Translations under genes and position numbers: made by a program
Notes under the pieces: generated by a model
The model's database searches: none
Told to the model about the DNA's origin: nothing
Seen by the model: the letters and a program-made list of their open reading frames with translations, nothing else
DNA from: Candidatus Jorgensenbacteria bacterium
Lineage (GTDB): Bacteria > Patescibacteriota > Minisyncoccia > UBA6257 > GWB1-50-10
Assembly (NCBI GenBank): GCA_011050075.1
Contig: DRGK01000017.1
Coordinates: 39,838 to 103,837 of the forward strand
DNA length: 64,000 nt
Direction: 5' to 3'
In this document: positions 1 to 64,000 of the stretch, one piece after another
How positions within the stretch are numbered: position 1 is the stretch's first letter
Layout: each line of letters begins with the position of its first letter

Positions 1-63
1 TGTACTGACGGATATTGCTCAGACGTACCAGTTAGTGCTCGAGCGGAGTCCGCAATACCTTAA
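1..63 (+). CDS. 3' end of an upstream CDS that runs off the window edge; product unknown
   Basis: Frame open from position 1 to TAA at 61-63 (…SARAESAIP*); no start codon inside the window. Confidence 0.25.
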   Translation, partial: CTDGYCSDVPVSARAESAIP

Positions 64-72
64 CGTGAACCA

Positions 73-1674
73 ATGGGTTTCAGATTCTTCATATTAAGTT
101 CTATATTTTTTCTCCTGTACGGCGTGCTGGGTGTGAATCTGTATCAACTTCAGGTTGAGCAGGGAGATTACTATATTAAAAAGGTACGTGCGCGCACTGC
201 GTATCAGGAGGAGCTCTCGCTTAGGCGAGGGCAGATTTTTTTCACAGATCGTTATAAAAATAGCATTCCCGTCGCGCTCAATAAGGACTATCCAATTATT
301 TACGCAGTTCCAAAGGGAATGAATGACCCGGATACAGTCGCTGCGGCAATTGCTCCAATTGTTGAGCATAATATAGAACGTCTGCGGGAATTATTCAGCG
401 ATGATTCGCGACTATTTGTACCGCTCGCAGAAAAAGCGCGCGAAGAGCAGATTGCCAGTATTACTGAATTAAAACTCAGCGGGATATATATTAATAATAA
501 ACAGCACCGATTTTACCCATTTAAAAAACTCGCCGCGCAGGTCATAGGTTTTGTAGGTATTAATGAGAGTTTTGATGAACCAACGGGCCTGTACGGGTTA
601 GAGAAGCTATATAACGAAGATTTAACTAAAGGGGAAGACATATATCTCACGCTTGATCGTACACTGCAGGCTGAATCTGAAAAAATGCTGCGTGAATTAG
701 TGGAACGTTTTGATGCGTCCGGTGGCTCTATTATTATTCAGAACCCTCAAACCGGTGCGATTCTGACGATGGCTAACCACCCTGTTTTTGACCCCAATGA
801 ATACGGAGCATATCCGTTGAATGCATTTATAAACCCCGTTGTGCAGTACGTATATGAAGCCGGTTCGGTTTTTAAACCACTCACGATGTCTATCGGTATC
901 GATACGGGTGTACTTACGCCTAATACAACATATGTGGATGCGGGCAGCGTGACGTTGAATGGTAAAACTATTACGAACTGGGATAGTAAAGCGTACGGTA
1001 AAGTTACCATGACACGCGTTATTGAACGGTCCATAAACACCGGTGCCGTATTTGCGGTCCAACAAATAAACCGCAAACCTTTTATTCGTTATCTAAAAAA
1101 GTTTGGATTTGGCAGTAGAACGGATATTGCGTTGCCGGATGAGGTATTGGGAAGCTTAGCCAATTTAGAGAGGAAGTACGCGCGCGATATCGATTTTGCA
1201 ACCGCAGCGTTCGGCCAGGGTACTGCGGTAACACCGTTGCAACTCATTACTGCGTACGGAGTGCTCGCAAATGGTGGTGTGTTGATGCGGCCATATCTCA
1301 ATGAAGCAGAAGGTTCATACGTAGTAAGGAGGGTGCTGGACAGAGAATCCGCAGAGCAGGTGACACAAATGATGGAGTCTGCAGTTGAAAAAGCGGTTGT
1401 CGCTGCAATACCAGGATATCGAATTGCAGGTAAGACCGGTACAGCGCAAGTGCCTGATTTTGAACGCGGTGGGTACTCAGATACATATATACACACCTTC
1501 GTTGGTTTTGCGCCGGTGAGCAATCCACAGTTCATTATTCTTATTAAATTGGATAAACCTGGTGCGTCATTAGCAGGGCAGACGGTAGTACCCGCATTTC
1601 GTAATCTTGCTCAATTTACTCTCAACTACTATGGTATCCATCCTGATAATCTTCCTGAGGTGTCAATTGAATAA
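73..1674 (+). CDS. ftsI: Penicillin-binding protein 2 / FtsI-type peptidoglycan transpeptidase
   Basis: N-terminal TM anchor; SXXK (AGSVFKP), SXN (RSINTG) and KTG (AGKTGTAQ) transpeptidase motifs; sits in a division/cell-wall context with murF. Confidence 0.85.
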   Translation: MGFRFFILSSIFFLLYGVLGVNLYQLQVEQGDYYIKKVRARTAYQEELSLRRGQIFFTDRYKNSIPVALNKDYPIIYAVPKGMNDPDTVAAAIAPIVEHNIERLRELFSDDSRLFVPLAEKAREEQIASITELKLSGIYINNKQHRFYPFKKLAAQVIGFVGINESFDEPTGLYGLEKLYNEDLTKGEDIYLTLDRTLQAESEKMLRELVERFDASGGSIIIQNPQTGAILTMANHPVFDPNEYGAYPLNAFINPVVQYVYEAGSVFKPLTMSIGIDTGVLTPNTTYVDAGSVTLNGKTITNWDSKAYGKVTMTRVIERSINTGAVFAVQQINRKPFIRYLKKFGFGSRTDIALPDEVLGSLANLERKYARDIDFATAAFGQGTAVTPLQLITAYGVLANGGVLMRPYLNEAEGSYVVRRVLDRESAEQVTQMMESAVEKAVVAAIPGYRIAGKTGTAQVPDFERGGYSDTYIHTFVGFAPVSNPQFIILIKLDKPGASLAGQTVVPAFRNLAQFTLNYYGIHPDNLPEVSIE

Positions 1675-1676
1675 TT

Positions 1677-2978
1677 ATGAAAACCTTATTATTCACTATA
1701 CTGCGTTCAGTACTGCGATCACTCGCACGAGCTACGCTGTGGCGGTATAAGCCGACCGTTATTGGTGTTACGGGCAATGTTGGTAAAACGTCAACGAAAC
1801 TGGTGATAGAGACCGTATTAATACATGAGAAGCGCGTGAGAGCCTCATCAAGGAGTTTTAACAATGAACTTGGCCTGCCACTCACTATTCTTGGTTCATG
1901 GAAAACGACCGGTGGTGCACTTTTCTGGCTGCGAGTCATATTCTTCTCGTTTTTTCGGTTAATGATGAAGCGGTCGTCATATCCGGAGGTACTTGTGCTT
2001 GAGTATGGCGTTGATAAACCGGGTGATATGCAGTATCTACTGAGCATCGTTCGACCGCATATTGGTGTGGTTACTGCGATTGGAGATGTGCCGGTACATG
2101 TGGAGTTTTTCGCAGGGAAGGAGGCAATAGTGAAGGAGAAAGCAAAGTTGATACAACAATTGCCGGCGACGGGATTTGCATTACTGAATACAGATGATGT
2201 AGTTGTACAGAGTATGCGTGAGCAGACGCGGGCGCATGTGGTGACATTTGGGTTTGCGGAACAGGCTGATATGCACATTACGAACTTTGCCACATCGTTT
2301 GAAAATAAAATAGCGGCAGTAACGTTTAAACTACATTATGGTGGTAGCTTTATTCCTGTTCGTATTGAAGGTGTACTTGGCCGTCCACAAGGATACGCGG
2401 CTGCAGTAGCTGCGGCGATTGGACTTATCTTCGGCATGAACTTGGTGGACATTGCTGAAGCACTTGACGATTATCACGCACCGCCGGGGCGTTTAAGAGT
2501 GCTCCGCGGTGTTAAGGAAACTACGGTCATTGATGATACATATAATGCCTCGCCACTCGCAATGGAAGGAGCACTCGCGGCGCTTAAGGGAGTGAGAGCT
2601 AAGCGTAAAATTGCGGTGCTCGGTGATATGCTGGAGATAGGGAAGTACGCAATGGATGCGCACGAATCGTTAGGAAGAGTGGCAGCTAAATCAGCTCACA
2701 TACTGATTACGGTCGGTCGTCTCGGTAAGTTTATCGCGGAAGGAGCAAAGAAAGCAGGAATGCCTAAAAAGAACGTTGTGGAATTTGACAATATTCGTGA
2801 AGCCGGTTTATTCTTGCAGGGGAGACTTGAAAAGGGAGATGTTGTGCTGATTAAGGGTTCACAGGCCGTTCGTATGGAAAAGGTTGTGAAAGAAGTCATG
2901 GCAGAACCAAATCGAGCGGAACAACTACTGGTGCGGCAAGATAAGCGCTGGCTTGAAAAGAAGGGAAGTTATGAATAA
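1677..2978 (+). CDS. murF: UDP-N-acetylmuramoyl-tripeptide--D-alanyl-D-alanine ligase (Mur ligase, MurF type)
   Basis: Mur ligase P-loop GVTGNVGKTSTK; C-terminal DDTYNASP matches the MurF signature DDSYNAN rather than the MurE DYAHTP. Confidence 0.8.
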   Translation: MKTLLFTILRSVLRSLARATLWRYKPTVIGVTGNVGKTSTKLVIETVLIHEKRVRASSRSFNNELGLPLTILGSWKTTGGALFWLRVIFFSFFRLMMKRSSYPEVLVLEYGVDKPGDMQYLLSIVRPHIGVVTAIGDVPVHVEFFAGKEAIVKEKAKLIQQLPATGFALLNTDDVVVQSMREQTRAHVVTFGFAEQADMHITNFATSFENKIAAVTFKLHYGGSFIPVRIEGVLGRPQGYAAAVAAAIGLIFGMNLVDIAEALDDYHAPPGRLRVLRGVKETTVIDDTYNASPLAMEGALAALKGVRAKRKIAVLGDMLEIGKYAMDAHESLGRVAAKSAHILITVGRLGKFIAEGAKKAGMPKKNVVEFDNIREAGLFLQGRLEKGDVVLIKGSQAVRMEKVVKEVMAEPNRAEQLLVRQDKRWLEKKGSYE

Positions 2979-2980
2979 GA

Positions 2981-3053
2981 GGCCCCATCGTCTAGTGGCT
3001 TAGGACGCTGCCCTCTCACGGCAGAAACCGGGGTTCGACTCCCCGTGGGGTCA
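2981..3053 (+). tRNA. tRNA-Glu (anticodon CTC)
   Basis: Cloverleaf: acceptor GGCCCCA/TGGGGTC, anticodon loop CTCTCAC, T-loop GGTTCGACTCC; no encoded CCA. Confidence 0.85.
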
Positions 3054-3060
3054 CAGTCAT

Positions 3061-3091
3061 AAAAACAGCTCAATCTACTGAGCTGTTTTTT
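3061..3091 (+). terminator. Rho-independent terminator
   Basis: aaaaaCAGCTCAatctacTGAGCTGtttttt hairpin with a U-tract directly after tRNA-Glu. Confidence 0.7.
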
Positions 3092-3107
3092 GATTTTTGA
3101 GCGCTGA

Positions 3108-3464
3108 TTGAGGATAATGATAACTATGAGAGCTATACTACAAGACAGGACACTTCTTATATTTATTGGGCTCACATTCGCGTTTTTGCTGGCGAGTGTG
3201 ATACTGGTCTACGTATATATTAATAACTTGTCATATCCTCTGGTCTTACACTTCAATCCATACTATGGCGTTGATCTCATGGGCGCGTCAATTGATGTGT
3301 GGGGAATAATTATTATGGGAGCAGTTGTCATTGGTGTTAATATGGCGGTGGGTGCTATGCTCTTTTATCGTGAGCGTATCATGACACATATATTGGGAGC
3401 GGTAAGTGTTATGGTCGCGCTCTTAACCTTGATTAGCGTGGGGAACATTATTGCACTCAACTAA
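3108..3464 (+). CDS. Small integral membrane protein (3 predicted TM helices), hypothetical
   Basis: 118-aa ORF, hydrophobic segments, overlaps the rmuC start (operon-like). Confidence 0.5.
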   Translation: MRIMITMRAILQDRTLLIFIGLTFAFLLASVILVYVYINNLSYPLVLHFNPYYGVDLMGASIDVWGIIIMGAVVIGVNMAVGAMLFYRERIMTHILGAVSVMVALLTLISVGNIIALN

Positions 3465-4494
3465 TACTATGAATGTAGAAACATTGCTCATCATCGTACT
3501 TTCAGCAGTCATACTGGGTTTTGGTGGATTGTTTTACGTGCTTCTATATCGGCGCAATGAAAAACCAAAGGAAAACGAACAGCCATTTTTACTGTTACAG
3601 AATGAGATGCAGGACATTAGGAAGACGATGCGTGAGACACTTGAGACACAGTTTGGGGAATCAAAGAAGCTTATTAAAGATGTTACGAAGCAGCTTACCG
3701 AGGTGCAGGAAACAAACAAACAGGTATTTAATATTACTGACCAGCTGCGCAATCTTGAGCAGGTATTCAAGAATCAGAAGCAGCGGGGGAGTATTGGTGA
3801 AGCGGGACTGGAGCTTGTACTGAGCAACACATTATCTCCGGACGCATATGAGATGCAGCACACTTTTTCTAATGGTACGGTGGTTGATGCGGTTATCATA
3901 ACAAAAGAGGGTATGATCCCGGTTGATGCAAAGTTTTCTCTGGACAACTATATCCGTATTATGGAAGAGGAAGACGAGGAGAAGCGGAAGGTTCTTGAAA
4001 AGGAGTTCAGGAATGACCTCAAGAGACGGATTGACGAAACGGCAAAGTATATACAACCAAAGGAAGGAACGCTTCCGTTTGCATTTATGTATATACCGGC
4101 AGAGCCGATATACTATGATCTACTGGTCAATAAAATTGGTGCGATCAAGTCAAACACGAGGAGCTTGATCGATTACGCGTATATTGATAAGCATGTGATG
4201 GTCGTTTCACCTACGACTTTCTCAGCATATCTGCAGTCGGTGCTGTATGGTTTCCGCGCTTTTAAGATTGAGGAGTCAGCAAAAGAGATTGGGAAAAGTG
4301 TTGAAAAACTTGGACGGCATATCGGTGCGTATGAAGAGTACTATCGAAAACTTGGTAATTCATTAGGGACGACGGTAAGCCACTATAACGCTGCATACAA
4401 AGAATTGAAGAAGATCGATAAAGACGTGCTGCGTATCTCAAGTACGTCTGCAGAAATAGAACCATTGGAGCTGGAAAAACCACAAGAAGAATAA
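3451..4494 (+). CDS. rmuC: DNA recombination protein RmuC
   Basis: N-terminal TM, long coiled-coil (EMQDIRKTMRETLETQ…), C-terminal RmuC-like domain (…YIDKHVMVVSPTTFSAYLQSV…). Confidence 0.65.
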   Translation: MHSTNTMNVETLLIIVLSAVILGFGGLFYVLLYRRNEKPKENEQPFLLLQNEMQDIRKTMRETLETQFGESKKLIKDVTKQLTEVQETNKQVFNITDQLRNLEQVFKNQKQRGSIGEAGLELVLSNTLSPDAYEMQHTFSNGTVVDAVIITKEGMIPVDAKFSLDNYIRIMEEEDEEKRKVLEKEFRNDLKRRIDETAKYIQPKEGTLPFAFMYIPAEPIYYDLLVNKIGAIKSNTRSLIDYAYIDKHVMVVSPTTFSAYLQSVLYGFRAFKIEESAKEIGKSVEKLGRHIGAYEEYYRKLGNSLGTTVSHYNAAYKELKKIDKDVLRISSTSAEIEPLELEKPQEE

Positions 4495-4511
4495 CGGCAG
4501 CGTTTTAAAGT

Positions 4512-5177
4512 ATGCGCAGTCGAGAAGATATACTACAAAAGAAGTGGCAGCGATTGTTACAGCACCGGAGATTTTTTCACCTCATTCCATTTATTGATTT
4601 TGTACTTGTTTCCGGTTCTATGGCACTCGGCACAGCTCGTGAAGAGTCGGACTTTGATGTCATTGTGGGTGCCCGCACAGGCAGAATATTTACGGTCCGG
4701 TTCTTTTGCGTGGTTGTGTTTGAGCTCGCCGGCGTGCGACGCGCTCGCGCTGATCATCGTGGGAACGTCAAGGATAAAGTATGCTTTAATCATTTCGTGG
4801 CACCCGGCGGTTACGTACTGGCATCACCGCGCAACGAGTACTCGGAAGTGATGTACCGGAACCTCGTGCCGCTGTACGGCGATAAGCAAAAGATCAGCAA
4901 GTTCGTAAAGGCGAACGTGTGGGTGCGACGCAGTAGGAAGGTCGACTACGCACGGCATCTGATCGGGAGACTAAATCTCGTCAGTCGTGTGCTGATGATA
5001 GCGCTCGGCGGCAGGGCGGGCGACGCCATTGAGCGAACACTTAAGCGGTATCAGATACACCGTATCGCGAAATATAAGAGGCGTCTTGGAGATTCACTGC
5101 ACATCATTTGCACCGATGACGTCATTCAGTTCCACCCGATGCACAAACACATTAGCACGGGCAGCGTTTCTGATTAG
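4512..5177 (+). CDS. Nucleotidyltransferase-domain protein (Pol-beta-like NTase fold), GC-rich, likely horizontally acquired
   Basis: GS…DxD motif (VSGSMALGTAREESDFDVIV); local GC ~52% versus ~40% in flanking genes. Confidence 0.55.
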   Translation: MRSREDILQKKWQRLLQHRRFFHLIPFIDFVLVSGSMALGTAREESDFDVIVGARTGRIFTVRFFCVVVFELAGVRRARADHRGNVKDKVCFNHFVAPGGYVLASPRNEYSEVMYRNLVPLYGDKQKISKFVKANVWVRRSRKVDYARHLIGRLNLVSRVLMIALGGRAGDAIERTLKRYQIHRIAKYKRRLGDSLHIICTDDVIQFHPMHKHISTGSVSD

Positions 5178-6229
5178 AGCCAGTCATTTTTCTTGAAAAG
5201 AGCGAGGAGAATAATGATGATTGTAACGGTCACCGTTACGATACCTGCGAATGCCCACGAGACATCTTGGTAAGGGAGGCGCACGTTCATTCCATACAAA
5301 CTCGCAATGATCGTTGGGACGGTCAGAATAATGGTGAGTGCAGTCAAGAGCTTGATAGTTCGGTTCAGATTATGCGTCATAATCGTGGAATATGAATTGC
5401 GAATATTCACAATATTTTTCATATTGTGTTTACAAAGTTCAATCAATTCACCCGTTCCGAGCATAAGGTCTTCTACTAAGTCTTTATCTTCTTCATAGAG
5501 CCTAAGGTAGGCACCAGCGAGCATTTTTTGCAAGGCAGCATTCGTGGGAATAAGTGCAGAAAGAAAATCATTCAGAATCTCTTCTTGGTTTACGAACTCA
5601 ACAATATCATGACTCTTGATCTTTGAGAGATGTGCTTTCGTTGTGCGGACCTGCCGGTTGATCTTGGTAAGTAGGCTGCTATACCGTTTGTTAATGGCAG
5701 AGAATATATGTATGAGAAATTTCGTTTTTTGTGTGGTATAGAACTCGACAGTACCATCTATAAACGGTTCTAAAAACGCGAGTTTCTTACGTGACAGGGT
5801 AAGGGTAAACTTGTCTCCAATAGCAATAAGAAGCGGCACGGTTATAATACCCCCATCTTCTTTATCGGGTACTCGCGTATAAATGTAGGTGATTCCATCT
5901 TCTCGTTCCATACGAGGCACCTCGTATGGGTCAAGAGCGTCGGTGAGAAGTCCTTTGTCTAACTTGAGATCTTTTGCAAGAATGTCTATCTCATCCGTGG
6001 TGGGGTTTTCAGCATATATCCAGGAACCCACCTTAAACTGTCGCTCATATATTTTGAGTTCCTTATCTTTTAGGTTGCGGTAAAGTATTTTAATCATTGA
6101 TTCTGTTACCAGTTTATCTGAGGTATTGTAACAACGCAATGTAGTATGTATCGCTTTGTTATCACAGGAAAATAGGATATCATGAAGTAGCAAAGGTCGC
6201 TTGCTTAATACCTTAAAATTTAGCACCAT
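5174..6229 (-). CDS. corA: Magnesium/cobalt transporter CorA
   Basis: C-terminal two TM helices with the YGMN signature (ASLYGMNVRLP). The annotated start at 6229 overlaps a divergent small ORF; Met45 (start ~6097) is the more plausible start. Confidence 0.85.
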   Translation of the reverse strand: MVLNFKVLSKRPLLLHDILFSCDNKAIHTTLRCYNTSDKLVTESMIKILYRNLKDKELKIYERQFKVGSWIYAENPTTDEIDILAKDLKLDKGLLTDALDPYEVPRMEREDGITYIYTRVPDKEDGGIITVPLLIAIGDKFTLTLSRKKLAFLEPFIDGTVEFYTTQKTKFLIHIFSAINKRYSSLLTKINRQVRTTKAHLSKIKSHDIVEFVNQEEILNDFLSALIPTNAALQKMLAGAYLRLYEEDKDLVEDLMLGTGELIELCKHNMKNIVNIRNSYSTIMTHNLNRTIKLLTALTIILTVPTIIASLYGMNVRLPYQDVSWAFAGIVTVTVTIIIILLALFKKNDWL

Positions 6230-6383
6230 GACTCATTACACATGTTCAGGAGAATGTAAGAGTGTTTCTGATGTTTCGGGTACATGCCAGTCAGACGGTT
6301 GTAAGATGAACGGACAACCGCTTGCTGAGTGCAGCTGCGATGATAGTAGTCACGCTAATGCATCGGAGAATTCTCAGGAATAG
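6228..6383 (+). CDS. Small cysteine/histidine-rich peptide (51 aa), possible metal-binding (metallothionein-like)
   Basis: MTHYTCSGECKSVSDVSGTCQSDGCKMNGQPLAECSCDDSSH…; 6 Cys in 51 aa; followed by hairpin AGGGGTG…CACCCCT at 6399-6426. Confidence 0.3.
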   Translation: MTHYTCSGECKSVSDVSGTCQSDGCKMNGQPLAECSCDDSSHANASENSQE

Positions 6384-6433
6384 TATAAAAATATAGATAG
6401 GGGTGTGTTACTGAATATGCACCCCTTTAGTGT

Positions 6434-7615
6434 ATGCGCTTACTGCACCATCAATACTACTTTCACTTATTTACGCTGCGTAATAAGGAGATAGACGCGC
6501 TCTATATTGCATTAGCGCTTATTAACTTCGCAGTCGGACTTATTAGCATCTTTGTACCCGTGTATTTTTGGGAACTTGGTATTCCGCTGTGGCAGATCAT
6601 CTTCTTCTATTTTCTGCGGGCAGTTTATTATGTCGCTCTGACATTTTTATTGCTCCCGATTATTAAACGGCTGAGCGATAAGATCATGATGTTTTTGGGA
6701 ATTCCGTTCTTAGTTTTGTACTTCATTGGTCTCGGTTTTATGGATGGTACCACATGGTTGTTTTATGTACTGCCGGCAGCGCTTGCGCTCTACGCGCTGT
6801 TTTTTAATGTTGGATACCACATGGACTTTTCTCTGTCGGCTGATGATGGGCGTATTGGAGAAGAGGTTGGCTTAGGTATGGCCATTATCGGTATTTTAAA
6901 GTTTGCCACCCCGTTTTTGGGTGGATTACTGATACTTTTTGTAGGCTTTTCAGGTACTTTTGTAGTCGCGAGTAGTATTCTGCTGCTTGCAGTGATCCCG
7001 TTCTTTTTCATAAAAGGGCGTAAGTTTTCGCCCGATATCAGTGTATCTTCTGTTATAGATACACTGCGTGATAAAACATTTAAATATTTTCATATCGCAA
7101 TGGTTGGGTATGTTATTAATGCCGTTGGTACGGGAGTACTATGGCCACTGTTTCTATTTTTCATCATCGGCAGTATAGAAGGTCTGGGAGGATTGATCTC
7201 ATTGGGCTTACTCCTTGGTGTAGCAACCACGTTCGTGGTTGGTAAACTGGCAGATAAGCATATGGGAAGGGGGATTATGTCAGCGGCTGCTATCGGTGAG
7301 GCTGTGGTATGGTTCGTGCGAGCGGTAACGCAGCAGTTTCCGGTGGTTGTCGGCAGCCACATTGCCAGCGCAATGTTTAAGGATGCACTGTTGCCGATAT
7401 GGACGCGAACATACTACACACTACTGCGCACAAAAAAGAAGTTGGGTATGTACGTACTCGGGCAGGAGGCATCATACAACATTATTCGAATGGTGGTACA
7501 TCCCATTCTGATGTTGATGGCGTATATATTGCCGTTGGACCAGTTCTTTACCGTTTCGTTTTTACTCATAGGTGCTGCATCATTTCTCTTTATGGCGATA
7601 AATCACAGCTCGTAG
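6434..7615 (+). CDS. Polytopic membrane protein, MFS-like transporter
   Basis: 393 aa with ~10-12 hydrophobic helices; no catalytic motifs. Confidence 0.5.
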   Translation: MRLLHHQYYFHLFTLRNKEIDALYIALALINFAVGLISIFVPVYFWELGIPLWQIIFFYFLRAVYYVALTFLLLPIIKRLSDKIMMFLGIPFLVLYFIGLGFMDGTTWLFYVLPAALALYALFFNVGYHMDFSLSADDGRIGEEVGLGMAIIGILKFATPFLGGLLILFVGFSGTFVVASSILLLAVIPFFFIKGRKFSPDISVSSVIDTLRDKTFKYFHIAMVGYVINAVGTGVLWPLFLFFIIGSIEGLGGLISLGLLLGVATTFVVGKLADKHMGRGIMSAAAIGEAVVWFVRAVTQQFPVVVGSHIASAMFKDALLPIWTRTYYTLLRTKKKLGMYVLGQEASYNIIRMVVHPILMLMAYILPLDQFFTVSFLLIGAASFLFMAINHSS

Positions 7616-7945
7616 CGTAGTATTGTATAGTAAAAACCTGTTCTCAGAGTGTCAAATATTAGAGCACTGAGATATTGGTAGCTTAGCGGTTACTATTTAT
7701 GATATAATACGGTTCTCACTTGGTTCTTTTACAAAAAAGTAGCATAGGGAGTTGTGTATGATACCATGGAGTGTGCGTTGTATACTCGCGGGCCTTGAGC
7801 CGCAATTACAAATGGTTTTACCCGCCCGCAGGTTTCAACTGGTAAACTGCGATATCGGCATAATAATGATTAGCGAGAGGATGAGAAATCATCACGACAG
7901 ACGTCCAAAGGCGATAGGTAAGAAGCGCCGCATCTAACAAAATTT

Positions 7946-7975
7946 TGCCCGAGAGTATAGCACTCTCGGGCTTTT
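7946..7975. terminator. Intrinsic terminator hairpin (bidirectional context)
   Basis: GCCCGAGAGTatagcACTCTCGGGCttttt, with an A/T run on the other side; lies at the 3' end of rarA. Confidence 0.6.
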
Positions 7976-7981
7976 TATATA

Positions 7982-9115
7982 TTATTCAGATTTTAGATAC
8001 TTTTTGTCTTTGAGCTTTTTTGGCAATAAACTTTCCTTCGTGTATTTTTCATATCCCTTTCCATACCCGATATCTTTCATAAGTTTGGTGGGTGCATTTC
8101 GCACTTCCATTGGAATAGGTAGGTTCTTATACTGTTTGACGTCTTTTGCTGCTAACTGGTATGCCTCGTACGCACCTCTGTTCTTTTTGCACTTGGAAAG
8201 ATAAACCGTGCCGTGTGCGAGATTGATAGCACACTCCGGAAGTCCAATGATCTCAACTGCGCGGAATACATCGTTTGCAATCACGAGCGCCGCTGGATTG
8301 GTCAAACTTACATCCTCGCTCGCGAAGATAACCATCCGGCGGGCGATAAACTTTGGGTCTTCTCCGGCATCAATCATGCGTGCCAGATAGTAGAGTGCCG
8401 CGTCGGGCTGGCTTGCTCGCATGCTCTTAATGTATGCACTAATCGTATTGTAGTGTTCATCTCCCTTCTTGTCGTAACGGATGTGTTCGGACTGCACTGC
8501 TTCGCGCAGGATTTCAATTGTTACCGTATCATGCAGTTGTGATGTGTGGTCGAGTACAGTAAGTGCCTGCCGAGCATCACCGTTCGCAACGCGGATAAGC
8601 CAGTCGCGTGCATCCGTGTTAAGTTTAATACCCGACCGGTCAATAATCTTACCCATTGCCTCTTCGGACAGTTCGTGTAGGACGAATACACGACATCGAG
8701 ACAAAAGCGGTGCGATGACTTCAAAGCTTGGATTTTCAGTGGTAGCTCCGATAAGGGTTAGTTCTCCGTTCTCAACATACGGCAGGAGAAAGTCCTGCTG
8801 TGCTTTATTAAACCGGTGAATTTCATCCAAAAAGAGTACTTTCGGACGGTCGCCGATATTCTCCTGTAAGATTTTCCGTATATCCGCCTTGCCGGCCGAG
8901 ACGGCAGAGTGTTCGTAGAACTTCGCATCAAGCGCGTTCGCATAGATACGGGCAAGCGTTGTTTTTCCCACACCCGGAGGACCCCATAAAATAAATGAGA
9001 ACAGATGTTTTTGTTCTGTAGCATTCCGGAGTGGCTTTCCTTTTCCTACCAGGTGTTCCTGACCAATGAGTTCATTTAGAGTTTTTGGTCTAATACGAGA
9101 CGCGAGTGGTTCCAT
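7982..9115 (-). CDS. rarA: Replication-associated recombination protein A (AAA+ ATPase RarA/MgsA)
   Basis: N-terminus MEPLASRIRPKTLNELIGQEHL; Walker A GPPGVGKTT; RarA/WRNIP-like C-terminal domain. Confidence 0.85.
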   Translation of the reverse strand: MEPLASRIRPKTLNELIGQEHLVGKGKPLRNATEQKHLFSFILWGPPGVGKTTLARIYANALDAKFYEHSAVSAGKADIRKILQENIGDRPKVLFLDEIHRFNKAQQDFLLPYVENGELTLIGATTENPSFEVIAPLLSRCRVFVLHELSEEAMGKIIDRSGIKLNTDARDWLIRVANGDARQALTVLDHTSQLHDTVTIEILREAVQSEHIRYDKKGDEHYNTISAYIKSMRASQPDAALYYLARMIDAGEDPKFIARRMVIFASEDVSLTNPAALVIANDVFRAVEIIGLPECAINLAHGTVYLSKCKKNRGAYEAYQLAAKDVKQYKNLPIPMEVRNAPTKLMKDIGYGKGYEKYTKESLLPKKLKDKKYLKSE

Positions 9116-9412
9116 GTTTATAGTATGTATCTAAAACAAAACCAGCTCAAATAAAATCTAACGGCTCAGCTCAGGTGAGCCGATAAAAGTCAAAGCAAGC
9201 CCCTAACTTGTGGTTAGGGGCTTAGTTTGGGAGGACTACTCCCACCGGCAAGCAAGCTGGTTATTGGCGATGTTCCGGGTGACGTGAACGATAGGTACGA
9301 GAACTTGGAGGTGATCTCATAAGACGTTCTCCTATCAGGTTATCAGGGTTTATCGGTTGTCAACGTACATAGTACAAGGAGGTACTGTGTATGTTCATTA
9401 TAGCATATATTT

Positions 9413-10027
9413 TTATTGCGGTAGCAAAATTTTGATACTCTTAATCACCACCTCATCAATTGGTCTGTCCGGACCTTCGGTAGGGGAGTTTTCAATTGCT
9501 GCAACAACGTCTGTTCCTGCTATTACCTTTCCGAATACGGTGTGTTTAGTATCAAGAAAGCTGTTATCAGCGGTGTTGATGAAGAATTGGCTGCCGTTCG
9601 TGTTCGGTCCGGAGTTTGCCATCGCAATGGTACCGGCAATGTTACGGTTGTTTGCGTGAATCTCATCGGCGAACTGGTAGCCGGGACCGCCCGTACCCCA
9701 TATACCTTTCTGTGAATCGTCCTTGCTTAACGGATCACCGCTCTGAATCATAAATCCCTTAATTACGCGGTGGAACTTTACGCCGTCATAGAAGCCCTCG
9801 TTAGCAAGTTTTACGAAGTTTTCCACTGTTTTTGGAGCGTCGGACGCAAAAAGTTCCAGTTCAATATCACCAAAGTTTGTTTTCATTATCGCAACCGCAC
9901 TCACACCCGCGCCGGATATATCTAATGAGACGCTTACGTCGGGCACTGCTACTTTGTCTTGTATGAGCATAAAGAAAGCTCCCAGTAGTGCAATTGCGAC
10001 GATTAATAGAATGTATGTTTTGTTCAT
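9413..10027 (-). CDS. ppiB: Peptidyl-prolyl cis-trans isomerase, cyclophilin type, with N-terminal signal/anchor
   Basis: Cyclophilin signatures FHRVIKGFMIQSGDP and GTGGPGYQFADE. Confidence 0.85.
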   Translation of the reverse strand: MNKTYILLIVAIALLGAFFMLIQDKVAVPDVSVSLDISGAGVSAVAIMKTNFGDIELELFASDAPKTVENFVKLANEGFYDGVKFHRVIKGFMIQSGDPLSKDDSQKGIWGTGGPGYQFADEIHANNRNIAGTIAMANSGPNTNGSQFFINTADNSFLDTKHTVFGKVIAGTDVVAAIENSPTEGPDRPIDEVVIKSIKILLPQ

Positions 10028-10050
10028 GGTATTTGTTTTAAACGTTACGC

Positions 10051-10689
10051 TTATTTAAATATGTCCTTGTTATTTTTTAACATATTTTCATACTCGTTGA
10101 CAATGTCGTTATCCAGTCCTTGTTTCAAGACAAGTAGAAGTTCTTCATAATACAGCAACTTCTTATCCTTCGGTTGGTGGAACTTTTTCCACATAGCGTC
10201 TCCTTCAATCTTGTGATAATCAATCAACGATTGGATGTTGTGTATCTTGTCTGCCGCTGCAACAAAAAACGAGCCTTCTTCAGCTCGCCTTAGATTTTCA
10301 ATATATTGTTTTAAGCTATCGGTTATTGTGACTCCTTCTACAATGTTCGTTACTCGCTGTCCAAACTCCTTTACCATTTTTTCTTTTGTGTACTCTGGGA
10401 CATCTTCCAGTATATCGTGTAAAAGACCTGCAATGATAATGTCTTCGTCATCCGTGTAGTTGGATAATATGACTGCGACAGAAAATGGATGCACAACATA
10501 TGGATAACCACCATTTCTTCTCTCCTGATTCTTATGTAAAACAGCGGATGTATTTATAGCTTTCTGTATTTCAGGCGTTAGTTTAAACATTCTGTAGTTT
10601 AGTATATCAAATTTGGTGCGCGATGCTACTTGTGAGTTATAATAAAAACAATGCAGAGCGAGATAAAACGGTGTCAGAACTGTAAACAA
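10051..10689 (-). CDS. HD-domain hydrolase of the RelA/SpoT (RSH) family, small alarmone hydrolase-like
   Basis: HPFSVAVIL…LLHDILEDV matches the SpoT HD motif (HPLEVA…LLHDxVED); no synthetase domain. The start is probably the internal Met (MFKLTPEIQKA…, ~10590), because the long ORF start overlaps the divergent gene at 10651. Confidence 0.7.
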   Translation of the reverse strand: MFTVLTPFYLALHCFYYNSQVASRTKFDILNYRMFKLTPEIQKAINTSAVLHKNQERRNGGYPYVVHPFSVAVILSNYTDDEDIIIAGLLHDILEDVPEYTKEKMVKEFGQRVTNIVEGVTITDSLKQYIENLRRAEEGSFFVAAADKIHNIQSLIDYHKIEGDAMWKKFHQPKDKKLLYYEELLLVLKQGLDNDIVNEYENMLKNNKDIFK

Positions 10690-12438
10690 GAGTTCACTAT
10701 TGAACCTGACGACTTTGTATTTTACGAGAAAATAGACGTTCCGCCTCCAACATGGTGTCCGGAGTGTAGGCTCATCAGGCGACTTTGTTTTAATAACCAG
10801 CGAAGCTTATACAAGCGGGAATGTAACCTCTGTAAGAACGCCACTATCTCTATGTACTCATCAGATGCACCGTTTCCCGTGTACTGTCCACGGTGCTGGT
10901 GGTCCGATGATTGGGACCCAATGGAGTACGGTAGAGAATACGATTTTTCAAAATCACTCCTTGAGCAGATACGAGAACTCCAACTGGTAACACCAGTTCC
11001 AGCACTCTCAACTCGTCACCAGACACTCACCAACAGTGAGTACGTCAACATGGCGCACAATTTGAAGAACTGCTATTTGCTATTCAACTCTGACTATGAC
11101 GAAGGGTGTGCATACGGTTCTGAGGTAGAGAACTCGGAGGATTCATTTGACATGATGATGGCAGAATCGTGTCACCTGTCTTATGAGAGTATAAACTGTA
11201 TTAAGTGTTACAGAACCTTCTTTTCTGTGGACTGCAAGGACAGCCAAGATATCTGGTTTTCAAGAAACTTAGTGAACTGCACGAACTGCTTTGGGTGTAC
11301 TAACCTACGTAACAAGAAGTACTACATATTCAATGAGCCACACACAGAAGAGGAGTATCTCGAGAAATTGAAGGAGTTTAATCTTGGCTCTAAGAAGAGC
11401 ATACAAACTGCAAAAGAAAAAGCTCTTGAACTCCACATGAAGTTCCCACGCAAGTTTATGCATGGGAGCCATAATGTTGACGTATCTGGTGACTACGTAC
11501 ATAACTCAAAGGACGTCCACAACACTTTTATTGGAACGGGGTCCGAGCACTGCAGGTATTGTATGTGGTTAATCATTAAAGGAAACAAGGACTGCTACGA
11601 CTTCACCCAGTTTGGAGAAAATACGCAGAATGTGTATGAAACGGTGGGTAGCGGTATTAACCTAAACAATGTTAAGTTCAGTGCCATCTGTGTGGGGGAC
11701 GTACACAACGTTGAGTACACACAGCACTGTTTCGGAGGAGCATATCTCCTCGCCTGCATCGGCTTACGCAACAAACAACACTGCATCCTCAATAAACAGT
11801 ACAGTAAGGAATCCTTCGACAAGCTCAGGGCAGGTGTAATCGAACATATGAACACTATACCGTACACAGATAATAGTGGAAGAACGTACAGGTACGGAGA
11901 GTTCTTTCCCTCAGAACTTTCACCCTTCGCGTACAACGAGACCATCGCTCAGGAATACTTCCCGCTAACAAAGAAAGAAGCAGAAGAACAAGGATACCTG
12001 TGGCGCGAACCAGACACTAAGGATCACAAAATCACAAAGAATGTAGATAGTCTTCCAGACCACATCAGCGACATAGACGACGGCATTCTCAAGGAAACTA
12101 TTGGTTGTGAACACGAAGGAAAGTGTAACGAGCAGTGCACGACTGCTTTCAAGGTAATTTCCTCAGAACTCCAGTTCTACAAGAAAATGAACCTCCCGCT
12201 CCCAAGACTATGTCCAAACTGCAGGCATTACCAACGTCTCAAGCAGCGGAATCCACTGCAGCTCTGTCACCGGAAGTGCACGTGCGATGGTGTGAAATCG
12301 GAGAACGGTGCGTACAAGAACACAGCTGAGCACTTCCACGGCACTGACCACTGTCCCAATGAGTTTGAAACTCCATACGCACCAGAGCGAAAGGAAATAG
12401 TTTACTGCGAGCAGTGTTATCAGACAGAAGTGGTTTAA
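10651..12438 (+). CDS. Large cysteine-rich protein (595 aa) with paired zinc-ribbon motifs at both termini; function unknown
   Basis: N-terminal CQNCKQ…CPECR and CNLCKN…CPRCW; C-terminal CPNCRHY…CHRKCTC and CPNEF…CEQCY; internal repeated NCxxC units; no signal peptide; TATAAT 8 nt upstream of the ATG. Confidence 0.6.
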   Translation: MQSEIKRCQNCKQEFTIEPDDFVFYEKIDVPPPTWCPECRLIRRLCFNNQRSLYKRECNLCKNATISMYSSDAPFPVYCPRCWWSDDWDPMEYGREYDFSKSLLEQIRELQLVTPVPALSTRHQTLTNSEYVNMAHNLKNCYLLFNSDYDEGCAYGSEVENSEDSFDMMMAESCHLSYESINCIKCYRTFFSVDCKDSQDIWFSRNLVNCTNCFGCTNLRNKKYYIFNEPHTEEEYLEKLKEFNLGSKKSIQTAKEKALELHMKFPRKFMHGSHNVDVSGDYVHNSKDVHNTFIGTGSEHCRYCMWLIIKGNKDCYDFTQFGENTQNVYETVGSGINLNNVKFSAICVGDVHNVEYTQHCFGGAYLLACIGLRNKQHCILNKQYSKESFDKLRAGVIEHMNTIPYTDNSGRTYRYGEFFPSELSPFAYNETIAQEYFPLTKKEAEEQGYLWREPDTKDHKITKNVDSLPDHISDIDDGILKETIGCEHEGKCNEQCTTAFKVISSELQFYKKMNLPLPRLCPNCRHYQRLKQRNPLQLCHRKCTCDGVKSENGAYKNTAEHFHGTDHCPNEFETPYAPERKEIVYCEQCYQTEVV

Positions 12439-13037
12439 GAAAGCTTCTTTATGTTCTCCAGTAGTTCAGGAAATTCTTCCTGATTGAAATGCTCTCTGTC
12501 TTTGAATACGTACAGCTTTGCCCTAGGCAGCTGTTCTTTATATTTTTTGGCATCAATAAATGTAACAACAGGGTCGTCCTCACTGTGGTAGATAAAAACG
12601 TTACCACCTTGTGTGCTAAGTTTTTTAAGGTTTTTGGGCAATACAAAATCATTCAGTGAGTACTCTGAGTTTTTATCATCATACGGAGGCGCGATAAGAT
12701 ATGTTGCCCGTATCTTTTTAGGAAAATCGTTTTCAGATAAGTACTTTACTAAGAAAATGCCTCCCAATGAGTGTCCTATGAGCACGATGTTATCTCGTAG
12801 GAAGGGGAGGAGCTTTTCAAACCATATCTTCCACTCGTTGTACTTGGCGTTATTGGGATTCGGCATCTTTGGGATAATAATATCAAACGTTTCTTCAAGT
12901 TCGGTTTTGAGCCAGCTCTTCCAACCCTTACGTCCCAGGCGTTCAAAATCAAGCTCAAGATTTTTGAGATCGCTAAGATACTCATCATACGTATCAAACG
13001 TGCTTCCTCCGTTAATGATTAGTATTTGTTGCTTCAT
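12435..13037 (-). CDS. Alpha/beta-fold serine hydrolase (YdeN/RBBP9-like esterase)
   Basis: Nucleophile elbow GHSLGG; ~200 aa. Start taken at the internal Met (MKQQILIINGG), which abuts the upstream gene. Confidence 0.6.
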   Translation of the reverse strand: MKQQILIINGGSTFDTYDEYLSDLKNLELDFERLGRKGWKSWLKTELEETFDIIIPKMPNPNNAKYNEWKIWFEKLLPFLRDNIVLIGHSLGGIFLVKYLSENDFPKKIRATYLIAPPYDDKNSEYSLNDFVLPKNLKKLSTQGGNVFIYHSEDDPVVTFIDAKKYKEQLPRAKLYVFKDREHFNQEEFPELLENIKKLS

Positions 13038-13038
13038 G

Positions 13039-13380
13039 TTACCGCAGCTTATCTCCGATATTGACCGAATTTTTCGCCGTTGTTGCGAGAATCCAACCAC
13101 TCCCTTCTGTGTTTTTAAATCCGAGCGTGAGTACTTCTGAAGTAAATTTACCGATACGCTTCGGTGGAAAGTTTACCACACAAAGCACAAGCATACCTAC
13201 CAATTCTTCTTTGGTGTGTGCTCCAACCAGTTGCACGCTTGACGTTTTCGTACCGATTTCTGGACCGAATTCAATCTTCAATTTGAAAGCGGGCTTGTGT
13301 GCCTCAGGAAAATCCTGTACATCAACAATTTTTCCGAGCCGGATATCTACTTTCTCAAAATCTTCATAAGTAATTTGCAT
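13039..13380 (-). CDS. csaA: tRNA-binding domain protein (CsaA/Trbp111/EMAP-like)
   Basis: GKIVDVQDFPEAHKPAFKLKIEFG…VLCVVNFPPKRIG, OB-fold tRNA-binding signature; start chosen at MQITYEDFEKVDIRLGKIV. Confidence 0.65.
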   Translation of the reverse strand: MQITYEDFEKVDIRLGKIVDVQDFPEAHKPAFKLKIEFGPEIGTKTSSVQLVGAHTKEELVGMLVLCVVNFPPKRIGKFTSEVLTLGFKNTEGSGWILATTAKNSVNIGDKLR

Positions 13381-13387
13381 GTTTTTA

Positions 13388-14152
13388 TTATAGATACTCA
13401 AGCAGGCGATCATAGTTAATAAAATCAAGCCACTGATAGCCATACTGAATGACAAGTCCGAAATTGTCGGTTGCAAGAAGGATTCCTAAGAAGATTAAGA
13501 ATATACCTCCTACAACAGAAACCGTTTTGAGATACTTTGAAATCTTTTCAATATACACTGTAGCTTTTGAAAAGAGGGCTGCGATAGCAAGAAACGGCAG
13601 TGCAAGTCCTGCAGAGAATACAGTGAGCATAAAACCTCCTTCAAGTGCCGTACCTGATGTTCCCGCGAGAAAAAGAACGGATCCTAAAATAGGACCTACG
13701 CATGGCGTCCAACCAAGAGCGAAGGTTCCACCGATAAAAAGGGAACTAAATGGCTTGCCGAGCGTAAGCCATTTAGGAATTGGTATGCGTTTGTCACCTT
13801 GAAAAAAGGGAAGCTTGAAAAAACCGAGCATAAAAAGACCGAAAAGGATGACAAAAATACCGCCTAATCGAGCAAACCAAATACGGTATGGCGCGAGCAC
13901 GGCTCCTGCAAATCCTGCCATTACGCCAAAGAAAATAAATACTGCAGAAAAACCACCTATAAACGCTAGACCGTTCAAAAATATTTTACGGCGGGCACCC
14001 CGAGCGGTCTTTGGATTTTTAAGCGCTTCACTATCAACACCACTAATAAAACCCAGATATGCCGGCAAAATGGGAAGTGTGCAGGGGGCAAGGAAGGTAA
14101 GAATTCCCGCAAAAAAAGCTGCTGCAATAAATCCAACACTTATCTCAATCAT
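13388..14152 (-). CDS. ccdA: Cytochrome c-type biogenesis protein CcdA (DsbD-family thiol-disulfide membrane transporter)
   Basis: 6 TM; conserved Cys pair motifs (FLAPCTLPILPAYLGF and WTPCVGPILGSVL). Confidence 0.8.
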   Translation of the reverse strand: MIEISVGFIAAAFFAGILTFLAPCTLPILPAYLGFISGVDSEALKNPKTARGARRKIFLNGLAFIGGFSAVFIFFGVMAGFAGAVLAPYRIWFARLGGIFVILFGLFMLGFFKLPFFQGDKRIPIPKWLTLGKPFSSLFIGGTFALGWTPCVGPILGSVLFLAGTSGTALEGGFMLTVFSAGLALPFLAIAALFSKATVYIEKISKYLKTVSVVGGIFLIFLGILLATDNFGLVIQYGYQWLDFINYDRLLEYL

Positions 14153-14685
14153 AATGAAGCCTCGTTAATGCTTATAATCTTTTCTGTATGTTCTCGCATT
14201 TCATTTAAGTCCATAGGCCCACGCTTGTGCACAACAATATCTCCATCTTCATTCACAAAAATAGTTTCTGGCATTGAGAATCCGCCTATCGATTTATAAA
14301 ACGAATCAGATGGATCGAGAAGAAATACCATATCGTTGGTAATATCTAACTCGTCCGTATACCCTTTTACTTTTTCTAAGGGTTCTTGTCGGTCAATTGC
14401 GATAACAGTGATGCGGTCTCCAAATTCTTTTTGGAGTCCTGAAAAATCAGAAAGTTCTTCTCGACAGAAGGGACACCACACCGCCCAACTGTTTATGACA
14501 ACCGGTCTTCCTTTAAACTCTGCAAGTGAAACAGTATTCCCTTCATAGGAGATTAAAGAAATATGAGTGAGTCGTTCAAAGTCACTTTGAATTGTGTCTG
14601 TCTCAATATTGCGATTTGGTAGTACGAAAAATAATACTCCTGCGATAATAATGACGCCTATGCCAATAATAATATTTCGCTGCAT
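14149..14685 (-). CDS. Thioredoxin-fold thiol-disulfide oxidoreductase (TlpA/ResA family), membrane-anchored
   Basis: N-terminal anchor; active site WCPFC inside a thioredoxin fold; translationally coupled to ccdA. Confidence 0.8.
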   Translation of the reverse strand: MQRNIIIGIGVIIIAGVLFFVLPNRNIETDTIQSDFERLTHISLISYEGNTVSLAEFKGRPVVINSWAVWCPFCREELSDFSGLQKEFGDRITVIAIDRQEPLEKVKGYTDELDITNDMVFLLDPSDSFYKSIGGFSMPETIFVNEDGDIVVHKRGPMDLNEMREHTEKIISINEASL

Positions 14686-14708
14686 ATCACACTAATTATT
14701 ACAAACAA

Positions 14709-15329
14709 CTAGAAACCTCCAGGGTCCGTTTGTACGCCACGAACTTTTTCCGGCCCACGATTATCATACCGACGAATAAAATCTTCGATGCGCTGTTCAT
14801 CAACTGCGCCGTTTTCAATATTGAACGTATCAACACGACCCCACGCAACAAGTGAAATATCTCCTTCGTTTTCTGAGCGCGGAGACACAATAACATATCG
14901 CCCCGAAAACTTTTTAAGTACAGACTTTGATGTATCACTTATTCGTGGATGATACGCAATCCATATATCTCCGTGTTCAAGATTATGAATAACTGTCTCA
15001 TCAGAAATGGATTCATTATAAAAACCTCCGTTGGCAGGTTGTGCGTAATGCCAACCCGAAGACGATGGGTTGGAGTTGTATGGGGAATGTGAAGAACCAC
15101 TGGCAATATGCACTGCTTCTTGAGGGGTATATGCAGTGCTAAAATCTTCTCCTTGTGGAGCAGTTGAACGCATAAAAAGTGATCCACCGTATCCAATAAG
15201 AACAAGAATCACAACCCATATACTGAAGCGTAGTAACGATTTTATTTTTTTTCTAACCAATGCACGTTTACGCTGCTCATTACGTATACGTTCGCGTTCC
15301 TGTTTTTTAATTTCGTAATCGTTTTTCAT
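14709..15329 (-). CDS. Membrane-anchored hypothetical protein (basic N-terminal tail, one TM, extracytoplasmic domain)
   Basis: MKNDYEIKKQERERIRNEQRKR…TM…; the start at 15329 avoids overlap with the upstream gene. Confidence 0.45.
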   Translation of the reverse strand: MKNDYEIKKQERERIRNEQRKRALVRKKIKSLLRFSIWVVILVLIGYGGSLFMRSTAPQGEDFSTAYTPQEAVHIASGSSHSPYNSNPSSSGWHYAQPANGGFYNESISDETVIHNLEHGDIWIAYHPRISDTSKSVLKKFSGRYVIVSPRSENEGDISLVAWGRVDTFNIENGAVDEQRIEDFIRRYDNRGPEKVRGVQTDPGGF

Positions 15330-15340
15330 ATGCCCGATTA

Positions 15341-16354
15341 TTATTGTAATAGTTCTGTTTCCGGGTGCACTGCGAGCCACGAAAACCAGAAACCAGGAAT
15401 GGAGGATAGTGGTTTCTGGTCAGCTTCAAAACGAATTTCACCCGAGTCTGTACGTGTAATAACAATATTTTTTCCGGCGAAGACATCCTCAATCTCTCCT
15501 GCTGTCGTTTTTAACACTTCAGCGGTATAAGCCTTATATTGCCCGTCTATTTCAATACCATGTACAAGCGCCTTGGGATGAAGCCGTGTGTCATCGAATG
15601 TTGCACCGAATGACACCGATTCACTCGTGTAATAATCACCGTATGGATCACGACCATAATTACGTGCTGCTCCCGTGTCTTGCGATAGTACTTTCGTGTC
15701 GGGATGCGCATTTTTCCAGTCACCCCAGCGCACAACATCTGAACGAATGATTGCGAGTTTGTTGCCGGTATACACACCAAGCACTGCCTCTCCTAAAACT
15801 TGCGACCAGAGCGACTCATTTTCTTCACTCTCTGCACGGTTATACATCAATAGATTTGATTGCCACAATCTACCGGATACACCAAACTCCTGCGGTACAC
15901 CATCAACGATAGGGTCAAACACAATTCCCGTAGCACAGAGTGGGCAGTAAGTTACCAGTATAGGTTGTCCTTGGATTGTATCGTTGACAATCTCGTGCCA
16001 GACAAGAATACGGTATGGGTAGAAGCGGCTTTCTTCTCCCACGGTAAGACCGAGTCCCGGGTTAGAGTCTTCAAGAAACGTTGCCTCTTTTACACTGATG
16101 AATTTTGGATTATCAATGGAAGGAATACCGTCCTTTCCGGGTCCTCCTGAGAGAATTTCGTTCAGCGGAATTGAGTGCTTGGTTCCGTCTGTTATAAGAA
16201 TTTCTCTTTGTGATGTCATGGCTTGTATTTCAAAACTCTCATGCTGTTCCTTCAGTCCTGTTGGCAGCGGGAACTGTTTGTTCTGAAAATACCACACTGT
16301 TCCCAGCACACTGATAATTATTAGAATAAAAATAATAATGGTTAGGGGCTTCAT
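15341..16354 (-). CDS. Secreted hypothetical protein with CPLC motif (DUF3179-like)
   Basis: Signal peptide MKPLTIIIFILIIISVLG; …ILVTYCPLCATGIVFD…; same strand as the ccdA/tlpA cluster. Confidence 0.45.
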   Translation of the reverse strand: MKPLTIIIFILIIISVLGTVWYFQNKQFPLPTGLKEQHESFEIQAMTSQREILITDGTKHSIPLNEILSGGPGKDGIPSIDNPKFISVKEATFLEDSNPGLGLTVGEESRFYPYRILVWHEIVNDTIQGQPILVTYCPLCATGIVFDPIVDGVPQEFGVSGRLWQSNLLMYNRAESEENESLWSQVLGEAVLGVYTGNKLAIIRSDVVRWGDWKNAHPDTKVLSQDTGAARNYGRDPYGDYYTSESVSFGATFDDTRLHPKALVHGIEIDGQYKAYTAEVLKTTAGEIEDVFAGKNIVITRTDSGEIRFEADQKPLSSIPGFWFSWLAVHPETELLQ

Positions 16355-16376
16355 GTTGGTTGCAGTATACCAGAAT

Positions 16377-16415
16377 CATACTCCTCAGTCTCATGCACGC
16401 AGACTGAGGAGTATG
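16377..16415. promoter_or_regulatory. Perfect 15-bp inverted repeat (CATACTCCTCAGTCT-N9-AGACTGAGGAGTATG), candidate operator or insulator next to the zur promoter
   Basis: Read directly from the sequence; sits immediately 5' of the -35 box. Confidence 0.45.
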
Positions 16416-16417
16416 TA

Positions 16418-16447
16418 TTGACAAATGCAACTCGGTTGCGTTAAAAT
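16418..16447 (+). promoter_or_regulatory. Sigma70-type promoter for zur-znuACB
   Basis: TTGACA-N17/18-TAAAAT, ending ~7 nt before the zur ATG at 16454. Confidence 0.55.
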
Positions 16448-16453
16448 AATAAT

Positions 16454-16894
16454 ATGAGTTACGCTATTGCCATCATTGATCAACTCCGTAATAAAAAGTT
16501 TCGAATCACTCGATTACGAAAAGCTTTAATTGAAGAACTTGGAATCTCAAAAAAACCACTCTCTGTTGAAGAAATAATTAAACATCTCAGAAAAAGAAAG
16601 GTTATTGTTCATAAAACTTCTGTTTATCGACAACTCATCTTTCTCATGGAGCAAGATGAAGTGAGAAAGGTGACTTTTGGAGAAAAGGGAGATAGATTTG
16701 AGCTTACCGTCATGCATCACCACCATGCTGTATGCCAGAAGTGTGGAGAGGTTGAAGACCTTTTATACTTAGAGAGTAATATAAAACAAATGGAGCAGAC
16801 GTTTTTGAAAAAACGATTTAAAGTCGAACGTCACCTTGTAGAATTTTTGGGACTTTGTAAAAAATGTCAAAAAGAAAAAACTAAAACAATATGA
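16454..16894 (+). CDS. zur: Fur-family transcriptional regulator (zinc uptake regulator Zur-like)
   Basis: wHTH N-terminus; HHHAVCQKCGEVED and CKKCQKE metal-site motifs; first gene of a znu operon. Confidence 0.75.
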   Translation: MSYAIAIIDQLRNKKFRITRLRKALIEELGISKKPLSVEEIIKHLRKRKVIVHKTSVYRQLIFLMEQDEVRKVTFGEKGDRFELTVMHHHHAVCQKCGEVEDLLYLESNIKQMEQTFLKKRFKVERHLVEFLGLCKKCQKEKTKTI

Positions 16895-17793
16895 AAAAGA
16901 TATTCATTGTCATTTTCTTGGTTATCATTTCTGTTGGCTCTGCTGTTACGTATAAAATAGTTATAACGGAACCTACAGAAACAGAAAAACTTAAAATCAC
17001 AACGAGCTTTTATCCACTCGCTGAGTTTGCTCGGCAGGTTGGAGGAAAAAATGTGGAAGTCATAAACATAACACCACCCGGTTCTGAACCGCATGATTAT
17101 GAGCCAACGCCACAAGATATTGTACATGTGAACTCATCTGAAATTTTCATTTTCAATGGAAGCAGTTTTGATCCATGGGCAGAGAAAATTGCGCCGAAGC
17201 TTGAGGAGGAGGGGATTAAAGTATTACGCATGACCGAGTATTTTGATTTGATTGGAACTGATGATGGTTCAGACCCACATATTTGGTTGAATCCGATATT
17301 AGCTAAGCAAGAAGTTGAGATTATTCGTGATACCCTTCAAAAAATTGACCCGACGAACAGTAGTATGTATAACGATAATGCTCAACAGTATCTTGGAAAA
17401 CTATCAGAGCTTGACCAAAAATTTCGAACAGGGCTGGCTTCTTGTGAACTTAGGGAAGCAATCGTTTCCCATGCAGCATTTGGCTACCTCGCAGAGCGGT
17501 ATGATATAGATATAATTTCAATTGCTGGAATATCTCCGGAGGAAGAACCATCACTGCGCCGACTGGGAGAAATAGCCAAACTTGCTCAAGAAAAAAACAT
17601 CAACTACATTTTCTTTGAAACACTGATAAGCCCAAAGTTGGCAGAAACCATAGCTCAAGAAATAGGAGCAGAGACACTCGTACTTAATCCTGTTGAGGGC
17701 CTTACTGACGAAGAAATTGAATCTGGTAAAAGTTATATATCGGAAATGGAAAAAAATCTCAGTAATTTACAACGCGCACTGGTATGCACATAA
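16891..17793 (+). CDS. znuA: Metal ABC transporter substrate-binding protein (ZnuA/TroA family)
   Basis: Signal peptide; cluster 9 solute-binding protein fold with conserved His/Asp (EPHDYEPT, DPHIWLNP); start overlaps the zur stop. Confidence 0.8.
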   Translation: MKKIFIVIFLVIISVGSAVTYKIVITEPTETEKLKITTSFYPLAEFARQVGGKNVEVINITPPGSEPHDYEPTPQDIVHVNSSEIFIFNGSSFDPWAEKIAPKLEEEGIKVLRMTEYFDLIGTDDGSDPHIWLNPILAKQEVEIIRDTLQKIDPTNSSMYNDNAQQYLGKLSELDQKFRTGLASCELREAIVSHAAFGYLAERYDIDIISIAGISPEEEPSLRRLGEIAKLAQEKNINYIFFETLISPKLAETIAQEIGAETLVLNPVEGLTDEEIESGKSYISEMEKNLSNLQRALVCT

Positions 17794-18548
17794 CAGACAA
17801 GAATACATGTATAGAGGTTGAAAATGTAAGCTTTCGATATGACGGCGATTCCGTTTTAGAGAATGTTACTTTTTCAGTTAATGCGGGTGAATACATGGGC
17901 ATTATTGGACCCAACGGTGGCGGGAAAACCACGCTGCTCAAAATAATTCTTGGATTGCTTGAGCCAACGACTGGTACGGTAAAGATTTTTGGGAATGAGG
18001 TGGGAAAATCCAAGAAAGCACTTCTTCAAATTGGTTATGTTCCCCAGAGGATATCTCGGGGAGATTTTCATTTTCCTGCGACTGTTGAAGAAATTGTTGC
18101 TAGCGGAAGAACTGCACGTAGGGGACTGCTCAAATGGTTTAATAAAGAAGATAAGACGGCAATAGAAGAAGCAATGGAAACTACCGAGATAACAGGATAC
18201 AGAAATCGGTCTATGAACAAACTATCCGGAGGAGAACAGCAGAAGGTTTTTATTGCGAGAGCCCTTGCAGGAGAACCTAAAATCTTGATTCTTGATGAAC
18301 CGGTGGTCGGTGTAGATATTACTTCTCAAGAAAAATTTTATGCATTCTTACAAAAAATAAATCAGCAATTCGGACTTACCATTATCTTCGTGTCGCACGA
18401 TATTGATGTTATTGCTCATCAAGTAAAATCTGTCTTATGTATCAATCGTGAACTCGTGTGCCACGGATCGCCAAAAGAATTTATTAAAGAAGAATTTATG
18501 GAAAAACTGTATGGTAAAAAGGTTAAATTTATCTTGCACGGACACTAA
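17784..18548 (+). CDS. znuC: Metal ABC transporter ATP-binding protein
   Basis: Walker A GPNGGGKTT, ABC signature LSGGEQQ, Walker B ILILDEP. Confidence 0.85.
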   Translation: MHITDKNTCIEVENVSFRYDGDSVLENVTFSVNAGEYMGIIGPNGGGKTTLLKIILGLLEPTTGTVKIFGNEVGKSKKALLQIGYVPQRISRGDFHFPATVEEIVASGRTARRGLLKWFNKEDKTAIEEAMETTEITGYRNRSMNKLSGGEQQKVFIARALAGEPKILILDEPVVGVDITSQEKFYAFLQKINQQFGLTIIFVSHDIDVIAHQVKSVLCINRELVCHGSPKEFIKEEFMEKLYGKKVKFILHGH

Positions 18549-18552
18549 ATAT

Positions 18553-19353
18553 ATGTTGGAAATTTTTCAGTTTGATTTTATGATACGGGCGTTCACGGCA
18601 GGGATAACTATCGCCGTCATTGCTCCACTCATAGGGTCGTTCTTGATTGTTCGGCGTTATTCTTTGATGGCAGACACCCTTGCACATGTATCGCTGCTTG
18701 GTATATCTGTTGGGCTTATTACAAAAGTTAATCCTATTGGAACTGCAATTATCGCTTCGGTATTGGGTGCGATTGGAATAGAAAAATTAAGAGGTGGAAA
18801 AAAGATATCCGGTGAATCTGCGTTGGCACTTTTTCTTTCAGGAAGCCTTGCTATTGCCACCGTAGTAATAGGACTGGCAAAAGGTTTCAGCGTTAATCTT
18901 TTCAGTTTTCTTTTTGGAAGTATTTCTACGGTTTCTCTCATTGATTTATATCTTATTATTGGGCTCGGCATTATTGTTTTAGCAACCATAATTTTATTCT
19001 ATAAAGAACTGTTTCTTGTTTCGTTTGATGAAGATTTGGCTCAAGCGAACGGTGTTCCCGCGAAGGCCCTTAATTTTATACTTGTTATTTTAGCGGCAAT
19101 CACTGTATCGCTCTCTATACGGACAATCGGGGTTTTGCTCATCGGTGCACTGACGGTAATTCCTGTCCTCGCCGCATTCCAGTATGGACGCAGTTTTCGG
19201 CAAACAATACTCTTATCGGTGATATTTTCACTGATATCTGTTATATCAGGGCTTTTTCTCTCGTTCTATTTTGCACTGCCAAGCGGTGGTATTATCGTAG
19301 TTGTTGCTCTTGTGATTTTCTTACTTAGTCTCGCAATCAAAAAAACGGGGTAA
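18553..19353 (+). CDS. znuB: Metal ABC transporter permease
   Basis: 8 TM, ZnuB/TroC-like; start taken at MLEIFQFDF, immediately after the znuC stop. Confidence 0.8.
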   Translation: MLEIFQFDFMIRAFTAGITIAVIAPLIGSFLIVRRYSLMADTLAHVSLLGISVGLITKVNPIGTAIIASVLGAIGIEKLRGGKKISGESALALFLSGSLAIATVVIGLAKGFSVNLFSFLFGSISTVSLIDLYLIIGLGIIVLATIILFYKELFLVSFDEDLAQANGVPAKALNFILVILAAITVSLSIRTIGVLLIGALTVIPVLAAFQYGRSFRQTILLSVIFSLISVISGLFLSFYFALPSGGIIVVVALVIFLLSLAIKKTG

Positions 19354-19363
19354 TTCGGTCGGG

Positions 19364-19813
19364 TTATATTTCTTCAAATTTAAAAGGGATACTGATCCCT
19401 TTTTTATCTTTGATCTTGAAAACATTGAAGTGTAAATGTGGTAAATCCATCACACCAGAATACCCTGTATAACCCAGTAAATCACCTGTTTCTACTTTAT
19501 CACCTTTCTGTACCTCCACCTTACCTTTTCCAAGATGCAAATACTCAGCGTATGTTCCATCTTTATGATTAATGACAACAAAATTGGTATTATCCACAAG
19601 ATTTTTATCCAGTCCCCATTCATCCGAATCCGATTTAATTCCAACGACCACCCCCATTTTTGCTGCTATAACCTTGGTACCAATTTCAACCAAAAAATCT
19701 ACAGCATACTTTGATTCAGGAAAATTCTCGTGCGCATACTCTCCAGTGGGATAAGCTATATTTATTTTTATATTCTTTGGAAATGGAAACCTGTATTTCA
19801 TATCACGATACAT
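19364..19813 (-). CDS. M23-family metallopeptidase (LytM-like), small
   Basis: M23 motifs …GIKSD… and GYTGYSGVMDLPHLHF (HxH). Confidence 0.65.
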   Translation of the reverse strand: MYRDMKYRFPFPKNIKINIAYPTGEYAHENFPESKYAVDFLVEIGTKVIAAKMGVVVGIKSDSDEWGLDKNLVDNTNFVVINHKDGTYAEYLHLGKGKVEVQKGDKVETGDLLGYTGYSGVMDLPHLHFNVFKIKDKKGISIPFKFEEI

Positions 19814-19826
19814 CTATCTAATTGAC

Positions 19827-19964
19827 TTATATCCTCCTTTTACCTCGACTCAGAACACAGCTGTAGAGTTTTTCATTGTGTACCTGAATATCCCACGGGC
19901 GCCCGCCATTTATCTCAATACCGGCTTGAGATAAGATTTTTTCCACTATGTGTTTAGATGACAT
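19827..19964 (-). pseudogene. cfa: Remnant of a cyclopropane-fatty-acyl-phospholipid synthase gene (N-terminal 45 codons only)
   Basis: MSSKHIVEKILSQAGIEINGGRPWDIQVHNEKLYSCVLSRG… aligns with the E. coli Cfa N-terminus (…LSRAGIAINGSAPADIRVKNPDFFKRVLQEGS…) and then terminates; no methyltransferase domain follows. Confidence 0.5.
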
Positions 19965-19990
19965 GTTTCTATAAATACTGACCTCTCAGT

Positions 19991-20467
19991 TTATTTATGA
20001 TAACGTTTGGTGATTTTAGAAATGAGACGGCTGGTAGAATTGATATTACCTCGCGGAATAATCTTCAATTTAACATTAAGAGATTCAACATTTTTACGAA
20101 AAGGCACCCACTTTTTATCAATCGTAATAAAGATATCAGGCTTAAGAATCGCAAGGATCCTCATGGTAGGAACAGGCTTATTCTTTGCAGGGTTCGGGGC
20201 TAGTAGAGCATAGTCAACATATTTAATTGAATCTACTATAACAAGTCTATCTTTCTCTGATAGAATTGGCCGATTCAACCCCTTTCTTTCCTGAACTCTT
20301 TTGTCAGAAGAGACACCAATAACAACTACGTCTCCAAATCTTCTAAGATTTTTGAAAGACTCAATGTGACCCCTGTGGAACAAATCAAACGTGCCGCCTG
20401 CAAATACAACTTTTTTATTACGTAGGGATTTACGAAGTTGAGGTAATTGTGAAAATTTTATTATCAT
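19991..20467 (-). CDS. Cytidylyltransferase-like nucleotidyltransferase (TagD/RfaE domain II-like)
   Basis: HxGH motif (GGTFDLFHRGH); ~158 aa. Confidence 0.6.
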   Translation of the reverse strand: MIIKFSQLPQLRKSLRNKKVVFAGGTFDLFHRGHIESFKNLRRFGDVVVIGVSSDKRVQERKGLNRPILSEKDRLVIVDSIKYVDYALLAPNPAKNKPVPTMRILAILKPDIFITIDKKWVPFRKNVESLNVKLKIIPRGNINSTSRLISKITKRYHK

Positions 20468-20476
20468 ACTATTTTG

Positions 20477-21694
20477 TTAGCGCTCAACTTTTATACGATT
20501 CAATGCAAATAAACTTAAGATAAGTATACCTGTCATTGCAAGGAATGCGGTTTGGTATCCTCGTGCTCCTTCACCCATTACAATGAGAGCGATACTCCAA
20601 ATTGCGGGGCCAATAAATGTTGCAAATCGTTCCGCGACAACATAATAACTATATGATGATGCAACAGACCCTTTTGGAGCAAGCTGTCCAACCAGTGATC
20701 GGCTTATTGCCCAAATGGGGCCAAATAGAATACCGGCAAGAAGAAACACGGGAACAAGCAAATTAAAGCTCGGAATAAATGCCACGGTAGGGAAAATGAT
20801 GCAGCAACCAATAAGGATACCTTTGAGTGTCTTAAGTTCTCCTTTTTTGCTTGCGATTTTTCCAAATATGACTGCCCCTATTGCAGCAAGACCAAGAATG
20901 CTCATGGTGAGTACTGACTTCACGGTATCAGACACTCCATGTATCGTTTCTAAATATAATGGGAAGTTGTTTGCGAATGTAAGCATTGCGTCACTGAATA
21001 AAAAGTATGCGAGCAAAAGAAAGGCCAATGGCTTGTATGAAAAGACTTTTTTAAACAAAGCAAAAAGGGAAGTAGAAGTGTTTTCTAACGAAGCAGTGTC
21101 CGTAGAAAGTTTTTCTTTGTAGAGAAAGAACATTGGCAAGGAGAAAAGCCCAAAAAGAAGTGTTGCGGGAAGCAATGCCTGCGCTCGTCCCGGGTCTCCA
21201 AAGAGAGTTATTACACCAATTGCAAATGGCAGGGTGACTATAAGGCCTATTACTTGCCCAAATGAATTAGCACCTTGTCCTATCCCAGATATATAAGAAC
21301 GATTTTCTCTAGTGGAAAGATCATTCAGCATAGGCGTAAAGTAGAGAAAGCATACAAGATACGCATACATTGCAAGTGTATAGAGTATTGTTGCAAACAT
21401 ATCCAAACTGTCTGAGAGTGTTGCAATGAGCGATACCAGAATAAATGCAATAAAAGAAAGGACAGTCCACATACGAAGTCCTGCAATTTTTCTTCCGGTC
21501 ATATCAATTCTCTTGCTTAGTATCGGAGCGGTAAGGATGAATAGGGCTGAAGATACAATCAACGCGCTGTTGTACCACCATACCGGATGTCCCTGATCAA
21601 TGACCAACCATTGAGAAAAATAAAAAAGAAAGGCCATTAAGACCAGAGAGTTTGCGAAGTCGTATAATGCCCAATAGGTTATGTTCTTTTTCAT
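20477..21694 (-). CDS. MFS transporter
   Basis: 405 aa, 12 predicted TM helices arranged as two 6-TM halves. Confidence 0.6.
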   Translation of the reverse strand: MKKNITYWALYDFANSLVLMAFLFYFSQWLVIDQGHPVWWYNSALIVSSALFILTAPILSKRIDMTGRKIAGLRMWTVLSFIAFILVSLIATLSDSLDMFATILYTLAMYAYLVCFLYFTPMLNDLSTRENRSYISGIGQGANSFGQVIGLIVTLPFAIGVITLFGDPGRAQALLPATLLFGLFSLPMFFLYKEKLSTDTASLENTSTSLFALFKKVFSYKPLAFLLLAYFLFSDAMLTFANNFPLYLETIHGVSDTVKSVLTMSILGLAAIGAVIFGKIASKKGELKTLKGILIGCCIIFPTVAFIPSFNLLVPVFLLAGILFGPIWAISRSLVGQLAPKGSVASSYSYYVVAERFATFIGPAIWSIALIVMGEGARGYQTAFLAMTGILILSLFALNRIKVER

Positions 21695-21697
21695 ACC

Positions 21698-22285
21698 TTA
21701 GAGTTTATTGTACTTGAAACATCCCTCTCTATGATCGTTTACTATTCCTATCGTTTGCATGATTGCATAGATGATTGTAGAGCCCACAAAGTTCATGCCA
21801 CGGCGCTTGAGGTCTTTACTGATAGTGTCTGATAATTCTGTGTGTGCGGGAAGATCGGACATGCGTTTCCATTTATTTTGTATGGGCTTGCCGCTAACGA
21901 ACTTCCATATATATACGTCAAATGATCCAAATTCTTTTTGTATGTCCATAAACACCTTTGCGTTTCTCACGGCCGAAGCAATCTTCAGTTTATTCCGCAC
22001 AATGCCCTTGTCGTGCAGCAAGGCTTGTGTTTTCTTTACACCATACGCGGCGACTTTTTTCACGTCAAAATCATCAAACGCCTTGCGATAATTCTCGCGT
22101 TTGTTCAGGATAGTCCTCCATGAAAGCCCCGCTTGTGCGCCATCTAATATAAGCACCTCAAATAAACGACGGTCATCGTGTAGGGGAATACCCCATTCAT
22201 TGTCATGATACTCAGTCATGAGCGTATCACTTTCTTCCAACCACCAGCATCGCTTCAATCGGTCTAAAGATTTTTCTGGCTGCAT
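21698..22285 (-). CDS. tag: DNA-3-methyladenine glycosylase I
   Basis: CWWLEESDTLMTEYHDNEWGIP…FEVLILDGAQAGLSW, Tag signature. Confidence 0.85.
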   Translation of the reverse strand: MQPEKSLDRLKRCWWLEESDTLMTEYHDNEWGIPLHDDRRLFEVLILDGAQAGLSWRTILNKRENYRKAFDDFDVKKVAAYGVKKTQALLHDKGIVRNKLKIASAVRNAKVFMDIQKEFGSFDVYIWKFVSGKPIQNKWKRMSDLPAHTELSDTISKDLKRRGMNFVGSTIIYAIMQTIGIVNDHREGCFKYNKL

Positions 22286-22287
22286 AA

Positions 22288-23277
22288 TTAAGTTTTAACC
22301 TTCTTTTTTAATGAATTAAGGATTTTTCCTACCTTTTTTAGATCCTTATCATCATAAATGGTAAGTGGCATGATGGATGTTATTGTTGAGTTTTTTTGAC
22401 TTGCAATTTTTTCCAGACTTGCAATTTTTTCCTTTATTTCTGCTTTTGTAATCATATCGCTCTTACTTAAGAACACATACTCTGGCTTTTTCAGTATTTC
22501 TTTATTATGTGCACCAAGCTCCTTACGAATAGCTCTATAATCCTTTACAGGGTCTTGAGACTCGGCACTCACAAGATGAAAAAGCACTTTTGTACGTTCA
22601 ATGTGCCGAAGAAATTTAATTCCCAGTCCTTTTCCTTGAGAAGCACCTTCGATAAGTCCGGGAATATCCGTAAGAATGAGTTCGTAGTAAACGCCAAGGT
22701 GGGGTTCAAGAGTCGTAAAAGGGTAGTTTGCCACCTTGCTGTCTGCGTTCGTAAGCTCATTGAGCAGGCTTGATTTTCCAACATTCGGATATCCAATGAG
22801 CCCAACATCAGCAATAAATTTCAACTCAAGCCGTAGATGCGCTGTTTTTCCCGGAAGACCTGGCTGGAACCGTTTTGGTGTTGTATTGCGAGATGAACGG
22901 AACAGGAAATTTCCCTTACCTCCATTTCCTCCTTGCGCCACAACAACGCGCTCATCCACATTGATGATTTCTTGTGTTTCACCGGTATCCAAATTATGAA
23001 TGACTGTGCCAAGAGGTACATTGAGAACTAAGTCATTGCCGATGCGCCCGTCACGAAACTGTGATCGTCCATCTCTGCCATTTTCGGCAAGCAGTTCTTT
23101 TCTGTTCCGAAACTGATTTAACGCGGTTAAATCAGAAATACCATTTACGATAATGTTGCCACCATTGCCTCCGCTGCCTCCGGTAGGCCCGAGTGACTGC
23201 TTTATTCTCTGGAATGCTACTGTTCCCTTGCCCCCATGACCTGCGACAACGGTTATGTTGATATCATCAATAATCAT
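22288..23277 (-). CDS. obg: GTPase Obg/CgtA
   Basis: N-terminal Obg fold with Gly-rich repeats (GGKGTVAF…GGNGG); G-domain GYPNVGKSSLL, DIPGLIEGAS. Confidence 0.9.
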   Translation of the reverse strand: MIIDDINITVVAGHGGKGTVAFQRIKQSLGPTGGSGGNGGNIIVNGISDLTALNQFRNRKELLAENGRDGRSQFRDGRIGNDLVLNVPLGTVIHNLDTGETQEIINVDERVVVAQGGNGGKGNFLFRSSRNTTPKRFQPGLPGKTAHLRLELKFIADVGLIGYPNVGKSSLLNELTNADSKVANYPFTTLEPHLGVYYELILTDIPGLIEGASQGKGLGIKFLRHIERTKVLFHLVSAESQDPVKDYRAIRKELGAHNKEILKKPEYVFLSKSDMITKAEIKEKIASLEKIASQKNSTITSIMPLTIYDDKDLKKVGKILNSLKKKVKT

Positions 23278-23320
23278 TATTGCTACTATACCGTTTTACC
23301 GGTCACAATAATATCTGTAA

Positions 23321-23467
23321 CTACTCCTTCACAGCGTGTTCAATAATCTCAAGATTACAACTATGAGTTCTCTCGCACCATTCCTGACATTTATCACGCC
23401 ATTCACGCTCTTCGTATTTTAGGCCACACGCTTCGCATGTGTAATATGTTTTTTCTTCGTTTTGCAT
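23321..23467 (-). CDS. Small zinc-ribbon protein (48 aa), hypothetical
   Basis: MQNEEKTYYTCEACGLKYEEREWRDKCQEWCERTHSCN…; two Cys pairs; below the ORF-track size cutoff. Confidence 0.3.
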   Translation of the reverse strand: MQNEEKTYYTCEACGLKYEEREWRDKCQEWCERTHSCNLEIIEHAVKE

Positions 23468-23482
23468 ACTATCCCTTAGCTT

Positions 23483-23620
23483 TTATTTCCGCCCTCCTTT
23501 TTGGCCGTGCTTTTGCTGCTGAGAACTAAGACGGGCAGGCCTTCGCAGATGAGTTAACTGTTTAGCCAATCGTTTGGCATTTATCTTTTTATTGGATGAT
23601 TTTTTCCTTTGGCGAAGCAT
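23483..23620 (-). CDS. Small highly basic protein (45 aa), hypothetical (ribosomal-protein-like composition)
   Basis: MLRQRKKSSNKKINAKRLAKQLTHLRRPARLSSQQQKHGQKGGRK; upstream of obg on the same strand. Confidence 0.25.
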   Translation of the reverse strand: MLRQRKKSSNKKINAKRLAKQLTHLRRPARLSSQQQKHGQKGGRK

Positions 23621-23709
23621 ATTAAAATTAGACCACGATTGACGTTACCTTTTCAAGATGGGAGTGGGGGAGCGACTGACCGGTTTTGGTTGTGGGCTCA
23701 ATATACACT

Positions 23710-24036
23710 TCAGAACGTGTCAATTAATTGGTACTGCCAGTTCGTAAACGCCTTCGTAACCCATATCATAAGTGCTATTGCAAGGATTGTTAATATGATA
23801 ACGGTAATACCTATCCTCCGCGCCTTAGGGTTCGATTGTTTGAGATATTTGAACGCGTAGATAAGACCGAGTGGTGCAAAGATGAAACTGATAAGGTAAA
23901 TAAATATTTGCCTTGCCGTAGAGGTCGAGAGTGGCGGTTCTTTGAGTTTTGTTCCGCACTGCGAGCAAAAGTTCTCTGTTACGGATGTGGATGCATGGCA
24001 TGTCGGGCATGCCGTTTCAGATGAAATATTTTCCAT
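23710..24036 (-). CDS. Zinc-ribbon plus 2-TM small membrane protein, hypothetical
   Basis: CPTCH…CSQCG followed by two hydrophobic helices. Confidence 0.5.
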   Translation of the reverse strand: MENISSETACPTCHASTSVTENFCSQCGTKLKEPPLSTSTARQIFIYLISFIFAPLGLIYAFKYLKQSNPKARRIGITVIILTILAIALMIWVTKAFTNWQYQLIDTF

Positions 24037-24067
24037 ACTTTTATAATATCACGATAATATGAAAATA

Positions 24068-24092
24068 AACGGCTCAGGGGAGTTGAGCCGTT
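24068..24092. terminator. Repeated intrinsic-terminator hairpin (AACGGCTCA-ggggagt-TGAGCCGTT), copy 1
   Basis: Identical 25-mer also at 24839-24863; a T-tract on the minus strand follows the hairpin. Confidence 0.6.
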
Positions 24093-24125
24093 AAAGAGAG
24101 CGCACTGAAAGGTTTTTTAACACTT

Positions 24126-24524
24126 CTAAAAACCTGCGAGCACATAGAAACCAGGACCGGTTATGAACAACATAAGTGCAATTGCAAGCAAGAGCAGATC
24201 ATATGACCAATCGGTAAATGGTTTTTCTGTTTTTGTTATCTTCCAGATGGTTCCCATTATCATTTCAAAACCAAATAGTGCCACCGCAAGCCACATATAC
24301 ATGCCGATGATTACGGCGATACCGCCAAAGAACTCGACAAACGCAACGATTGTGCCCCAGAATATACCCGGTTTAAAACCCATCTTCACAAAATCTTCAG
24401 CGTTTGACTTGAGGTTTATAATCTTGGGATACCCATAATAAATCATGATAACACCCATGATTATTCTTACGATGAGAATTACTATGTCACTAAAAGGAGC
24501 TAATGGAGTAAGTATGCTTAACAT
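24126..24524 (-). CDS. DoxX-family membrane protein
   Basis: 132 aa, 4 TM, DoxX-like arrangement. Confidence 0.5.
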   Translation of the reverse strand: MLSILTPLAPFSDIVILIVRIIMGVIMIYYGYPKIINLKSNAEDFVKMGFKPGIFWGTIVAFVEFFGGIAVIIGMYMWLAVALFGFEMIMGTIWKITKTEKPFTDWSYDLLLLAIALMLFITGPGFYVLAGF

Positions 24525-24526
24525 AA

Positions 24527-24808
24527 TTATTTGATTACTTGTACATTTTTCCAGAAAGCAAAGTAACCTTTGATTTGTTTCGCTGCGTCAGAAGGTTCTG
24601 GATAAACCCAAGCAGCATCTTCTGATACTTCGCCATCAACCGTGACATTGTAATAGTGAGCAAGACCTTTCCATGCACACGTGTAGTCATTGCCGCTTTT
24701 TTGTAGATATTCCATCTTGACCGAATCGGCAGGAAAATAATGATTGTTTTCAACCACTACGGTTTTATCACTTTCGGCAATAATTTTATCTTTGTATATA
24801 GCTTTCAT
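24527..24808 (-). CDS. DUF427-family protein
   Basis: MKAIYKDKIIAESDKTVVVENNHYFP…WKGLAHYYNV; the longer ORF-track start appears to use TTG, so the ATG at MKAIYK is preferred. Confidence 0.55.
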   Translation of the reverse strand: MKAIYKDKIIAESDKTVVVENNHYFPADSVKMEYLQKSGNDYTCAWKGLAHYYNVTVDGEVSEDAAWVYPEPSDAAKQIKGYFAFWKNVQVIK

Positions 24809-24838
24809 ATTCTTATGATACCACAATAATATAAAAAC

Positions 24839-24863
24839 AAACGGCTCAGGGGAGTTGAGCCGT
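24839..24863. terminator. Repeated intrinsic-terminator hairpin (AACGGCTCA-ggggagt-TGAGCCGTT), copy 2
   Basis: Identical to 24068-24092, with ~50 nt of similar flanking sequence that includes a TATTAT -10-like box. Confidence 0.6.
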
Positions 24864-24887
24864 TACGTTTATGGTGGTTTTCTTGCT

Positions 24888-25418
24888 TTATATCTCTTTA
24901 TTTTGAGACATATTGGTTACGTCTTTGATTAATCCATTGGATATATAGTACGTTTTCCCTTCGTCATTCTTTAATACGGTTGAGCGCATGGTAATTCTTA
25001 CGACTCGTCCTTCAAAACTACCTATCTTTACTTTGTCGCCAATTCCATATTGATTCTCAACTAAAATAAAAAGGCCTGAAACAAAATCTTTTACCAGCGA
25101 CTGAGCTCCAAAGCCAATTGCCAAACCTATCACACCTGCACCCGCCAAAATTGGTCTTATATCGATACCGAATAAACTCAGAATCATAAGTAATATTACG
25201 ACATAAATAACAATATTTCCTGTTGTTACAATTATGTGTCCTAGAGTCTCCGCTCGTTTTTCTTTTTGAGAAACGTGTGTATCGTCCCCGTCATCCACTA
25301 TCCGAGCAAGGCGTCTAACCACTGCTTTCAATAGCATTCTGCCCAAAAAGAATAGAGCAAGAATCCCAACAACATCTACTGCGTTTTGCTTAATAATATT
25401 AATTATAAATTCCTGCAT
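24888..25418 (-). CDS. Small-conductance mechanosensitive channel family protein (truncated MscS-like)
   Basis: TM helices plus MscS signature AIGFGAQSLVKDFVSGLFILVENQYGIGDKV. Confidence 0.6.
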   Translation of the reverse strand: MQEFIINIIKQNAVDVVGILALFFLGRMLLKAVVRRLARIVDDGDDTHVSQKEKRAETLGHIIVTTGNIVIYVVILLMILSLFGIDIRPILAGAGVIGLAIGFGAQSLVKDFVSGLFILVENQYGIGDKVKIGSFEGRVVRITMRSTVLKNDEGKTYYISNGLIKDVTNMSQNKEI

Positions 25419-25431
25419 AGTGTTTAACGTA

Positions 25432-25695
25432 TTACTGATTGATCAATTTTAATTTTTCCTCTCGATTCCAACTTTTTATCTCTGCCTCCCGCTTCCTTGC
25501 ATCTTTTAATGTATCAAAGGTTTCTGAATGTACCAGTATAACCGGTCTGCGAATCTTCGTATAGTGCGCGCCCCACTTTGAATCGTTATGCTGTTTTAGT
25601 CGTTTATCAAGATTGTTTGTACATCCGATATACAGAGATGTGTCTGCGCATTCCAGAATATAAACTTTATGTTTCACAGATTGATAATTAGGCAA
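25432..25695 (-). CDS. GIY-YIG nuclease-domain protein
   Basis: VYILECADTSLYIGCTNNLDKRLKQHN. Confidence 0.75.
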   Translation of the reverse strand: MPNYQSVKHKVYILECADTSLYIGCTNNLDKRLKQHNDSKWGAHYTKIRRPVILVHSETFDTLKDARKREAEIKSWNREEKLKLINQ

Positions 25696-25839
25696 TGCGT
25701 TTTGTTCCCATAACGTACTCAGTAATCATAATTACTGAACGATGCGTTTGCAGCAAAATTGCACTGTAGCCCCTCGCTTTGCTCGGGATGATTGAAATTC
25801 TATGCTTTGCCCTTGGGCTCAGCATGAATTTCTAATCAG

Positions 25840-25910
25840 CTGCCGGGGAAGGAATCGAACCCTCATTACCGCCTCCAAAGGGCGATGTCCTACCATTAGA
25901 CGACCCGGCA
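25840..25910 (-). tRNA. tRNA-Gln (anticodon TTG)
   Basis: Reverse complement reads TGCCGGGTCGTCTAATGGTAGGACATCGCCCTTTGGAGGCGGTAATGAGGGTTCGATTCCTTCCCCGGCAG; anticodon loop CTTTGGA. Confidence 0.8.
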
Positions 25911-25991
25911 ATACAATTTAATCGATACCATTAGACCCGTCTCGACTCATTCAAGACAGAGTCGAGGACGAGGCGGGCGACCCGGCATTTT

Positions 25992-27272
25992 ATGCGGGCG
26001 TACAACCCGACATTTGGTGTTCGTTCCTATGTTATAATACACTCAATGCGAAACATCAAATCGCTGAAACTGGCTGTTGAACGACAAATCGCCAACCCGC
26101 CCGGTGAAGTTTCTATTATTGAACTCGTTGATTTATTTGTGGAGTACGCATACAGCTCGCGTGCATCGGATATTCATATTGAACCGGGTGACGATAACGT
26201 AATAGTACGCCTGCGTATTGACGGTATCCTGCAGGATATTTTCACTTTACCCAAGGAACTGCAGTCAGAAGTGATCAGCCGCATCAAAGTACTTTCGGGA
26301 CTAAAAACGGATATTCATCACGTACCGCAGGATGGTAGGTTCAAAGCGAAGATAGGGGATGTGGAGGAGATTGATGTTCGTGTTTCCATTGCACCTACAT
26401 ACTCCGGTGAAAATGCAGTGATGCGTATCTTGGCGGAGACATCGCAGAAGTTCAAATTGGAAGACATTGGGTTTGATAAAAAGCAGTATCGTATGATAAT
26501 ACGCGCGATACACAAGCCGTATGGTATGATCCTCGCGAATGGTCCGACCGGCTCTGGAAAAACCACAACGCTTTACACGATTATCAAGGAGCTCAGTACC
26601 CGTGCGGTATCAATTATCACCATTGAGGACCCTATTGAATATTCTATTGAAGGCATTACTCAGATTCCCGTCAATGTACAGGCGGGGTTGAATTTTGCGA
26701 ACGGACTGCGTTCTATCTTACGGCAGGACCCGAACATTATCATGGTAGGGGAGATTCGCGACACCGAGACGGCGAGTATCGCGGTTAATGCGGCACTGAC
26801 CGGCCATCTCATGCTCTCAACGCTGCACACCAATGATGCGGCAACCACATTTCCGCGTCTTCTGGATATGGGTGTTCCTCCGTTTCTCGTCGCCTCAACA
26901 GTTAATATTGTTATTGCACAGCGTCTGATGCGAAAGGTATGCCAGAGTTGCCGGCAGCAGAAGTTCCTTTCTATTGCTGATATTGAACATCTTGGTCCGC
27001 TCGCCGAGGTATATATAGAAAAGAAAGTGTATACCGTAGGTGCCGGATGTGATGATTGTGACGGACTGGGTTATCGGGGCAGAGTTGGCATCTTTGAAGT
27101 ACTGTCGGTTAATGAGGAAATTCGTTCACTGATTGCTAACCGCTCAAGCGCTTCACAGATCAAGCAGGCGGCCGTAAAAAATGGTATGCATACCATGACT
27201 CAGGGAGCATTTGAAAAAGCAATACAGGGTGAAACGACCATTGAAGAAGTACTCCGTATGATATATGAGTAA
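25992..27272 (+). CDS. pilB: Type IV pilus assembly ATPase (PilB/GspE family)
   Basis: Walker A GPTGSGKTT; Asp/His boxes; tetracysteine CQSC…CDDC; GYRGRVGIFEVL; short form lacking the long N-domain. Confidence 0.85.
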   Translation: MRAYNPTFGVRSYVIIHSMRNIKSLKLAVERQIANPPGEVSIIELVDLFVEYAYSSRASDIHIEPGDDNVIVRLRIDGILQDIFTLPKELQSEVISRIKVLSGLKTDIHHVPQDGRFKAKIGDVEEIDVRVSIAPTYSGENAVMRILAETSQKFKLEDIGFDKKQYRMIIRAIHKPYGMILANGPTGSGKTTTLYTIIKELSTRAVSIITIEDPIEYSIEGITQIPVNVQAGLNFANGLRSILRQDPNIIMVGEIRDTETASIAVNAALTGHLMLSTLHTNDAATTFPRLLDMGVPPFLVASTVNIVIAQRLMRKVCQSCRQQKFLSIADIEHLGPLAEVYIEKKVYTVGAGCDDCDGLGYRGRVGIFEVLSVNEEIRSLIANRSSASQIKQAAVKNGMHTMTQGAFEKAIQGETTIEEVLRMIYE

Positions 27273-28368
27273 AAAACCGCGTAAGAATATACAAGTATCA
27301 CTCTTGCATTTTTTCAATGTTACGTTGATACCGTTACAGGAAAAGGTTAACTTTGCGCGCCATCTCTCAATAGGCATCAAAAGCGGCTTGTCTTTGCTCG
27401 ATACGTTGGATTTGATCAAACAGCAGACGTCGTCCAAGCGTTTTTCTGCGATGGTATCTCGTATCATGGAGGATATTAATAACGGCCAGTCATTAGCAGA
27501 TAGTCTGGAACGGTTTAATTATGTGTTCGGCCACCTGTTTATTAGCATGGTTCGCGTCGGAGAAGTTGGCGGGAACTTATCGGGAACGCTCGCGTATCTT
27601 TCTAACGAACTAAAAAAACAGAGAGAGCTTCATAATCGTGTGAAGTCGGCAATGATATACCCCGCGATTATTTTGATAGTGACGATAGGCATCACCGTGT
27701 TTCTCACTCTCTTTATTTTTCCTAAAATTCTCCCTATATTTCAAAGCTTGGGCGTACAGCTGCCGGCCAGCACACGGCTGATCATACAGACACTTTCATT
27801 TCTTGATAATTTTGGATTCTTGTTATTAGTCAGTATGGCGGTTTTTGCTATTGCGGTACGGGCGCTTCTATTTATACAGAAAGTTCGATACGGTATGCAC
27901 GCAGTGTCTTTGCGAATTCCATTTGTCTCGACGTTAATCATTAATGTAACCATTACGAGCTTTAGTCGTGTGCTCGCGGCGCTCCTCAAGAGTGGTATGA
28001 CACTACTGGACGCGCTCGTAGTTGTAAAAACAACTATCTCAAATTTGGTGTATCAGAAGCACGTCGAACAAATGATAGATGTTGTTCGACGTGGTGAAGA
28101 GATGACCAAGTACCTCAAGAAATATCCAAAACTATTCCCGCCGATGCTTGTCGGAATGATCAAGGTAGGTGAGGGAACCGGTAATTTAGAAGACAACCTG
28201 CTCTATCTTGCCGAGTACTACGAAAGCGAAGTTGATGAGACCGTCAATAACCTAACCACCATTCTTGAGCCGCTTCTCCTGCTCTTTATGGGTGTCATCG
28301 TTGGATTCATAGCGCTTTCCATTATCACACCGATTTATAAAGTAACGCAGGGACTAAACATTCGCTAA
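27265..28368 (+). CDS. pilC: Type IV pilus / type II secretion platform protein (PilC/GspF family)
   Basis: Two GspF repeats, 3 TM, ~367 aa; overlaps the pilB stop. Confidence 0.85.
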   Translation: MSKKPRKNIQVSLLHFFNVTLIPLQEKVNFARHLSIGIKSGLSLLDTLDLIKQQTSSKRFSAMVSRIMEDINNGQSLADSLERFNYVFGHLFISMVRVGEVGGNLSGTLAYLSNELKKQRELHNRVKSAMIYPAIILIVTIGITVFLTLFIFPKILPIFQSLGVQLPASTRLIIQTLSFLDNFGFLLLVSMAVFAIAVRALLFIQKVRYGMHAVSLRIPFVSTLIINVTITSFSRVLAALLKSGMTLLDALVVVKTTISNLVYQKHVEQMIDVVRRGEEMTKYLKKYPKLFPPMLVGMIKVGEGTGNLEDNLLYLAEYYESEVDETVNNLTTILEPLLLLFMGVIVGFIALSIITPIYKVTQGLNIR

Positions 28369-28853
28369 TGCTGTCCCTCAAACGTAAAACCTATAAACCC
28401 CTACCTACCGGCAGGCAGGTAAAATCTCAAAAAGGGTTCACTCTCCTTGAGATAATGATCGTTATTGGCCTCTTTGCTTTGCTCGTAGGCATTAGTATAC
28501 CGTTTGGACTTGATGTATACCGCAGCTACGTACTAATTTCCGAAACACGAAATATGGTTAGTTTCCTGCGACGCGCGGAGACGTTGTCTTTCACCAATAC
28601 CAGGAATGATTCGTATGGAGTTATGGTCATGAACGATCGATTCGTTGTGTTTCGTGGTGCGTCGTTTGCAACGCGTGATACTGCATTTGATGAAGAGTAT
28701 CTACGCTCGCCATTAGTAATCGTGTCGGGTATCGCGCATATTGTGTTTGCTGCGGTGACGGGAAGACCAGACATAATGGGTACCACAACATTCAGCAACG
28801 GCGTAAATGAACAAACAGTATTTATTAATGAACATGGCACACTTTTCTGGTGA
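28368..28853 (+). CDS. Prepilin-type (class III signal) pseudopilin with long basic leader
   Basis: …KPLPTGRQVKSQKG|FTLLEIMIVIGLFALLVG: Gly(-1), Phe(+1), Glu(+5) then a hydrophobic helix. Confidence 0.75.
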   Translation: MLSLKRKTYKPLPTGRQVKSQKGFTLLEIMIVIGLFALLVGISIPFGLDVYRSYVLISETRNMVSFLRRAETLSFTNTRNDSYGVMVMNDRFVVFRGASFATRDTAFDEEYLRSPLVIVSGIAHIVFAAVTGRPDIMGTTTFSNGVNEQTVFINEHGTLFW

Positions 28854-30249
28854 AAAGGGACAATCTCTCATAGAAATTCTTATTGCGTTCACACTCATCG
28901 TGCTTGGTATCGGGTCGGCGACGATACTGGTGTTTGGTGGACAAGGGCTGCTTATTGACAGGGGAAATACGGTACAAGCTCGTTCTCGTGCACAGGAAGG
29001 GTTACTTGCGGTAGAGCAGATGATACAGAACGATTGGGATTCGGTGTCAAATGGTACGTATGGCATTGTGTTCACCAACGGTACCTGGCAGCTATCCGGC
29101 GAAAGTACTATTGATGACCGATATACACGGTATGTCTCGGTAACCAGTATTGATGATAATCGGAAGGAGATTACAAGCAGTGTTGTATGGGAAACGGGTG
29201 GAGAAGGTTCCCGGATTGTTGAGTTTGTAACACTGGTTACCAACTGGCAAAATGTTGCACCGCCGTCACCGGATCCGGGAGATACGGGAGGTGGCGGAGT
29301 GAGCGGTAACTGGCAAAACCCGAGAACACTGGGTTCTGTTGATCTGGGTCCGGGAAATGAAGCATCAGACATTGATGTGATCAATAAGATCGTTTATATG
29401 TCTGCCACCGCGTCTTCTAAGAACAAGCCTGACTTCTTTATTATTGATGCAACCGATGGGGAAAATCCGGTAATGATATCTGAGCTTAATACCGGTCCGT
29501 CACTCAATTCCATTGATGCCAGCGGCAACTATGCATATGTGGCAAACGATGATGCGCAGGCACAGTTGCAGGTTATTGATGTGAGTGACATTAATAATCC
29601 TTCTATTACTGCGTCCCTTGAAGTTGCTGCTGACGCTGGAGGTACTGCTATATTCTTTACTAACGCAAAAATATATCTGGGCACCTACCAAAACGGTGCG
29701 GCTGAGTTTTATATCATTGATGTTTCGGACCCCTTAAACCCCAGCGTACTAGGCTCGTATGAAATGAACGGAACGGTGCGTGATATATATGTACGTAATA
29801 GTCGTGCATATATCACCGTTGAACGGGAAGTGGATACGGTAGCTATACTAAACGTTTCAACTCCTTCATCAATCGTATCGGAAGGAGGCGAATATATTGA
29901 TGAAGCATACGGTATCATGAGCATACGACCAGCACTCACCTTTATCGGCATTGATACTGATTTGGTTATTGCGGATACTGCGAATGCAGCCGCAGTGGCT
30001 ACAATTGGCTCTATCGGAATTGGCGGGAACGTCAATGATATTGCGGTGAGGGATTATCTCGTCTTTATTGCAACATCAAATAACAACAAAGAGTTCCAGA
30101 CAATTAACGTATCTGATCCAAGTAACCCATCAGTTCATTCTTCTTTTAATTTTTCGCAGGTTGGAACCGGTATTGATTACGAGGATAATATTGTCTACAT
30201 CTCAGTGAGAAGCAATGACGCTTTACGTATCATCACATCATCTCCATGA
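28807..30249 (+). CDS. Pilin-like protein fused to an LVIVD-repeat beta-propeller domain (candidate pilus tip/adhesin)
   Basis: N-terminus …GEKGQSLIEILIAFTLIVLG (prepilin-like); at least 4 LVIVD-type repeats (AYVANDDAQAQLQVIDVSDINNPS; IYLGTYQNGAAEFYIIDVSDPLNPS; AYITVEREVDTVAILNVSTPSS; VFIATSNNNKEFQTINVSDPSNPS). Confidence 0.65.
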   Translation: MNKQYLLMNMAHFSGEKGQSLIEILIAFTLIVLGIGSATILVFGGQGLLIDRGNTVQARSRAQEGLLAVEQMIQNDWDSVSNGTYGIVFTNGTWQLSGESTIDDRYTRYVSVTSIDDNRKEITSSVVWETGGEGSRIVEFVTLVTNWQNVAPPSPDPGDTGGGGVSGNWQNPRTLGSVDLGPGNEASDIDVINKIVYMSATASSKNKPDFFIIDATDGENPVMISELNTGPSLNSIDASGNYAYVANDDAQAQLQVIDVSDINNPSITASLEVAADAGGTAIFFTNAKIYLGTYQNGAAEFYIIDVSDPLNPSVLGSYEMNGTVRDIYVRNSRAYITVEREVDTVAILNVSTPSSIVSEGGEYIDEAYGIMSIRPALTFIGIDTDLVIADTANAAAVATIGSIGIGGNVNDIAVRDYLVFIATSNNNKEFQTINVSDPSNPSVHSSFNFSQVGTGIDYEDNIVYISVRSNDALRIITSSP

Positions 30250-30764
30250 AGACTCATAAACCCCTACCTACCGGCAAGCAAGTAAAATCTCAAAAAGGAT
30301 TCACGCTTATTGAAGCGCTTATCTATGCCACGCTATTAGGTATCTTTTTAGGCAGTGTCATTATTGTAGTTGGGAACATTCTTGCCTCTACCGATAGCAC
30401 ACTGGTGCGTAATGAGGTACTTGCCAATCAAGAGTTCGTTGAACAGAAACTTTCATGGCTTGCAGAACAGGCGACCGCGGTTACAGAACCACTCTCAGGA
30501 AGTTCCTCAACGCGAGTAGTTTTCACTGAACCGATATCCGGCACTAATCCGGCAATTTTTGAACTGCAGGACGGGAAAATTATGCTAACCCTCGGTTCCG
30601 GTGAAAGCGCTGCGCTGACCAATAATCGCGTGCGCGCGTCCGATTTCACCATTACCCACTACACATTAAACGGTGCATCACTGATACGAGTCTTATTTGG
30701 ACTTGAGCACATTGTCTACAGTCAAGTAACGAGCACGACCACACTCACCTTTATTATTCCGTAG
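30246..30764 (+). CDS. Prepilin-type pseudopilin with long basic leader (paralog of 28368..28853 at the N-terminus)
   Basis: MKTHKPLPTGKQVKSQKG|FTLIEALIYATLLGIF. Confidence 0.75.
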   Translation: MKTHKPLPTGKQVKSQKGFTLIEALIYATLLGIFLGSVIIVVGNILASTDSTLVRNEVLANQEFVEQKLSWLAEQATAVTEPLSGSSSTRVVFTEPISGTNPAIFELQDGKIMLTLGSGESAALTNNRVRASDFTITHYTLNGASLIRVLFGLEHIVYSQVTSTTTLTFIIP

Positions 30765-30767
30765 CAT

Positions 30768-31163
30768 ATGCAACACGATACATATCAACAGGGGTACGTA
30801 GCGGTTATGAGCGCTATTATCATTACCGCTATTCTGCTTGTCGTCGCATTGACCTTTAGTTCCAGTAGTTTTATGGGTAGGTTTGATACACAAGCAGTGG
30901 AATTCAAGATACTGACACGGAACTTAGCGCAGGGATGTATCGCGCATGCACAGTTAATGCTCGCGCTGGGAAGCTATACTGGCAATGAGGATGTGGTAGT
31001 GGGTGCATATACCTGCCGCGTCGTCTCCGTTACGCAGGGGAGCGGTATCATAACAGTGCAGGTAACTGCAATCATAGAGGACCACACTACAAATCTTGAA
31101 GCAGTCTTGGATAGCGCTACACTCGCTATTAATTCAGTTATAGAGATAAGTACGTTTGAGTAA
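30768..31163 (+). CDS. Membrane-anchored hypothetical protein in the pilus operon (PilX/minor-pilin-like?)
   Basis: N-terminal hydrophobic helix (VAVMSAIIITAILLVVAL) without a canonical G-F-x-x-x-E; operon position. Confidence 0.4.
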   Translation: MQHDTYQQGYVAVMSAIIITAILLVVALTFSSSSFMGRFDTQAVEFKILTRNLAQGCIAHAQLMLALGSYTGNEDVVVGAYTCRVVSVTQGSGIITVQVTAIIEDHTTNLEAVLDSATLAINSVIEISTFE

Positions 31164-31230
31164 ATATGGTATACTATCAATAGATAAGCTTTTTTAAGAA
31201 AAGGTCGTGTTTTTTTCAACATTATAGTAA

Positions 31231-31701
31231 ATGTCTAAAAATAGAGTGCAAAAAGTTAAAACAGAAGGTGGTTTTACATTAATTGAACTTTTGGTTGTTA
31301 TCGGCATCATCGCCATCCTTGCGGGTGTGGTGATTGTTGCCCTAAACCCGGCGCGACAGTTCGCGCAGGCACGCAACAGCCAACGTTGGTCAAATGTAAA
31401 TGCGATTTTGAATGCTGTAGGTCAGAACTTAGCTGATAACCGTGGGATATTCACCTGTGCTGCAGGAGTTATTCCAACGTCTGCGACAAATATGTCATCC
31501 TCTACATATGATATAGCGACATGTATTGTACCAACATACATGCCGACTATGCCATTTGACCCAAGTGATGCGAGCGCATACTACACCGATACGGCTGATT
31601 ACAACACGGTGTACAGTATTGTACGCAGTGCGACGACCAGCCGAATTACTGTCTCTTCACCATCAGCAGAATTAGAAGAAGCAATTGCAGTAACGAGATA
31701 G
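31231..31701 (+). CDS. pilA: Type IV major pilin (PilA-like) with prepilin leader
   Basis: MSKNRVQKVKTEG|GFTLIELLVVIGIIAILAGVVIV; own promoter and strong terminator; C-terminal Cys pair (FTCAAG…IATC). Confidence 0.8.
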   Translation: MSKNRVQKVKTEGGFTLIELLVVIGIIAILAGVVIVALNPARQFAQARNSQRWSNVNAILNAVGQNLADNRGIFTCAAGVIPTSATNMSSSTYDIATCIVPTYMPTMPFDPSDASAYYTDTADYNTVYSIVRSATTSRITVSSPSAELEEAIAVTR

Positions 31702-31721
31702 TCATTATACGTGTACTAACT

Positions 31722-31749
31722 AAAACCCCGGGATATGTCCCGGGGTTTT
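31722..31749 (+). terminator. Strong rho-independent terminator after the major pilin gene
   Basis: AAAACCCCGGGAtatgTCCCGGGGTTTT. Confidence 0.75.
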
Positions 31750-31815
31750 GACTGATTGAAAGTTTACTACATAACAAGCCATTTTTAGAGAAAATAGTGT
31801 GTTATAATTAGGATA

Positions 31816-32088
31816 ATGAAATTGCCGGAGTTTTTTAAACCAATTTTGTGGTCTTATGACTTTCCTGCCATAGATTCTGAGAAGAACAAGAAAGTTATTA
31901 TTGTGAATACGATAAATTACGGTGATTTAAAGCATTGGCATTGGTTGATACAACATTATGGGAAAGAGGCAGTTAAAGATGTTTTAGAACAGATCCCTTC
32001 AAGTGAAATAAGACCGCGGGCGCTTCGTCTCGCGACAACTATTTTCTCTATTAAAAACTTCAATTATGCACCTCGAGGTATTAACTGA
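31816..32088 (+). CDS. Small protein partner of the downstream nucleotidyltransferase (possible antitoxin-like component)
   Basis: 90 aa; overlaps the next ORF by 23 nt (coupled); AT-rich segment. Confidence 0.35.
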   Translation: MKLPEFFKPILWSYDFPAIDSEKNKKVIIVNTINYGDLKHWHWLIQHYGKEAVKDVLEQIPSSEIRPRALRLATTIFSIKNFNYAPRGIN

Positions 32089-32683
32089 GAAGGGCAAAGA
32101 AATTTTTTCCAGGCTTGATCGTTTTAATAAATTTTACCTCGCTGGTGGGACAGCATTAGCTTTGCAAATCGGACATAGGGCTTCAATTGACTTTGACTTA
32201 TTTTCCAAAAAAGAAATCCAGAAGGACTTTCTGTCTGAGATTGAGGAAGCTTTTCCTGGAGAGAACATATCAGTAGTTGTAAATAATCCCGATGAGGTAA
32301 CTGTTTTCGTAAGTGAAACGAAAGTTACTTTTTTGAAATATCCTTTCCCGTTGATATATGACCTTGTTAATTATGAAAGCGTAAACTTAGCAACCATTAA
32401 AGAAATAGCCGGAATCAAGGCCTATACAATTGGCAGAAGAGGATCTTTTAAAGATTACGTAGATTTATACTTTATTCTTTCTGAGAAGTATTTTTCTCTG
32501 AATGAGATTATTGACGTAGCTGAAAAGAAATACGGAAGTGATTTTAACTCACGACTTTTTCTTGAACAGCTTCTTTATTTGGAAGATATTACCGATACTG
32601 AAATTGTATTTTTAAAAGACAGCGTAGATAAAAAAGAACTAAGAAAATTTTTTGAGGAAGAAATAAAAAAGATTAAGATATAA
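32066..32683 (+). CDS. AbiEii/DUF1814-like nucleotidyltransferase (toxin-like NTase of a two-gene module)
   Basis: FYLAGGTALALQIGHRASIDFDLF matches the AbiEii N-terminal GGTAL…S/EDxDF core. Confidence 0.5.
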   Translation: MHLEVLTEKGKEIFSRLDRFNKFYLAGGTALALQIGHRASIDFDLFSKKEIQKDFLSEIEEAFPGENISVVVNNPDEVTVFVSETKVTFLKYPFPLIYDLVNYESVNLATIKEIAGIKAYTIGRRGSFKDYVDLYFILSEKYFSLNEIIDVAEKKYGSDFNSRLFLEQLLYLEDITDTEIVFLKDSVDKKELRKFFEEEIKKIKI

Positions 32684-32689
32684 AAATAA

Positions 32690-33610
32690 ATGACATTTGA
32701 ATCACCAAAATTTGAAGGAAAGGAACTTTCTCCTCTTAATAGGTGGGCCGAAAGAGGGGTCAAAGAAGCCTTGTCGGTCGTGAAAGAAAGATTTGAAAAT
32801 AAGGACAACAAAATTGAGAACCTTGATTTTCACAATACTCAGCACACGCAGAACGTGATACAAAGAACCGAGAAAATTCTCCTAGCAATGAGGGAGGGAA
32901 GTGCTCCAATTACCGAAAAGGACATTGCCCTTGGAAAGCTGTCATCGGCCCACCATGATGTTGTGCAGAGATGGGAGGAAAATAGAGTTAAGGACGGAAA
33001 TTTTGAGAAAGTAATGCGAAGACGCTTTATTGGTGATAACGAGAAAGCAAGCGCTCGCGCCGCGTTAGAGTTTATGGAAAAAGCAAATCAAGAAGCAGGA
33101 GAAGAGATTTTTAAAGATGAAGATATGGAAACGGTAAAAGAGGCGATTGTGGTTACTATCCCAGAATTTGATACGGAAAGGAAAACGGTTATCCAGCCGC
33201 ACCTCAATAAAGAATCGTCTTTTGTCGCAAGGGCTTTAGCTCTTGCAGATATTGGAGTCGCAGGCATGGAAGGATATAACGAGTTCGGTCAGGAAGGAGA
33301 CGCTCTTTTTAGAGAAGAGAATCTTGATATTCTCAGTGCTTTGGAAAACCCGGAAGAGCTTACATTAGAGCAGAAGGAGTATTTTAGAAACCGGATGCTT
33401 ATATGGAGCAAGTTCCAATCAGAGTTTGCCTCCGGCCGTAAGGCATTACTTGAAGAAGAACTAAGCGGTTTAACGTCTTCAGTTCAAGATGAAGTCAAAG
33501 ATTTATTTGATAAGTTTGATGAATCCATCGTGGGTGCGAAGGAAACCGCAGCTAAGCGAGAAGAGATGACCTTTGAAGAGTTAGCAAAGGACATGGGTTA
33601 TCGTCTTTAG
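32690..33610 (+). CDS. Hypothetical protein with putative HD-type metal-dependent phosphohydrolase motifs
   Basis: H…H (DFHNTQHTQN) and HD (SSAHHDVVQ) spaced as in HD domains; acidic C-terminus; AT-rich. Confidence 0.35.
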   Translation: MTFESPKFEGKELSPLNRWAERGVKEALSVVKERFENKDNKIENLDFHNTQHTQNVIQRTEKILLAMREGSAPITEKDIALGKLSSAHHDVVQRWEENRVKDGNFEKVMRRRFIGDNEKASARAALEFMEKANQEAGEEIFKDEDMETVKEAIVVTIPEFDTERKTVIQPHLNKESSFVARALALADIGVAGMEGYNEFGQEGDALFREENLDILSALENPEELTLEQKEYFRNRMLIWSKFQSEFASGRKALLEEELSGLTSSVQDEVKDLFDKFDESIVGAKETAAKREEMTFEELAKDMGYRL

Positions 33611-33623
33611 AAATCTCTAATTT

Positions 33624-35117
33624 ATGACTAAGTTTAAAACATACTATCTTTACTTCACCGTCTTTGTAACGGGTGCAGTAGTATTGATAATTGAAATCCT
33701 GGGAACAAGAATTCTCGCACCATTTTATGGTACAACAATTTTTGTGTGGTCTTCACTTCTCAGTGTCGCGCTCGGTTTTCTCGCGCTCGGCTATTGGGTG
33801 GGTGGTATTTGGGTTGATAGGAAGCCAAGCTTCTCCAATTTTTATGGGATCGTTTTTCTTGCTGCCACCACACTAGTACTGGCTATTAAACTGAACCGAG
33901 TTGTTCTCGTTTTCTCAGACCAATTCGGTTTGAAGTTTGGTCCACTCATTGCTTCGGTTTTACTTTTTGCGATACCACTTTTCTTATTGGGCATGATAAC
34001 GCCTTTTGCTATACGTTTGCGTACTAAATTAATAGAAAATGTGGGAACACGATCTGGGGGTATTTTTGCTATAGCGACCATTGGATCATTGATAGGAGCT
34101 CTACTCTCGGGTTTCTTCCTCATACCCATTTTATCTATAACGAATATTTTTTATATCACCACCTTACTTCTTGTAGTAATATCTGTTCTTGGTCTTTTAA
34201 TTTCGGGAAAAGAACAAATTAGTGGGAACCGTTATAGATGTCTCTTACTTTTCTTGATTTTTCTTGCTGTACTCTCAATTCCTTTGTTTAATATTGAAGC
34301 ACATAAGAATTCAAGAATTCTTTTTCAAAAACAAGGTTTCTACGGTGACATAAAAGTAGTTGAAATCGGAGAATCACGTTGTCTTGTAGTTAATGGGATG
34401 ACACAGACCTGTGTAAAAATAGAAACATATGACGGAGGTCTGTCATACATAGAAGAAATAGGGAGGATTTTAGCACTACGGCCGCAAGACAAAGACATCT
34501 TGCTTTTAGGACTTGGTGGAGGAAGTATAATGTCTTTTTTTTCAGAAATTCAGGAAATAGACATAATTGAAATAGCCCCCAAAATTATACATATCGCAGA
34601 AAGATTTTTTAACTTTCATCCAGACTTAAATCAGCGCATTATAATAGATGATGCCCGCAGTTTTTTGAGGAGGACAGACAAAAAATACGACCTTATTATT
34701 GCCGACGTGTTTTCGGCTACTACAATCCCTCTCCATCTTTCCACAAAAGAGTATTTTGAACTTTTAAAGAGTCACTTACATTCGGAGGGTCTTGTTCTTT
34801 TTAATTTTATTGGTCGTACTGGGCCAGAGGATCGGTATACAACCTCCTTTGTACGGACGCTACGTTCCGTTTTTCCCTCGGTGATAATTACAAGTCCAGT
34901 ACCAGGACTACAAAGTATGGTTCTCCATGCCTCGGTTGATGAGTCATACGCTCCTCGTATAGGTGAGGAGTTTTACGAAGTACCGGTAGCTGACGATATG
35001 GGAATACTATTGACTGATAATAAAAACCCCCTGGAATTGCTCGCCTTACCTAACCTTGAAGTGTTGCGAAGGAATTTAAAGTCATCCGGTGGTTTTGATT
35101 TGTTTTTCACCAACTGA
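33624..35117 (+). CDS. Membrane-anchored spermidine synthase-like (polyamine aminopropyltransferase fold) protein
   Basis: ~7 TM N-terminal domain fused to LLLGLGGGSIM…IDIIEIAPKII…IIADVF (SpeE/AdoMet-MTase-like). Confidence 0.6.
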   Translation: MTKFKTYYLYFTVFVTGAVVLIIEILGTRILAPFYGTTIFVWSSLLSVALGFLALGYWVGGIWVDRKPSFSNFYGIVFLAATTLVLAIKLNRVVLVFSDQFGLKFGPLIASVLLFAIPLFLLGMITPFAIRLRTKLIENVGTRSGGIFAIATIGSLIGALLSGFFLIPILSITNIFYITTLLLVVISVLGLLISGKEQISGNRYRCLLLFLIFLAVLSIPLFNIEAHKNSRILFQKQGFYGDIKVVEIGESRCLVVNGMTQTCVKIETYDGGLSYIEEIGRILALRPQDKDILLLGLGGGSIMSFFSEIQEIDIIEIAPKIIHIAERFFNFHPDLNQRIIIDDARSFLRRTDKKYDLIIADVFSATTIPLHLSTKEYFELLKSHLHSEGLVLFNFIGRTGPEDRYTTSFVRTLRSVFPSVIITSPVPGLQSMVLHASVDESYAPRIGEEFYEVPVADDMGILLTDNKNPLELLALPNLEVLRRNLKSSGGFDLFFTN

Positions 35118-35131
35118 AACACTCATTATCT

Positions 35132-36547
35132 ATGCCCCGCTTTTTAAATAGAAATTCCTTAGTTTTCATAGCACTTGCTACACTTGCAACTTTGCTTGTC
35201 TTTACCGTTTTGCCCTCTATCACAAATGCAGGCGGTACGTTTACCACCAACCAAGACAGTTTTAGGTTTAAAGGCGATACAGGCGGAGAAACGGCAACAG
35301 ACTGGATTGATGCCGAAGACACGAATATTACTCAAGCAAAAAACAGCAACTTTCGCATACGTATTCACTTTCATGAATCAGGTAATGCAGCCGGCGATGT
35401 GACACCTCTTTTAGAGTACAAAACTGCCTCTGGTAATGCATGTGCTAATACGACAGGGTGGACAACTATTACAACTGCAACGACAAATGCATTTGCTCTT
35501 GTCGATTCGTCACAGTTTGTTGAAGCAGTTGCAACTACTGAACAGTTATCAAGCTTTGGCGGAATAGGTTTTGTTGCTGGAGAACTCTTGGACCAAACTA
35601 ATCCCGGTACAATCATTACCATCGGTGCAAAAAACGAAAGTGAGTATGTATGGAACATGAAAGCAACGGACAATGCGGTCGATGGCACGGCGTACATATT
35701 TCGGGTGAGTAATAACGGCACCAACTTAACAAACTATAATGCCTGCCCGCAGGTAACAGTTCCTGCGGGCAATGCACCGCCCGTTGTTTCAAACGTTGCG
35801 TTGGATGGAGGAACAGCAATCACGCTCACAGAAAACACAACTAAAGCTGTTAGCGCTACGGCAGATGTATCAGATCCGAACGGCGCTGACGATATTATTT
35901 CAGCGACCTCAACCATCTACCGTTCCGGTGTCGGTGCGGGATGTACCGCTGATGATGAGAATTGCTACAAAATAGCGAGCTGCACGTTTTCTGGTGCGAC
36001 GAGTACCGTGACCTGCACGGCGAATATACAGTTCTTTGCCGACCCGACCGATGCAAGCTCTACTGCTTATTCTGCTCAGGATTGGCAGGCAGAAATTACG
36101 GTAACCGACTCTGCCAGTGCAACCGGTGCATCGAGCACTCTATCCGGCGTAGAGCTCAATACACTCTGGGCTATCGATATAACCGCAACTATTAACTACG
36201 GGGCTGTTAGTCCAACCGCAGATACAGGGAGTACAAATCAAAGCGTTACGGTTACCAACACAGGTAATGCGGCGATCGATATAGAGGCATCGGGGACTGA
36301 TATAACGCTTGGCGGTAGTACGATAGGAGTTGCCAATCAAAAGTATGCGACCTCCACCTTTACGTACTCGAGCTGTACAATCTGTACGGCACTTTCCTCA
36401 ACCCCCGCTGCATATGAGGTTGATTTACTCAAGCCGACCTCGGCCACGCCGGTTACAGATTTAATCTACTGGGGACTTGCGGTGCCAAACGGCACTGCGC
36501 AAGGGGTGCACAGCGGAACCAATACCTTTACCGCAATAGGCGATTAG
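35132..36547 (+). CDS. Secreted Thr/Ala-rich surface protein, paralog A
   Basis: Signal peptide; conserved Cys-containing module (RSGVGAGCTADDENCY); C-terminal VTVTNTGN… CARDB/DUF11-like module; ends …GTNTFTAIGD. Confidence 0.55.
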   Translation: MPRFLNRNSLVFIALATLATLLVFTVLPSITNAGGTFTTNQDSFRFKGDTGGETATDWIDAEDTNITQAKNSNFRIRIHFHESGNAAGDVTPLLEYKTASGNACANTTGWTTITTATTNAFALVDSSQFVEAVATTEQLSSFGGIGFVAGELLDQTNPGTIITIGAKNESEYVWNMKATDNAVDGTAYIFRVSNNGTNLTNYNACPQVTVPAGNAPPVVSNVALDGGTAITLTENTTKAVSATADVSDPNGADDIISATSTIYRSGVGAGCTADDENCYKIASCTFSGATSTVTCTANIQFFADPTDASSTAYSAQDWQAEITVTDSASATGASSTLSGVELNTLWAIDITATINYGAVSPTADTGSTNQSVTVTNTGNAAIDIEASGTDITLGGSTIGVANQKYATSTFTYSSCTICTALSSTPAAYEVDLLKPTSATPVTDLIYWGLAVPNGTAQGVHSGTNTFTAIGD

Positions 36548-36593
36548 TACAGGGTTGAATATGATATAATATACATAAAGAGGATGTAATAAT

Positions 36594-37541
36594 ATGAGAA
36601 GTACACTTTCTCTTCTTTTAAAAGTTTATATTTTCGCGATTCCCCTCGCGCTGCTACTGGTCGGGGGACTTTTAATGCTCACAAACACTATTTTAGCAGG
36701 CACTTCAAGCACATCAGTAACCGTTCAAGGCGCTGTCCCCACAGTTACCGTTGTTAACATTTCTCCCGATCCAATTATCCCGACCGAAAATGCAACGACG
36801 AGCATTACCATTACTGCAACAATTTCCGATTCAAACGGATGCGATGATGTATTCACAAGCGGTACTATCGCGGTCGCACTCTATCGGTCAGGTGTTGGTG
36901 CCAGTTGCTCGGTCGATGACAACAACTGTTATCAGAACATCACTTGGGCGGAGGTTGGCAATACCTGCGGGGGCGGTGCAGATACAAGCGGGGATATGGT
37001 TGCCACGGCAACGATATGGTACTTTACCGAAGCAACCGATGCGAGTTCAACATACTCAGGGGAAACATGGCAGGCTCAGGTCAAGGCAGTTGATGAGTCT
37101 AATGCAAGCTCTACCGCTACCGACGCGTCGCCCCCTGAGCTCAATTCGGTATATGCTCTCACTGTTGACAGTGCCATTGCGTACGGTTCTATGTCAGCAG
37201 ATGCTACGAGTACCTTGTCTGAGATTGGACAGTCAACGACGACGGTAACCAACACGGGAAATTACAAGATTGATACCGAGGTATCGGGTACCGATATGAC
37301 GGGTTCAGGTACCATTATTGCAAGCAAACAAAAATATGCTACCTCATTGTTAGGATATGAATCACTTACATACACACTCTCAACGTCTGCTACTGCAAGA
37401 GATTTAAATATTGTGAAAGCGACCTCTTCTTCTACGCCGTCAACGCAAGATACCTACTGGGGTATTTCTATCCCTAGCGCTCAGGCGGAAGGAGGTTATA
37501 GCGGAACCAACACATTTACCGCTATCTATTCAGCCGATTAG
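36594..37541 (+). CDS. Secreted Thr/Ser-rich surface protein, paralog B of 35132..36547
   Basis: Signal peptide; same modules (RSGVGASCSVDDNNCY; TTVTNTGNYKID…; ends …GTNTFTAIYSAD). Confidence 0.55.
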   Translation: MRSTLSLLLKVYIFAIPLALLLVGGLLMLTNTILAGTSSTSVTVQGAVPTVTVVNISPDPIIPTENATTSITITATISDSNGCDDVFTSGTIAVALYRSGVGASCSVDDNNCYQNITWAEVGNTCGGGADTSGDMVATATIWYFTEATDASSTYSGETWQAQVKAVDESNASSTATDASPPELNSVYALTVDSAIAYGSMSADATSTLSEIGQSTTTVTNTGNYKIDTEVSGTDMTGSGTIIASKQKYATSLLGYESLTYTLSTSATARDLNIVKATSSSTPSTQDTYWGISIPSAQAEGGYSGTNTFTAIYSAD

Positions 37542-37576
37542 TGCAGAGTCTACCAATATAGTAGCTAACGCGGCAA

Positions 37577-38608
37577 TTGTCCGCGCTTTGTTTTCTTAGT
37601 ATGATTACAGATATGCATATACGTTCTCTAACGTTGATTGTCATTACGTTGTCCTTACTTGCACCATCGGTAGTGGGTGCGTTCGGGGTTTCACCTCCAT
37701 TTATCACAGTACATAAACTTGTGGCTGGCTCGCGTTATGAAACAACAATTACCCTCGTTCAGGGACAGCCGGATGTTGATTTGGAAGTTAAGGCAGTGTT
37801 TGATGTACCTGAAAAGATTAGAGAATGGTTCAGTGTTGATAAGGGATATCAGTTTATAATCCCCGCTGGCGTTCAGCAGTTCCCGATACAAGTTGTTATT
37901 CAGGTTCCGAAAGATACCGGTCTTGGTATTTATAACGGGCACTTACGGATTAACACTGTTCCACAACGGAAAGAAGGTGAACAGATCGCAATCTCCGTTG
38001 GCGCACGCATCGATATCAACATTACGGTAGGGGATGATATTGTCGTTGATTTTTCAGTTAAGAAAATTGACATCTCTGACATTAGAGAAAACGAGTCACC
38101 TCAGATCGTTGTCACTATAGAGAATACGGGGAATGTTCCCATTACACCGGACAGAGCAACATTTGACCTGCTTGATAAGTACGGGGAAGTACGGCTCGGC
38201 TTTGCACAAACGGAGGACTTGCCAGAGACGCCAGCCTTTGAAACTAAAACTTTTGTCGTAGCATTTCCCATAGACATTAAGCTCGGCGTGGGAGAGTACT
38301 GGGGTGAAGCACGATTATATAGAGGTGGGACAATAATTGGGGATGTAAAAACTATCTTCAATGTAACTCCAAGACCAAATTATATACTCTTTATTGGTAT
38401 TGGCTTACTTATTATTGGAGCCGGTGTTTCTATATTTATATTTAAAAAGAAAGCAAGTCGTAAGCCAACGAGTCGTAAGAGAACAGTAACAAAAAAGAAA
38501 GCTGTAAGGAAAACTGCCCGTAAACCAAAAAAACAAGTTAGTAGTAAGAAAAAATTGAATAAGAAAAAGACAGTAAAAACAAAGCAAAAGAAGAGCATTG
38601 GCTCATGA
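37577..38608 (+). CDS. Secreted CARDB-like surface protein with C-terminal TM anchor and poly-lysine cytoplasmic tail
   Basis: Signal peptide; …VVTIENTGNVPITPD…; TM (ILFIGIGLLIIGAGVSIFIF), then KKKASRKPTSRKRTVTKKKAVRK…. Confidence 0.5.
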   Translation: MSALCFLSMITDMHIRSLTLIVITLSLLAPSVVGAFGVSPPFITVHKLVAGSRYETTITLVQGQPDVDLEVKAVFDVPEKIREWFSVDKGYQFIIPAGVQQFPIQVVIQVPKDTGLGIYNGHLRINTVPQRKEGEQIAISVGARIDINITVGDDIVVDFSVKKIDISDIRENESPQIVVTIENTGNVPITPDRATFDLLDKYGEVRLGFAQTEDLPETPAFETKTFVVAFPIDIKLGVGEYWGEARLYRGGTIIGDVKTIFNVTPRPNYILFIGIGLLIIGAGVSIFIFKKKASRKPTSRKRTVTKKKAVRKTARKPKKQVSSKKKLNKKKTVKTKQKKSIGS

Positions 38609-40149
38609 AATGGTACGCGTTTACGGCAGTTTGTTTCGCAGTAATCGGACTCATGATAACGGTGGGCATTACAAATGCTGGAACAGCTTCCGTAACGGTA
38701 ACGGTAACGCTTGCCGAGTGCTCTGACAGTATTGACAACGACGGTGATTTTTTAACCGACTATCCCAATGACACGGAGTGCGATTCGGGTACCGATAACA
38801 GTGAAAACATTGCCGGCACCGAGACGCATGCAACATCTACTATTGAAACAAGCGGGGGCAGTTTTTCTTTTGATAATGCTGATAGTTTAGCCGTTGATTT
38901 TACGTTTCAGAACGGGTTTCATGGTAGTTCAGTACGGTTATTCGTGAACTCGTATGCAACTAGCTCTTTTGAATCGAGCAAGCCAGCACCTTCTGGGAAG
39001 AGCTTCGTTGGTAAAACATACGACATCATTCTGTACGAGAACGCATCACCGAATAATTCTATTGCAACAACTTCCAAAGCTATTACCATCGTGATGCAAT
39101 ATTTGGATAGTGATGTAAGCAGTATCGATGAAAGCAACGTTCTGCCGTATCGTTGGAGTACAAGCACATCGGCGTGGGCGATAATATCTGGCAGCTCACT
39201 TGATACATCAAACAATAAAGTAACTTTTTCTACCACCGATTTCAGTTCATTTAGCTTGCTCGGCACAAACCTTTCTGAATTCCAATGCAGTGACGGTATT
39301 GACAATGATGGGGATGGTAAGATTGACTATCCATCCGACCCTGGGTGTTCATCAACAACCGATGATAATGAAACAGACCCGCAGCAGGCACCAGGTGGCG
39401 GTGGAGGCGGCGGTGCTACGATAACAGCACCGCCTCAGGTTACATTCAGCGGGTTAGCATATCCCGGCAGTAAAGTAACAATACTGAAAGATGCTCAAGT
39501 AGCTGCGGTAACTATAGCCGGTCCCGATGCGAAATTTAAAGCGGGCCTGTCCAAACTCTCAACCGGAAACTACAATTTCGGCATTTGGGCTGCTGATACA
39601 TCCGGTCGAAGATCGGTTACACATACATTTGCACTGAGCGTTAAGCCCGGCTCTTCTGTTACGGTAAGCGGCATTTTCCTGCCTCCTACCATATCAATAG
39701 ACAAAAGTGAGGTAAGGAAAGGTGATGTATTGGGTATTGCGGGGCAGAGCGCTCCTGAGGCTAACGTTTCTCTTATTGTTCATTCACATTCTATTGTGAA
39801 GAAGGTGACCGTTGATAAGAGCGGGGCGTGGTTTTATAAACTGGACACCACCGAGCTTGAGTATGGTAAGCACTCCACACAGGCGAAGTCAGAAACGGAA
39901 AACGATATCAGTTCACTCTCGCAACTACTGCTTTTCAAAGTTGGTACAAAAAGCAAGAAAGCCATTCCCTTAGCAGTAGTAGAACTTAAGGGTGACGTGA
40001 ACAGCGATGAGAAAGTTAATTTGGTTGATTTCAGTATCGCAGCGTATTGGTATAAAAGACCGTCCCCCCCATCCGCCGTTGATTTAAACAACGATGGGAA
40101 AGTTGATTTAGTGGACTTCAGTATTATGGCATACTGGTGGACGGGATAG
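38605..40149 (+). CDS. Secreted protein with Ca-binding Asp-rich Cys-flanked motifs and a C-terminal dockerin domain
   Basis: Signal peptide; CSDSIDNDGDFLTDYPNDTEC and CSDGIDNDGDGKIDYPSDPGC; C-terminal GDVNSDEKVNLVDFSIAAYWY…DLNNDGKVDLVDFSIMAYWW, a dockerin type-I-like duplicated Ca-loop/helix. Confidence 0.65.
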   Translation: MKWYAFTAVCFAVIGLMITVGITNAGTASVTVTVTLAECSDSIDNDGDFLTDYPNDTECDSGTDNSENIAGTETHATSTIETSGGSFSFDNADSLAVDFTFQNGFHGSSVRLFVNSYATSSFESSKPAPSGKSFVGKTYDIILYENASPNNSIATTSKAITIVMQYLDSDVSSIDESNVLPYRWSTSTSAWAIISGSSLDTSNNKVTFSTTDFSSFSLLGTNLSEFQCSDGIDNDGDGKIDYPSDPGCSSTTDDNETDPQQAPGGGGGGGATITAPPQVTFSGLAYPGSKVTILKDAQVAAVTIAGPDAKFKAGLSKLSTGNYNFGIWAADTSGRRSVTHTFALSVKPGSSVTVSGIFLPPTISIDKSEVRKGDVLGIAGQSAPEANVSLIVHSHSIVKKVTVDKSGAWFYKLDTTELEYGKHSTQAKSETENDISSLSQLLLFKVGTKSKKAIPLAVVELKGDVNSDEKVNLVDFSIAAYWYKRPSPPSAVDLNNDGKVDLVDFSIMAYWWTG

Positions 40150-40168
40150 TGAAAACTAAACTGCAATT

Positions 40169-41068
40169 ATGAAACAATTCTTGATCAGTATTTGTCTCTT
40201 ATTCTTCGCATTCGGCATAAGTATGGTGAGTGCCGTTGAGCTATCTTTTGATTCTCCCGTATATAAAATAGGACTGGGGAAATTTATTGCTATTGATGTC
40301 TTAGTAGATTTCCAAGGTGAGGCAATCAATACATTAGAAGGAAGAATACACGTTCCCGAATCTTTTGATATTGTAAACACAAACACTGCGGGATCGGTGA
40401 TAAATCTCTGGATTCAGGAACCGAAAATAGAAGTTAATAGTGTCTATTTCTCCGGCATCATACCGGGTGGATTTGGTAGTCAGCTTAGTGACGGTACGGG
40501 CATCGGTAACGAGTTGGAGATATTAACTATTACATTAGAAGCCAAGAGAGAAGATGCAAACAGCATTACGGCAGGGGACACCAAAGCACTTTTGAACGAT
40601 GGATTTGGAACGGAAACCGATATAGCTACAAAGCCATGGTTTTATGAAATTTCTGAAAGCTATACCGGGGGAGGCGTTGAAGCAGTAATAGATAGCGAGC
40701 CGCCCGGGAATTTTAAGCCGGAAGTTACCAGAAGTGAAACCGTGTTTTCAGGGCAATACTTTGTAGTTTTCAGTACACAAGATAAAGAATCGGGAATGAA
40801 ACGCTATGAGGTTGCAGAACAGCGCGGAAGAAAAACTGAGAACTACTCAGTTTTGGACTGGAAAATTACAAAAAGCCCCTATATTTTGGAAGACCAGACA
40901 TTAAGGAGCTACATCTACGTAAAAGCAATTGACAATACGGGGAATGAGATAATTGCAGTAGTTCCGCCGCATAACCTATTAGTACGGTATTGGTATGTAC
41001 TCATTTTGTTTATAATAATAGTAGGAATTAGTTTCGCTTATACTAAAACAAAGCGAAAGAATTCATGA
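40169..41068 (+). CDS. Membrane-anchored cohesin-like domain protein 1
   Basis: Signal peptide; beta-rich domain alignable to type-I cohesin (…GRIHVPESFDIVNTNTAGSVINLWIQEP…); C-terminal TM (YVLILFIIIVGISFAY) plus KTKRKNS. Confidence 0.5.
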   Translation: MKQFLISICLLFFAFGISMVSAVELSFDSPVYKIGLGKFIAIDVLVDFQGEAINTLEGRIHVPESFDIVNTNTAGSVINLWIQEPKIEVNSVYFSGIIPGGFGSQLSDGTGIGNELEILTITLEAKREDANSITAGDTKALLNDGFGTETDIATKPWFYEISESYTGGGVEAVIDSEPPGNFKPEVTRSETVFSGQYFVVFSTQDKESGMKRYEVAEQRGRKTENYSVLDWKITKSPYILEDQTLRSYIYVKAIDNTGNEIIAVVPPHNLLVRYWYVLILFIIIVGISFAYTKTKRKNS

Positions 41069-42147
41069 AGAAAAAGACATTACTCTTAAGTACGATACTG
41101 ATTTTATTTGGCGTGGTTACAACTGCCCACGGGGCTAACTTGTATTTCTCTCCATCGGGAGGAAGTTTCTATAAAGGCGAGAATTTTACCATTGGTGTTT
41201 TCGTAAATACAGACAGGGCCACTAATGCCATCTCCGGCGTCTTAACGTTTCCCACTAGATACGTTGAGGCGGTGAGCGTGCGCAAGAGTAATTCCATAGT
41301 CAATCTTTGGGTTCAGGAACCCTCATTTTCCAATATAGGTGATTTCGGCAATATCAGGTTTGAAGGTGTTATTCTCAACCCAGGCTTTACTGGCACCAGA
41401 GGAAAAATACTTGATGTTGTTTTTCGAGTAAAGAACAATGGTTTTATGAATTTGGAATTCGTTGAGGTCGCTATTCTAGCTAACGATGGGTTAGGAACAA
41501 ATATAGCAGTTCCGGACGGTGAAGCTAGCTTTGTACTAAAATCAAAACCGGTATACTCACCGGAGTCTGTAGAAATAACTGGAGGAAAACAAGAATTATC
41601 TGCAACCTCAACGCCACCGATTATAATAGTCAGGGAAGTAAGACCAGAACCACCATCAGGTATACTTGGATTATGGGAAGTTTTACCGACCTGGATAAAA
41701 ACCATCACTTTGGCTCTTGTTGGTCTGGCAACAATTCTACTCGGACTTGTTATTATCAGTCTCGGTATAATTGTTTTGATTTGGCTTTGGAGTTATATAT
41801 GGCGTAGGAGGAATATAATTGAGGGTTGGCTTGTATCATTTCCGAGAGCTGTAAATCATTTTACACGCAGAGTCCTTGTGTTTATACGCGGAGCAGAAAA
41901 GGAAATAAAAGGAGATTTGAAATATAGCATTCCACGAGTGAAAGACATAGTTAAGGAAGCAGGGCGCGAGCCACCGTTAAAGCAGTTAGTGAAAGATTAC
42001 TTTAGCTCAATACGTAAAATCATAAAACGCTTTTTCACGAAAAATGAATCGTGGCAAGAGAGTGTACTAGATGACATATCAAATTCTAAAACACCTGATC
42101 CTAAAAGGTCTGAAGATATAATACAGGAAGAGGAAGAACAGCTATGA
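41065..42147 (+). CDS. Membrane-anchored cohesin-like domain protein 2 with conserved cytoplasmic tail
   Basis: …GENFTIGVFVNTDRATNAISGVLTFPTRYVEAVSV… / …GKILDVVFRVKNNGFMNLEFVEVAIL… resemble CipA cohesin strands; TM; ~100-aa basic tail. Confidence 0.5.
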   Translation: MKKKTLLLSTILILFGVVTTAHGANLYFSPSGGSFYKGENFTIGVFVNTDRATNAISGVLTFPTRYVEAVSVRKSNSIVNLWVQEPSFSNIGDFGNIRFEGVILNPGFTGTRGKILDVVFRVKNNGFMNLEFVEVAILANDGLGTNIAVPDGEASFVLKSKPVYSPESVEITGGKQELSATSTPPIIIVREVRPEPPSGILGLWEVLPTWIKTITLALVGLATILLGLVIISLGIIVLIWLWSYIWRRRNIIEGWLVSFPRAVNHFTRRVLVFIRGAEKEIKGDLKYSIPRVKDIVKEAGREPPLKQLVKDYFSSIRKIIKRFFTKNESWQESVLDDISNSKTPDPKRSEDIIQEEEEQL

Positions 42148-42461
42148 TAAAGGCGATATTTTTCTTTATTGTGGGAGTGGCAGCAGTAATTGTGTTACTG
42201 CTCGGTGTTGGTTTAGTGGTAGTTGTCTTGGTCTGGTTTTGGAACTACGGACGATACGAAGGTGGAAAACTTCTTAGGAAAGTCCTTGTCTCCGCAAGGG
42301 CAACGGAGGAAGAAATCGAGAGTGATGTGCAGTATAGCGTCCGGAGAGTAAAGAAAACCCTTGAAAAAACCAAGAAGAATCTATCATTGAAAGAAATGGT
42401 GAATGCTTACTGGAAATCGGTTGAAAAAATTGTAGAGCGCTTTCTTACGAAAAACAAGTAA
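42144..42461 (+). CDS. Small membrane protein, paralog of the TM plus cytoplasmic tail of 41065..42147
   Basis: WFWNYGRYEGGKLLRKVLVSARATEEEIESDVQYSVRRVKKTLEK… parallels WLWSYIWRRRNIIEGWLVSFPRAVNHFTRRVLVFIRGAEKEIKGDLKYSIPRVKDIVKE…. Confidence 0.5.
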   Translation: MIKAIFFFIVGVAAVIVLLLGVGLVVVVLVWFWNYGRYEGGKLLRKVLVSARATEEEIESDVQYSVRRVKKTLEKTKKNLSLKEMVNAYWKSVEKIVERFLTKNK

Positions 42462-42472
42462 CGGGGTGTCTA

Positions 42473-42506
42473 AAAAGATTAATGACATACGTGTCGTTAA
42501 TCTTTT
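42473..42506. terminator. Bidirectional terminator hairpin between convergent genes
   Basis: AAAAGATTAAtgacatacgtgtcgTTAATCTTTT. Confidence 0.55.
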
Positions 42507-43603
42507 AGGCTTTCAATAATAGCAACTTCTAGGGGGATAATAGGGAACTGGCTATAGCGCATCTGACTATACGCAGTAATGAGCGCTCTTAAGAGTTCAA
42601 GGTGTTTTTCTGTAAAAAGCTTTGCGTGATCACTAAGCTTTTTTAAGTGTTCGTTTATAAGTTCTTTTTCAAATTCTTTCTTCATGCTCGGACTAAAAGA
42701 AAGCACTGCGGTACGTCGGAGGTATTGAATAACATCCTTAGTAAACTGAACAAGGTTGTATCCCTTGTCATTAACTTCAGCTATATGCTTGAGTGCTTTA
42801 TCAATATCGCTAGTTAATAAATATCCGGAAAACTCAGAAAGAGCACTGAATCCAATTTTACCAACCATTTCTTCTACTTCATCAATAGTAATATCTTTAT
42901 CGCCCCCCGCGGTGAGCTGGTCTAAGAGCGACTCTGCATCACGAAAACTTCCCTCTGCTGCTGCTGCAATGAGCTCCAACGCTTCACTTGAGATTTTCAT
43001 TTTCTCCTTCTTGACGATTGATCTGAGTTTGATAATCAACTGCTGCAGCGATACACGTTTAAACTGAAACTGTTGGGTACGAGAGAGGATCGTGACAGGT
43101 ATCTTTTCGATTTCTGTGGTGGCGAGAATGAGAATAATATACTTCGGCGGCTCCTCCAGTGTTTTTAAAAGCGCATTGAAGGCATCCTTGGTCATCATGT
43201 GTACTTCATCAATAATGAATACCTTATAGCGCGTGTTAGACGGTGAAACACGGATGTTTTCCTTCAAACTGCGTATTTCATCAATACCACGATTCGATGC
43301 AGCATCAATTTCAATAACATTCAGATTACGCCCATCACTAATTTCCTGACATACCGAGCATTTGTTACACGGCTCTCCTTTCTTACTGAACACAGCATCT
43401 TTCTGTCGGGTAAGACAGTTTGCCACCTTTGCAATGAGCCGTGCGGTTGTTGTCTTTCCAGTTCCGCGCGGACCGGAGAAAAGATATGCATGTGCAATCT
43501 TGTCTTGTCGTACCGCTTCTTGAAGAATGCGGACAATGAGGTCTTGTCCGAGTATGTCGCTAAATGTTGACGGACGATATTTACGATATAGTGCAAGTGC
43601 CAT
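42497..43603 (-). CDS. dnaX: DNA polymerase III subunit gamma/tau (short form)
   Basis: MALALYRKYRPSTFSDILGQ…GPRGTGKTT…; Zn module CNKCSVCQ. Confidence 0.85.
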   Translation of the reverse strand: MALALYRKYRPSTFSDILGQDLIVRILQEAVRQDKIAHAYLFSGPRGTGKTTTARLIAKVANCLTRQKDAVFSKKGEPCNKCSVCQEISDGRNLNVIEIDAASNRGIDEIRSLKENIRVSPSNTRYKVFIIDEVHMMTKDAFNALLKTLEEPPKYIILILATTEIEKIPVTILSRTQQFQFKRVSLQQLIIKLRSIVKKEKMKISSEALELIAAAAEGSFRDAESLLDQLTAGGDKDITIDEVEEMVGKIGFSALSEFSGYLLTSDIDKALKHIAEVNDKGYNLVQFTKDVIQYLRRTAVLSFSPSMKKEFEKELINEHLKKLSDHAKLFTEKHLELLRALITAYSQMRYSQFPIIPLEVAIIESLKD

Positions 43604-43653
43604 ATAAGATATAGTTATGCTTCTTCTTTATTATTACTCTAAAACTTCGTATT

Positions 43654-44154
43654 ATGAAAGTGTATGAAAATATTCTGGATAACACAGAAACATCTATGGG
43701 TCAATTAGAACTCAAAACAGCAGTATTTAAGGAGGGGGAGTATATCCCAGAAAGATTTACCTGCGACGGAGATGATATAAACCCGCTCATTGAGATTCGC
43801 GGTGCGCCGGAAGGAACAAAGAGTTTAGCGCTCGTTGTAGATGATCCCGATGCGTCATCGGGCGGTGTTTGGGATCACTGGGTACTATGGAACATTGATC
43901 AGAAAACTCAATACATTCATGAAGATGCTATACCTGCGGGTGCTGTAGTAGGTACAACAAGCTGGGATAAGAATGTGTATGGCGGTCCATGTCCACCGAA
44001 AGGGGACAAAGCTCACCGATACCGGTTTAAACTTTATGCACTTGATACTCTGCTTAACCTACCCGAAACAGCACATAAGTCGGAATTGGAACAAGCAATG
44101 GAAGGACATATTATAGAACAAACCGTGCTGACTGGATTATATGGAAGAAAGTAG
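43654..44154 (+). CDS. YbhB/YbcL-family phosphatidylethanolamine-binding protein (PEBP)
   Basis: LALVVDDPDASSGGVWDHWVLWNI…HRYRFKLYALD. Confidence 0.8.
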   Translation: MKVYENILDNTETSMGQLELKTAVFKEGEYIPERFTCDGDDINPLIEIRGAPEGTKSLALVVDDPDASSGGVWDHWVLWNIDQKTQYIHEDAIPAGAVVGTTSWDKNVYGGPCPPKGDKAHRYRFKLYALDTLLNLPETAHKSELEQAMEGHIIEQTVLTGLYGRK

Positions 44155-44170
44155 TTCTTTACGTTAGCAT

Positions 44171-44503
44171 ATGATAAATCTTCCGCAGAATGATAAGCGG
44201 TATTCTTGGACATTTCACGCAAAGGAAAAGATGGAGTACTATGGTATTTCTCCAAGTCGAGTTCGGCGTATCGTACGCAAACCGACACGCGTTGAGGAGG
44301 GTATTGCATTGAATACCGTTGCAGCTATGCAGCCGGCCGGCACGAAGCGACACCAAGAGATCTGGGTAATGTACCGTACCGGAAGAGATAAAGATAATGC
44401 GAAGAAGATTCGCATTATTACCGCCTGGCGATATCCGGGTGAAAGTCCTGAACGTAACCCAGTACCGCTTGATATATTAGAAGATATAAAGAGCTTACTT
44501 TAA
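44171..44503 (+). CDS. Hypothetical protein (possible BrnT/DUF4258-like fold)
   Basis: 110 aa; C-terminal …IRIITAWRY resembles the BrnT/DUF4258 end motif (RIISAR); weak. Confidence 0.3.
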   Translation: MINLPQNDKRYSWTFHAKEKMEYYGISPSRVRRIVRKPTRVEEGIALNTVAAMQPAGTKRHQEIWVMYRTGRDKDNAKKIRIITAWRYPGESPERNPVPLDILEDIKSLL

Positions 44504-44507
44504 CTTA

Positions 44508-45524
44508 ATGAAAAAACTTTCTATTGGTATCGTTGGATTACCCAACGTGGGGAAATCCACGTTATTTAATATTCTCACCGGACAGTCGGTAACATCCGCG
44601 AACTACCCATTTGCCACGATTGACCCAAATGTTGGTATGGTACGCGTACCCGATGAACGCCTGGATAAGCTCGCAGAACTTTCAGATTCAAAGGAAAAGA
44701 TTCCCGCCGTTGTGGAATTTTATGACATTGCCGGACTCGTTAAAGGTGCACATAAGGGGGAGGGTCTGGGAAATAAATTTTTGAGCCATATCAAAAACAC
44801 ACACGCTATATTACACCTCGTCCGTGTTTTTGAGGGCAGGAACATTGTACACGTGGAGGGAGCAGCAGATCCCATGCGCGATATTCAGACTATTGAAGAT
44901 GAGTTGATTCTCACCGACCTGTTCACCATAGAGAACCATATTGAACGAGTGCGCGGAAAAACAAGAACGGGAGATAGAGAAGCAAAAAAAGAACTGGAGA
45001 CGTTAGAGAAGGTGAAGCAGGTACTGGAAAGTGGTACACCTCTTGCCGCAAGCGATATGTATACAGAGAATGATGTGCAACGTGCTGTACGGCATATACA
45101 TCTGCTCACCGCAAAACATCAGCTGTTCCTACTAAACGGTGAGGCGTCAGAGATATCCGACGAACTTAAACAGAAAATAACCAGTATGGGATTTGATTAC
45201 GTTGTCGCTGATCTTGCAGAACAGAACACGATACCAAACCTCATAACGAAAGCGTACGAAGTGCTAAACCTCATAAGCTTTTTTACAACAGGCGAAAAAG
45301 AAACGCGTGCATGGACAACAATGCGTGGCGTAAAAGCACCGGAAGCTGCCGGTGTTATTCACTCTGATTTTGAAGAGAAATTTATTCGACTGGAAACCAT
45401 TAATTGGGAAAAATTAATAGAGGCCGGTGGCTGGAATAAGGCACGTGACAAAGGCCTTATTCGTGTGGAAGGAAAAGAATATATTGTCAAAGACGGCGAT
45501 GTAGTTGTCGTACGGCACGGTTAA
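44508..45524 (+). CDS. ychF: Ribosome-binding ATPase YchF (Obg-family)
   Basis: MKKLSIGIVGLPNVGKSTLFN…NYPFATIDPNVG; C-terminal TGS-like domain; 338 aa (slightly short). Confidence 0.85.
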   Translation: MKKLSIGIVGLPNVGKSTLFNILTGQSVTSANYPFATIDPNVGMVRVPDERLDKLAELSDSKEKIPAVVEFYDIAGLVKGAHKGEGLGNKFLSHIKNTHAILHLVRVFEGRNIVHVEGAADPMRDIQTIEDELILTDLFTIENHIERVRGKTRTGDREAKKELETLEKVKQVLESGTPLAASDMYTENDVQRAVRHIHLLTAKHQLFLLNGEASEISDELKQKITSMGFDYVVADLAEQNTIPNLITKAYEVLNLISFFTTGEKETRAWTTMRGVKAPEAAGVIHSDFEEKFIRLETINWEKLIEAGGWNKARDKGLIRVEGKEYIVKDGDVVVVRHG

Positions 45525-45564
45525 TTCATTGATAAAGCTGTATGAAGCTTTATACTGAGCGTAT

Positions 45565-46128
45565 ATGAACACAACCACAATAGTAATAATAGTTGCGGCA
45601 GTTATCTTGGCTTGGATTATCCTTGCGTATAATGGTTTCATACGGCGTAAAAACAGGACCGATGAGGCATGGTCAGATATTGATGTACAGTTGAAAAGAC
45701 GATATAACCTTATTCCTAATATAATTGAAGCCGTAAAAGGATACGCTAAACACGAAAAGAGTGTATTGGAGGAGGTAACAAAAGCAAGAACAGAAGCAAT
45801 GAATGCAGAAGGCACCGGAAATGTTGGTGAAGTTGGGAAAACAGAAAACATGCTCTCCGGAGCCCTCAAAACATTATTTGCGGTAGCAGAAAACTATCCT
45901 GACCTGAAAGCGAACGCGAACTTCTTGGACCTACAGAGAGAACTTGCTGATACAGAAAATAAAATACAGGCAGCGAGACGTTTCTACAACACAAATGTGA
46001 GAGATCTTAATACGCTCATTGAGTCATTCCCGTACAACATTATCGCAAACCTGTTTCATTTCAGTAAAAGAGATTTCTTTGAACTCGAAAACGAAAAACA
46101 GAGAGAAGTAGTAAAGGTTAGTTTTTAA
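45565..46128 (+). CDS. lemA: LemA-family protein
   Basis: N-terminal TM plus AWSDIDVQLKRRYNLIPNIIEAVKGYAKHE…. Confidence 0.8.
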   Translation: MNTTTIVIIVAAVILAWIILAYNGFIRRKNRTDEAWSDIDVQLKRRYNLIPNIIEAVKGYAKHEKSVLEEVTKARTEAMNAEGTGNVGEVGKTENMLSGALKTLFAVAENYPDLKANANFLDLQRELADTENKIQAARRFYNTNVRDLNTLIESFPYNIIANLFHFSKRDFFELENEKQREVVKVSF

Positions 46129-46136
46129 CTAACAAC

Positions 46137-47033
46137 GTGGCTACGCTCTATACACATAAGGATTCAAATATCCGCAAGACTTGGTTTCTGTTCACTGTTT
46201 TTCTTATAGTTGTGGTTGGTATTGGTTTTGGATTCTCTTATTTTTATAGCAGTCCGGTCATACTATATATTGCCATCGCGTTCAGTCTTGTAATGAATAT
46301 TGCGGCGTACTGGCATTCCGATAAATTAGTCCTCAAGATGACAAAAGCAGTTCCGGTAGAAAAAAAGAATTATCGGGAACTTTATAATATTGTTGAAAAC
46401 TTATCTATAATCGCTGGTCTGCCAATTCCAAAGATTTACATCATAAAAGAATCACAGTTAAATGCCTTTGCAACCGGTCGTAATCCCGAACATGCAGTAG
46501 TTGCAGTAACCGAAGGGTTACTTGAACGGCTTGACCGCTCTGAGCTTGAGGGTGTGCTTGCACACGAACTATCACATATAGGCAACCGCGATATGCTTAT
46601 TTCAACGGCTGCAGTGGTGCTGGTTGGATTCATATCAATACTTGCGGATATATTAATGCGTTCATTTTTTTGGAGAACATTTGCCGGAGGAGGTAACAGG
46701 CGTGGGGGTTCAGGAGGTATGATGATCGCCGGAATCGTACTTGCCATACTCGCACCGCTCGGCGCAGTCATGATACAGCTTGCGATTTCAAGAAAGCGGG
46801 AGTATCTTGCTGATGCAAGCGGAGCACTCCTTACTCGCTATCCCGACGGACTTGCAAGCGCATTGAAAAAGATTTCTGCCGATAAGACACCAATGCGGGT
46901 TGCGAATAATACAACCGCACACCTCTGGATTTCTAGTCCATTTAAAGGTACAAAGATAAAAGCACTTTTTCAGACACACCCGCCCGTACAGGAACGTATT
47001 AGGCGACTCAACTCATTAGGAGAAACAGTATGA
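46137..47033 (+). CDS. htpX: M48-family zinc metalloprotease HtpX homolog
   Basis: 4 TM; HEXXH (LAHELSHIGNRD); usual lemA-htpX pairing. Confidence 0.85.
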   Translation: MATLYTHKDSNIRKTWFLFTVFLIVVVGIGFGFSYFYSSPVILYIAIAFSLVMNIAAYWHSDKLVLKMTKAVPVEKKNYRELYNIVENLSIIAGLPIPKIYIIKESQLNAFATGRNPEHAVVAVTEGLLERLDRSELEGVLAHELSHIGNRDMLISTAAVVLVGFISILADILMRSFFWRTFAGGGNRRGGSGGMMIAGIVLAILAPLGAVMIQLAISRKREYLADASGALLTRYPDGLASALKKISADKTPMRVANNTTAHLWISSPFKGTKIKALFQTHPPVQERIRRLNSLGETV

Positions 47034-47350
47034 GTATAGAACAACCAATACAGGAACCGTCACCAATGGATGCTTTCCGTCAAGAACTTGAAGAATTTCG
47101 TTCAGCAGAGCAAAAAGAAGGAACCGCAAAACATCTTTCAATGTCGAAAGACAGGGAGCCCGTTGATTTCAATCTGCTCACTGAGGAAGATATGGGCATC
47201 TGGGAAAGATGTAAAGCAGGTGAACTGACGCGCAATGATATCGAAATGTATAAAGATAGTATTCCGGAGGAAGAGGTTGATCGAAAAGAATTTGCGGCTT
47301 TTGTGGTCCACAAATGGATGGAGCAGATGTATAAGGAGGGTAAACTATAG
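47030..47350 (+). CDS. Acidic hypothetical protein
   Basis: 106 aa, overlaps the htpX stop; no recognisable motifs. Confidence 0.4.
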   Translation: MSIEQPIQEPSPMDAFRQELEEFRSAEQKEGTAKHLSMSKDREPVDFNLLTEEDMGIWERCKAGELTRNDIEMYKDSIPEEEVDRKEFAAFVVHKWMEQMYKEGKL

Positions 47351-47434
47351 GAAGGGTGCCAGAGTGGTCCAATGGAACAGCTTGGAAAGCTGTGGCTCGA
47401 AAGGGTCTCGTGGGTTCGAATCCCACCCCTTCCG
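47350..47434 (+). tRNA. tRNA-Ser (anticodon GGA), long variable arm
   Basis: GGAAGGGTGCCAGAGTGG…anticodon loop TTGGAAA…long variable arm…GTGGGTTCGAATCCCACCCCTTCCG. Confidence 0.8.
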
Positions 47435-47570
47435 CAGACTGCTTTCCGCCACATTATTTTATAGTGTGTTGGAAAGTGATCTATGGGGTGGAGTTCGAAC
47501 CAGTGAGAATCTTCCCTATTTGTCTAAGAGCGAAGCGATTAGTTACAAACAGCAATGCCGCTCGTAGCGG

Positions 47571-47630
47571 TCCCACCCCTTCCGCAAATCGCTTTCCGTC
47601 GCACCATTTTATGGTGTACTGGAAAAAGTT
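47571..47630 (+). repeat. Direct repeat of the tRNA-Ser 3' end plus ~40 nt of downstream sequence (att-site-like partial tRNA duplication)
   Basis: tcccaccccttccgca at 47421-47436 and 47571-47586, with ~80% identity continuing ~40 nt past each copy. Confidence 0.55.
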
Positions 47631-47713
47631 TCTGTTTTCATTTGACCTTTATTAGTGCTTGTGTTAATTTACTCACAGAAACCTGACAACTAAATATAGA
47701 AAGGTGGTTTCGT

Positions 47714-48343
47714 ATGAGAGGTACATTGTTCTTTGAGATTCCTGATGATCAGGAGATTATAGTGAAGCTCGTTGAAGCCGTGCCCCCGAACTGGTCATGG
47801 GTGGACGGCAGTCTCCATGCTCCCGAGATGCTCATTGCCTCTGGGCAAGTCGAAGAGCATACTGGATTCGCAGTAAGGCGTTCCCACGGAAATAACCCAA
47901 CCATCGTCGGAAGCTACAACCAAGACGAGCGTAAGCAAAGAAACCCCGATCTCTTCGCAATCATGGTGGATCAGAAGTTACCCGGTTTTATCTTCTTTGA
48001 TGAGGCAGGGTACAGGACTCCTATCATCAGCACTGAACTCGCCAAGCGCATCACTGTCGGTTTCCTTCAAAAAGGCTACCGTGGTGGCCTCCGATTTTTC
48101 AAGGACTGCTACGGCAACTGTAAATTCGACAATCCTGCACGGTGCGACATAGCCTCCAAACCGTGGCATGGAGGCCCGGCGTCTTATGAAGAAGGAGGAC
48201 CACAACCCGCCCGGATAAAGATAGAATGGGAAGGTAAATATGGCGGTGAGGAAGAGGACATCGCGCCCATCGTCACTGTGTGTCGCTCCCTTAATCTGCG
48301 CGAGTATACACTTGCGGAACCAGTAGAAGCTGCAGCTTCCTAA
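47714..48343 (+). CDS. Hypothetical protein, GC-rich (~50%), probably horizontally acquired
   Basis: 209 aa, no recognisable motifs; GC clearly above the local background; next to the tRNA-Ser repeat. Confidence 0.45.
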   Translation: MRGTLFFEIPDDQEIIVKLVEAVPPNWSWVDGSLHAPEMLIASGQVEEHTGFAVRRSHGNNPTIVGSYNQDERKQRNPDLFAIMVDQKLPGFIFFDEAGYRTPIISTELAKRITVGFLQKGYRGGLRFFKDCYGNCKFDNPARCDIASKPWHGGPASYEEGGPQPARIKIEWEGKYGGEEEDIAPIVTVCRSLNLREYTLAEPVEAAAS

Positions 48344-48363
48344 AATCGTATGAGATGTTTAAT

Positions 48364-48397
48364 GGCGCCAACATAATAGTTGGCGCCCTTTCTTTTT
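48364..48397 (+). terminator. Rho-independent terminator
   Basis: GGCGCCAACataataGTTGGCGCCctttcttttt. Confidence 0.65.
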
Positions 48398-48468
48398 AAG
48401 AATTTGCTGCCATAGAGTAAGATAGGTTATCATTATTAATACAAAGGTAAAATATAATATAAAAATAT

Positions 48469-49128
48469 ATGATAAAAATTAATCAAGAAGGTTTCGCGAA
48501 CATAGCTCTCATTGTTCTCGTTGTTGTGCTTGTCAGCGTAGTAAGTTATTTTGCGTTCGTCAAAAAATTACCTGATGTCATTGAACAGGCAACTACTCCT
48601 ACGTCTTCAGTAAGCAGTGAAACTATGCCATGGATTTCTTACACCTATTCATCCATAGAATCGGGGATTTTACCAAATATAACTTTCAAATATCCCTCTT
48701 TGTTCGGTGATAATCCCACCTTCATTTCATCTCGCAACACGAACCGGCCTGGAAATATCTCTGATGACTGGGGAGGTCTCATGGAATTTAATCCGACAGG
48801 AGCGTTTGAGGATCGCGGTCTCCGGATAGAATTCTTTAAAAGAGCAAACGCCAAGGATAATTTTGAAAGTTACGTGACTGAATCTGCTGCAGCTGGCGAT
48901 TGGACCTCTCCAAAATACTTTCAAACTGATAACTATCGGGTTGCTCGATTGAGACTTGCTTCAGATTCTCACTATGACGCAGATGTGAGCTGGTATTTTA
49001 TAGAACTTCCCAATAAAAGCATCTTGGCAATTTCAACAAGTGGAGATAAAAAATATCTCTTTGATGATGACCAAGATGGAAATTCCACAAGAGATAAGAT
49101 TATCTCGACGCTTACAATCGTTCAATAA
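48469..49128 (+). CDS. Membrane-anchored/secreted hypothetical protein
   Basis: N-terminal signal anchor (IALIVLVVVLVSVVSYFAF); 219 aa. Confidence 0.45.
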   Translation: MIKINQEGFANIALIVLVVVLVSVVSYFAFVKKLPDVIEQATTPTSSVSSETMPWISYTYSSIESGILPNITFKYPSLFGDNPTFISSRNTNRPGNISDDWGGLMEFNPTGAFEDRGLRIEFFKRANAKDNFESYVTESAAAGDWTSPKYFQTDNYRVARLRLASDSHYDADVSWYFIELPNKSILAISTSGDKKYLFDDDQDGNSTRDKIISTLTIVQ

Positions 49129-49177
49129 GGCAACTTGCCGCCAAAGAAAAAACCTGAAATCCGTTTAAATCAGACAT

Positions 49178-49212
49178 AAAAAACCCGCCATCAGTGATAA
49201 ATGGCGGGTTTT
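49178..49212. terminator. Bidirectional terminator between convergent genes
   Basis: AAAAACCCGCCATcagtgataaATGGCGGGTTTT. Confidence 0.7.
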
Positions 49213-49254
49213 AACGCAGTGTCAGGAGCGTAAGTTCTGGAGGATTCAGAATTT

Positions 49255-51999
49255 CTATCTCTCAAATATCTCGCCTAACCTTCTAATTTCTTCGCCATAC
49301 AAAGCCCAGTCGCCGCGGCGCTGGGCAGACATAGCCCGGTCAAAATGATCTTTTGCTTGTTTAATTAAATCTTGACCGATCGCCGGTCTGCTTGGAACTA
49401 TCGTAGTCGTTCCTTTATCCACTACAATCCGACCACTGAATATTCTTTCTAAAGCCAAATCCAGAGTTTCTTCCATAGCAATACGGTTTTCATAGGCCAC
49501 GATAACCCTCTTAAGTTCTGGAATCTTGCCACCTTCAGCCCGCAGATAAATAGGCTGAACATAAATAAGAGACTCTTCAATTGGAATTACCAAAAGACTT
49601 CCCCTAATCACTTCAGAACCTCTTTGATCCCATAGAGATATCTGTCGGGAAATGTCCGTATCTTGGTTGATGCGGTTGGTAATCTGCTTAGGTCCGAAGA
49701 CCAGTTTTTGCTTAGGGAAACGGTACACTACCAATTGACCGTAGAATTCCCCGTCATTGCGTGCCACCATCCAAGCTGAAAGATTATCTTTTCCGCGAGG
49801 CGTAAACGGGATCATTAAAATAAATTCTTCCTTTTCTTCACCCGGCAGCTTCATAATCATATGCCGCATCATTGGATCGGCCTGTCCTCCACCGGCAATG
49901 ATTGGAATTTGCCACTGATCTTCTTTGTTGTAGAAGATCTGCGCCTCATCCATATGATACACCGTGTAAAGTGCTGTCTGATAAATGAACAAGTCTTCAG
50001 GATATCTAATATGAGTCCTCAAATCCTCGTCCATTTGCTCAAGCGGCAAAAATGAATCCTTAAAAATCTTGGCATACGTTTTAATGATCGGGTCATCTTC
50101 ATCTGCGATATAAAATGTCATTCTGCCGTCATACGCGTCAATCACCACCTTCACTGAATTTCTTATATAGTTGAGGCGCTTGCCCGGTAGAGAACTAAAG
50201 GCGTCTCTCATCTGCTCAGCGTACGGATAACGATCTGAAGTTGTGTAGGCATCATACACCCATTTCAACTCACCATCCTTGGTAACAACCATATATGGAT
50301 CATTATCCAGACTCAAAAAAGGCAGTGCTCGCTTAACTCTCTCCTCAATATTGCGATAATACATTATCCTTGATTCACTTGTTATGTCGTCGGACAAAAG
50401 AATTTTTAATGACTTAAATCTTAATGCAAACAGTGCTTTTCTGAATATTGATTCAATCTGTACACCTCCCTGTCCTTCATAATCTGCAAAGACATTCTTC
50501 TCACCAGACGGATAATTGAATTCTTGTGCTTTGGTATTAACCACGACCCAATCACTCGCCAACTCTCCGTAGTATATTTCAGGCCTACTCACCGAAAGCG
50601 ATTCTATACTGGAGGAAGGCGGCAAGTCTTTCAAAAACAGAACCGGTAAACCTTCTGGCGTTACTTCATTAACTGGACTTAGGGTGAGCCCAAAGCCGTG
50701 CGTAAAGGTCAAGCGCTCGTTAATAAAAGTACGCTGGGGAAGGCTCGCGGTATTAAGCTCTCGGGGAGAAAGTAGAACCTGACGGTAGTCACCGTTTAGG
50801 GTATACCTGTCGTTATCAATGGAAACAAAATCATAGTACGTGCGGATTTCTTGAAGCTGGCCAAATGTGTCAAGTAGGGGTTCGCGGTCCCAGAGCCGTA
50901 CATTTTTAATAGTGGAGCGGTTGCGATTAATATCAGACATGGTGAGCGTACCCTCGCCGGTTATATCACGCTCTATTACCGTATCCAGAGCAAAAGCTTT
51001 TTGCGTGGCTGCAATATTGTGCTCTATATACGGAGTTTCCTTAACCAGTTCATTTGGCGAAACCACGAATTTTTGCAGGAAAAAAGGATACGCCTGGCCA
51101 CCCAAAATAGAAGTTATGACATAAATACCGATACCTAAAACAATAAATCGATTATTCGTTTTAAACATATTCATCACAGTCAGTACAGCTGCGATGATGG
51201 CAACAAAAATAAGTGTCTTCAAGAACGGCAACACAGCATTAATATCGGTAAAATTGGCGCCGGTAAACGGTCCTGTAGAACCATAGAGCAAAGAGGGAAT
51301 TTCTATAGCGTAAATCTTGAAACTTGTTAAAACAAATAGAAAAGCGATGAGTATTGATAGATGGATTTTGGCCGGCTTTTCCATGAATAAAGATTTCATA
51401 ACCGTGCCCGGCACCGGCTGTCTCAAGGTAATAGCGCCCCGCAAAACATAGCTCGCGGCAGTTCCTATAAGAGAAGCAATAATAAGCCAGAACCAAAGCC
51501 CGACCAAAAACTGTATAAACGGTAAATCAAAAAAATAAAAGCCAATATCGCGACCAAAAATTGGATCGAGTATATTAAAAGGTGTCGCGTTAAAATACTT
51601 TAGTACTGTCTCCCAACTGCTCACTCCGAATAGTCCGGTCAAAAATCCTAGCACAAGAGAGATGGGTAAGGTGCCTTTATTAATATATTTTTCCGCGTCT
51701 AATTCTTTAATCTTAATAGTCTCTCCACGTTCGCCTCCACGCACATTGATAGTAAACGGGACTGACGCAACAAGTCGCTTAGCCAACCAAAGATTACCGT
51801 AGATAATAAAAAAAGTCAGAGCACCCACACCTAATCCCAAGAAAATCTTAGAGTACAGTATAGTGGTAAAAATAGTACTAAAACCAACTTCTACAAACCA
51901 GTACCAGTCAGTTAATAGTTGAAAAAAACGTGGTGCAGCAAAAACAAACAGTGCTGCCAAACCGTATATAATATATGAGGTAACACGCTTTTGTATCAT
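49255..51999 (-). CDS. UPF0182-family large membrane protein
   Basis: 914 aa; N-terminal multi-TM region (…LLTDWYWFVEVGFSTIF…) followed by a large extracytoplasmic domain, as in UPF0182. Confidence 0.6.
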   Translation of the reverse strand: MIQKRVTSYIIYGLAALFVFAAPRFFQLLTDWYWFVEVGFSTIFTTILYSKIFLGLGVGALTFFIIYGNLWLAKRLVASVPFTINVRGGERGETIKIKELDAEKYINKGTLPISLVLGFLTGLFGVSSWETVLKYFNATPFNILDPIFGRDIGFYFFDLPFIQFLVGLWFWLIIASLIGTAASYVLRGAITLRQPVPGTVMKSLFMEKPAKIHLSILIAFLFVLTSFKIYAIEIPSLLYGSTGPFTGANFTDINAVLPFLKTLIFVAIIAAVLTVMNMFKTNNRFIVLGIGIYVITSILGGQAYPFFLQKFVVSPNELVKETPYIEHNIAATQKAFALDTVIERDITGEGTLTMSDINRNRSTIKNVRLWDREPLLDTFGQLQEIRTYYDFVSIDNDRYTLNGDYRQVLLSPRELNTASLPQRTFINERLTFTHGFGLTLSPVNEVTPEGLPVLFLKDLPPSSSIESLSVSRPEIYYGELASDWVVVNTKAQEFNYPSGEKNVFADYEGQGGVQIESIFRKALFALRFKSLKILLSDDITSESRIMYYRNIEERVKRALPFLSLDNDPYMVVTKDGELKWVYDAYTTSDRYPYAEQMRDAFSSLPGKRLNYIRNSVKVVIDAYDGRMTFYIADEDDPIIKTYAKIFKDSFLPLEQMDEDLRTHIRYPEDLFIYQTALYTVYHMDEAQIFYNKEDQWQIPIIAGGGQADPMMRHMIMKLPGEEKEEFILMIPFTPRGKDNLSAWMVARNDGEFYGQLVVYRFPKQKLVFGPKQITNRINQDTDISRQISLWDQRGSEVIRGSLLVIPIEESLIYVQPIYLRAEGGKIPELKRVIVAYENRIAMEETLDLALERIFSGRIVVDKGTTTIVPSRPAIGQDLIKQAKDHFDRAMSAQRRGDWALYGEEIRRLGEIFER

Positions 52000-52032
52000 A
52001 TATAGTACTATACCATGTACGTGGCGTATTGC

Positions 52033-52488
52033 TTAATTTGAGCGCACGAGTGAAACGGGCGGCTCAATCAACACCTCTATATCTGTTTGATGAATACCAA
52101 ACTCTTTTGCCAACTGCTTAGAAGGCATCCAGATATCAACGAAGTTCGTCTTCCGCCGATGCATACGATCTTTGACGACAAACACTTTATCACCAAATAA
52201 CTCGGGGATGCGCACCTCGGTGCCAAAGGGCAAAAAGTTCGCGGCGACAATACCATCACGCACCCGTTCACCCGATGCAGTAATGAATGGCGTATCGTCA
52301 GTTTCTTCAGGCGTACTTGAGTATGCCGTTATCCAAATATTGGTAAGCGTACGAGATATATCACTGGAAACCTCTTCTTCTTGTGATTGTTCGTTAGATA
52401 TGGGAGCGTTAGGAGTAGAAAACCCAAACATAAACACCATACTCGCTACCAATACCATATATGCGGTTTTTATATACATTAGTTCCAA
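52033..52488 (-). CDS. 3D-domain protein (MltA-like C-terminal domain) with signal anchor
   Basis: TAYSSTPEETDDTPFITASGERVRDGIVAAN…GTEVRIPEL…VVKDRMHRR…VDIWMP. Confidence 0.65.
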   Translation of the reverse strand: MELMYIKTAYMVLVASMVFMFGFSTPNAPISNEQSQEEEVSSDISRTLTNIWITAYSSTPEETDDTPFITASGERVRDGIVAANFLPFGTEVRIPELFGDKVFVVKDRMHRRKTNFVDIWMPSKQLAKEFGIHQTDIEVLIEPPVSLVRSN

Positions 52489-52564
52489 ACAAAAACCCCC
52501 TGACGGGGTATACTTAAGACGCGTTCGTAAAGTATCATATATCTACTCATAAGTCAAGACACAT

Positions 52565-53287
52565 ATGCATATACAAATCATATACGAAAATAAAAACTTT
52601 GCTGTGCTAAATAAACCAGCAGGAATACTTGTACATCAGATACAAATATCCAGTGTAAAACACGTGCCCAACAAAGAAGAGACGGTAGCAGACTGGCTCG
52701 TTGCACGATATCCCGAAGCGAGCAGCGTGGGCGACAAGCCAAGCATACGACCCGGTATTGTACACCGGTTAGACAAAGAAACATCGGGTGTTATGGTTAT
52801 CGCGCGCACGCAGGAATTCTTTGACTACTTTAAAAATTTACTCAAAGAACGGAAGGCGCAGAAAACATACATTGCACTCGTGTGGGGAAAGCTTCCAAAG
52901 CGGGGGCTCATTGATACTCCTATTGGATTGAAGCCGGGTACGATACGTCGAACTACTCGCGGCAAAAAAATGAAAATGGTGAAAGATGCAGTAACTGAGT
53001 ACCATTCGCTTGAATACTTTGAACAAGGTGGTGAAATATTTACACTTGCAGAACTCTTTCCAAAGACAGGCAGAACACATCAACTTCGCGTACACATGGC
53101 GAGTATTCACCATTCGGTGGTAGGGGACGTTATGTACGGTCGAAAAGAGAATCCTTTTAATATAGGACGCCATTTCTTACATGCTAAAACAATCGAGTTT
53201 GGTTTATTAAATAATAAGCTTATGAAATTTGAAGCTCCCATACCGGAAGATTTAAAAAAAATATTGCACTATCTGCAAAATATATAA
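52565..53287 (+). CDS. RluA-family pseudouridine synthase
   Basis: Catalytic motif HRLDKETSGVMVIA; ~240 aa. Confidence 0.8.
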   Translation: MHIQIIYENKNFAVLNKPAGILVHQIQISSVKHVPNKEETVADWLVARYPEASSVGDKPSIRPGIVHRLDKETSGVMVIARTQEFFDYFKNLLKERKAQKTYIALVWGKLPKRGLIDTPIGLKPGTIRRTTRGKKMKMVKDAVTEYHSLEYFEQGGEIFTLAELFPKTGRTHQLRVHMASIHHSVVGDVMYGRKENPFNIGRHFLHAKTIEFGLLNNKLMKFEAPIPEDLKKILHYLQNI

Positions 53288-53443
53288 AGAAAAGCCCCAT
53301 ACATTGTTGATAGAATATTCGAAGCTCACTGGAGAACTCCGCGCTTGCGTGGAGTTTTTCACGTCCTAAGGTTTATTTTCTCTAACCATAGAAAATTTAC
53401 AAAAGCACAAAATATATTTAGAATGAACGAAGGTATTCCTATT

Positions 53444-53527
53444 GCCCAGGTGTCGGAACTGGTAGACGAGCTGGCTTGAGGGGCCAGTGAGCGCAAGCTC
53501 GTGCGGGTTCGACTCCCGCCCTGGGCA
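53444..53527 (+). tRNA. tRNA-Leu (anticodon GAG)
   Basis: GCCCAGGTG…anticodon loop TTGAGGG…long variable arm…GCGGGTTCGACTCCCGCCCTGGGCA. Confidence 0.8.
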
Positions 53528-53533
53528 CAACTT

Positions 53534-53559
53534 AAAACACCCCGCAGCGGGGTGTTTTT
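53534..53559. terminator. Terminator hairpin shared by tRNA-Leu (+) and rplS (-)
   Basis: AAAACACCCCGCagcGGGGTGTTTTT. Confidence 0.65.
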
Positions 53560-53563
53560 AAAT

Positions 53564-53890
53564 TTACTTATAAAGCTTGCGAAGCTTTTCTCGAATCCTG
53601 CGTACCGGTAGATCTCTCAAATAATACAGCTTTGAGCGCTTTATACGTTTCGGTACTTCCAAAAACTCTATGCGTTTCAGCATTGGTGAGTGTATGGGAT
53701 ATACTTTTTCAACACCAATATTCTGTATACTGGCACGTACCGTAAAACTCGCACCCGGTTCAGTTCCGTGCTTCCGCGCGATAACGATACCCTCAAACGG
53801 GGTTTCACGTTCCTTTTCTCCGTCCTGTATGCGCTCCCAAACACGTACACGCGCACCCGGTTTTAATTTTCCAATTTCTTCTTTGTTCAT
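53564..53890 (-). CDS. rplS: 50S ribosomal protein L19
   Basis: …FEGIVIARKHGTEPGASFTVRASIQNIGVEKVYPIHSPMLKRIEFLEV… bL19 signature. Confidence 0.9.
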   Translation of the reverse strand: MNKEEIGKLKPGARVRVWERIQDGEKERETPFEGIVIARKHGTEPGASFTVRASIQNIGVEKVYPIHSPMLKRIEFLEVPKRIKRSKLYYLRDLPVRRIREKLRKLYK

Positions 53891-54006
53891 ATCTGTAGGG
53901 TAGGGATAGTATAGAAAAAAACAACAGATTAATCAATATCACTTGTATGCTGTGTCACATTTTCATACAATGATGAAGATCCATAACTTACTTGTTCTTC
54001 TCACTT

Positions 54007-54079
54007 GCCGGTGTAGCTCAGTTGGCAGAGCAGCTGTTTTGTAAACAGCAGGTCGTGGGTTCGAATCCCTCCGCCGGCT
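54007..54079 (+). tRNA. tRNA-Thr (anticodon TGT)
   Basis: GCCGGTGTAGCTCAGTTGGCAGAGC…anticodon loop TTTGTAA…GGTTCGAATCC…CGCCGGCT. Confidence 0.8.
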
Positions 54080-54150
54080 CATATACTTCTTTCAAAATTG
54101 ACGGTACACTACAACAACTGTCCATATATACCCACGTATCTCTCTCATTT

Positions 54151-54223
54151 GCCCACGTAGCTCAGTTGGCAGAGCATTTGCATGGTAAGCAAAAGGTCGT
54201 CGGTTCGATTCCGACCGTGGGCT
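54151..54223 (+). tRNA. tRNA-Thr (anticodon GGT)
   Basis: GCCCACGTAGCTCAGTTGGCAGAGC…anticodon loop ATGGTAA…GTCGGTTCGATTCCGACCGTGGGCT. Confidence 0.8.
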
Positions 54224-54265
54224 CACTAATTTTGTATTTCCATGAAAAGTTTGTAAGATAAGGAT

Positions 54266-54436
54266 ATGGCAAAAGGGATATTCACAAAAAACTTAGTAAA
54301 GATGAAATGTGACGGATGCAGCCGCATCAACTACCGTGCGCATAAGAATAAGAAGACGGTAGAGCGCAAGCTGGAACTCAAGAAGTTCTGCAGGTGGTGT
54401 AAAAAGCATACCGTTCACAAAGAAGTCAAAAAGTAG
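54266..54436 (+). CDS. rpmG: 50S ribosomal protein L33 (zinc-ribbon type)
   Basis: MAKGIFTKNLVKMKCDGCSRINYRAHKNKKTVERKLELKKFCRWCKKHTVHKEVKK; RBS AAGGA 5 nt upstream; below the ORF-track cutoff; classic rpmG-tRNA-Trp arrangement. Confidence 0.8.
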   Translation: MAKGIFTKNLVKMKCDGCSRINYRAHKNKKTVERKLELKKFCRWCKKHTVHKEVKK

Positions 54437-54446
54437 GCGATATGGT

Positions 54447-54518
54447 GGGGATATGGTGTAACCGGTAGCACGAGAGTCTCCAAAACTCTTAGTCTAGGTT
54501 CGAGTCCTAGTATCCCCG
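54447..54518 (+). tRNA. tRNA-Trp (anticodon CCA)
   Basis: GGGGATATGGTGTAACCGGTAGCAC…anticodon loop CTCCAAA…AGGTTCGAGTCCTAGTATCCCCG. Confidence 0.8.
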
Positions 54519-54526
54519 CATCAACT

Positions 54527-55210
54527 ATGCATAAAAATACTGTTGTGTTATCTGTTGGAGGATCACTGATTGCACCCGATGGTGTGAACGTTGATTTTTT
54601 AGAGGAACTTCGTGATTTTATTTTAGAACGTACACGGAATGGTGAACAATTCGTTATTGTGTGCGGTGGTGGGGGAATGGCACGCGCATATCAAAAAGCA
54701 GCACGCGCACTGAAAATATCAGACCAGTCGGAGCTTGACTGGATTGGTATCCATGCAACACGCCTAAACGCATATCTCATAAAAGCTCTCTTTAGTAATG
54801 ACGCATACCCAAACGTCATTACTGACCCGACACAGAAAATTGATTTCAAAGAATCAGTACTCATCGGCGCTGGCTGGAAACCAGGATGGAGCACGGACTA
54901 TATCGCCATACTGTTAGCAGAACAGCTGCACGCAAAACGAGTAATAAATCTTACAAACGTTGACTATGTGTATGATAAGAACCCGAACGAACATACCGAT
55001 GCACAGCCGCTTAAAGAACTCTCATGGAAACAGTTTCAAGAGCTATTCGGAACCGAGTGGCAACCGGGACTGCATGCTCCCTTTGATCCTATCGCCGGAA
55101 CAAAGGCACAAGCGCTCAATATGGAAGTTGCGATCATAAACGGAGCACACCTTGACCGTATAGCAACTTATCTGGACACAAAGACATGTGTCGGCACTCT
55201 AATTCAGTAA
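54527..55210 (+). CDS. pyrH: UMP kinase, archaeal-type (amino-acid-kinase family)
   Basis: VVLSVGGSLIAPDG…FVIVCGGGGMARAYQKAARAL…DWIGIHATRLNAYLIKAL aligns with the archaeal UMPK pattern (…VVVGGGKLAR…IGIxxTRxNA…). Confidence 0.65.
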   Translation: MHKNTVVLSVGGSLIAPDGVNVDFLEELRDFILERTRNGEQFVIVCGGGGMARAYQKAARALKISDQSELDWIGIHATRLNAYLIKALFSNDAYPNVITDPTQKIDFKESVLIGAGWKPGWSTDYIAILLAEQLHAKRVINLTNVDYVYDKNPNEHTDAQPLKELSWKQFQELFGTEWQPGLHAPFDPIAGTKAQALNMEVAIINGAHLDRIATYLDTKTCVGTLIQ

Positions 55211-55234
55211 TCATAGTATGCTATACTAACCTAT

Positions 55235-55600
55235 ATGAAACTGGGGTCACAAAAATCAAAAGAGGGTCGTTTCTGGGCATCGTTGTTTGATTTTTCATTC
55301 AAGCACTTTGTTACCATTCGTATCTTTGTCATTATCTACTGGGCAAATATTATACTCGCTGGCGCACTTGGTGTATTGACGATTATTGGGGGTTTTCGAG
55401 ATTCTACCGGCTTAGGAATCCTCGCAGTCATCGTTGCACCACTTCTCTTCCTGGCATACATTCTATTCCTGCGCATCATACTTGAAGCGATTGCGATGCT
55501 CTTTCATATAGGCGATCATGTAAAAGCTATTGCTGAGCACTTAGAGCCAGGAACGAAACGGATAGAAGAGTACGAAGTATCAGACGTTGAAGACAAATAA
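55235..55600 (+). CDS. Small membrane protein, hypothetical
   Basis: 121 aa, 2-3 TM, acidic C-terminus. Confidence 0.45.
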   Translation: MKLGSQKSKEGRFWASLFDFSFKHFVTIRIFVIIYWANIILAGALGVLTIIGGFRDSTGLGILAVIVAPLLFLAYILFLRIILEAIAMLFHIGDHVKAIAEHLEPGTKRIEEYEVSDVEDK

Positions 55601-55623
55601 ATAAAAAGGATAAGGACAAATCT

Positions 55624-55649
55624 GAAAACCGCCTTTGAAGGCGGTTTTC
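55624..55649. terminator. Bidirectional terminator between convergent genes
   Basis: GAAAACCGCCTTtgAAGGCGGTTTTC. Confidence 0.7.
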
Positions 55650-55674
55650 AGAATCTAAACAGAAGAAATTTATC

Positions 55675-56463
55675 TTACCTTCTACCGCGACTACGCTCAC
55701 TATTATCATCACATTCACCCAGAGTATCCCCGTGATTGAGGTGAGTGTTCACTGAAGAAGCATTGACTGTTATTGTCTGAGAAGCGGACTGATTTCCGGA
55801 CGGGATATGACAAATAGTAACCGTCTTTCCTCCGTGCGCCACGGTAAGGATTATGTAATCAACCGCGGTGTCGTCCTGCACGTAGACATCAAGAGCATTG
55901 TCTGCGTTCATGAAGGAGATAATATTCGTATCGCCTTGCCCATCAGGAGACAGATTCGCGAGATTCAAATTAAAGGTCTGGTCGCTTCCTCCGATCCACG
56001 GCTGTCCGAATAAGGCGGTAAGCCCTAAACCCCAGGAACTGAAAGCGTCATTGATCCCCGTAAGCTCAAGATGAATGGCGTCGTTTGATACTAAACTACT
56101 GCCACCCGCGAACATACGAATCTCGAGTGTTGCTGCTTGAATGTCTTCGGGCAGGCCGGTAAATGTATGACCAAAGACCCTGTTGACGGCCTTATCGTCA
56201 AACTGTCTGTGAGGGAACAAGGCCCTGTTACCGCCGCCATATGGATCCATCTTAAGCAGAAGGTCGGCACTTGGCGAGGTTGGCTCGAATGGCGGGACAA
56301 AGTTGTCATCTATCCCGGCCGTAAAGACAGTAACGGTTCCAGTGTGCTGTCCTGCCTGCACTGTACTGAAAGCCGCCGCCGACAATACTACTATAAGCAT
56401 TAATCCAACTATGGTAGCTACTCGGTAAGTAGTAGAGAAATCTCTTGTTTTTTGTATATGCAT
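55675..56463 (-). CDS. Secreted hypothetical protein, GC-rich (~52%), probably horizontally acquired
   Basis: Signal anchor (VATIVGLMLIVVLSAAAFS); no known motifs; GC clearly above background; next to a foreign tRNA-Leu fragment. Confidence 0.45.
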   Translation of the reverse strand: MHIQKTRDFSTTYRVATIVGLMLIVVLSAAAFSTVQAGQHTGTVTVFTAGIDDNFVPPFEPTSPSADLLLKMDPYGGGNRALFPHRQFDDKAVNRVFGHTFTGLPEDIQAATLEIRMFAGGSSLVSNDAIHLELTGINDAFSSWGLGLTALFGQPWIGGSDQTFNLNLANLSPDGQGDTNIISFMNADNALDVYVQDDTAVDYIILTVAHGGKTVTICHIPSGNQSASQTITVNASSVNTHLNHGDTLGECDDNSERSRGRR

Positions 56464-56607
56464 GTTCTTTTAAGTAAAAATGATTATTTATTACTTATCG
56501 ACCTTTGACATAGACCTTATCGCAAATATGATTTGGATGTCAATGGATTAAAAAAATAGCCAAAAAATATAATTCTTGAATTTCTGCTTGCTTGACTTTT
56601 CCTAACT

Positions 56608-56666
56608 GGTGCCCGGGGTGGGACTCAAACCCATATGAACTTACGTCCACAGCATTTTGAGTGCCG
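56608..56666 (-). other. 3' fragment of a foreign tRNA-Leu(CAA)-like gene (anticodon stem to CCA), putative integration-site remnant
   Basis: Reverse complement CGGCA-CTCAAAA-TGCTG…ATGGGTTTGAGTCCCA CCCGGGC A CCA: anticodon arm, long variable arm, T-arm, 3' acceptor and an encoded CCA, but no matching 5' acceptor or D-arm; every intact tRNA in the window lacks an encoded CCA. Confidence 0.4.
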
Positions 56667-56751
56667 CGCATCCGCGCTCTTTTTTGTTGACAAAAACGCA
56701 TCTGCCACTATGCTACCAACAGTACTTTCACAACACATAAAGGAAGATTGT

Positions 56752-57384
56752 ATGGGACGCGTGAAACTTATTCTCTTTGACTGGAATGGTACATTGCTTA
56801 ATGACACGATGGCGGTGACGTGGCCGTCAGTCAAGGCACTCTTCGCTGATTTCAGTATTCCGCCTCCGGATATGTTAACCTTCATGAAAGAGGTTCAGGA
56901 AGCGGACGGTAACTATGTGGTACCCTTACGCTCCCGGGGAGCTGAAGTGTCCACGGAAGAGTTTCGGGAACGGTATGCCGATTATTATACAGAGCGCATG
57001 GAACATGCCCGATTGTTCAATGATGTTATACCAACATTCAATGAACTGGTATCAAAGGATGTACAACTCGGACTGGTAACGGCGCAGAGGTCACATCTCA
57101 TTAATCCGTTCCTGAAAAAATATGGTTTGATGCGGTATTTCTCTTGTCTTGAAACCGAGCAGGTGGACAAAACAGGGGCCATAAACTGGATTGTGGGTAT
57201 GAGTCATTTCCGGGCAGAAGAATGTTGGTATGTGGGAGATCAACCATCCGATGTACGATATGCACAGAAAGCGCAGGTGGTTTCAATCGCTTTATTAACC
57301 GATGGTATAGACGAGCATCTATTTGATGCGACTGAACCCGACTTTATCATACGTAAACTCGGAGAACTAATAGAGCTCATATAA
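56752..57384 (+). CDS. HAD-superfamily hydrolase
   Basis: Motif I LILFDWNGTLL; HAD core; start taken at MGRVKLILFDW (the longer ORF-track start overlaps the tRNA fragment). Confidence 0.65.
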   Translation: MGRVKLILFDWNGTLLNDTMAVTWPSVKALFADFSIPPPDMLTFMKEVQEADGNYVVPLRSRGAEVSTEEFRERYADYYTERMEHARLFNDVIPTFNELVSKDVQLGLVTAQRSHLINPFLKKYGLMRYFSCLETEQVDKTGAINWIVGMSHFRAEECWYVGDQPSDVRYAQKAQVVSIALLTDGIDEHLFDATEPDFIIRKLGELIELI

Positions 57385-57416
57385 AAAGAGAGGGTTTAAA
57401 ACCCTCTCTTTTCTTT
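57383..57416 (+). terminator. Rho-independent terminator
   Basis: AAAAAGAGAGGGTTTaaaACCCTCTCTTTTCTTT. Confidence 0.7.
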
Positions 57417-57445
57417 ATAGTATGCATATGGCATCATCAAAAAGA

Positions 57446-57529
57446 GCCGAGGTGGCGGAACTGGCAGACGCGCTGGACTCAAAATCCAGTGATGGCAACA
57501 TCGTGAGGGTTCGAGTCCCTCCCTCGGCA
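57446..57529 (+). tRNA. tRNA-Leu (anticodon CAA)
   Basis: GCCGAGGTGGCGGAACTGGCAGACGCG CTGGA-CTCAAAA-TCCAG long variable arm GAGGGTTCGAGTCCCTCCCTCGGCA. Confidence 0.8.
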
Positions 57530-57538
57530 CACACCATT

Positions 57539-58342
57539 ATGGCACGCGTTATTACTATATTTAATCAAAAGGGTGGGGTAGGGAAGACCACAACAGCAAT
57601 GAACCTCGCTGCATACTTAGCATTCCTTGGCAAGAAGACGCTCCTGATCGATTTCGACCCACAGTTCAATGCAAGTGTCGGTTTTGGCATTACGTACGAC
57701 CCGCGTCATGAAACCGTGTATCAGGCGCTGTTTAACAAACAACCGGTGGAACAGGTTGTGAAGCAAACATACCTCTCTAATCTGGACATCATTCCATCAT
57801 CCGCAGACCTCTCGGGGGCGCTTGTTGAATTAGTAAATGTTCCGAACCGAGAACGATTCCTGCGCGGACTTGTTGATAAGATACGCTCGTACTATGACTT
57901 CATTTTAATAGACATGGGACCGAGTCTAAATTTGCTCACCATTAACGGACTCATCGCTGCCGATGAAGTACTCATACCAGTACAGTGTGAGTACTATAGC
58001 TTGGAAGGACTCAACCAACTGCTTAAGACCATTGACCTTATTAAGAACAATATGGGACATCCACTAAAAATTGCCGGTGCATTACTGACAATGTATGACG
58101 AGCGTGAAGAGCTCTCACGCAACGTCGCACAGAAAATTCACGAGCGGTTCCCGCACTACATATACCGCACACGCATACCGCGTTCTACCAGCCTAGCCGA
58201 AGCACCAAGCTTAAAGCGTCCCATTATTCTCTATGACCCACAGGGATTAGGCGCGCAGGCATATGAAGCGCTGGCACGGGAGCTCATTAGTCAGGAACAA
58301 GCTGTACCGTTGTCCACAGATATGGATGACGAACCTGTTTGA
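57539..58342 (+). CDS. parA: Chromosome partitioning ATPase ParA/Soj
   Basis: MARVITIFNQKGGVGKTTT (deviant Walker A); start trimmed to exclude the upstream tRNA. Confidence 0.85.
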   Translation: MARVITIFNQKGGVGKTTTAMNLAAYLAFLGKKTLLIDFDPQFNASVGFGITYDPRHETVYQALFNKQPVEQVVKQTYLSNLDIIPSSADLSGALVELVNVPNRERFLRGLVDKIRSYYDFILIDMGPSLNLLTINGLIAADEVLIPVQCEYYSLEGLNQLLKTIDLIKNNMGHPLKIAGALLTMYDEREELSRNVAQKIHERFPHYIYRTRIPRSTSLAEAPSLKRPIILYDPQGLGAQAYEALARELISQEQAVPLSTDMDDEPV

Positions 58343-58669
58343 CATATACAGACGACACCATACTATGGTGTATAGTTCACGTTTAGTTACTCTCTTTGTT
58401 ATGTGTGTGGTTTAGCGGCCGCTGGAGCGCGCGTGTGATGAAAGGGTAGTTTGAATGGCGAACTCGTACGTACGTAATAACTAAGACAGGGAATCGTTGT
58501 GAGTGTTAAGGGTATCACTCTGTTCGATGATTCGGGGAGTTCTTTGCAAGGTATTTTTTTACCATGGTGACCCGAATTATACGAACATAGTGCACACTTA
58601 AAATATTCACAAAGGACCCTGTTTTAGTTTGCTCTCATTTTTAACAGTAATATCTGATACTATGTAGGA

Positions 58670-59560
58670 ATGGCATTAGGAGACGGTTTAGCTTCATTGA
58701 TTCCCTCGCAAAAACCGGAACAAAAACCGGAAAAGAATTTGTCTGAGGTAAGGAGAGATGATAATCAAGATGCGTTGGTTATTTTCCAGATTGAGATAGA
58801 AAAAATAACGCCAAATCCCTATCAACCACGTCACGTGTATCAAGACGAAGGGTTAGAGGGACTCGCACAGTCAATCCGAGAATTCGGCATCTCACAGCCG
58901 CTCATTGCCTCAAAAATTGAGGAAGAAATATCGGAAGGGACTCGCGTTACGTACCAGTTAATCTCAGGAGAACGCCGGCTCCGTGCCGCAAAACGTGCCG
59001 GTTTGGAGCGAGTACCGGTCATTATCAGAAATGTTGCCGCTGACAGAGATAAGCTTTCCATCGCACTCATTGAGAACATACAGCGTGAAGATCTCAATCC
59101 AATTGAAGCAGCGCGCGCATATGCACGTTTACAAGATGAGTTTCAACTGACACAGCGAGAAATAGCATCACGAATAGGAAAGAGCAGAGAAACAGTTGCA
59201 AATACGCTCCGCCTACTTAATTTGCCAACCCACATACAAGAGGCAGTTACCTCCCGAACCATCACCGAATCACAGGCGCGGACACTGCTCGCTATAGAGA
59301 ATCTTGCCGAACAGGAGCAGAAATTCCAACACATGCTCCATGGACGGAAAAAACCGCGCACCGCACGTTCAGTTCAAAAACAAAAAGCTGCCAGAACCAG
59401 AGAAGATGTGTTCTGGGAACAACAACTCGAGGAACGGCTCGAAACACCTGTACGGATACAACGTAAGGGAGAAAAAGGAAAAATAACCATATCATTTGAT
59501 TCACACGAACGATGGCAATCCCTACTTAATAAACTTCTCGACGAAGAAAGTATTGGTTAG
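58670..59560 (+). CDS. parB: Chromosome partitioning protein ParB/Spo0J
   Basis: ParB box …LISGERRLRAAKRAG…; HTH; ~296 aa. Confidence 0.85.
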   Translation: MALGDGLASLIPSQKPEQKPEKNLSEVRRDDNQDALVIFQIEIEKITPNPYQPRHVYQDEGLEGLAQSIREFGISQPLIASKIEEEISEGTRVTYQLISGERRLRAAKRAGLERVPVIIRNVAADRDKLSIALIENIQREDLNPIEAARAYARLQDEFQLTQREIASRIGKSRETVANTLRLLNLPTHIQEAVTSRTITESQARTLLAIENLAEQEQKFQHMLHGRKKPRTARSVQKQKAARTREDVFWEQQLEERLETPVRIQRKGEKGKITISFDSHERWQSLLNKLLDEESIG

Positions 59561-61017
59561 CGAGGGGCTCTACCTCTTTCCTTGAGTAAATTAATTTTAG
59601 CGCGCTGTGCTGCTTTAATGCGGTCACGCGCCATAGAAGTCTTTACAAAACCCAACCATGCCTCTGATGGCTGTTTTCCGTTTTGGGTAAGTATCTTTAC
59701 CACATCACCGGACTTTAAAATATGGTCAAGTGAAACATTTTGTTGATTCACTTTTGCACCAACACAAGAATCACCGACTTCACTGTGAATTCGGTACGCA
59801 AAATCAACCGGTGTTGCATCAATGGGAAGGTCAACAACATCGTTTTTTGGAGTAATAACAAAAATTTGGTCAGTAAAGAAATTCCTTTTAACTGATTCTA
59901 AGAAGTCTTCATAAGACTTAAACTGTTCTTGCCAGTTACTCAACTGACGCACCCACAGTAACTCACGTTCGTCCGGACGCACCGACTTACGCAAGAAATA
60001 ATCTTTCGTGCCCTTTGACTGTTGATATATCCAGTGCGCTGCGGCACCAAGCTCAGCCTCTTCGTGCATCTCATTTGTACGAATCTGAATTTCGGTTATC
60101 CTATCGTCAATACACCGAACGGTGGTATGTAAACTGCGATACCCGTTCAATTTTGGTCTTGCAATGTAGTCCTTAATACGCCCGGGCAACGGTTCCCAAT
60201 GTTCATGTATCGTACCAAGAACACTGTAACAATCCTCTACGGTATCCACGATAATGCGAAGCGCTACGAGATCGTATATTTTATCCAGGTCCATATCATA
60301 CCGCTGCAACTTTTTGTACAAGCTGGCATACCGCTTTGCTCGTGCATCAATATGAGACGGCACGATACTTTCGCGTTTCAAAATATCCAGTATGTGCGGT
60401 GTTAAGCTTTCTACATACCGCTGACGTTCTGCAAATTGCTCACTGACGGTTTTTCTCAACCACGCATTTTCTTTTGGGTATAAGTAGGGAAACGCAAGGT
60501 CCTTAAAATCACCGCCCAGCTTTTGCATACCAAGACGGTAGGCAAGTGGCGCATAGAGATCAAACGCTTTCTGTGCAATACGCTGCTGTTCGCTATCAGA
60601 TAGTGAACTGAGCGTATACATATCCTGCAATTTGTCGGCGAGCTTAATAAAGATAACGCGCAGGTCCTGACTGAGTGCTATCAATAATTTCCTAAAGTAC
60701 TCAGCTTGCTCACGCCTACCGCTATACGTGAGAGCTTTTAGACGGTGGAGACGGTCAACGAGAAATGCAATCTCTTCATTAAAATGCTCCTCAATATATT
60801 CCTGAGAAAAGTCTTCATTCTCAATATTATGCAGCAGTGACACGGCGATTGTTGGCTCATCCAGCTTCCAGTCATGCAGCAGCTCGGCAACTTTCAGGCA
60901 GTGAGAAAAATAGTCCTCACCACTTACGCGTATCTTGCCGTCATATGCCGTACGTGCAAACGCATATGCTCTATGTACCACGCTCTCTGGCGGATAGTGT
61001 GTTAGTAGCTTATTCAT
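59557..61017 (-). CDS. rel: Bifunctional (p)ppGpp synthetase/hydrolase of the RelA/SpoT family, short form (HD + synthetase + TGS, no ACT)
   Basis: HD domain (HCLKVAELLHD); synthetase motif RIKDYIARPKLNGYRSLHTTV; TGS-like C-terminus; 486 aa. Confidence 0.8.
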   Translation of the reverse strand: MNKLLTHYPPESVVHRAYAFARTAYDGKIRVSGEDYFSHCLKVAELLHDWKLDEPTIAVSLLHNIENEDFSQEYIEEHFNEEIAFLVDRLHRLKALTYSGRREQAEYFRKLLIALSQDLRVIFIKLADKLQDMYTLSSLSDSEQQRIAQKAFDLYAPLAYRLGMQKLGGDFKDLAFPYLYPKENAWLRKTVSEQFAERQRYVESLTPHILDILKRESIVPSHIDARAKRYASLYKKLQRYDMDLDKIYDLVALRIIVDTVEDCYSVLGTIHEHWEPLPGRIKDYIARPKLNGYRSLHTTVRCIDDRITEIQIRTNEMHEEAELGAAAHWIYQQSKGTKDYFLRKSVRPDERELLWVRQLSNWQEQFKSYEDFLESVKRNFFTDQIFVITPKNDVVDLPIDATPVDFAYRIHSEVGDSCVGAKVNQQNVSLDHILKSGDVVKILTQNGKQPSEAWLGFVKTSMARDRIKAAQRAKINLLKERGRAPR

Positions 61018-61152
61018 AAAACGGCTCTATTGTACCTAAATTTCCCCAATATTGCAAAGCGTATGAGCTATAACGGGGTTGACAGCAACCACTTCATCCA
61101 TATACTTAAGTGGCAGTAGCAACAAAAGGTCGTAAGTGCTACAAATACAAAT

Positions 61153-63110
<1,958 letters not shown>

Positions 63111-63126
63111 GAATACGTAATCTGCA

Positions 63127-63165
63127 AACACAAGAACGGCTCACCTCAGGTGAGCCGTTCTTGTG
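63127..63165 (+). terminator. Terminator hairpin after groEL (variant of the recurring AACGGCTCA…TGAGCCGTT element)
   Basis: ACACAAGAACGGCTCAcctcaggTGAGCCGTTCTTGTGT, 16-bp perfect stem. Confidence 0.65.
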
Positions 63166-63230
63166 TTGACGGTATATTTGTCCATTGATGATATTGGTGG
63201 TAGATTTATTAACAATAGATAAAAGAAATT

Positions 63231-64000
63231 ATGAAAGAATACTTAGCGGTCTTACAAGACATTCTGGATAACGGTATTGATAGAGATAACCGAACCGGTA
63301 TTCCATCTCGTGCGTTGTTTGGTAAACATGTAACTGTCGATTTACAAGATGGTTTTCCGGCAGTAACCACCAAAAAACTTGCGTTCAAGGCGATGAGAGC
63401 AGAGCTGATCTGGTTCTTGAGTGGAAGCAGGGATGAACGATATCTGGAACGACTCGGCGCCAAGATATGGAGAGCTAATGCGGAAGCGCCGTACTGGAAA
63501 CCAAAAGCGGAGTTTGAAGGCGATGTCGGTCGTATATATGGCGTTCAGTGGCGTTCGTGGAGAACACCGAATGGTGAAGAAATAGACCAAGTCGCGCGGC
63601 TCATAGATGGACTGAAAAATGATCCTTTTGACCGCCGTCATATCATCACCGCCTGGAATCCTGGCGAACTTGACCAAATGGCACTGCCCCCATGTCACTT
63701 GCTGTACCAGTTTCACGTTGACGATGAAAACGGACTGCATTTGACCATGTATCAGCGGAGCTGTGATATGTTTCTCGGCGTGCCGTTCAACATTGCATCG
63801 TGTGGCTTGTTCACATATATCATTGCCCAGATAGTGGGAATGACACCGAGAACGGTACAGATAACACTTGCCGATGCTCATATCTATCACAACCACTTTG
63901 ATGCAGTCCGAGAACAGTTGAGTCGGGAACCATTTACCCGTCCGCGTCTCTCAATAAGCTCTGACATCACCGATACGTTCGTACGAGAACTGAAGGATCG
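63231..64000 (+). CDS. thyA: Thymidylate synthase (ThyA), 3'-truncated by the window edge
   Basis: MKEYLAVLQDILDNGIDRDNRTGIPSRALFG…HIITAWNPGELDQMALPPCHLLYQFHV…; frame open to the window end. Confidence 0.9.
   Translation, partial: MKEYLAVLQDILDNGIDRDNRTGIPSRALFGKHVTVDLQDGFPAVTTKKLAFKAMRAELIWFLSGSRDERYLERLGAKIWRANAEAPYWKPKAEFEGDVGRIYGVQWRSWRTPNGEEIDQVARLIDGLKNDPFDRRHIITAWNPGELDQMALPPCHLLYQFHVDDENGLHLTMYQRSCDMFLGVPFNIASCGLFTYIIAQIVGMTPRTVQITLADAHIYHNHFDAVREQLSREPFTRPRLSISSDITDTFVRELKD

Follow-up and report, generated by a model that had tools for sequence, protein, structure and literature searches.

A very large Patescibacteria-restricted family of multi-zinc proteins with tandem arrays beside a VirD4-like ATPase

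In this analysis we describe a very large family of roughly 590-residue multi-zinc proteins, hitherto undescribed and restricted to the Patescibacteria (CPR), which are ultra-small bacteria. We call this family Q. The member studied here is a 595-residue protein of Candidatus Jorgensenbacteria, identical in sequence to HDY73394.1 (ENH86_02370) and encoded in a stretch of 64,000 nucleotides, the window. At least 7,576 homologues were detected, forming 5,072 clusters at 50% identity (E<=1e-3), and one genome carries at least 15 full-length copies and two partial ones. Length and architecture are uniform across all paralogues. A preliminary description of the window had been unable to assign the protein to a family, and this remains so: no clear match to a characterised family appeared, and no published description was found in the literature on PF13451, on CPR cysteine-rich families or on Parcubacteria tandem paralogues. 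Q genes form long, same-strand, tightly packed tandem arrays tied to the genes of an orphan VirD4-like coupling ATPase. We tentatively suggest that Q proteins are clients of this ATPase, either cargo or adaptors, a reading that we consider possible rather than probable.

The open reading frame lies where the preliminary description placed it, with the same start and length (Table 1). The protein is indeed rich in cysteine, with 36 Cys (6.05%) against 0.54% in the 66 other long ORFs of the window, and it has nine CxxC motifs where no other ORF of the window has more than two. The six pairs listed earlier are all present (CQNC 8-11, CPEC 36-39, CNLC 58-61, CPRC 79-82, CPNC 521-524 and CEQC 586-589). 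There is neither a hydrophobic N-terminus nor a transmembrane segment, in agreement with the reported lack of a signal peptide. A TATAAT hexamer does precede the ATG, at a distance of 7 nt and not 8 nt, but on its own it is weak evidence of a promoter: when both sigma-70 hexamers were required, no promoter was detected at this place. No Shine-Dalgarno sequence lies between the hexamer and the ATG, and the gene possibly has a leaderless start.

The divergent neighbour, which had been described as a (p)ppGpp-hydrolase homolog, is an HD-domain gene (PF13328 HD_4, E 7e-16) whose likely ATG at 10590 leaves no overlap with the Q frame. Its placement is not informative, as the neighbour is not conserved. 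We rejected a partnership of the two proteins because none of the genes next to Q in the window recurs beside Q in 79 genome loci or in the loci of the closest relatives. Some close relatives of the window protein lie in a housekeeping cluster between smc and rpsP, and genes for RNase III, SMC, S16, KhpA and TrmD surround some Q relatives.

Table 1. Features of the Q gene and its protein in the window (res, residues of the protein)
Feature	Position	Strand	Basis
TATAAT hexamer, 7 nt 5' of ATG	10638..10643	+	sequence
Family Q member, complete ORF, 595 aa, ATG start	10651..12438	+	sequence, ORF list
ZnA, treble-clef-type zinc module, res 8-44, C8/C11/C36/C39	10672..10782	+	conservation, hhalign, PF13451 in relatives
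ZnB, CxxC-x17-CxxC zinc ribbon, res 53-83, C58/C61/C79/C82	10807..10899	+	spacing, hhalign
B1, first central half, res 127-240	11029..11370	+	hhalign to B2, period-3 register
B2, second central half, res 278-393	11482..11829	+	hhalign to B1, register, conservation
Conserved middle segment, res 403-482, YGEFFP...SPFxYNET...FPLTKEEA	11857..12096	+	low column entropy, pLDDT
ZnA', C-terminal ZnA copy, res 486-534, C486/C496/C521/C524	12106..12252	+	hhalign to ZnA
ZnB', C-terminal ZnB copy with 22-residue insert, res 538-590, C543/C568/C586/C589	12262..12420	+	hhalign to ZnB

The earlier proposal of zinc-ribbon modules duplicated at both ends of a cytoplasmically synthesised, Cys-rich protein held up well. 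Residues 9-83 align with residues 494-590 (hhalign 99.3%, E 1.8e-20, 57-sequence family alignment), and the single modules are homologous in the same order, ZnA to ZnA' (E 1.7e-16) and ZnB to ZnB' (E 5.8e-9). The four ZnA cysteines are kept in 95-98% of 151 paralogues, those of ZnA' in 94-99% and those of ZnB' in 99-100%; the ZnB site is gone in about half of the paralogues (Cys conservation 51-75%). The arginines R40, R44 and R525, which adjoin the second zinc knuckle, are 95-100% conserved.

ZnA and ZnA' resemble zf_Tbcl (PF13451) in their two-CxxC treble-clef layout and in the F..FY...P..C..CR signature, which in ZnA reads F-x-I-x3-D-x2-FY...P-x-P-x2-CPxCR-x2-RR. ZnB has exactly the 17-residue spacing of zf_Tbcl_2 (PF23477) and TIGR04272 (C58-x2-C61-x17-C79-x2-C82). 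PF13451 is matched by 30 of 57 relatives (best E 3.5e-6) and PF23477 by 20 of them (best E 1e-6). The window protein itself has no PF13451 match at E<=10, and its matches at residues 567-592 stay below the curated cut-offs of PF23477 (15.1 bits, cut-off 27) and TIGR04272 (14.5 bits, cut-off 36). Only about 150 of the 595 residues lie in these modules, and the likeness names a fold and not a role because the modules have no known molecular function. In small proteins of M. mazei, the CxxC-x17-CxxC domain has been found experimentally to bind zinc (PMC12704099). Zinc-ribbon proteins from BFVD superpose on the ZnA/ZnA' module (0.6 A over 40 residues), at a non-significant E-value. Metal or redox sensing and nucleic-acid binding, which had been suggested as functions, gained no specific support beyond the presence of the zinc modules.

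The central region had been described as a series of [NH]CxxC repeats. Three such units do exist (182-186, 209-213 and 300-304), but the core is more accurately seen as a pair of homologous halves, B1 and B2, each of about 110 residues (hhalign 99.7%, E 1.4e-26). B1 runs from a beta-hairpin through a Cys/Ser-laddered region in strict 3-residue register to a cap motif (FGCxNLRNKxYxIFN..Y[ST]KEEY) and a helix, and its C210, C213 and C216 are 87-98% conserved. B2 has the same build, with register shifts caused by indels, and C369 and C378 are conserved. The cysteines of both halves lie in one strict period-3 register (lag-3 r 0.61, lag-12 r 0.64; none of 5,000 shuffles reaches either value). At every third core position stands a Cys, a Ser or some other small residue: small residues make up 65% and Cys 31% of one register phase, against 14-17% and 0% of the other phases. 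This pattern marks the core as a putative very narrow beta-helix with 12 residues per coil, in which up to four cysteines occupy all inward positions of one coil. The AF2 model of the core has moderate confidence (pLDDT 62-73), and structural comparison gives no neighbours of Q other than beta-solenoids, among them curli CsgA and phage fibre proteins.

The 12-residue coils with a small residue or Cys at every third, inward position are also those of the Cys-laddered beta-helix of TmAFP, the antifreeze protein of Tenebrio molitor (PDB 1ezg, PF02420), and no HMM or structural match links Q to TmAFP or PF02420. Two other folds were rejected. A ferredoxin-type [4Fe-4S] site does not fit, as C210-x2-C213-x2-C216 is followed by TNLRNK and not by xxxCP, with no ferredoxin context and no Fer4 match. 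For a left-handed beta-helix of the hexapeptide acyltransferase type we found no Hexapep Pfam repeats and no significant structural match. The terminal modules and the middle segment are better conserved across paralogues than the core. The middle segment is rich in aromatic residues and proline, has little regular secondary structure and is modelled with a pLDDT mostly of 89-96 (80 around residues 451-460). Its G416, P420 and Y428 are invariant, and no relatives of it were found outside family Q.

Phage (CxxCxx)n proteins of PHROG 15341 share with Q the period-3 Cys register and a C-terminal cap motif (C-x-G-L-x-[DN]-K-x-Y-x-I-x-N...EEY). The phrog_15341 match to the window protein (E 0.0023 over residues 124-218) and the hhalign match of the phage protein to B1 (96.3%, E 1.5e-9) concern low-complexity sequence, which inflates both scores and limits confidence in the relationship. 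These phage proteins differ from Q in being 150-250 residues long and near-pure repeats that have neither terminal zinc modules nor a middle segment. IMG/VR gave only three distant Q matches, all to the half-domain. An origin of Q from mobile elements was rejected, as a collection of 72,556 plasmids and one of 50,697 phage records contain no relative.

The arrays are tied to three genes, namely the short and long forms of a VirD4/TraD-like ATPase (N1-short and N1-long) and TMp, the membrane protein of this split system. Because the loci are phylogenetically non-independent, conserved synteny inflates the following locus counts: Q is found in 66 of 80 metagenomic loci retrieved by N1 alone and in 41 of the 42 such loci of at least 12 kb, and, in the forward direction, N1-cluster genes (TMp included) are found in 27 of 79 Q-centred genome loci, where 26 of 46 such genes directly adjoin Q. 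The N1-centred loci hold a median of 4.5 and a maximum of 12 Q genes (up to 12 per 21 kb), all 236 Q matches in them share the strand of the ATPase, and in the largest loci Q takes up 79-91% of the sequence. N1 is absent within 6 kb in about two thirds of the Q-centred loci. One locus (L039) has the unit TMp-x-Q-N1-Q-N1-Q, with gaps of 0-160 nt in such units. In another locus (L021) TMp is fused to the ATPase, which is the canonical membrane-anchored T4CP architecture. Neither TMp nor c16, a small membrane protein of the arrays, has a Pfam or NCBIfam assignment; one TMp-like gene carries a weak precomputed DUF8128 label.

In the window, the Q gene is a singleton, and within the 64 kb we found no second Q copy and no N1, TMp-linked, sigma-70-region-4/HARE or CutA gene. 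The link of the window protein to the ATPase is for this reason inferred from family membership. P0012, one of its closest relatives, sits in a c16-N1short-5Q-N1long array.

Several observations favour the reading of Q as clients of the motor. Arrays of up to 12 genes adjoin a VirD4-like ATPase, and t4cp genes typically adjoin the genes of their substrates (PMC12102498). The C-terminal tail of N1-long carries a zf_Tbcl_2/TIGR04272 module above the curated cut-offs, which matches ZnB of Q (hhalign 96.7%, E 4e-10), so that ATPase and Q share a ZnB-type module. C-terminal tails of T4CPs are partner-docking sites, as in the Pfam family TraG-D_C ('TraM recognition site'). Furthermore, N1 and Q differ in rate, with N1 highly conserved and the Q paralogues diverging fast: N1-short is about 87-93% and up to 96% identical across loci, the best Q matches between the same loci are 38-81% identical, and paralogues within an array 31-51%. 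We suggest a Q-N1 contact as a candidate pairing based on gene linkage and the common zinc module. Q would be made in the cytoplasm and then become a client of the N1/TMp ATPase, with the terminal zinc modules as docking elements and the more variable core as payload or specificity surface. It might be translocated cargo, similar to effectors or surface proteins, or serve as an adaptor through which the motor receives its cargo.

There are several arguments against the client reading. The copy in the window stands alone, about two thirds of the loci centred on Q have no N1 within 6 kb, and some close relatives lie in a housekeeping cluster. No VirB4 or other T4SS channel component (VirB6, VirB8 and others) recurs in the 80 N1-centred loci. 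All Q proteins have one rigid architecture, whereas in typical effector repertoires one shared signal accompanies domains of varied kinds. The C-terminus of Q is structured and not a disordered charged tail, and tightly folded zinc domains would be awkward cargo for an unfolding translocase.

Among the gene-linked clients of VirD4/TraD-type ATPases are relaxases and also effectors with a common VirD4-binding domain, for example the XVIPCD effectors of Xanthomonas and the BID-domain Beps of Bartonella. Like Q, these clients have no signal peptide, adjoin a T4CP-type ATPase gene and combine conserved terminal modules with a more variable body. Q differs in having no sequence or structural homology to known T4SS substrates and a single fixed architecture, and its loci differ in having no VirB4 or channel genes and an ATPase split from its membrane part; translocation is here a candidate function. 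VirE2 of Agrobacterium is a VirD4 client of about 60 kDa with two homologous halves, but it is encoded in one copy, binds ssDNA and has a chaperone of its own, and the analogy with Q is functional only, as no sequence or fold similarity was detected.

A large part of bacterial diversity belongs to the Patescibacteria, whose genomes are tiny and whose cells live attached to others. Some lineages devote at least 20 kb, with 11-12 genes in a single locus, to a family that has no name, Pfam model or solved relative. The same lineages carry thousands of VirD4-like ATPases without linkage to a type IV secretion channel. From 2,918 Patescibacteria genomes, 5,713 VirD4-like T4CPs are known and only 148 are near virB4; the function of the orphan ATPases was left open (PMC12102498). 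The tight directional linkage and the zinc module common to the ATPase tail and Q therefore provide a testable pairing of a motor with its candidate client. A bolder and unlikely extension of the client reading is that Q arrays are the missing clients of these orphan ATPases and form with TMp an unrecognised VirB4-independent translocation or assembly module, whose cargo would be fast-diversifying, metal- or disulfide-stapled narrow beta-helix proteins at the host-cell interface. If so, coils pinned by four inward cysteines would make a 'zinc-laddered' solenoid that has no solved precedent. Should Q proteins be exported, they would be leading candidates for the factors with which episymbiotic bacteria interact with their hosts; otherwise they would belong to a new cytoplasmic ATPase-partner system. 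Q merits its own family model and a metal-containing structure whichever reading holds.

Instead of being clients, Q proteins could be strictly cytoplasmic nucleic-acid-binding or regulatory zinc-finger proteins, with the ATPase linkage reflecting joint nucleic-acid handling and not protein translocation. We consider this unlikely. T4CPs are DNA-binding motors of the FtsK/HerA type; N1 matches the TrwB 'DNA-binding domain' family and, weakly, the DNA-translocating ATPase CedD, and a gene with sigma-70 region 4 and HARE-HTH stands at the head of the clusters. The four terminal modules have conserved Arg-rich helices (CPxCR-x2-RR...RN, including the three arginines named above) but are overall not markedly basic, and Q has no nucleic-acid-binding family or structure match. 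The RNase III, SMC, S16, KhpA and TrmD neighbourhood of some relatives would fit such a role, whereas 10-12 diverged paralogues per array would be unusual for DNA- or RNA-binding housekeeping factors. The idea arose from the neighbouring HD-hydrolase gene, and this adjacency is not conserved.

It is quite unlikely that Q belongs to an inter-organism conflict or anti-phage system, in which a HerA/FtsK-type ATPase would work with diversified intracellular sensor or effector paralogues. N1 weakly matches the PADLOC mad8 and HerA models, but Q matches no PADLOC model. An Rx4H (HEPN-like) motif is found in c16, which recurs in 25 loci, although this assignment is weak (E 0.0026, no Pfam match). Some arrays have PemK toxin and DUF3800 genes among their members, yet the clusters adjoin SecDF and other core genes and not obvious defence islands. 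Fast paralogue turnover and the distant relatives of the core in phage genomes would fit a conflict role; known defence systems, however, are not made of 5-12 uniform paralogues, and the conservation of N1-short is far above that typical of defence genes.

We see a slim chance that Q is a self-assembling structural protein, whose narrow beta-helix cores stack and whose N- and C-terminal zinc modules pair head-to-tail. Different paralogues would then polymerise together, and the ATPase might assemble or extrude the resulting filament or scaffold. The homology between the modules of the two ends, the pseudo-two-fold core, the uniform length and architecture and the beta-solenoid neighbours are consistent with this, and a known case in which the paralogues of an array form a structure is that of six divergent VirB2-like pilins, whose array is essential in Saccharibacteria (PMC12857230). 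Against it, we found no homology to known filament formers and no evidence of oligomerisation, and the core model is only moderately confident. Very improbable is a high-capacity thiol or metal (zinc or copper) buffer or store linked to the divalent-cation-tolerance protein CutA1: although the window protein has 36 Cys and 22 His, four Cys can fill one coil, the phage relatives are pure (CxxCxx)n and in 34 of the 80 loci CutA1 is placed between N1-short and Q arrays, metal stores tend to be small proteins of simple composition, the conserved non-Cys regions of Q are large, the ZnB site has disappeared from half of the paralogues, the function of CutA is itself unclear, and the ATPase linkage and common zinc module would be left unexplained.

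In several genome loci, Q matches span 2.0-2.6 kb; we rejected inteins or insertions as the cause, since tblastn shows that these spans are abutting paralogues.

The window holds one copy of the zinc-protein family Q. Its product has 36 cysteines (6.05%) and 22 histidines, compared with a mean of 0.54% cysteine in the window's 66 other long ORFs, and nine CxxC motifs against at most two in any of these. The preliminary description of a cysteine-rich ORF is therefore confirmed, with all of its quoted motifs, and the protein has no hydrophobic segment, in line with the reported lack of a signal peptide. The same sequence is deposited as HDY73394.1, annotated 'hypothetical protein', from a MAG of Candidatus Jorgensenbacteria. 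The TATAAT hexamer reported upstream is present, but it lies 7 nt, not 8 nt, 5' of the ATG and a two-hexamer sigma-70 scan found no promoter there; no Shine-Dalgarno sequence lies between the two. The longest call of the HD-domain gene overlaps the query start by 39 nt, but an ATG at 10590 (MFKLTPEIQ...) is its more likely start, which puts 60 nt between the two divergent genes. The query and the convergent hydrolase gene overlap by 4 nt in their stop codons (12435-12438), with no convincing terminator between them.

Features in the window and in fetched loci (L numbers)
Feature	Position	Strand	Description
Query ORF	window 10651-12438	+	595 aa, ATG start
TATAAT	window 10638-10643		upstream of query
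HD-domain gene	window 10051-10689	-	longest call, TTG start at 10689
Ser_hydrolase (PF06821)	window 12435-13037	-	alpha/beta hydrolase
DsbD_TM/CcdA	window 13391-14152	-	thiol-redox run
TlpA/ResA-like redoxin	window 14152-14685	-	thiol-redox run
DUF3105	window 14712-15380	-	thiol-redox run
DUF3179	window 15344-16354	-	thiol-redox run
393-aa ORF	window 6434-7615	+	no Pfam match at E<=0.001
N1-short			~490 aa, VirD4/TraD/TrwB-like ATPase
N1-long	L039 3911-5908; L062 3807-5993; L018 8249-10312		N1 ATPase with C-terminal tail; tail matches zf_Tbcl_2/TIGR04272 above curated cut-offs
TMp	L012 2836-4215; L039 25-1674; L097 4842-6221		~450 aa (range 440-550), Trp-rich N-terminal TM helices
TMp-ATPase fusion	L021 7817-10219
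c16	L054 3995-4510; L158 3088-3606		~170 aa, N-terminal TM helix, Rx4H motif (RNDLVH)
Q genes between smc and rpsP	L165 7719-12155; L166; L167 7836-17808		one or four, some Paceibacterota
DUF3800 genes	L163 1102-1752, 7202-7834		in or beside Q arrays
PemK-family toxin gene	L164 2387-2830		in or beside Q arrays
Phage (CxxCxx)n proteins	L080 3777-4241; L082 7407-8174		IMG/VR contigs
Recurrent layout 1			Sig4-HARE, TMp, N1-long, Q(n), CutA, N1-short, Q(n)
Recurrent layout 2			Sig4-HARE, TMp, c16, N1-short, (CutA), Q(n)

Profile-profile alignment (hhalign) on a family alignment of 57 sequences shows that the query is an internally duplicated, cysteine-laddered protein with several zinc modules. 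Residues 9-83 are homologous to 494-590 (99.3%, E 1.8e-20), which bears out the suspected N/C duplication: ZnA (10-49) pairs with ZnA' (495-534; E 1.7e-16) and ZnB (53-83) with ZnB' (538-590; E 5.8e-9), which carries a 22-residue insert relative to ZnB. ZnA and ZnB showed no mutual similarity when compared in this way. The recurring central cysteine motifs exist as described, but they are arranged in two homologous halves, B1 (127-240) and B2 (278-393; 99.7%, E 1.4e-26), each closing with FGCxxLRNKxYxI[FL]N..Y[ST]KEEY and a helix. Between B2 and ZnA' lies a conserved linking segment rich in aromatic residues and proline (403-482). Across 151 full-length paralogues cysteine conservation is 95-98% in ZnA, 94-99% in ZnA', 99-100% in ZnB' and 87-98% for C210, C213, C216, C369 and C378 of the core. 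It is just 51-75% in ZnB, so roughly half of the paralogues can do without this site.

All cysteine-enriched columns of B1 (132, 141, 153, 165, 168, 177, 183, 186, 195, 198, 207, 210, 213, 216 and 225) share one period-3 register, with autocorrelations of 0.61 at lag 3 and 0.64 at lag 12, either value being reached in none of 5,000 shuffles. This phase has 65% small residues and 31% cysteine, the other two 14-17% and 0%, and B2 has the same period-3 pattern with register shifts. The pattern resembles the 12-residue coils of TmAFP, whose repeat is T-C-T-x-S-x-x-C-x-x-A-x. Judging by this repeat, we take the register to face inward in a beta-helix that completes one coil every 12 residues, in which case C207, C210, C213 and C216 would occupy the full set of four inward sites in a single coil. 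An AlphaFold2 model built on the family alignment (pLDDT 86, pTM 0.86) is mostly above pLDDT 90 in the zinc modules and middle segment and at 62-73 in the cysteine-register regions, and Foldseek found nothing significant for it in the PDB or BFVD.

Like the preliminary description, we could not assign a family: sequence searches of Pfam, NCBIfam, PADLOC and the PDB gave no match that describes the protein. Named relatives are known for the zinc modules alone, with weak matches of 30 of the 57 relatives to zf_Tbcl (PF13451) and of 20 to zf_Tbcl_2 (PF23477). ZnB has the exact CxxC-x17-CxxC spacing of a domain type that binds zinc in M. mazei small proteins, as determined by ICP-MS (PMC12704099). 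Q is a huge, CPR-restricted family. A search of 5.8 billion proteins returned at least 7,576 homologues, and at 50% identity 5,072 clusters have E<=1e-3, of which 2,188 have E<=1e-30. All reliably named sources are Patescibacteria (Jorgensen-, Staskawicz-, Lipton-, Giovannoni-, Nomura-, Sungii-, Niyogi-, Portnoy- and Curtissbacteria, Paceibacterota and Minisyncoccia). About 30 loci have the generic label 'uncultured Candidatus Saccharibacteria' and one is labelled Gammaproteobacteria; these labels stem from mass-binned assemblies and were not trusted. PLSDB plasmids and GenBank phages contain no relatives, and IMG/VR yielded just three distant matches, all to B1. These are small phage proteins of PHROG 15341 (no assigned function), built of (CxxCxx)n repeats and closing with the cap motif of B1 and B2; one aligns with B1 at 96.3% (E 1.5e-9, hhalign). 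Those in L080 and L082 consist almost entirely of the repeat (e.g. CTYCTNCKDCTG...), and their repetitive DNA also gives rise to long spurious ORFs, both in other reading frames and on the other strand.

Q genes often form arrays. Of 79 Q-centred genome loci, 46 contain between two and six full-length copies, which share a strand and in many cases abut. One close relative of the query (P0002) has 11 copies within 20.7 kb and at least 15 full-length and two partial copies in its genome. Fragmented copies also occur. Paralogues of one array are 31-51% identical (median 39%), and between arrays with ~90% identical N1-short the best Q matches reach just 38-81%. At two further relatives (P0013, P0016), smc and rpsP flank an insertion of one or four Q copies. 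In some Paceibacterota such copies interrupt the conserved cluster nusB-rnc-smc ... rpsP-khpA-trmD-rpsB-tsf; in Firmicutes this slot holds ftsY and ffh.

None of the query's window neighbours (RarA/MgsA, cyclophilin, the HD-domain protein, alpha/beta hydrolase, a CsaA-like tRNA-binding protein, DsbD_TM and redoxin) recurs beside relatives in the 79 loci, and the adjacency to a (p)ppGpp hydrolase homologue, proposed earlier as a functional clue, is therefore not conserved. What does recur is a cluster of 46 genes, of which 26 directly adjoin Q, in 27 of these loci. It comprises three families: the two forms of a VirD4/TraD-like coupling ATPase (N1-short and N1-long) and a membrane protein (TMp). 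When 80 metagenomic loci were fetched by N1-short alone, Q was found in 66, and in 41 of the 42 of at least 12 kb, with a median of 4.5 and a maximum of 12 copies per locus. All 236 Q matches lie on the ATPase strand, and Q fills 79-91% of the largest loci. The order at P0012 is c16, N1-short, five Q and N1-long. The zinc module of N1-long aligns with ZnB (96.7%, E 4e-10, profile-profile), while no alignment was obtained with ZnA. The Q family is linked in the genome to a VirD4-like ATPase that is conserved and split, and the two have a zinc module in common.

TMp resembles the membrane portion of this ATPase, encoded as a separate protein, and the fusion of the two has the canonical coupling-protein architecture. 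Its C-terminal end is conserved (...ELATIYHxP...VESKKxGPPAxLP), and its only family assignment is a weak precomputed DUF8128 label, which one relative in L164 bears. In the N1-long tail the zinc module is followed by a conserved L-[AG]-D-[LI]-G-I-E-F and a long low-complexity region, some copies ending ...PGE[TA][IV]KF. The small protein c16 occurs in 25 of the 80 loci, always with TMp on one side and N1-short on the other. PADLOC gives a weak CARF_HEPN match for it (E 0.0026), Pfam and NCBIfam give none, and it could be a membrane-anchored HEPN-like protein.

Tentatively, since the odds fall somewhat short of even, we suggest that Q proteins may be clients of N1, serving it as cargo or adaptors: docking on the motor would fall to the conserved termini, and specificity to the variable core. 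Patescibacteria encode 5,713 VirD4-like coupling proteins (T4CPs) in 2,918 genomes, just 148 of them near virB4; T4CP genes usually adjoin those of their substrates, and in S. epibionticum the T4CP is non-essential and exaptation was suggested (PMC12102498). The T4SS of Saccharibacteria, which is essential, has no known substrates (PMC12857230). Taken singly, the parts of the Q-N1 pairing belong to familiar types (treble-clef and zinc-ribbon modules, a putative narrow beta-helix, a T4CP-type motor). We found no description of the family in the searchable literature, and no curated model exists; the combination of these parts, the scale of the arrays and the link to orphan T4CPs are undescribed. 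There is a modest but real chance that Q and N1 form a new translocation or assembly module.

The client model has several weaknesses. The window copy is a singleton, and N1, Sig4-HARE and CutA homologues were sought in the 64-kb window and not found; many Q loci lack N1; paralogue architecture is uniform; channel genes are absent, neither VirB4 nor another recurring in the 80 N1-short-fetched loci; and the loci are phylogenetically non-independent. A cytoplasmic nucleic-acid-binding or regulatory protein, close to what was first suggested, is a rather unlikely alternative. A part in a conflict or defence system is a little less likely again, and a self-assembling scaffold is improbable. A metal buffer working with CutA, which recurs beside arrays and is missing from the window, is the least likely.

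About 1 kb downstream of the query begins a run of envelope thiol-redox genes (13388-16354, - strand). In E. coli, cutA1 shares a locus with dsbD; the proximity of this run to Q here, and of CutA1 to Q arrays elsewhere, may be a coincidence.

Follow-up and report, generated by a model that had tools for sequence, protein, structure and literature searches.

Seven genes for a reduced type IV filament

Seven co-directional ORFs, all on the plus strand, occupy positions 26046-31701 of the analysed window, a stretch of 64,000 nt from Candidatus Jorgensenbacteria bacterium. In order, they encode a PilB/GspE-type ATPase and a PilC/GspF-type platform protein, then four minor pilins and, in last place, the major pilin. 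Neighbouring genes overlap or are separated by no more than 3 nt, with the only exception of a 67-nt gap preceding the last gene (ORF7). The T2SSE ATPase, the two-domain T2SSF platform and the class III pilins described below place the locus within the type IV filament (T4F) superfamily, and the Pfam and NCBIfam matches of the seven ORFs bear out the original prediction of a reduced filament operon in a CPR (Patescibacteria) genome.

The first gene, pilB (26046..27272, plus strand), encodes a protein of 408 aa, matched by the Pfam T2SSE model (PF00437) at 1e-121; no Pfam match to MshEN (PF05157) was obtained. The best solved relative is the Geobacter PilB (6olj, 368 bits), and the alignment covers residues 200-583 of that structure. 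Pairwise comparison gave 312 bits against GspE and only 125 bits against PilT. A Walker A motif is located at residue 166, a Walker B at 231 and a His box at 253, together with two CxxC motifs. Judging from these sequence features, PilB is an extension-type ATPase which begins at the N2 domain and is devoid of the N-terminal MshEN/N1 domain. The longest pilB ORF opens at 25992, which had been taken as the start of the gene; this is 54 nt too far upstream, as relatives L001 and L002 have PilB ORFs of 408 aa whose alignment begins at residue 1, and 26046 is most likely the true start.

The second gene, pilC (27265..28368, plus strand), encodes a polytopic platform protein of 367 aa with two T2SSF domains (PF00482, 3e-59, in two stretches). 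None of the NCBIfam models tested on the operon proteins reached its equivalog cut-off. PilB scored 482 with the PilB model (TIGR02538, cut-off 675), 491 with GspE (cut-off 630) and 247 with ComGA (NF041000, cut-off 300), while PilC scored 288 with GspF (cut-off 424), 253 with the PilC model, also under its cut-off, and 173 with ComGB (NF041012, cut-off 240).

A six-frame regular expression search for class III signal motifs, performed on the whole 64 kb, returned exactly four sequences, all of the form G/[FQ][TS]L[LI]E (the slash follows the conserved Gly) and located in ORF3, ORF4, ORF5 and ORF7. Three of these, ORF3, ORF5 and ORF7, also match the Pfam N_methyl model above the gathering score. 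Minor pilin 1 (ORF3, H position; 28368..28853, plus strand) has 161 aa, a leader ending in KSQKG/FTLLE and an N_methyl match at 3e-7; it weakly matches the N-terminus of GspH, and homologues are found in the equivalent position in relatives. Minor pilin 3 (ORF5, J position; 30246..30764, plus strand) has 172 aa, a leader ending in KSQKG/FTLIE and an N_methyl match at 1e-6, and its position is likewise conserved among relatives.

Minor pilin 2 (ORF4; 28828..30249, plus strand) has 473 aa. Its leader ends in GEKG/QSLIE, with Glu5 present. Pfam reports LVIVD (PF08309, 42.7 bits over a cut-off of 20.2) as well as Beta_propel, and N_methyl matches weakly at GQSLIE. In the AF2 model (pLDDT 89.5) a helix and a sheet (residues 14-138) are followed by a Gly-rich linker and by a propeller (166-470) of seven blades with four strands each. 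According to this model, ORF4 is a modular type IV pilin, composed of a class III signal peptide, a pilin module and an independently folded propeller; the LVIVD pilin originally proposed is thus seen as a true pilin-propeller fusion. Hundreds of homologues were found. The structural matches of the propeller are generic WD40-type propellers, and PilY1 does not appear among the top 60.

The start of ORF4 is probably 28828 or 28834, and not 28807: a database protein 98% identical to it has 473 aa, and gene calls on strain contigs range from 471 to 473 aa. A 480-aa form has no exact database match, most likely because gene callers place the start later, as in an identical strain contig where 471 aa are called. 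A minus-strand ORF of 223 aa (28713-29384), overlapping ORF4, was judged spurious, because family matches and hundreds of homologues belong to the plus frame.

Minor pilin 4 (ORF6; 30768..31163, plus strand) has 131 aa and lacks Glu5. Neither ORF6 nor its short homologues show Pfam matches, and a profile of the family produced only chance matches when compared to PDB sequences; however, a pilin fold is predicted, whose nearest structure is GspK. ORF6 is therefore better described as a GspK/PilX-like candidate cap pilin than as the "small anchor protein" initially listed beside two pseudopilins, and the operon accordingly contains four minor pilins. As four adjacent minor-pilin genes, the last of which encodes a Glu5-less protein with a GspK-like pilin core, they correspond to the H-I-J-K core set.

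The last gene (ORF7; 31231..31701, plus strand) encodes the major pilin candidate, of 156 aa, with leader MSKNRVQKVKTEG/FTLIELLVV, an N_methyl match at 8e-7 and cysteines at 76 and 98. [quoted passage not shown] The GspG model aligns across residues 14-124. Between strains the mature part is identical and the leader differs; tandem paralogues are present in two relatives (L035, L037).

The remaining genes of a conventional locus were searched for in the window and in the 10 kb past either end (84 kb in total). Pfam scans of about 60 other ORFs in the window revealed no PilM_2, PilN, PilO, secretin or Peptidase_A24, nor any GspC, GspD, GspL or GspM. No second T2SSE was detected by Pfam in the window or in either flank, so that no PilT is encoded in the window, and the prepilin-peptidase motif G.GD[VI]K has zero matches in any frame of the window. 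The claim that pilM/N/O/Q, pilT and a prepilin peptidase gene are missing from the window therefore stands. None of them was found in the 10-kb flanks either, so that the outcome named beforehand as contrary to the prediction, the rest of the pilus genes lying just outside the window, did not occur. ComEA and ComEC were also found neither in the window nor in its flanks.

These results bear on whether the genes might rather build a type II-secretion-like pseudopilus, exporting proteins across the S-layer or the wall of the cell, with no external pilus. The GspE and GspF models score slightly above or equal to the pilus models, GspG can be aligned over the ORF7 stretch given above, and GspK is the closest structure to ORF6. 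On the other hand, the GspE and GspF equivalog cut-offs are not reached, PilB is pairwise nearer to pilus PilBs than to GspE, and GspC, GspD, GspL and GspM are missing from the window; to our knowledge, moreover, no type II secretion system is known from bacteria that lack an outer membrane. All type IV filaments have GspK-like caps in common (PMC9934059), and pili have been observed on CPR cells (PMC11623550). Pseudopilus-driven secretion is thus considered very unlikely.

Transcription signals

An extended -10 element, TGTTATAAT (26030..26038, plus strand), was read from the sequence, with 7 nt separating it from the ATG of pilB downstream. The motif TGnTATAAT is found at the identical distance from the ATG in L001 and L003, where the rest of the intergenic DNA is unrelated. 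The element is the probable operon promoter, and its conserved position suggests a leaderless pilB mRNA. It was not picked up by a consensus promoter scan, as no good -35 is present; the same scan reported fewer sites than in its shuffled controls.

An extended -10-like element, TGGTATACT (31167..31175, plus strand), also read from the sequence, lies in the 67-nt gap upstream of the major pilin gene, and TGGTAT-type motifs occur in the equivalent gap of three relatives (L019, L025, L026). It is a possible internal promoter. The separate transcription of the major pilin, as originally proposed, is plausible but unproven; the consensus scan returned no site in the gap.

The strong terminator expected after the major pilin was confirmed by folding. 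A hairpin with a 13-bp stem, resembling an intrinsic terminator with A-tract and U-tract arms, closes the operon (31721..31750, plus strand); its folding energy is -22.2 kcal/mol (z = -3.6), and none of 200 shuffles folds equally well. An equivalent hairpin with a T-run is found right behind the major pilin in nine of the 12 relatives checked. It was not detected by a consensus terminator scan, because the U-tract belongs to the stem; the evidence for this terminator and for the pilB -10 element comes instead from folding and from the relatives.

A conserved clade of loci with short PilBs

PilC is 100% identical in three other assemblies. Comparison between strains gives an identity of 100% for PilC and ORF3, and of 93-99.5% for the remaining proteins. 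The sample of loci consisted of the top 80 PilB relatives. The seven-gene order, together with a PilB of 405-440 aa, was also found at 13 other loci, and the reduced operon is kept across lineages where PilB identity is only 53-72%.

The status of MshEN was assessed by Pfam scans of example PilBs, and by using PilB length as a proxy. In the scanned examples, long PilBs carry MshEN, and PilM_2, PilN and PilO come next in the locus. When the comparison was restricted to loci followed by 7 kb of sequence or more, PilM was found near the locus in 1 of 15 cases with a short PilB and in 28 of 34 with a long one (Fisher p = 7e-7, not corrected for phylogeny). Loss of MshEN is associated with loss of PilM. 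In a neighbour-joining tree, built without support values, short-PilB loci form one clade, whose sister group (L030, L032, L034, L035) retains an ORF4-like gene and PilM_2, the latter flanked by the ORF6-like gene on one side and by the major pilin on the other, at the site of the gap observed here. The two sister PilBs scanned, those of L032 and L035, carry MshEN.

Conservation also speaks to the idea that the operon is a decaying, non-working remnant of a full pilus locus, from which PilM/N/O, PilT, PilD and the PilB N-terminus were lost. Several components counted as core in T4aP are indeed missing, and PilB does lack its N-terminal domain. However, all seven ORFs are intact, the catalytic motifs of PilB are present, the promoter element and terminator are conserved, and the reduced operon is kept across lineages and nearly invariant between strains, with hundreds of homologues for ORF4. 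Decay is largely refuted already, and can be regarded as most improbable.

The published CPR pilus includes PilM, PilN, PilO, PilT and PilD (PMC6744442, PMC11623550). The reduced set is thus not typical of CPR pili, as had been stated, but forms a distinct and conserved Patescibacteria clade, in which PilB has no MshEN and the locus no PilM. Of the marks of canonical T4aP, the published CPR pilus included, the PilM/N/O complex is missing from the window and flanks and the MshEN domain from PilB, and the TIGR02538 score falls short of its cut-off. The layout is found in numerous related genomes, yet no paper was found in which it is treated as a type of its own. Similarly, neither an LVIVD pilin nor a CPR pilus with a short PilB was found described in the literature; this search was incomplete, and novelty is not proven.

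Related filaments and a proposed working of the system

Alongside an ATPase without N1 and a platform, the comG operon of monoderms (comGA-GG) encodes a major pilin and four minor ones, with Glu5 absent from the last. It contains no PilM/N/O and no PilT, and its peptidase gene lies elsewhere. The present locus has the same seven-part complement, also without PilM/N/O/T. A short, PilT-independent competence pseudopilus could capture extracellular DNA and pass it to ComEC, scavenging nucleotides for a CPR cell unable to make them. This function is judged unlikely, given that the ComGA and ComGB scores are under their cut-offs and far under the PilB/GspE scores, to which the ATPase is nearer, that the major pilin is encoded in last place and not in third, and that no link to ComEA/ComEC is seen in the window or flanks. 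In addition, a minor pilin bears a conserved 300-residue propeller, of which the sole experimentally tested parallel is an adhesin (PMC11623550). Adhesion and DNA uptake are, in any case, mutually compatible roles.

That parallel comes from the Saccharibacteria, where Nanosynbacter lyticus TM7x needs the propeller-bearing minor pilin PilX2 for host binding (PMC11623550). The T4P-2 system of TM7x (PMC11623550, PMC12206443) resembles the one described here in being a CPR system with neither a retraction ATPase of its own nor a secretin (here, as far as the window and its flanks go), in having several minor pilins and one major, and in carrying a seven-bladed beta-propeller on a minor pilin. It differs in that it includes PilM2, PilN2 and PilO2 and has its pilins in a separate locus, whereas here a single operon is found, with a PilB lacking MshEN and with no PilM/N/O. 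The PilX2 propeller is made of RCC1 repeats and has no predicted PilD signal peptide, while that of ORF4 is of the LVIVD type and follows a G/QSLIE signal with Glu5.

Modular pilins also occur at the pilus tip of Streptococcus sanguinis, where PilB (vWA), PilC (lectin) and a Glu5-less PilA cap are found (PMC8179133, PMC9934059); there, the modules are different from a propeller, the minor pilins are three instead of four, and PilM/N/O, PilT and PilD are encoded in the locus. Four contiguous minor-pilin genes, the last Glu5-less and with a GspK-like fold, are shared with the FimU-PilV-PilW-PilX and GspH-I-J-K sets (PMC7541494, PMC7248040), although ORF6 has no large alpha-domain as in GspK, and the operon no secretin or PilMNOP. 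Display of a beta-propeller at the tip, as proposed here, is known from T4aP with PilY1, which is a separate, non-pilin protein, and not a propeller fused to a pilin.

The locus is likely to be an operon complete in structural and assembly genes, from which an ultra-small Patescibacteria (CPR) cell, bounded by no outer membrane, would build a streamlined type IV filament. It would be transcribed as one mRNA, probably leaderless, from the pilB ATG, with an optional internal start ahead of the major pilin, and transcription would stop at the 31721-31750 hairpin. Hexameric PilB, devoid of MshEN, would contact the PilC platform directly, without a PilM/N/O alignment complex. Prepilin processing and retraction are assumed: a prepilin peptidase, presumably encoded elsewhere in the genome, would cut the pilins behind their conserved Gly. 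From the four minor pilins an H-I-J-K-like priming complex would arise, with the Glu5-less, GspK-like ORF6 on top, ORF4 exposing its seven-bladed LVIVD propeller at the tip, and the major pilin ORF7 polymerising below. This tip arrangement is derived from single-chain AF2 models and from analogy; the GspK-like, Glu5-less ORF6 fits the HIJK model (PMC9934059). ORF4 is probably a tip adhesin, its propeller most likely binding a host cell or a surface, as may be expected by comparison with PilX2.

A broader proposal, to which slightly less than even odds are given, is that these loci define a subclass of type IV filaments not described so far and restricted to Patescibacteria. At its origin, PilM and the MshEN/N1 domain of PilB, on which PilM is presumed to dock, would have been lost together, and the variable gap that precedes the major pilin would be the scar; the filament would run on ATPase and platform alone, and the pilin-fused LVIVD propeller would be a host-recognition device of Paceibacteria-type episymbionts.

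Every part of the operon belongs to known families, and nothing established is overturned. In current thinking, type IV pili play a central part in how a CPR bacterium locates its host and keeps hold of it, and the systems tested come only from Saccharibacteria; the operon described here is a simpler machine, widespread in other Patescibacteria. Whether PilM/N/O and the N1 domain of PilB are jointly dispensable is a question for which it provides a natural experiment, and, as a compact and conserved unit, it offers a minimal pilus for reconstitution. The LVIVD propeller pilin is a candidate adhesin, which may help in tracing the hosts of uncultivated Paceibacteria-type lineages.

Gene content of the operon and of its flanks

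Seven ORFs, all on the plus strand, span positions 25992 to 31701 of the window; neighbouring genes overlap or are separated by no more than 3 nt, the exception being a gap of 67 nt 5' of ORF7. By Pfam, ORF1 (PilB) matches T2SSE (1e-121) and ORF2 (PilC) contains two T2SSF domains, while the N_methyl prepilin motif is found in ORF3, ORF5 and ORF7, the last being the major pilin. ORF4 combines LVIVD/Beta_propel with a weak N_methyl match, and ORF6 gave no match in the Pfam scan. NCBIfam assignments agree with Pfam, with scores below the equivalog cut-offs throughout, both for the ATPase (PilB 482/675, GspE 491/630, ComGA 247/300) and for the platform protein (GspF 288/424, ComGB 173/240). Exactly four class III signal peptides were detected in the 64 kb by a six-frame motif search.

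The PilB protein features Walker A, Walker B, a His box and two CxxC motifs. Among solved ATPases it resembles the extension-type Geobacter PilB (368 bits) much more closely than PilT (125 bits). The alignment covers only residues 200-583 of the solved PilB, and the window protein therefore lacks the N-terminal MshEN/N1 domain.

In about 60 further ORFs of the window, Pfam revealed no second T2SSE, PilM_2, PilN, PilO, secretin or Peptidase_A24, nor was the prepilin-peptidase motif G.GD[VI]K found in any of the six frames of the window. Exact-protein look-ups identified Logan contig SRR7787320_5, identical to the window at all genes compared in a shared 12.5-kb stretch, and a close strain on a 172-kb ENA scaffold. 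The original prediction of a minimal pilus operon would have been refuted by remaining T4P genes just outside the window, which would have made this a conventional locus; the 10 kb past each window end hold only housekeeping genes, and the refutation therefore fails. Published CPR pili contain PilM, PilN, PilO, PilT and PilD (PMC6744442).

The main rival to an adhesive pilus is a Com-like DNA-uptake filament: the gene complement is the same as that of the comG operon, and DNA scavenging is to be expected of CPR cells. The two roles are compatible. About 3.7 kb outside the window, on its 3' side (contigs L087-L089), a DprA gene (DNA_processg_A) adjoins topA. It bears on DNA uptake, but DprA is too widespread to be diagnostic.

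Predicted expression signals and conservation between strains

In the closest relatives, PilB ORFs are exactly 408 aa long, and their alignment with the protein that starts at 26046 begins at its residue 1. This ATG is preceded, at a distance of 7 nt, by a perfect extended -10 (TGTTATAAT, 26030-26038); the same position holds TGATATAAT and TGCTATAAT in relatives L001 and L003, within otherwise unrelated surrounding sequence. From these data we infer a leaderless operon mRNA, starting at 26046. The start of ORF4 is probably 28828 or 28834. ORF7 is followed by a 13-bp hairpin (31721-31750), with a folding energy of -22.2 kcal/mol (z = -3.6), and 9 of 12 relatives checked have an equivalent hairpin with a T-run after the major pilin. 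The 67-nt gap contains TGGTATACT, and three relatives (L019, L025, L026) have similar motifs in the corresponding gap; a consensus promoter scan detected no internal promoter there. A putative promoter before ORF7 is plausible but unproven.

Identity to the ENA strain is 100% for PilC and ORF3 and 93-99.5% for the rest of the operon. The 142 residues of the mature major pilin are identical in the two strains, while the leaders, MSKNRVQKVKTEG (window 31231-31272) and MSKNKVLEGVLKANSTKG (L081 13968-14024), differ in both sequence and length, a pattern that fits cleavage between G and F. Such conservation argues against decay of the operon, and a dead remnant of a pilus locus is unlikely.

Locus types among PilB relatives

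Nearly all of the 80 top-scoring PilB relatives from species-representative genomes, the best of them 72% identical, are labelled as Patescibacteria lineages or unclassified 'bacterium' MAGs; about 12 automated records are titled 'uncultured Gammaproteobacteria'. Three locus types can be distinguished. Type (a), the window's own, consists of a short PilB (405-440 aa), PilC, ORF3-, ORF4-, ORF5- and ORF6-like genes and then the major pilin; type (b) of a long PilB with MshEN, PilC and pilins, followed by PilM, PilN and PilO; type (c) of a long PilB, PilT, PilC and a pilin, followed by a PilD-motif protein. The type (a) layout recurs in three further contigs, according to precomputed Pfam annotation.

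When only loci with 7 kb or more of downstream sequence are counted, a nearby PilM occurs in 1 of 15 short-PilB loci versus 28 of 34 long-PilB loci (p = 7e-7, by a test that ignores phylogeny). Short PilBs form one clade in an NJ tree, with two long members nested inside: in L007 (9491-11224) an N-terminal response-regulator receiver domain replaces MshEN, and the equally long L021 is placed with it by tree position only. The sister group (L030, L032, L034, L035) retains an ORF4-like gene and PilM_2, the latter exactly between the ORF6-like gene and the major pilin, and MshEN is present in both of its PilBs scanned (L032, L035). It is most economical to assume that PilM and the N-terminal domain of PilB were lost together; the two are expected docking partners, given the GspE-GspL and PilB-PilM contacts. 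The gap 5' of the major pilin, which varies from -25 to 167 nt among loci, would then be the scar of the joint loss.

The short-PilB genome L016 also carries a PilM_2 gene (3-785, minus strand), 9 kb upstream of the operon on the same contig, so two pilus systems can coexist in one genome. The peptidase probably comes from a second locus of this kind. Variants also exist inside the clade of the window's PilB: the ORF6 position is taken in L020 by a 1011-aa VWA-domain protein (15238-18273), and L002, L007 and L021 have a different minor-pilin cassette, with members of about 600, 200 and 480 aa.

In six relatives (L001, L002, L004, L006, L090, L092) dnaX lies directly 3' of the type (a) operon. 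In the window, about 10.7 kb (31751-42496) separate the pilus terminator from dnaX (42497-43603, minus strand). This insert encodes a DUF6922/AbiEii toxin-antitoxin pair, a 306-aa protein without matches, a spermidine-synthase-like membrane protein and six unmatched or surface proteins, one of which (38605-40149) has dockerin and Big_6 domains. Two insert genes diverge between strains (33624-35117, 48% identical; 35132-36547, 66%), with flanking genes at 98-100%, which makes 33624-36547 a local hypervariable spot, where a surface cassette may have been swapped.

The minor pilins and the proposed role of the pilus

At least 516 homologues of ORF4 were found, and all those named by a source are Patescibacteria (Jorgensen-, Lipton- and Brennerbacteria, Paceibacterota). 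Its AlphaFold2 model (pLDDT 89.5) has four parts: a pilin helix (residues 14-68), a pilin sheet (76-138), a conserved Gly-rich linker and a seven-bladed propeller of 28 strands (166-470). The H-I-J-K model has the tip capped by the K subunit, which is devoid of Glu5 (PMC9934059); by this analogy ORF3-ORF6 resemble a set of four pilins for priming and for the tip, in which ORF6 would be the cap and ORF4 would present the propeller. In TM7x, host binding requires PilX2, likewise a propeller-bearing minor pilin (PMC11623550). By analogy with PilX2, the reading ranked first is an adhesive pilus that carries the LVIVD propeller at the tip; a pseudopilus serving secretion is unlikely.

Cys pairs occur in ORF6 (57/83, invariant) and in the major pilin (Cys76/Cys98), and a cluster of DsbD_TM, Redoxin/thioredoxin-like, DUF3105 and DUF3179 genes (Pfam) lies at 13388-16354. 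Thiol-disulfide oxidoreductases are enriched in CPR, with a proposed role in pilin folding (PMC6744442).

The leader regions of ORF3 and ORF5 share a 50-nt stretch (28393-28442 and 30256-30305; 46/50 identical, core 38/40) encoding KPLPTG[RK]QVKSQKG, the rest of the two genes being dissimilar. No such common stretch was seen in the 12 relatives whose pilin N-termini were inspected. It could result from gene conversion, or be a shared regulatory or RNA element.

All parts of the operon come from known families. What is distinctive is their combination, of which no description was found in the searchable literature: a PilB that lacks N1, the absence of PilM/N/O, an LVIVD-propeller pilin fusion, a cap that is small and K-like, and a major pilin in last position. 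The bearers of this combination are one conserved clade.

Follow-up and report, generated by a model that had tools for sequence, protein, structure and literature searches.

Near-identical leader-coding DNA in two minor prepilin genes of Candidatus Jorgensenbacteria: a probable footprint of gene conversion

Why should two minor prepilin genes that have almost nothing else in common carry nearly the same leader sequence, down to the level of DNA? The question is raised by a 64-kb stretch of DNA from Candidatus Jorgensenbacteria, referred to below as the window, which contains a type IV pilus-like operon with two otherwise unrelated minor prepilin genes, here called A and C. The features of the operon are listed here, with a slash marking the predicted cleavage site.

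25992–27272, plus strand: PilB/GspE-type assembly ATPase, the first gene of the operon (Pfam T2SSE, E = 1e-121)
27265–28368, plus strand: PilC/GspF-type platform protein (Pfam T2SSF, E = 3e-59), its stop codon overlapping the ATG of A (TAATG)
28368–28853, plus strand: minor prepilin A, 161 aa (PF07963, E = 3e-7; TIGR02532), with leader MLSLKRKTYKPLPTGRQVKSQKG, then FTLLEIMIVIG...
28368–28436, plus strand: leader-coding part of A, 23 codons to Gly-1 (motif scan and ORF start)
28386–28450, plus strand: direct repeat, copy 1, 65 nt, with a 49-nt core at 28393–28441
28807–30249, plus strand: prepilin B, 480 aa, a pilin N-terminus (GEKG/QSLIE) fused to a LVIVD/beta-propeller domain
30246–30764, plus strand: minor prepilin C, 172 aa (PF07963, E = 1e-6), with leader MKTHKPLPTGKQVKSQKG, then FTLIEALIYAT...
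30246–30299, plus strand: leader-coding part of C, 18 codons to Gly-1 (motif scan)
30249–30313, plus strand: direct repeat, copy 2, 65 nt, with a 49-nt core at 30256–30304
30768–31163, plus strand: ORF D, 131 aa, with a hydrophobic N-terminus (QQG/YVAVMS...) and orthologues in syntenic loci
31231–31701, plus strand: major pilin E, 156 aa (PF07963), with leader MSKNRVQKVKTEGG/FTLIE
31722–31749, plus strand: GC-rich hairpin AAAACCCCGGG-atatgt-CCCGGGGTTTT directly 3' of the major pilin gene (hairpin scan), probably the operon terminator

The T2SSE and T2SSF genes lie directly upstream of A, with overlapping stop and start codons, and the ATG of C overlaps the stop of B in the same way (ATGA). Prepilin A is identical to NCBI HDY73417.1, a prepilin-type cleavage/methylation protein of Candidatus Jorgensenbacteria, and prepilin C to HDY73419.1 and KKL47041.1. 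Prepilin B, whose gene sits between the two copies of the repeat, was recognised by the motif scan at its N-terminus and by matches to Pfam LVIVD (E = 4e-11) and Beta_propel. ORF D matched no Pfam family; it may be a pilin-like tip component. Orthologues of major pilin E in syntenic loci are 57–69% identical to it, and its match to the GspG model is weak and below threshold (E = 2.5e-7; 30.8 bits, with a cutoff of 88.85).

The leader of A is 23 aa long and that of C 18 aa, the start codons being assigned from the sequence at the only in-frame starts available. Both have the class III signal peptide motif (...KSQKG/FTLLE in A, ...KSQKG/FTLIE in C), with Phe at +1 and Glu at +5, and in both, 13 or more of the 16 residues that follow +6 are hydrophobic, as the scan required. 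The PF07963 scores are 30.1 bits (A) and 28.2 bits (C), above the gathering cut-off of 21.2. The shared stretch can be read as an ordinary class III leader: basic, cytoplasmic, and presumably removed by a prepilin peptidase that cleaves behind Gly-1, as is expected for this family. The likeness to PilD/GspO-type class III signal peptides extends to the hydrophilic basic leader ending in Gly, the Phe, the Glu at +5, the following 20 or so hydrophobic residues, and the adjoining genes for PilB and PilC homologues.

The initial annotation described these leaders as much longer than is typical. They fall inside the published range of 6 to 26 aa (PMC4471445), and leaders of at least 15 aa, counted from the first ATG, are found in 112 of 371 dereplicated pilins of related loci. 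The description does hold against direct orthologues: in 13 syntenic operons of other species the leaders of A are 4–12 aa long and those of C 5–17 aa, and the leaders in the window exceed all of these, apart from one C leader called as 21 aa by the first-ATG rule. It is also correct that the major pilin has a different leader, and prepilin B too has one of its own. Type IVb pilins likewise have long leaders (15–30 aa). An assignment of A and C to type IVb was considered and rejected: they have Phe at +1, mature proteins of 138 and 154 aa and PilB/PilC-type neighbours, and no type IVb-specific component was seen beside their machinery. In contrast to type IVb, the long leader in the window is a recent strain-level acquisition, and not a feature of the class.

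What departs from the class III norm is that two non-homologous minor pilins have leaders encoded by near-identical DNA, which is furthermore indel-variable among strains. The repeat encodes most of both leaders. Its cores are identical at 46 of 49 nt (94%), so that the near-identical copies reported in the initial annotation are real, with the correction that copy 1 starts one base earlier, at 28393 and not at 28394. No second match to the core was obtained in 100 dinucleotide-preserving shuffles. Ungapped similarity extends over the full 65 nt (86%) and falls, a few codons beyond the cleavage site, to about 47% across the next 75 nt, which encode mature protein. The three differences within the core are AGG against AAG (Arg/Lys) and two synonymous changes, CAG against CAA and GGG against GGA, and three sites are too few for a statistical test of selection on the peptide. 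BLASTP aligns only residues 7–41 of A with residues 2–36 of C; outside the leader and N-terminal helix, that is past residue 41, the two proteins have no detectable similarity.

A and C are both small pilins of one operon with a generic pilin N-terminus, and it could be supposed that the repeat is left over from an old tandem duplication that produced them. This is next to impossible, and we regard it as refuted: the mature parts are unalignable, orthologues of A and of C are found separately in many species, and it is not credible that a duplication would leave a leader with 94% DNA identity, synonymous sites included, when everything else has changed past recognition. Of all parts of a prepilin the leader is as a rule under the weakest constraint, and yet in A and C no part is better conserved in DNA; this fits a recent copy and not old common ancestry. 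The tract of high identity is sharply bordered and lies within paralogues that have otherwise diverged, as expected of gene conversion. We therefore favour, with a probability of roughly 0.7, the explanation that the leaders of A and C are near-identical as a result of recent non-allelic gene conversion limited to the leader-coding segment, with no dedicated recognition involved. A leader that stays in the cytoplasm and gets cut off should be almost free to drift in sequence, and the conserved GGN-TTY-ACN-CTN-NTN-GAR codons could provide the homology at which the exchange is anchored.

Gene conversion can be considered further from the alleles found within the species, in which the mature proteins are 88–98% identical and the leader has several structural forms. 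The sample comprises seven A and four C sequences at the DNA level, and more at the protein level. Gene A has at least four leader alleles (long; a 27-nt deletion, KTHKPQKG; short, KTSNLKPQKG; and long with a 51-nt insertion), and gene C at least two (long, with Thr/Ala, Lys/Arg and Lys/Glu variants; and short, MKTLNLKSQEG). All four combinations (A-long, A-short, C-long and C-short) are found, and a CTA/CTG variant is common to both genes. The short allele of A, from L002, shows 84% identity over 38 nt to that of C, from L168. Since A and C both have long and short alleles, either sequence must have passed from one paralogue to the other or the same events must have happened repeatedly. The paralogous copies in one genome (the window, L088) differ at 2–3 of 49 nt, and gene A of the window differs from that of strain L007 at 4 of 49 nt. 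Both genes are on one contig only in the window, L088 and L168; in L168, A has a long allele and C a short one, and homogenisation is therefore incomplete. Among the natural alleles of this one species, the leader spans 11 to 40 residues.

Duplication and gene conversion had both been offered earlier as possible origins of the repeat. Conversion is supported by the presence of the alleles in both genes and by within-genome differences that are no greater than those between strains, while duplication of the whole gene is excluded. We infer the mechanism of exchange and the neutrality of the leader from these patterns; no conversion event was directly observed.

Pilin paralogues are known to exchange DNA elsewhere. 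Antigenic variation at pilE/pilS in Neisseria involves non-reciprocal transfer of DNA between pilin paralogues, with mosaic alleles in the population. The likeness to A and C lies in the exchange between pilin paralogues; the difference is that here the exchanged part would be the discarded leader, and not an exposed variable domain. There are furthermore no silent cassettes, A and C both being expressed genes of one operon, and the mature protein is not diversified.

The initial annotation had suggested that a conserved extended leader implies a dedicated peptidase or chaperone; more generally, the leader might be a functional peptide for a peptidase, chaperone or sorting step common to A and C. 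It is indeed common to two minor pilins and not to the major pilin, its sole amino-acid difference is conservative (Arg/Lys), and A-type and C-type pilins have a leader in common in a few other lineages as well. In these (L010, L119, L138/L141 and L163) only the leader is shared, with sequences unrelated to those of the window; local alignment scores are 15–30, where shuffles gave at most 13, and the DNA for the mature parts of the leader-sharing pilins is just 45–56% identical. Such sharing of the leader alone also speaks for gene conversion. However, the leader is not conserved in orthologues, and the proposal is largely refuted thereby. No KPLPTG-like leader is present across A and C in the 13 syntenic operons, distant C orthologues at 43% and 36% identity have unrelated leaders (MNPKDKNG and MRKTLHSKFYIQNSTE), and representative genomes of 185,579 species contained nothing that matched a degenerate pattern for the leader peptide. 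Lack of conservation in relatives had been named at the outset as evidence against the proposal, and this is what was found.

Three further observations speak against a functional peptide. Presence or absence of the extended leader is polymorphic within the species (by indels), in mature proteins that are nearly identical. The leader copies of L010 differ mostly non-synonymously (8 of 9 differences), with the changes concentrated in the loop of a hairpin. A scan of 45 window ORFs revealed no Peptidase_A24 or prepilin peptidase gene; the relatives L172, L175 and L176 encode Peptidase_A24 in other pilin clusters. A dedicated recognition step is thus highly improbable.

The long and short alleles differ by 21 nt. 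This near-perfect palindromic block is a copy, now in decay, of the GC-rich palindrome CCTGCCTGCCGGCAGGCAGG, which is also found at the 5' ends of pilin genes in other Patescibacteria. Two copies of the palindrome are present in the window:

28400–28419, no strand assigned: near-palindrome CCTACCTACCGGCAGGCAGG, two mismatches from perfect CCTGCCTGCCGGCAGGCAGG, within the 21-nt block
30263–30282, no strand assigned: more decayed copy CCTACCTACCGGCAAGCAAG, which departs from the perfect form by four G-to-A changes

In CCTACCTACCGGCAGGCAGG, 8 of 10 positions pair, compared with 9 of 10 in strains L003 and L007. The perfect form occurs at or beside the Gly-1 codon or the start of a pilin gene in L130, L163 (two genes), L164, L011, L014, L004 and L027, and is multi-copy in some IMG/VR contigs. 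In other lineages the palindrome is found in at least two reading frames, or in the 5' UTR, which is a further argument against a functional peptide. The core palindrome is thus seen at pilin 5' ends in several unrelated lineages, and this could mean function and not the neutrality that the conversion view assumes. We propose that the long leader arose when the palindrome, now decaying, was inserted into an older and shorter leader, which would already have been common to A and C.

The same small mobile palindromic element might alternatively have inserted independently into A and C, in which case their identity would reflect two insertions. The nature of the 21-nt block, and the perfect copies elsewhere, are consistent with this, as is a second insertion in L168, a 51-nt hairpin exactly at the Gly/Phe-Thr codons. 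However, the shared tract exceeds the palindrome by 8 nt upstream and about 22 nt downstream, and the short alleles of A and C are homologous without any palindrome, so that the sharing of the leader is independent of the insertion. Moreover, the 64-kb window has two copies only, both in leaders, and no clean target-site duplication. Independent insertion is therefore rather doubtful. The palindromic elements of Rickettsia, and other small palindromic repeats, are inserted in frame in protein-coding genes. The block in the window resembles them in being short, palindromic and in frame, in occupying a permissive part of a coding sequence, in being present or absent among close strains, and in its decay; it differs in its length of only 21 nt and in having neither dispersed copies in 64 kb nor an evident target duplication. 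With MITE/REP-like elements it has the palindrome in common; the only copies seen in the 64 kb are the two in the leaders.

The repeat could also be a cis-acting nucleic-acid element, either an RNA hairpin at the start of each minor pilin gene, tuning translation or attenuating transcription, or a pair of direct recombination sites that delete the body of A together with B. There are strong hairpins at the same position in relatives (L010, with z = -6 to -7, and the covarying P2 stem described below). In addition, the Phe-Thr-Leu-Ile-Glu codons are U-rich in AT-rich genomes, so that a GC-rich hairpin in this position looks like an intrinsic terminator, as in L130, where the stem is followed by GTTTTTCA. 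In the window, by contrast, the palindrome is degraded (two and four mismatches), is followed by TAAAATCTCAAAAAGG instead of a U tract, and folds no better than shuffled sequence (z = -0.5 for copy 1 and +0.5 for copy 2). The terminator scan found nothing at the repeat positions, and no Rfam covariance model matched the repeat at E <= 1 in the window and seven related loci. Because natural alleles without the palindrome exist, such an element must be dispensable. As to recombination sites, no hybrid protein with the start of the A leader on a C body was found among the 10 members of the C cluster. We consider a cis-acting role improbable.

Related loci contain a second family of hairpins, situated exactly at the Gly/Phe-Thr codons and linked to a small gene for a putative GIY-YIG nuclease. 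Here an ORF of 81–98 aa is tied to inverted-repeat arms, and the putative GGN-TTY-AC target is repeated on both sides of the element; ORF-less hairpin derivatives and tandem copies also occur. The arms, CCAGCACCAC and GTGGTGCTGG, bounded by GGN-TTY-AC, are found in L010, L019, L090, L098, L099, L112 and L169–L177, and are absent from the window. The hairpin (P2) has a 17-bp stem with six compensatory pairs, and its covariation score was reached in 0 of 500 shuffles. In L168, which is a strain of the window species, the 51-nt insertion is flanked by GGATTTACC and GGGTTTACC and has arms of a related form. The window has a GIY-YIG ORF of its own (25432–25695, minus strand), which is of a different subfamily (37% identity) and does not adjoin the leaders. 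On sequence grounds the related loci, and not the window, would resemble free-standing GIY-YIG homing endonuclease genes and their MITE-like derivatives, with ORF-linked arms and a duplicated target.

These observations suggest that pilin leader-coding ends may be tolerated insertion sites for small hairpin elements. A wider hypothesis, which we put forward tentatively and regard as somewhat unlikely as a whole, is that in Patescibacteria the position upstream of GGN-TTY-AC is a safe harbour for small hairpins, in that an in-frame insert upstream of the cleavage-site codons would be removed along with the leader. The GIY-YIG-linked family, with covarying arms of 17 bp and a loop, about 82 nt long, that supplies a new start codon, would leave the original start orphaned upstream, could re-insert in tandem, and would be a mobile element specific to its target, restoring a functional signal peptide where it inserts. 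The long leader in the window would be the decayed footprint of a similar mini-palindrome, and nuclease breaks at the conserved pilin motif, repaired from the paralogue, would drive the leader-limited gene conversion between A and C.

The outcome for the window is largely deflationary. The leader of A and C is most probably an evolutionary footprint, left without effect on function by exchange between the paralogues and variable among strains, and it should not be annotated as a special signal for secretion or recognition. That a class III leader can be changed so freely is useful for pilin prediction and for the calling of start codons in genomes of the candidate phyla, where unusual leaders make Pfam miss pilins. 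If the hairpins and the GIY-YIG gene at the Gly/Phe-Thr codons act as suggested, they would be a new example of selfish DNA using a cleaved-off peptide as a harmless landing site, and could be a source of recombination among pilus genes, which episymbiotic bacteria are believed to need for attachment to the host.

The pilus operon occupies positions 25992-31701 (+) of the window. Its genes, and the hairpin that follows them, are as follows.

within 25992-31701 (+), PilB/GspE ATPase (T2SSE, E = 1e-121)
within 25992-31701 (+), PilC/GspF platform protein (T2SSF, E = 3e-59)
28368-28853 (+), prepilin A
28807-30249 (+), prepilin B, with an LVIVD/beta-propeller domain
30246-30764 (+), prepilin C
30768-31163 (+), ORF D, small and pilin-like
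31231-31701 (+), major pilin E
31722-31749, hairpin after the operon, terminator-like in appearance (hairpin scan)

A Candidatus Jorgensenbacteria MAG encodes identical copies of both protein A (HDY73417.1) and protein C (HDY73419.1), and the latter is also found in a marine-sediment metagenome. The N-terminus of ORF D is pilin-like but atypical (QQG↓YVAVMS, lacking Glu+5; the arrow marks predicted cleavage). No prepilin peptidase was found among the 45 window ORFs scanned, or by a GxGD motif scan. The two ORFs directly 3' of the operon (31816-32683, +), one with DUF6922 and the other for an AbiEii-type nucleotidyltransferase toxin, resemble a type IV toxin-antitoxin or abortive-infection pair. 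Two neighbouring paralogous Thr/Ser/Ala-rich surface-protein ORFs of 471 and 315 aa (35132-37541, +) have common C-terminal motifs (...YWG..P....G..SGTNTFTAI) and no match in a Pfam search; on their 3' side are a membrane-anchored 343-aa ORF and then a dockerin/Big_6 protein. A 25-nt hairpin, AACGGCTCAG-gggag-TTGAGCCGTT, is present in two identical copies 772 nt apart (24068-24092 and 24840-24864), which enclose ORFs 24126-24524 and 24527-24826.

The initial annotation held that prepilins A and C have leaders encoded by a DNA repeat, and this is confirmed: the 49-mer at 28393-28441 is found again at 30256-30304 with 3 mismatches, a second match obtained in 0 of 100 shuffles. At up to 3 mismatches the window contains no further copy. 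The ungapped similarity of the two genes covers 65 nt at 86%, and stops a few codons past the cleavage site. Each gene has a single usable in-frame start, an ATG overlapping the upstream stop (TAATG, ATGA), and the leaders are therefore MLSLKRKTYKPLPTGRQVKSQKG (A, 23 aa) and MKTHKPLPTGKQVKSQKG (C, 18 aa), with start codons and cleavage inferred from the family. The leaders of B and E are different. An assembly artefact is rejected, because the repeat is also seen in independent NCBI, ENA, Logan and metagenome-collection assemblies (contig SDBV01034841.1). Recent duplication of A and C is ruled out, since BLASTP similarity is confined to residues 7-41 of A and 2-36 of C, and each gene has separate orthologues across many genomes. 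A duplication of older date is less well supported than the conversion proposed below.

The suggestion that the extended leader is conserved was not borne out. Two C orthologues (43% and 36% identity) have the unrelated leaders MNPKDKNG and MRKTLHSKFYIQNSTE, and the species-representative genome collection contained no match to a degenerate DNA pattern built from the leader peptide. A PilC scan of these genomes gave 80 loci, 13 of which retain the A-B-C(-D-E) order. The leaders in these 13 are 4-12 aa for gene A and mostly 5-12 aa for gene C, with one of 17 aa and one of 21 aa, as given by the first-ATG rule, which overestimates some leaders; none is KPLPTG-like. Published leaders are 6-26 aa long (PMC4471445); length by itself is not exceptional.

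Within the species, the mature A and C proteins are 88-98% identical across the following leader variants.

Gene A, long form
Gene A, in-frame 27-nt deletion, MLSLKRKTHKPQKG
Gene A, short form, MLSLKRKTSNLKPQKG
Gene A of strain L168 (GCA_022572505.1), long form plus 17 residues exactly at Gly↓Phe-Thr, ...KSQKGFTPTPKFFGVGSQNERG↓FTLLE
Gene C, long form with Thr/Ala, Lys/Arg and Lys/Glu variants
Gene C, short form, MK[TI]LNLKSQEG

DNA alignment places the difference between long and short alleles in a 21-nt block. The short A of strain L002 and the short C of L168 match at 32 of 38 nt, so both alleles are present in both genes. Inside one genome, 2-3 of the 49 nt distinguish the A and C copies (window and strain L088; only three contigs carry both genes), and 4 of 49 distinguish gene A of the window from that of strain L007. 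A CTA/CTG variant is present in both A and C. Read from these alignments, the pattern is one of exchange between paralogues, and counts against selection for a particular peptide; a functional leader peptide is a less well supported explanation. Homogenisation is incomplete, since L168 has a long A and a short C. Our preferred reading, to which we give a probability of about 0.7, is that gene conversion restricted to the leader would have taken place between two expressed minor pilin genes, and that a small palindromic insertion would have lengthened the leader, which would otherwise be under little constraint.

The 21-nt block is palindromic. It reads CCTACCTACCGGCAGGCAGG in window copy A and CCTGCCTACCGGCAGGCAGG in strains L003 and L007; the perfect form is CCTGCCTGCCGGCAGGCAGG, and its coding, LPAGRQ, occurs in two C alleles. 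Window copy C has four changes, all G-to-A, which fits mutation bias. RNA folding of the two window copies of the repeat gave z = -0.5 and +0.5 against shuffled sequences, and because neither folds better than shuffles the palindrome is taken to be decaying in this species. Structured RNA in the window repeat is rejected on these values, with no match in Rfam. Attempts to assign the putative hairpin to a strand from wobble pairs were inconsistent (antisense in the window, sense in locus L130). The 64 kb contain no copy of this palindrome besides those in the leaders; a general scan of the window gave 52 GC-rich hairpins against approximately 25 in shuffles, with no palindrome-like family. A cis-acting hairpin or recombination site is less well supported than leader conversion: besides the lack of RNA structure in the window, a consensus scan found no promoter or intrinsic terminator at the repeat, and an A start fused to a C body, the product of deletion between direct repeats, was found in 0 of 10 C-cluster members.

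The palindrome, at up to 2 mismatches, is also found at pilin gene starts in unrelated Patescibacteria (comparison loci, L numbers).

L130, at or adjoining the Gly-1 codon of A
L163, B and C
L164/L165, B
L011, D
L014, 5' UTR of E
L004, between D and E
L027, three copies

At least two reading frames are used, and in L134 and L138 the palindrome is within a Pro/Ala-rich linker. That one element inserted independently into both A and C is a further explanation, less well supported than conversion between them. Exact CCTGCCTGCCGGCAGGCAGG occurs in 35 IMG/VR stretches (L181-L215) of G+C 0.38-0.68, with up to 6 copies per contig, one copy being in a tRNA-Met variable arm and one in a tRNA D-loop-like sequence; positions noted are L205 2239-2330 and L212 515-534. 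Some of these copies are flanked by direct repeats, as in L183, with CACAGAGA on each side. The palindrome belongs to no Rfam family, and judged by where its sequence occurs it is not specific to pilins. A literature search gave no match to its sequence, and Patescibacteria pilin leaders were absent from the titles and abstracts among the 15 of 193 matching papers listed.

Three of these loci have features of their own. In L130 (3040-3110) the stretch from the PilC stop to Gly↓Phe-Ser-Leu-Ile-Glu of pilin A contains no ATG; it is occupied by the palindrome, flanked by a run of A and a run of T and resembling a bidirectional terminator, and candidate starts are CTG, or TTG upstream within pilC. 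In L011 (9363-9480) the orthologue of ORF D has palindrome arms separated by 21 nt just 5' of the Gly↓Tyr codons. The Logan contig end in L004 (3089-3107) is the Nextera adapter CTGTCTCTTATACACAT, an adapter contamination of the assembly.

Leader sharing was surveyed in about 170 loci. Same-operon pilin paralogues have leader-coding DNA in common, and only 45-56% identity in the mature-coding DNA, in L010 (A and C, 7061-7124 and 9056-9119), L119 (three pilins), L138/L141 and L163 (1116 and 2525); the scores are 15-30, and shuffles reach at most 13. The shared sequence is different in each lineage. Sharing in L134/L136 is weaker, and was found in the first leader scan only. Strong structure (z < -2.5) is present in 13% of long leaders (>=20 aa by the first-ATG rule) versus 1% of short leaders. 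A doubled internal Gly-Phe is not a general insertion mark of long leaders (8 of 123, 7.4 expected), and holds only in L010, L051, L168 and L099.

The 64-nt repeat shared in L010 is a 14-20-bp hairpin (z = -6 to -7) with arms CCAGCACCA(C/A) and (G/T)TGGTGCTGG. The Gly-1 codon is the end of its 3' arm, and GGN-TTY-AY precedes the 5' arm. These arms, those of the hairpin family P2, are also found in L019, L090, L098, L099, L112 and L169-L177. P2, with arms CCAGCACCAC and GTGGTGCTGG, lies exactly at pilin Gly↓Phe-Thr codons and has GGN-TTY-AC on its borders.

L098 2692-3080
L090 1815-2040
L099 2025-2275, a tandem pair with GTTTAC on the borders of each copy
L112 1915-2045
L169 2501-2870
L172 2501-2885
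L175 2501-2883
L176 2467-2893

The 17-bp stem, compared in six loci, is 98% paired with 6 compensatory pairs, and its covariation score was reached by 0 of 500 shuffles. The loop, about 82 nt long, is unconserved in sequence, yet is the source of the pilin start codon; an orphan start (ATG..GGN TTY AC, for example MKGFT, MRSGFT or MREKLAGFT) is left directly 3' of PilC and 5' of the element in L098, L090 and L099. Strain L168 has, in gene A (6067-6126), an in-frame 51-nt insertion at the Gly↓Phe-Thr codons, missing from the window and other strains. The insertion has GGATTTACC and GGGTTTACC on its two sides and contains a perfect 11-bp hairpin, CCCACACCAAA-ATTC-TTTGGTGTGGG, whose arms are P2-related, as in L099. 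P2 arms are absent from the window. The 21 matches in viral contigs are chance, being within an unrelated prophage gene encoding RGFTQHHFFAGIG.

P2 often adjoins an ORF of 81-98 aa for a GIY-YIG nuclease. The L098 ORF (82 aa; PF01541, E = 3e-16) has a left arm on each side and ends in a stop that overlaps the pilin's new ATG, and L090 has a degraded remnant. Among 285 homologues, loci were looked up for five. The four at 68-84% identity are all in pilin clusters, directly 5' of a hairpin-bearing pilin start, and three of them are beside a prepilin peptidase gene; the one at 60% is in a non-pilin locus, with ATCCAGCACCTTTTG...CAAAAGGTGCTGGAT on its two sides. The window has a free-standing 87-aa GIY-YIG ORF (25432-25695, -), 37% identical to the L098 protein, which adjoins a tRNA (25840-25910, -) just upstream of pilB rather than a leader. 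TACGTTA is found on each side of this ORF, and related ORFs in L013, L114 and L132 lie amid duplicated tRNA fragments.

P2 may be a target-specific mobile element; its mobility, its target and the linked nuclease activity are all putative. From their association at loci outside the window, it is conceivable, if rather unlikely, that the leader-coding ends of pilin genes would be a safe harbour for GIY-YIG-linked hairpin elements, and that nuclease-induced repair would drive conversion.

Follow-up and report, generated by a model that had tools for sequence, protein, structure and literature searches.

A 480-aa protein encoded by an ORF at 28807-30249 (+) of the 64,000-nucleotide window, the whole stretch of Candidatus Jorgensenbacteria DNA that was analysed, is probably a modular minor pilin of a type IV pilus and belongs to the tip-priming complex; in it, an LVIVD-type beta-propeller serves as the effector and most likely as the binding module. 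The protein has three parts: a prepilin-type N-terminus, a small pilin beta-sheet module followed by a Pro/Gly-rich linker, and the LVIVD beta-propeller (Table 1). Its gene occupies the fourth position of seven in a compact PilB/PilC cassette, and this position is conserved across species.

Table 1. Features of the pilus cassette and of the LVIVD pilin. Identities are medians between the window proteins and their orthologues in 51-68 species loci.
Feature	Coordinates	Strand	Details	Median identity
PilB/GspE-type extension ATPase	25992..27272	+	gene 1; Pfam T2SSE 406 bits	60%
PilC/GspF-type platform protein	27265..28368	+	gene 2; Pfam T2SSF 199 bits, two domains; conserved synteny	44%
Minor pilin, 161 aa	28368..28853	+	gene 3; canonical KGFTLLE prepilin motif; N_methyl 30.1 bits, above cutoff	32%
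65-nt direct repeat, copy 1	28386..28450	+	leader and cleavage-site part of the 161-aa minor pilin gene	
LVIVD pilin	28807-30249	+	gene 4	29% (pilin module)
Leader peptide of LVIVD pilin	28807..28860	+	residues 1-18, ends ...EKG; G18 nearly invariant	
Alpha-1 helix of pilin module	28861..29031	+	residues 19-75: Q+1, S+2, E+5, then hydrophobic alpha-1N	
Segment between alpha-1 helix and linker	29032..29244	+		
Pro/Gly-rich linker (...APPSPDPGDTGGGGVSGNW...)	29245..29316	+	residues 147-170 (about 146-172 in the model)	
Seven-bladed LVIVD beta-propeller and stop codon	29317..30249	+	residues 171-480	46% (propeller)
Minor pilin, 172 aa	30246..30764	+	gene 5; KGFTLIEALIY; N_methyl 28.2 bits	30%
65-nt direct repeat, copy 2	30249..30313	+	86% identical to copy 1; same part of the 172-aa minor pilin gene	
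Pilin-like protein, 131 aa, without Glu5	30768..31163	+	gene 6; QQG↓YVAVMSAIII; no Pfam match	34%
Probable major pilin, 156 aa	31231..31701	+	gene 7; GGFTLIELLVVIGIIAILAG; N_methyl 28.9 bits; most conserved pilin of the cassette	59%

The N-terminus of the protein, ...SGEKG↓QSLIE (the arrow marks the predicted cleavage site), features a short polar or basic leader that ends in Gly at -1. QSLIE is followed by ILIAFTLIVLGIGSATILVF, with Glu+5 preceding the hydrophobic stretch of about 20 residues (alpha-1N), and residues 18-34 as a whole read GQSLIEILIAFTLIVLG. G18 is kept in at least 90% of the 31 aligned family members as well as in nearly all listed orthologue N-termini. In the 31 aligned homologues and the orthologues of 69 species loci, position +5 is E, occasionally D, and the N-terminal motif is [K/R/x]G↓QS(L/T)(L/V)E(I/V)LIA. 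Position +1 is mostly Q, with F, M, L or I in several orthologues (KGFTIIEAILA, RGFSLIELLIA, SGMSTLEILIA); such variability is expected of the N-methylated first residue of a mature pilin and thus speaks against a Sec signal. The N_methyl signature (PF07963) remains below its cutoff of 21.2 bits, scoring 15.6 bits on the full protein and 18.6 bits on the N-terminal 150 aa, because Q rather than F stands at +1, which is the main deviation. No match to TIGR02532 was returned by the NCBIfam scan. An N_methyl match at E<=1 is seen in 11 of 22 family members, the best with E 3.6e-06. Judged from the sequence, the prepilin-type (class III) reading of this N-terminus is correct, and a Sec signal peptide is ruled out by the conserved G-1/E+5 motif together with the predicted 55-residue helix into which the hydrophobic stretch continues. 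In-frame ATG codons at 28807, 28828 and 28834 leave the start codon uncertain, and P0001, a database protein of 473 aa that is 98% identical, begins at the second of these (28828). The choice of start alters the length of the leader alone and does not affect the cleavage motif; leader length and sequence also vary among family members.

The three-part organization is reproduced in the predicted structure. In an AlphaFold2 model built from a 31-sequence alignment (mean pLDDT 86.3, pTM 0.70), residues 1-16 of the leader are disordered, and a six-stranded sheet is formed by residues 83-145. A continuous helix of 55 residues (21-75) is predicted in both AlphaFold models. The arrangement is that of the lollipop fold, a long alpha-1 helix against an antiparallel beta-sheet, and the predicted pilin module is similar in fold to GspK and GspI, which are tip pseudopilins. 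A profile search with this module returned N-terminal-motif matches only, at E of about 0.5. In the linker, pLDDT drops to 52-78, and a GDTGGGG core is conserved. The propeller comprises 28 strands within residues 173-477 of the AlphaFold2 model, giving seven four-stranded blades; LVIVD-like motifs begin at residues 254, 301, 345 and 430, and three further blades lie near residues 210, 385 and 473. The Pfam LVIVD family (PF08309) matches at 42.7 bits (E 3.6e-11), above its gathering cutoff of 20.2, Beta_propel (PF09826) matches at 26.0 bits against a cutoff of 22.4, and the ‘choice-of-anchor B’ propeller of NCBIfam matches below threshold only. Nearly all of the 120 listed homologues likewise carry a pre-computed PF08309 assignment. 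No experimentally determined structure was found for any LVIVD propeller or sequence relative, the best PDB match (E 0.0049) being an unrelated WD-repeat protein. The structural neighbours of the modelled propeller are generic WD40-type propellers along with the bacterial proteins Lp49 and YncE, and they give no information on the ligand. The first-pass annotation had described this ORF as a prepilin-like segment, rather than an ordinary Sec signal, fused to an LVIVD propeller; the GQSLIEILIAFTLIVLG segment and all four of the repeats that it quoted are present, and both the PF08309 score and the modelled helix and seven-bladed propeller bear the description out.

The genes that surround the LVIVD pilin are those of a pilus assembly system. 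In addition to its Pfam match, the extension ATPase matches the NCBIfam models type_IV_pilB (482 bits) and GspE (491 bits), both under the equivalog cutoffs. The stops and starts of genes 1-6 overlap or almost abut: the platform protein gene begins 8 nt inside the end of pilB, and the LVIVD stop codon and the ATG of the 172-aa minor pilin share a 4-nt overlap, which is consistent with translational coupling. The cassette is bordered by an opposite-strand tRNA-Gln gene upstream and a DUF6922/AbiEii pair downstream. Promoter and terminator scans of the cassette gave counts no higher than shuffled sequence. Among the 37 window ORFs scanned with Pfam, no prepilin peptidase (PilD), PilT or PilMNO was present, and six-frame searches of the window for the A24 peptidase motif and for PilB paralogues found none.

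A GFTLIE-type N-terminus is kept in orthologues of the 161-aa minor pilin, which corresponds to the ‘H’-type subunit by gene order only, and GFTLIE..LIY is kept in those of the 172-aa minor pilin. The 156-aa probable major pilin has a weak GspG-like match over residues 14-124 in NCBIfam. The 131-aa protein differs from the other four cassette pilins, all of which retain Glu5: most of its roughly 65 orthologues carry G↓Y(I/V)A(I/V)xSA(I/V)II, and their +5 residue is never acidic. By analogy, it is a candidate for the first-assembled, tip-most subunit, since both the K subunit and Streptococcus sanguinis PilA likewise lack Glu5 (PMC9934059). In comparison with the GspH-I-J-K and FimU-PilV-PilW-PilX sets, no cassette subunit reaches the family cutoffs for GspH/I/J/K or PilV/W/X; NCBIfam assignment of the neighbouring minor pilins to GspH, GspJ and GspK yielded N-terminal-motif matches only, far under the cutoffs, and neither TIGR01707 (gspI) nor TIGR02523 (PilV) matches the LVIVD pilin at E<=0.1. 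Two LVIVD pilin homologues carry the JGI label PilV. The distribution of Glu5 is also different, as the bulky K subunit lacks it in the classical set whereas here the bulky LVIVD subunit has it and a separate small subunit does not.

The fusion is widespread. A word-indexed search returned 516 relatives of the LVIVD pilin, and the best 120 of these measure 444-609 aa and almost all cover >90% of the query, with source names that are either Patescibacteria lineages (Jorgensen-, Lipton-, Brennerbacteria, Paceibacterota) or generic labels. A scan of one genome per GTDB species identified 69 loci, all in MAGs, with labels that include Jorgensen-, Wolfe-, Brenner-, Lipton-, Azam-, Falkow-, Uhr- and Colwellbacteria as well as Paceibacterota. 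Some TPA bins among these loci bear automatic ‘Saccharibacteria’ or ‘Gammaproteobacteria’ labels, which were judged untrustworthy. The identical seven-gene order is found in nearly every one of the 69 loci with sufficient flank, and a PilB orthologue likewise lies upstream in nearly every related locus of this kind. The LVIVD pilin and the first minor pilin are swapped in one locus, and in a few loci the major pilin gene is located elsewhere or on the opposite strand. The pilus placement proposed by the first-pass annotation is strengthened by the minor pilin genes that neighbour the gene within a conserved PilB/PilC cassette and by the GspK/GspI-like module, and the fusion that it described recurs in 69 species loci. 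When 1.84 billion cluster representatives were searched exhaustively with a profile, 10,488 proteins were returned at E<=1e-30. The best 150 of these contain a first group of full-length proteins (450-510 aa), about 85 in number and each standing for its own 50%-identity cluster; a second group of 790-2,000 aa, including P0121, P0192, P0209 and P0219, that features the same N-terminal pilin module with two or more LVIVD propellers; and a third group of giant multi-propeller proteins that match via the propeller repeats only.

A mechanism can be proposed from what is known of minor pilins. Four core minor pilins (H, I, J and K) form a staggered complex that primes pilus assembly and remains at the tip, and the subunit on top can lack Glu5 because there is no subunit above it that would require charge neutralisation (PMC9934059). 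In diderm bacteria, the non-pilin PilY1 sits on the minor-pilin complex, while S. sanguinis, a monoderm, has two bulky modular pilins that retain Glu5, PilB and PilC, and a small I-like one that does not, PilA (PMC9934059). The cassette described here matches the S. sanguinis pattern in having one small subunit without Glu5 (131 aa), three minor pilins with Glu5, of which one bears a large module on a flexible linker, and a single well-conserved major pilin; from this we infer that the LVIVD pilin enters the priming complex and is displayed at or beside the tip. Prepilin peptidase would cut the protein after Gly18, releasing a mature form that starts with QSLIE..., and Glu5 would act as the docking residue used by pilins entering the growing filament. 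The hydrophobic helix and GspI/GspK-like sheet would allow assembly with the three neighbouring minor pilins into a priming complex at the tip, with the 131-aa protein as its first, top-most subunit. The linker of roughly 25 residues would then carry the acidic 34-kDa propeller, which is too large for the filament body and would be displayed at or beside the tip, a size argument that has also been made for PilB (Raynaud et al., 2021, PMC8179133). In that position the propeller would most likely bind a target surface, plausibly that of a host cell in ultrasmall bacteria whose cultivated relatives are all episymbionts. It would fill the effector role that belongs to the non-covalently attached PilY1 in diderms and to modular pilins in monoderms.

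InterPro entry IPR013211 is presumably the one that represents the LVIVD repeat. In Dataset S1 of the modular pilin census, about 30 proteins are listed with IPR012902 followed by 1, 2, 4, 5, 6 or 13 copies of IPR013211, and the text of the paper describes an 860-aa Falkowbacteria protein in which this ‘motif of unknown function’ occurs 12 times (Raynaud et al., 2021, PMC8179133). In modular pilins, a short linker connects an N-terminal pilin module to a C-terminal domain that lacks pilus specificity (Raynaud et al., 2021, PMC8179133), and the LVIVD pilin has all three elements, its C-terminal domain carrying an independent signature. In the census, the architecture was merely counted, without structure, operon context or distribution. 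IPR013211 appears elsewhere in the literature in one further paper, which is also among the few that mention the ‘LVIVD repeat’. No paper on the LVIVD-pilin fusion was found beyond the architecture table. The novelty implied by the first-pass annotation is thus not sustained: the architecture has already been catalogued, though not analysed, so this kind of modular pilin is known, and an analogous propeller-bearing pilin, PilX2, has been studied. An InterPro-based census would nevertheless probably miss the LVIVD pilin itself and much of its family, owing to the sub-threshold N_methyl signature. What is new relative to the literature found is the seven-gene cassette, the position of the gene within it, the GspI/GspK-like module, the Q+1 signature, the seven-blade model and the pattern of conservation.

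Another close system is PilX2 of Nanosynbacter lyticus TM7x (Saccharibacteria). This minor pilin combines a heptabladed propeller with a non-canonical signal peptide and has been proposed as a type IV pilus adhesin; cells that lack it make pili, yet their host binding is halved and they are impaired in competition (PMC11623550). The PilX2 propeller is described as RCC1-type (PMC11623550) as opposed to the LVIVD type seen here, and the two are compared by description, with no homology implied; RCC1 has no Pfam match in the LVIVD pilin at E<=0.1. The organisms differ as well, as the LVIVD family is found in MAGs labelled Jorgensen-, Wolfe-, Lipton-, Brenner-, Falkow- and Uhrbacteria and Paceibacterota. 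In S. sanguinis, PilB and PilC, which accompany PilA, carry other effector modules (vWA and lectin, respectively) in place of an LVIVD propeller (PMC8179133, PMC9934059), and there are three minor pilins rather than the four found here, with no sequence homology between them. The PilY1/PilC proteins of diderm type IVa pili likewise present a seven-bladed propeller at the tip with the core minor pilins, the probable location of the LVIVD propeller, and are encoded within a minor pilin cluster. PilY1, however, is large, is not a pilin and has an ordinary signal peptide; it docks non-covalently and has its adhesive modules N-terminal to the propeller, whereas the LVIVD protein has a pilin N-terminus and pilin module, and its covalently fused propeller is the sole extra domain. 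Membership in the PilY1 family (PF05567, IPR008707) was considered and rejected, as no signature is present and PilY1 is not among the top structural matches listed. The suggestion in the first-pass annotation that the LVIVD protein differs from PilY1 in fold is overstated, since PilY1 also has a beta-propeller as its conserved C-terminal domain (PMC8179133, PMC11623550). What sets the two apart is the propeller family and the covalent fusion to a pilin.

The propeller is more conserved across species than any minor-pilin body (median identity of 46% vs 29-34% in 55-68 species loci), which is unlike the usual fast-evolving, host-specific adhesin. Conservation peaks in blades 1 and 7, which adjoin the linker and close the ring (top-residue frequency of 0.79 and 0.82), while blades 3-6 are variable and blade 5 is both the least conserved (0.49) and the site of indels. 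In all 31 of 31 sequences the propeller is strongly acidic, with a pI of 4.05-4.99 (median 4.2) and a net charge of -9 to -32. Its invariant acidic residues are accompanied by a conserved D457-x-E459-x-N461 loop (GIDYEDN). The proposal of a pilus-tip adhesin in the first-pass annotation stands in part: the pilin-propeller fusion is firm, and the adhesin role is a reading with which the high conservation of the propeller sits uneasily.

This conservation could instead reflect a function that lies mainly in assembly or regulation, in which the propeller, like the C-terminal propeller of PilY1, stabilises or caps the priming complex or senses a cation and controls extension, with ligand binding being secondary. 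The nearly invariant linker-adjacent blades, the fixed membership of the gene in nearly every cassette and an acidic surface compatible with cation binding all agree with such a role, as does the view that the propeller of PilY1 serves as a carrier module docking onto minor pilins (Raynaud et al., 2021, PMC8179133). Several observations nonetheless make it rather unlikely. TM7x without its propeller pilin PilX2 is still piliated and is reduced in host binding (PMC11623550), and the docking performed by the propeller in PilY1 is already supplied here by the pilin module. The variation of blades 3-6 and the indels in blade 5 are what a ligand-facing surface might show, and the Pfam scan found no PilY1 family signature in the LVIVD pilin. 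It is also conceivable, if doubtful, that the two roles are combined, the LVIVD propeller pilin being the Patescibacteria counterpart of the conserved PilY1 propeller made covalent. It would then be an obligatory, slow-evolving cap fused to an I/K-type pilin that both nucleates assembly and recognises a ligand shared by many hosts, for example a glycan of the cell wall or a bound cation. If this were true, the larger relatives, which carry at least two propellers, would bring diversity in specificity, and much of the uncultivated Patescibacteria would share a general, targetable attachment organelle.

The acidity of the propeller weighs against a further possibility, namely that the cassette builds a DNA-uptake (competence) pilus with the propeller as a DNA receptor comparable to ComZ or ComP. 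Direct DNA binding is disfavoured by a pI below 5 in every one of the 31 sequences, competence stayed at the wild-type level in TM7x pilin mutants, that of the propeller pilin included (PMC11623550), and the cassette contains no ComEA or ComEC gene, which makes this possibility very unlikely. That the protein remains outside the filament, with its N-terminal helix as an uncleaved membrane anchor and the propeller as a cell-surface protein encoded in a pilus operon, is in keeping with the sub-threshold N_methyl score, the unusual Q at +1 and the absence of a SignalP PilD signal for the analogous TM7x pilins PilX1 and PilX2 (PMC11623550), but is extremely improbable given the family-wide conservation of G-1 and E+5, the replacement of Q at +1 by F, M, L or I, the predicted lollipop fold like that of tip pseudopilins, the same slot between minor pilin genes across 69 species loci, and the overlap of the LVIVD stop with the start of the next pilin gene, consistent with translational coupling.

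The reading of the LVIVD protein as a modular minor pilin with a binding propeller does not change the understanding of type IV pili, introduces no new principle and would not surprise a pilus specialist. It does indicate that motif-based censuses undercount modular pilins, because Q at +1 lowers the N_methyl score under threshold. All cultivated Patescibacteria live attached to host cells (PMC11623550). For host recognition outside the Saccharibacteria, the LVIVD pilin family provides a concrete candidate: a minor pilin with a propeller, whose gene keeps a constant position among the seven of a pilus cassette in at least 69 species. The propeller could be expressed alone and is a reasonable target for ligand screening. 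Ultimately, the LVIVD family is a good and widely conserved candidate for the attachment module of the pili of uncultivated Patescibacteria.

The 131-aa pilin-like protein has no match in Pfam or NCBIfam, and its N-terminal motif, which lacks the docking residue at pilin position +5 (Glu5), is kept in similar form in most of about 65 orthologues. This protein is probably the tip-most, first-assembled subunit, a nucleator like K or PilA, the Glu5-less tip subunits known elsewhere. On its downstream side, the pilus cassette is adjoined by a type IV toxin-antitoxin pair.

Features in and around the pilus cassette and in the rest of the window
Feature	Window position	Strand	Description
65-nt direct repeat, copy 1	28386-28450		86% identical to copy 2
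65-nt direct repeat, copy 2	30249-30313
Pilin-like protein	30768-31163		131 aa; prepilin-like N-terminus G|YVAVMSAIII, without Glu5
Type IV toxin-antitoxin pair	31816-32683		DUF6922 protein and AbiEii nucleotidyltransferase toxin
Six consecutive ORFs	35132-42147	+	299-514 aa each
First ORF of six	35132-36547	+	Thr/Ala-rich
Big_6/dockerin ORF	38605-40149	+
UPF0182 membrane protein	49255-51999	-	914 aa
tRNA-rich region	47350-57530		6 of the window's 8 tRNA genes
tRNA cluster (~1.1 kb)	53444-54519		Leu, Thr, Thr, Trp

The six consecutive ORFs may form a surface-protein island. Pfam matches are nearly absent from them, the exception being one whose product combines a Big_6 Ig-like domain with a dockerin at its C-terminal end. 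The first ORF has a signal-peptide-like N-terminus.

Larger relatives of the LVIVD pilin (P0121, P0192, P0209, and P0219; 790-2,000 aa) each carry at least two LVIVD propellers behind the same N-terminal pilin module (KGQSLVE, KGFLLVE, and similar). In a separate set of giant proteins (1,200-6,900 aa), 8-21 stretches per protein match the propeller profile.

The two copies of the direct repeat fall in the minor pilin genes bordering the LVIVD gene, each spanning the stretch that codes for the leader and the cleavage site of its pilin (KT[Y/H]KPLPTG[R/K]QVKSQKGFTL). Because the leaders of orthologous minor pilins from other species are dissimilar to one another, the repeat looks like a recent gene conversion within this genome. 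Recombination between the two copies would result in loss of the body of the first minor pilin together with the LVIVD gene.
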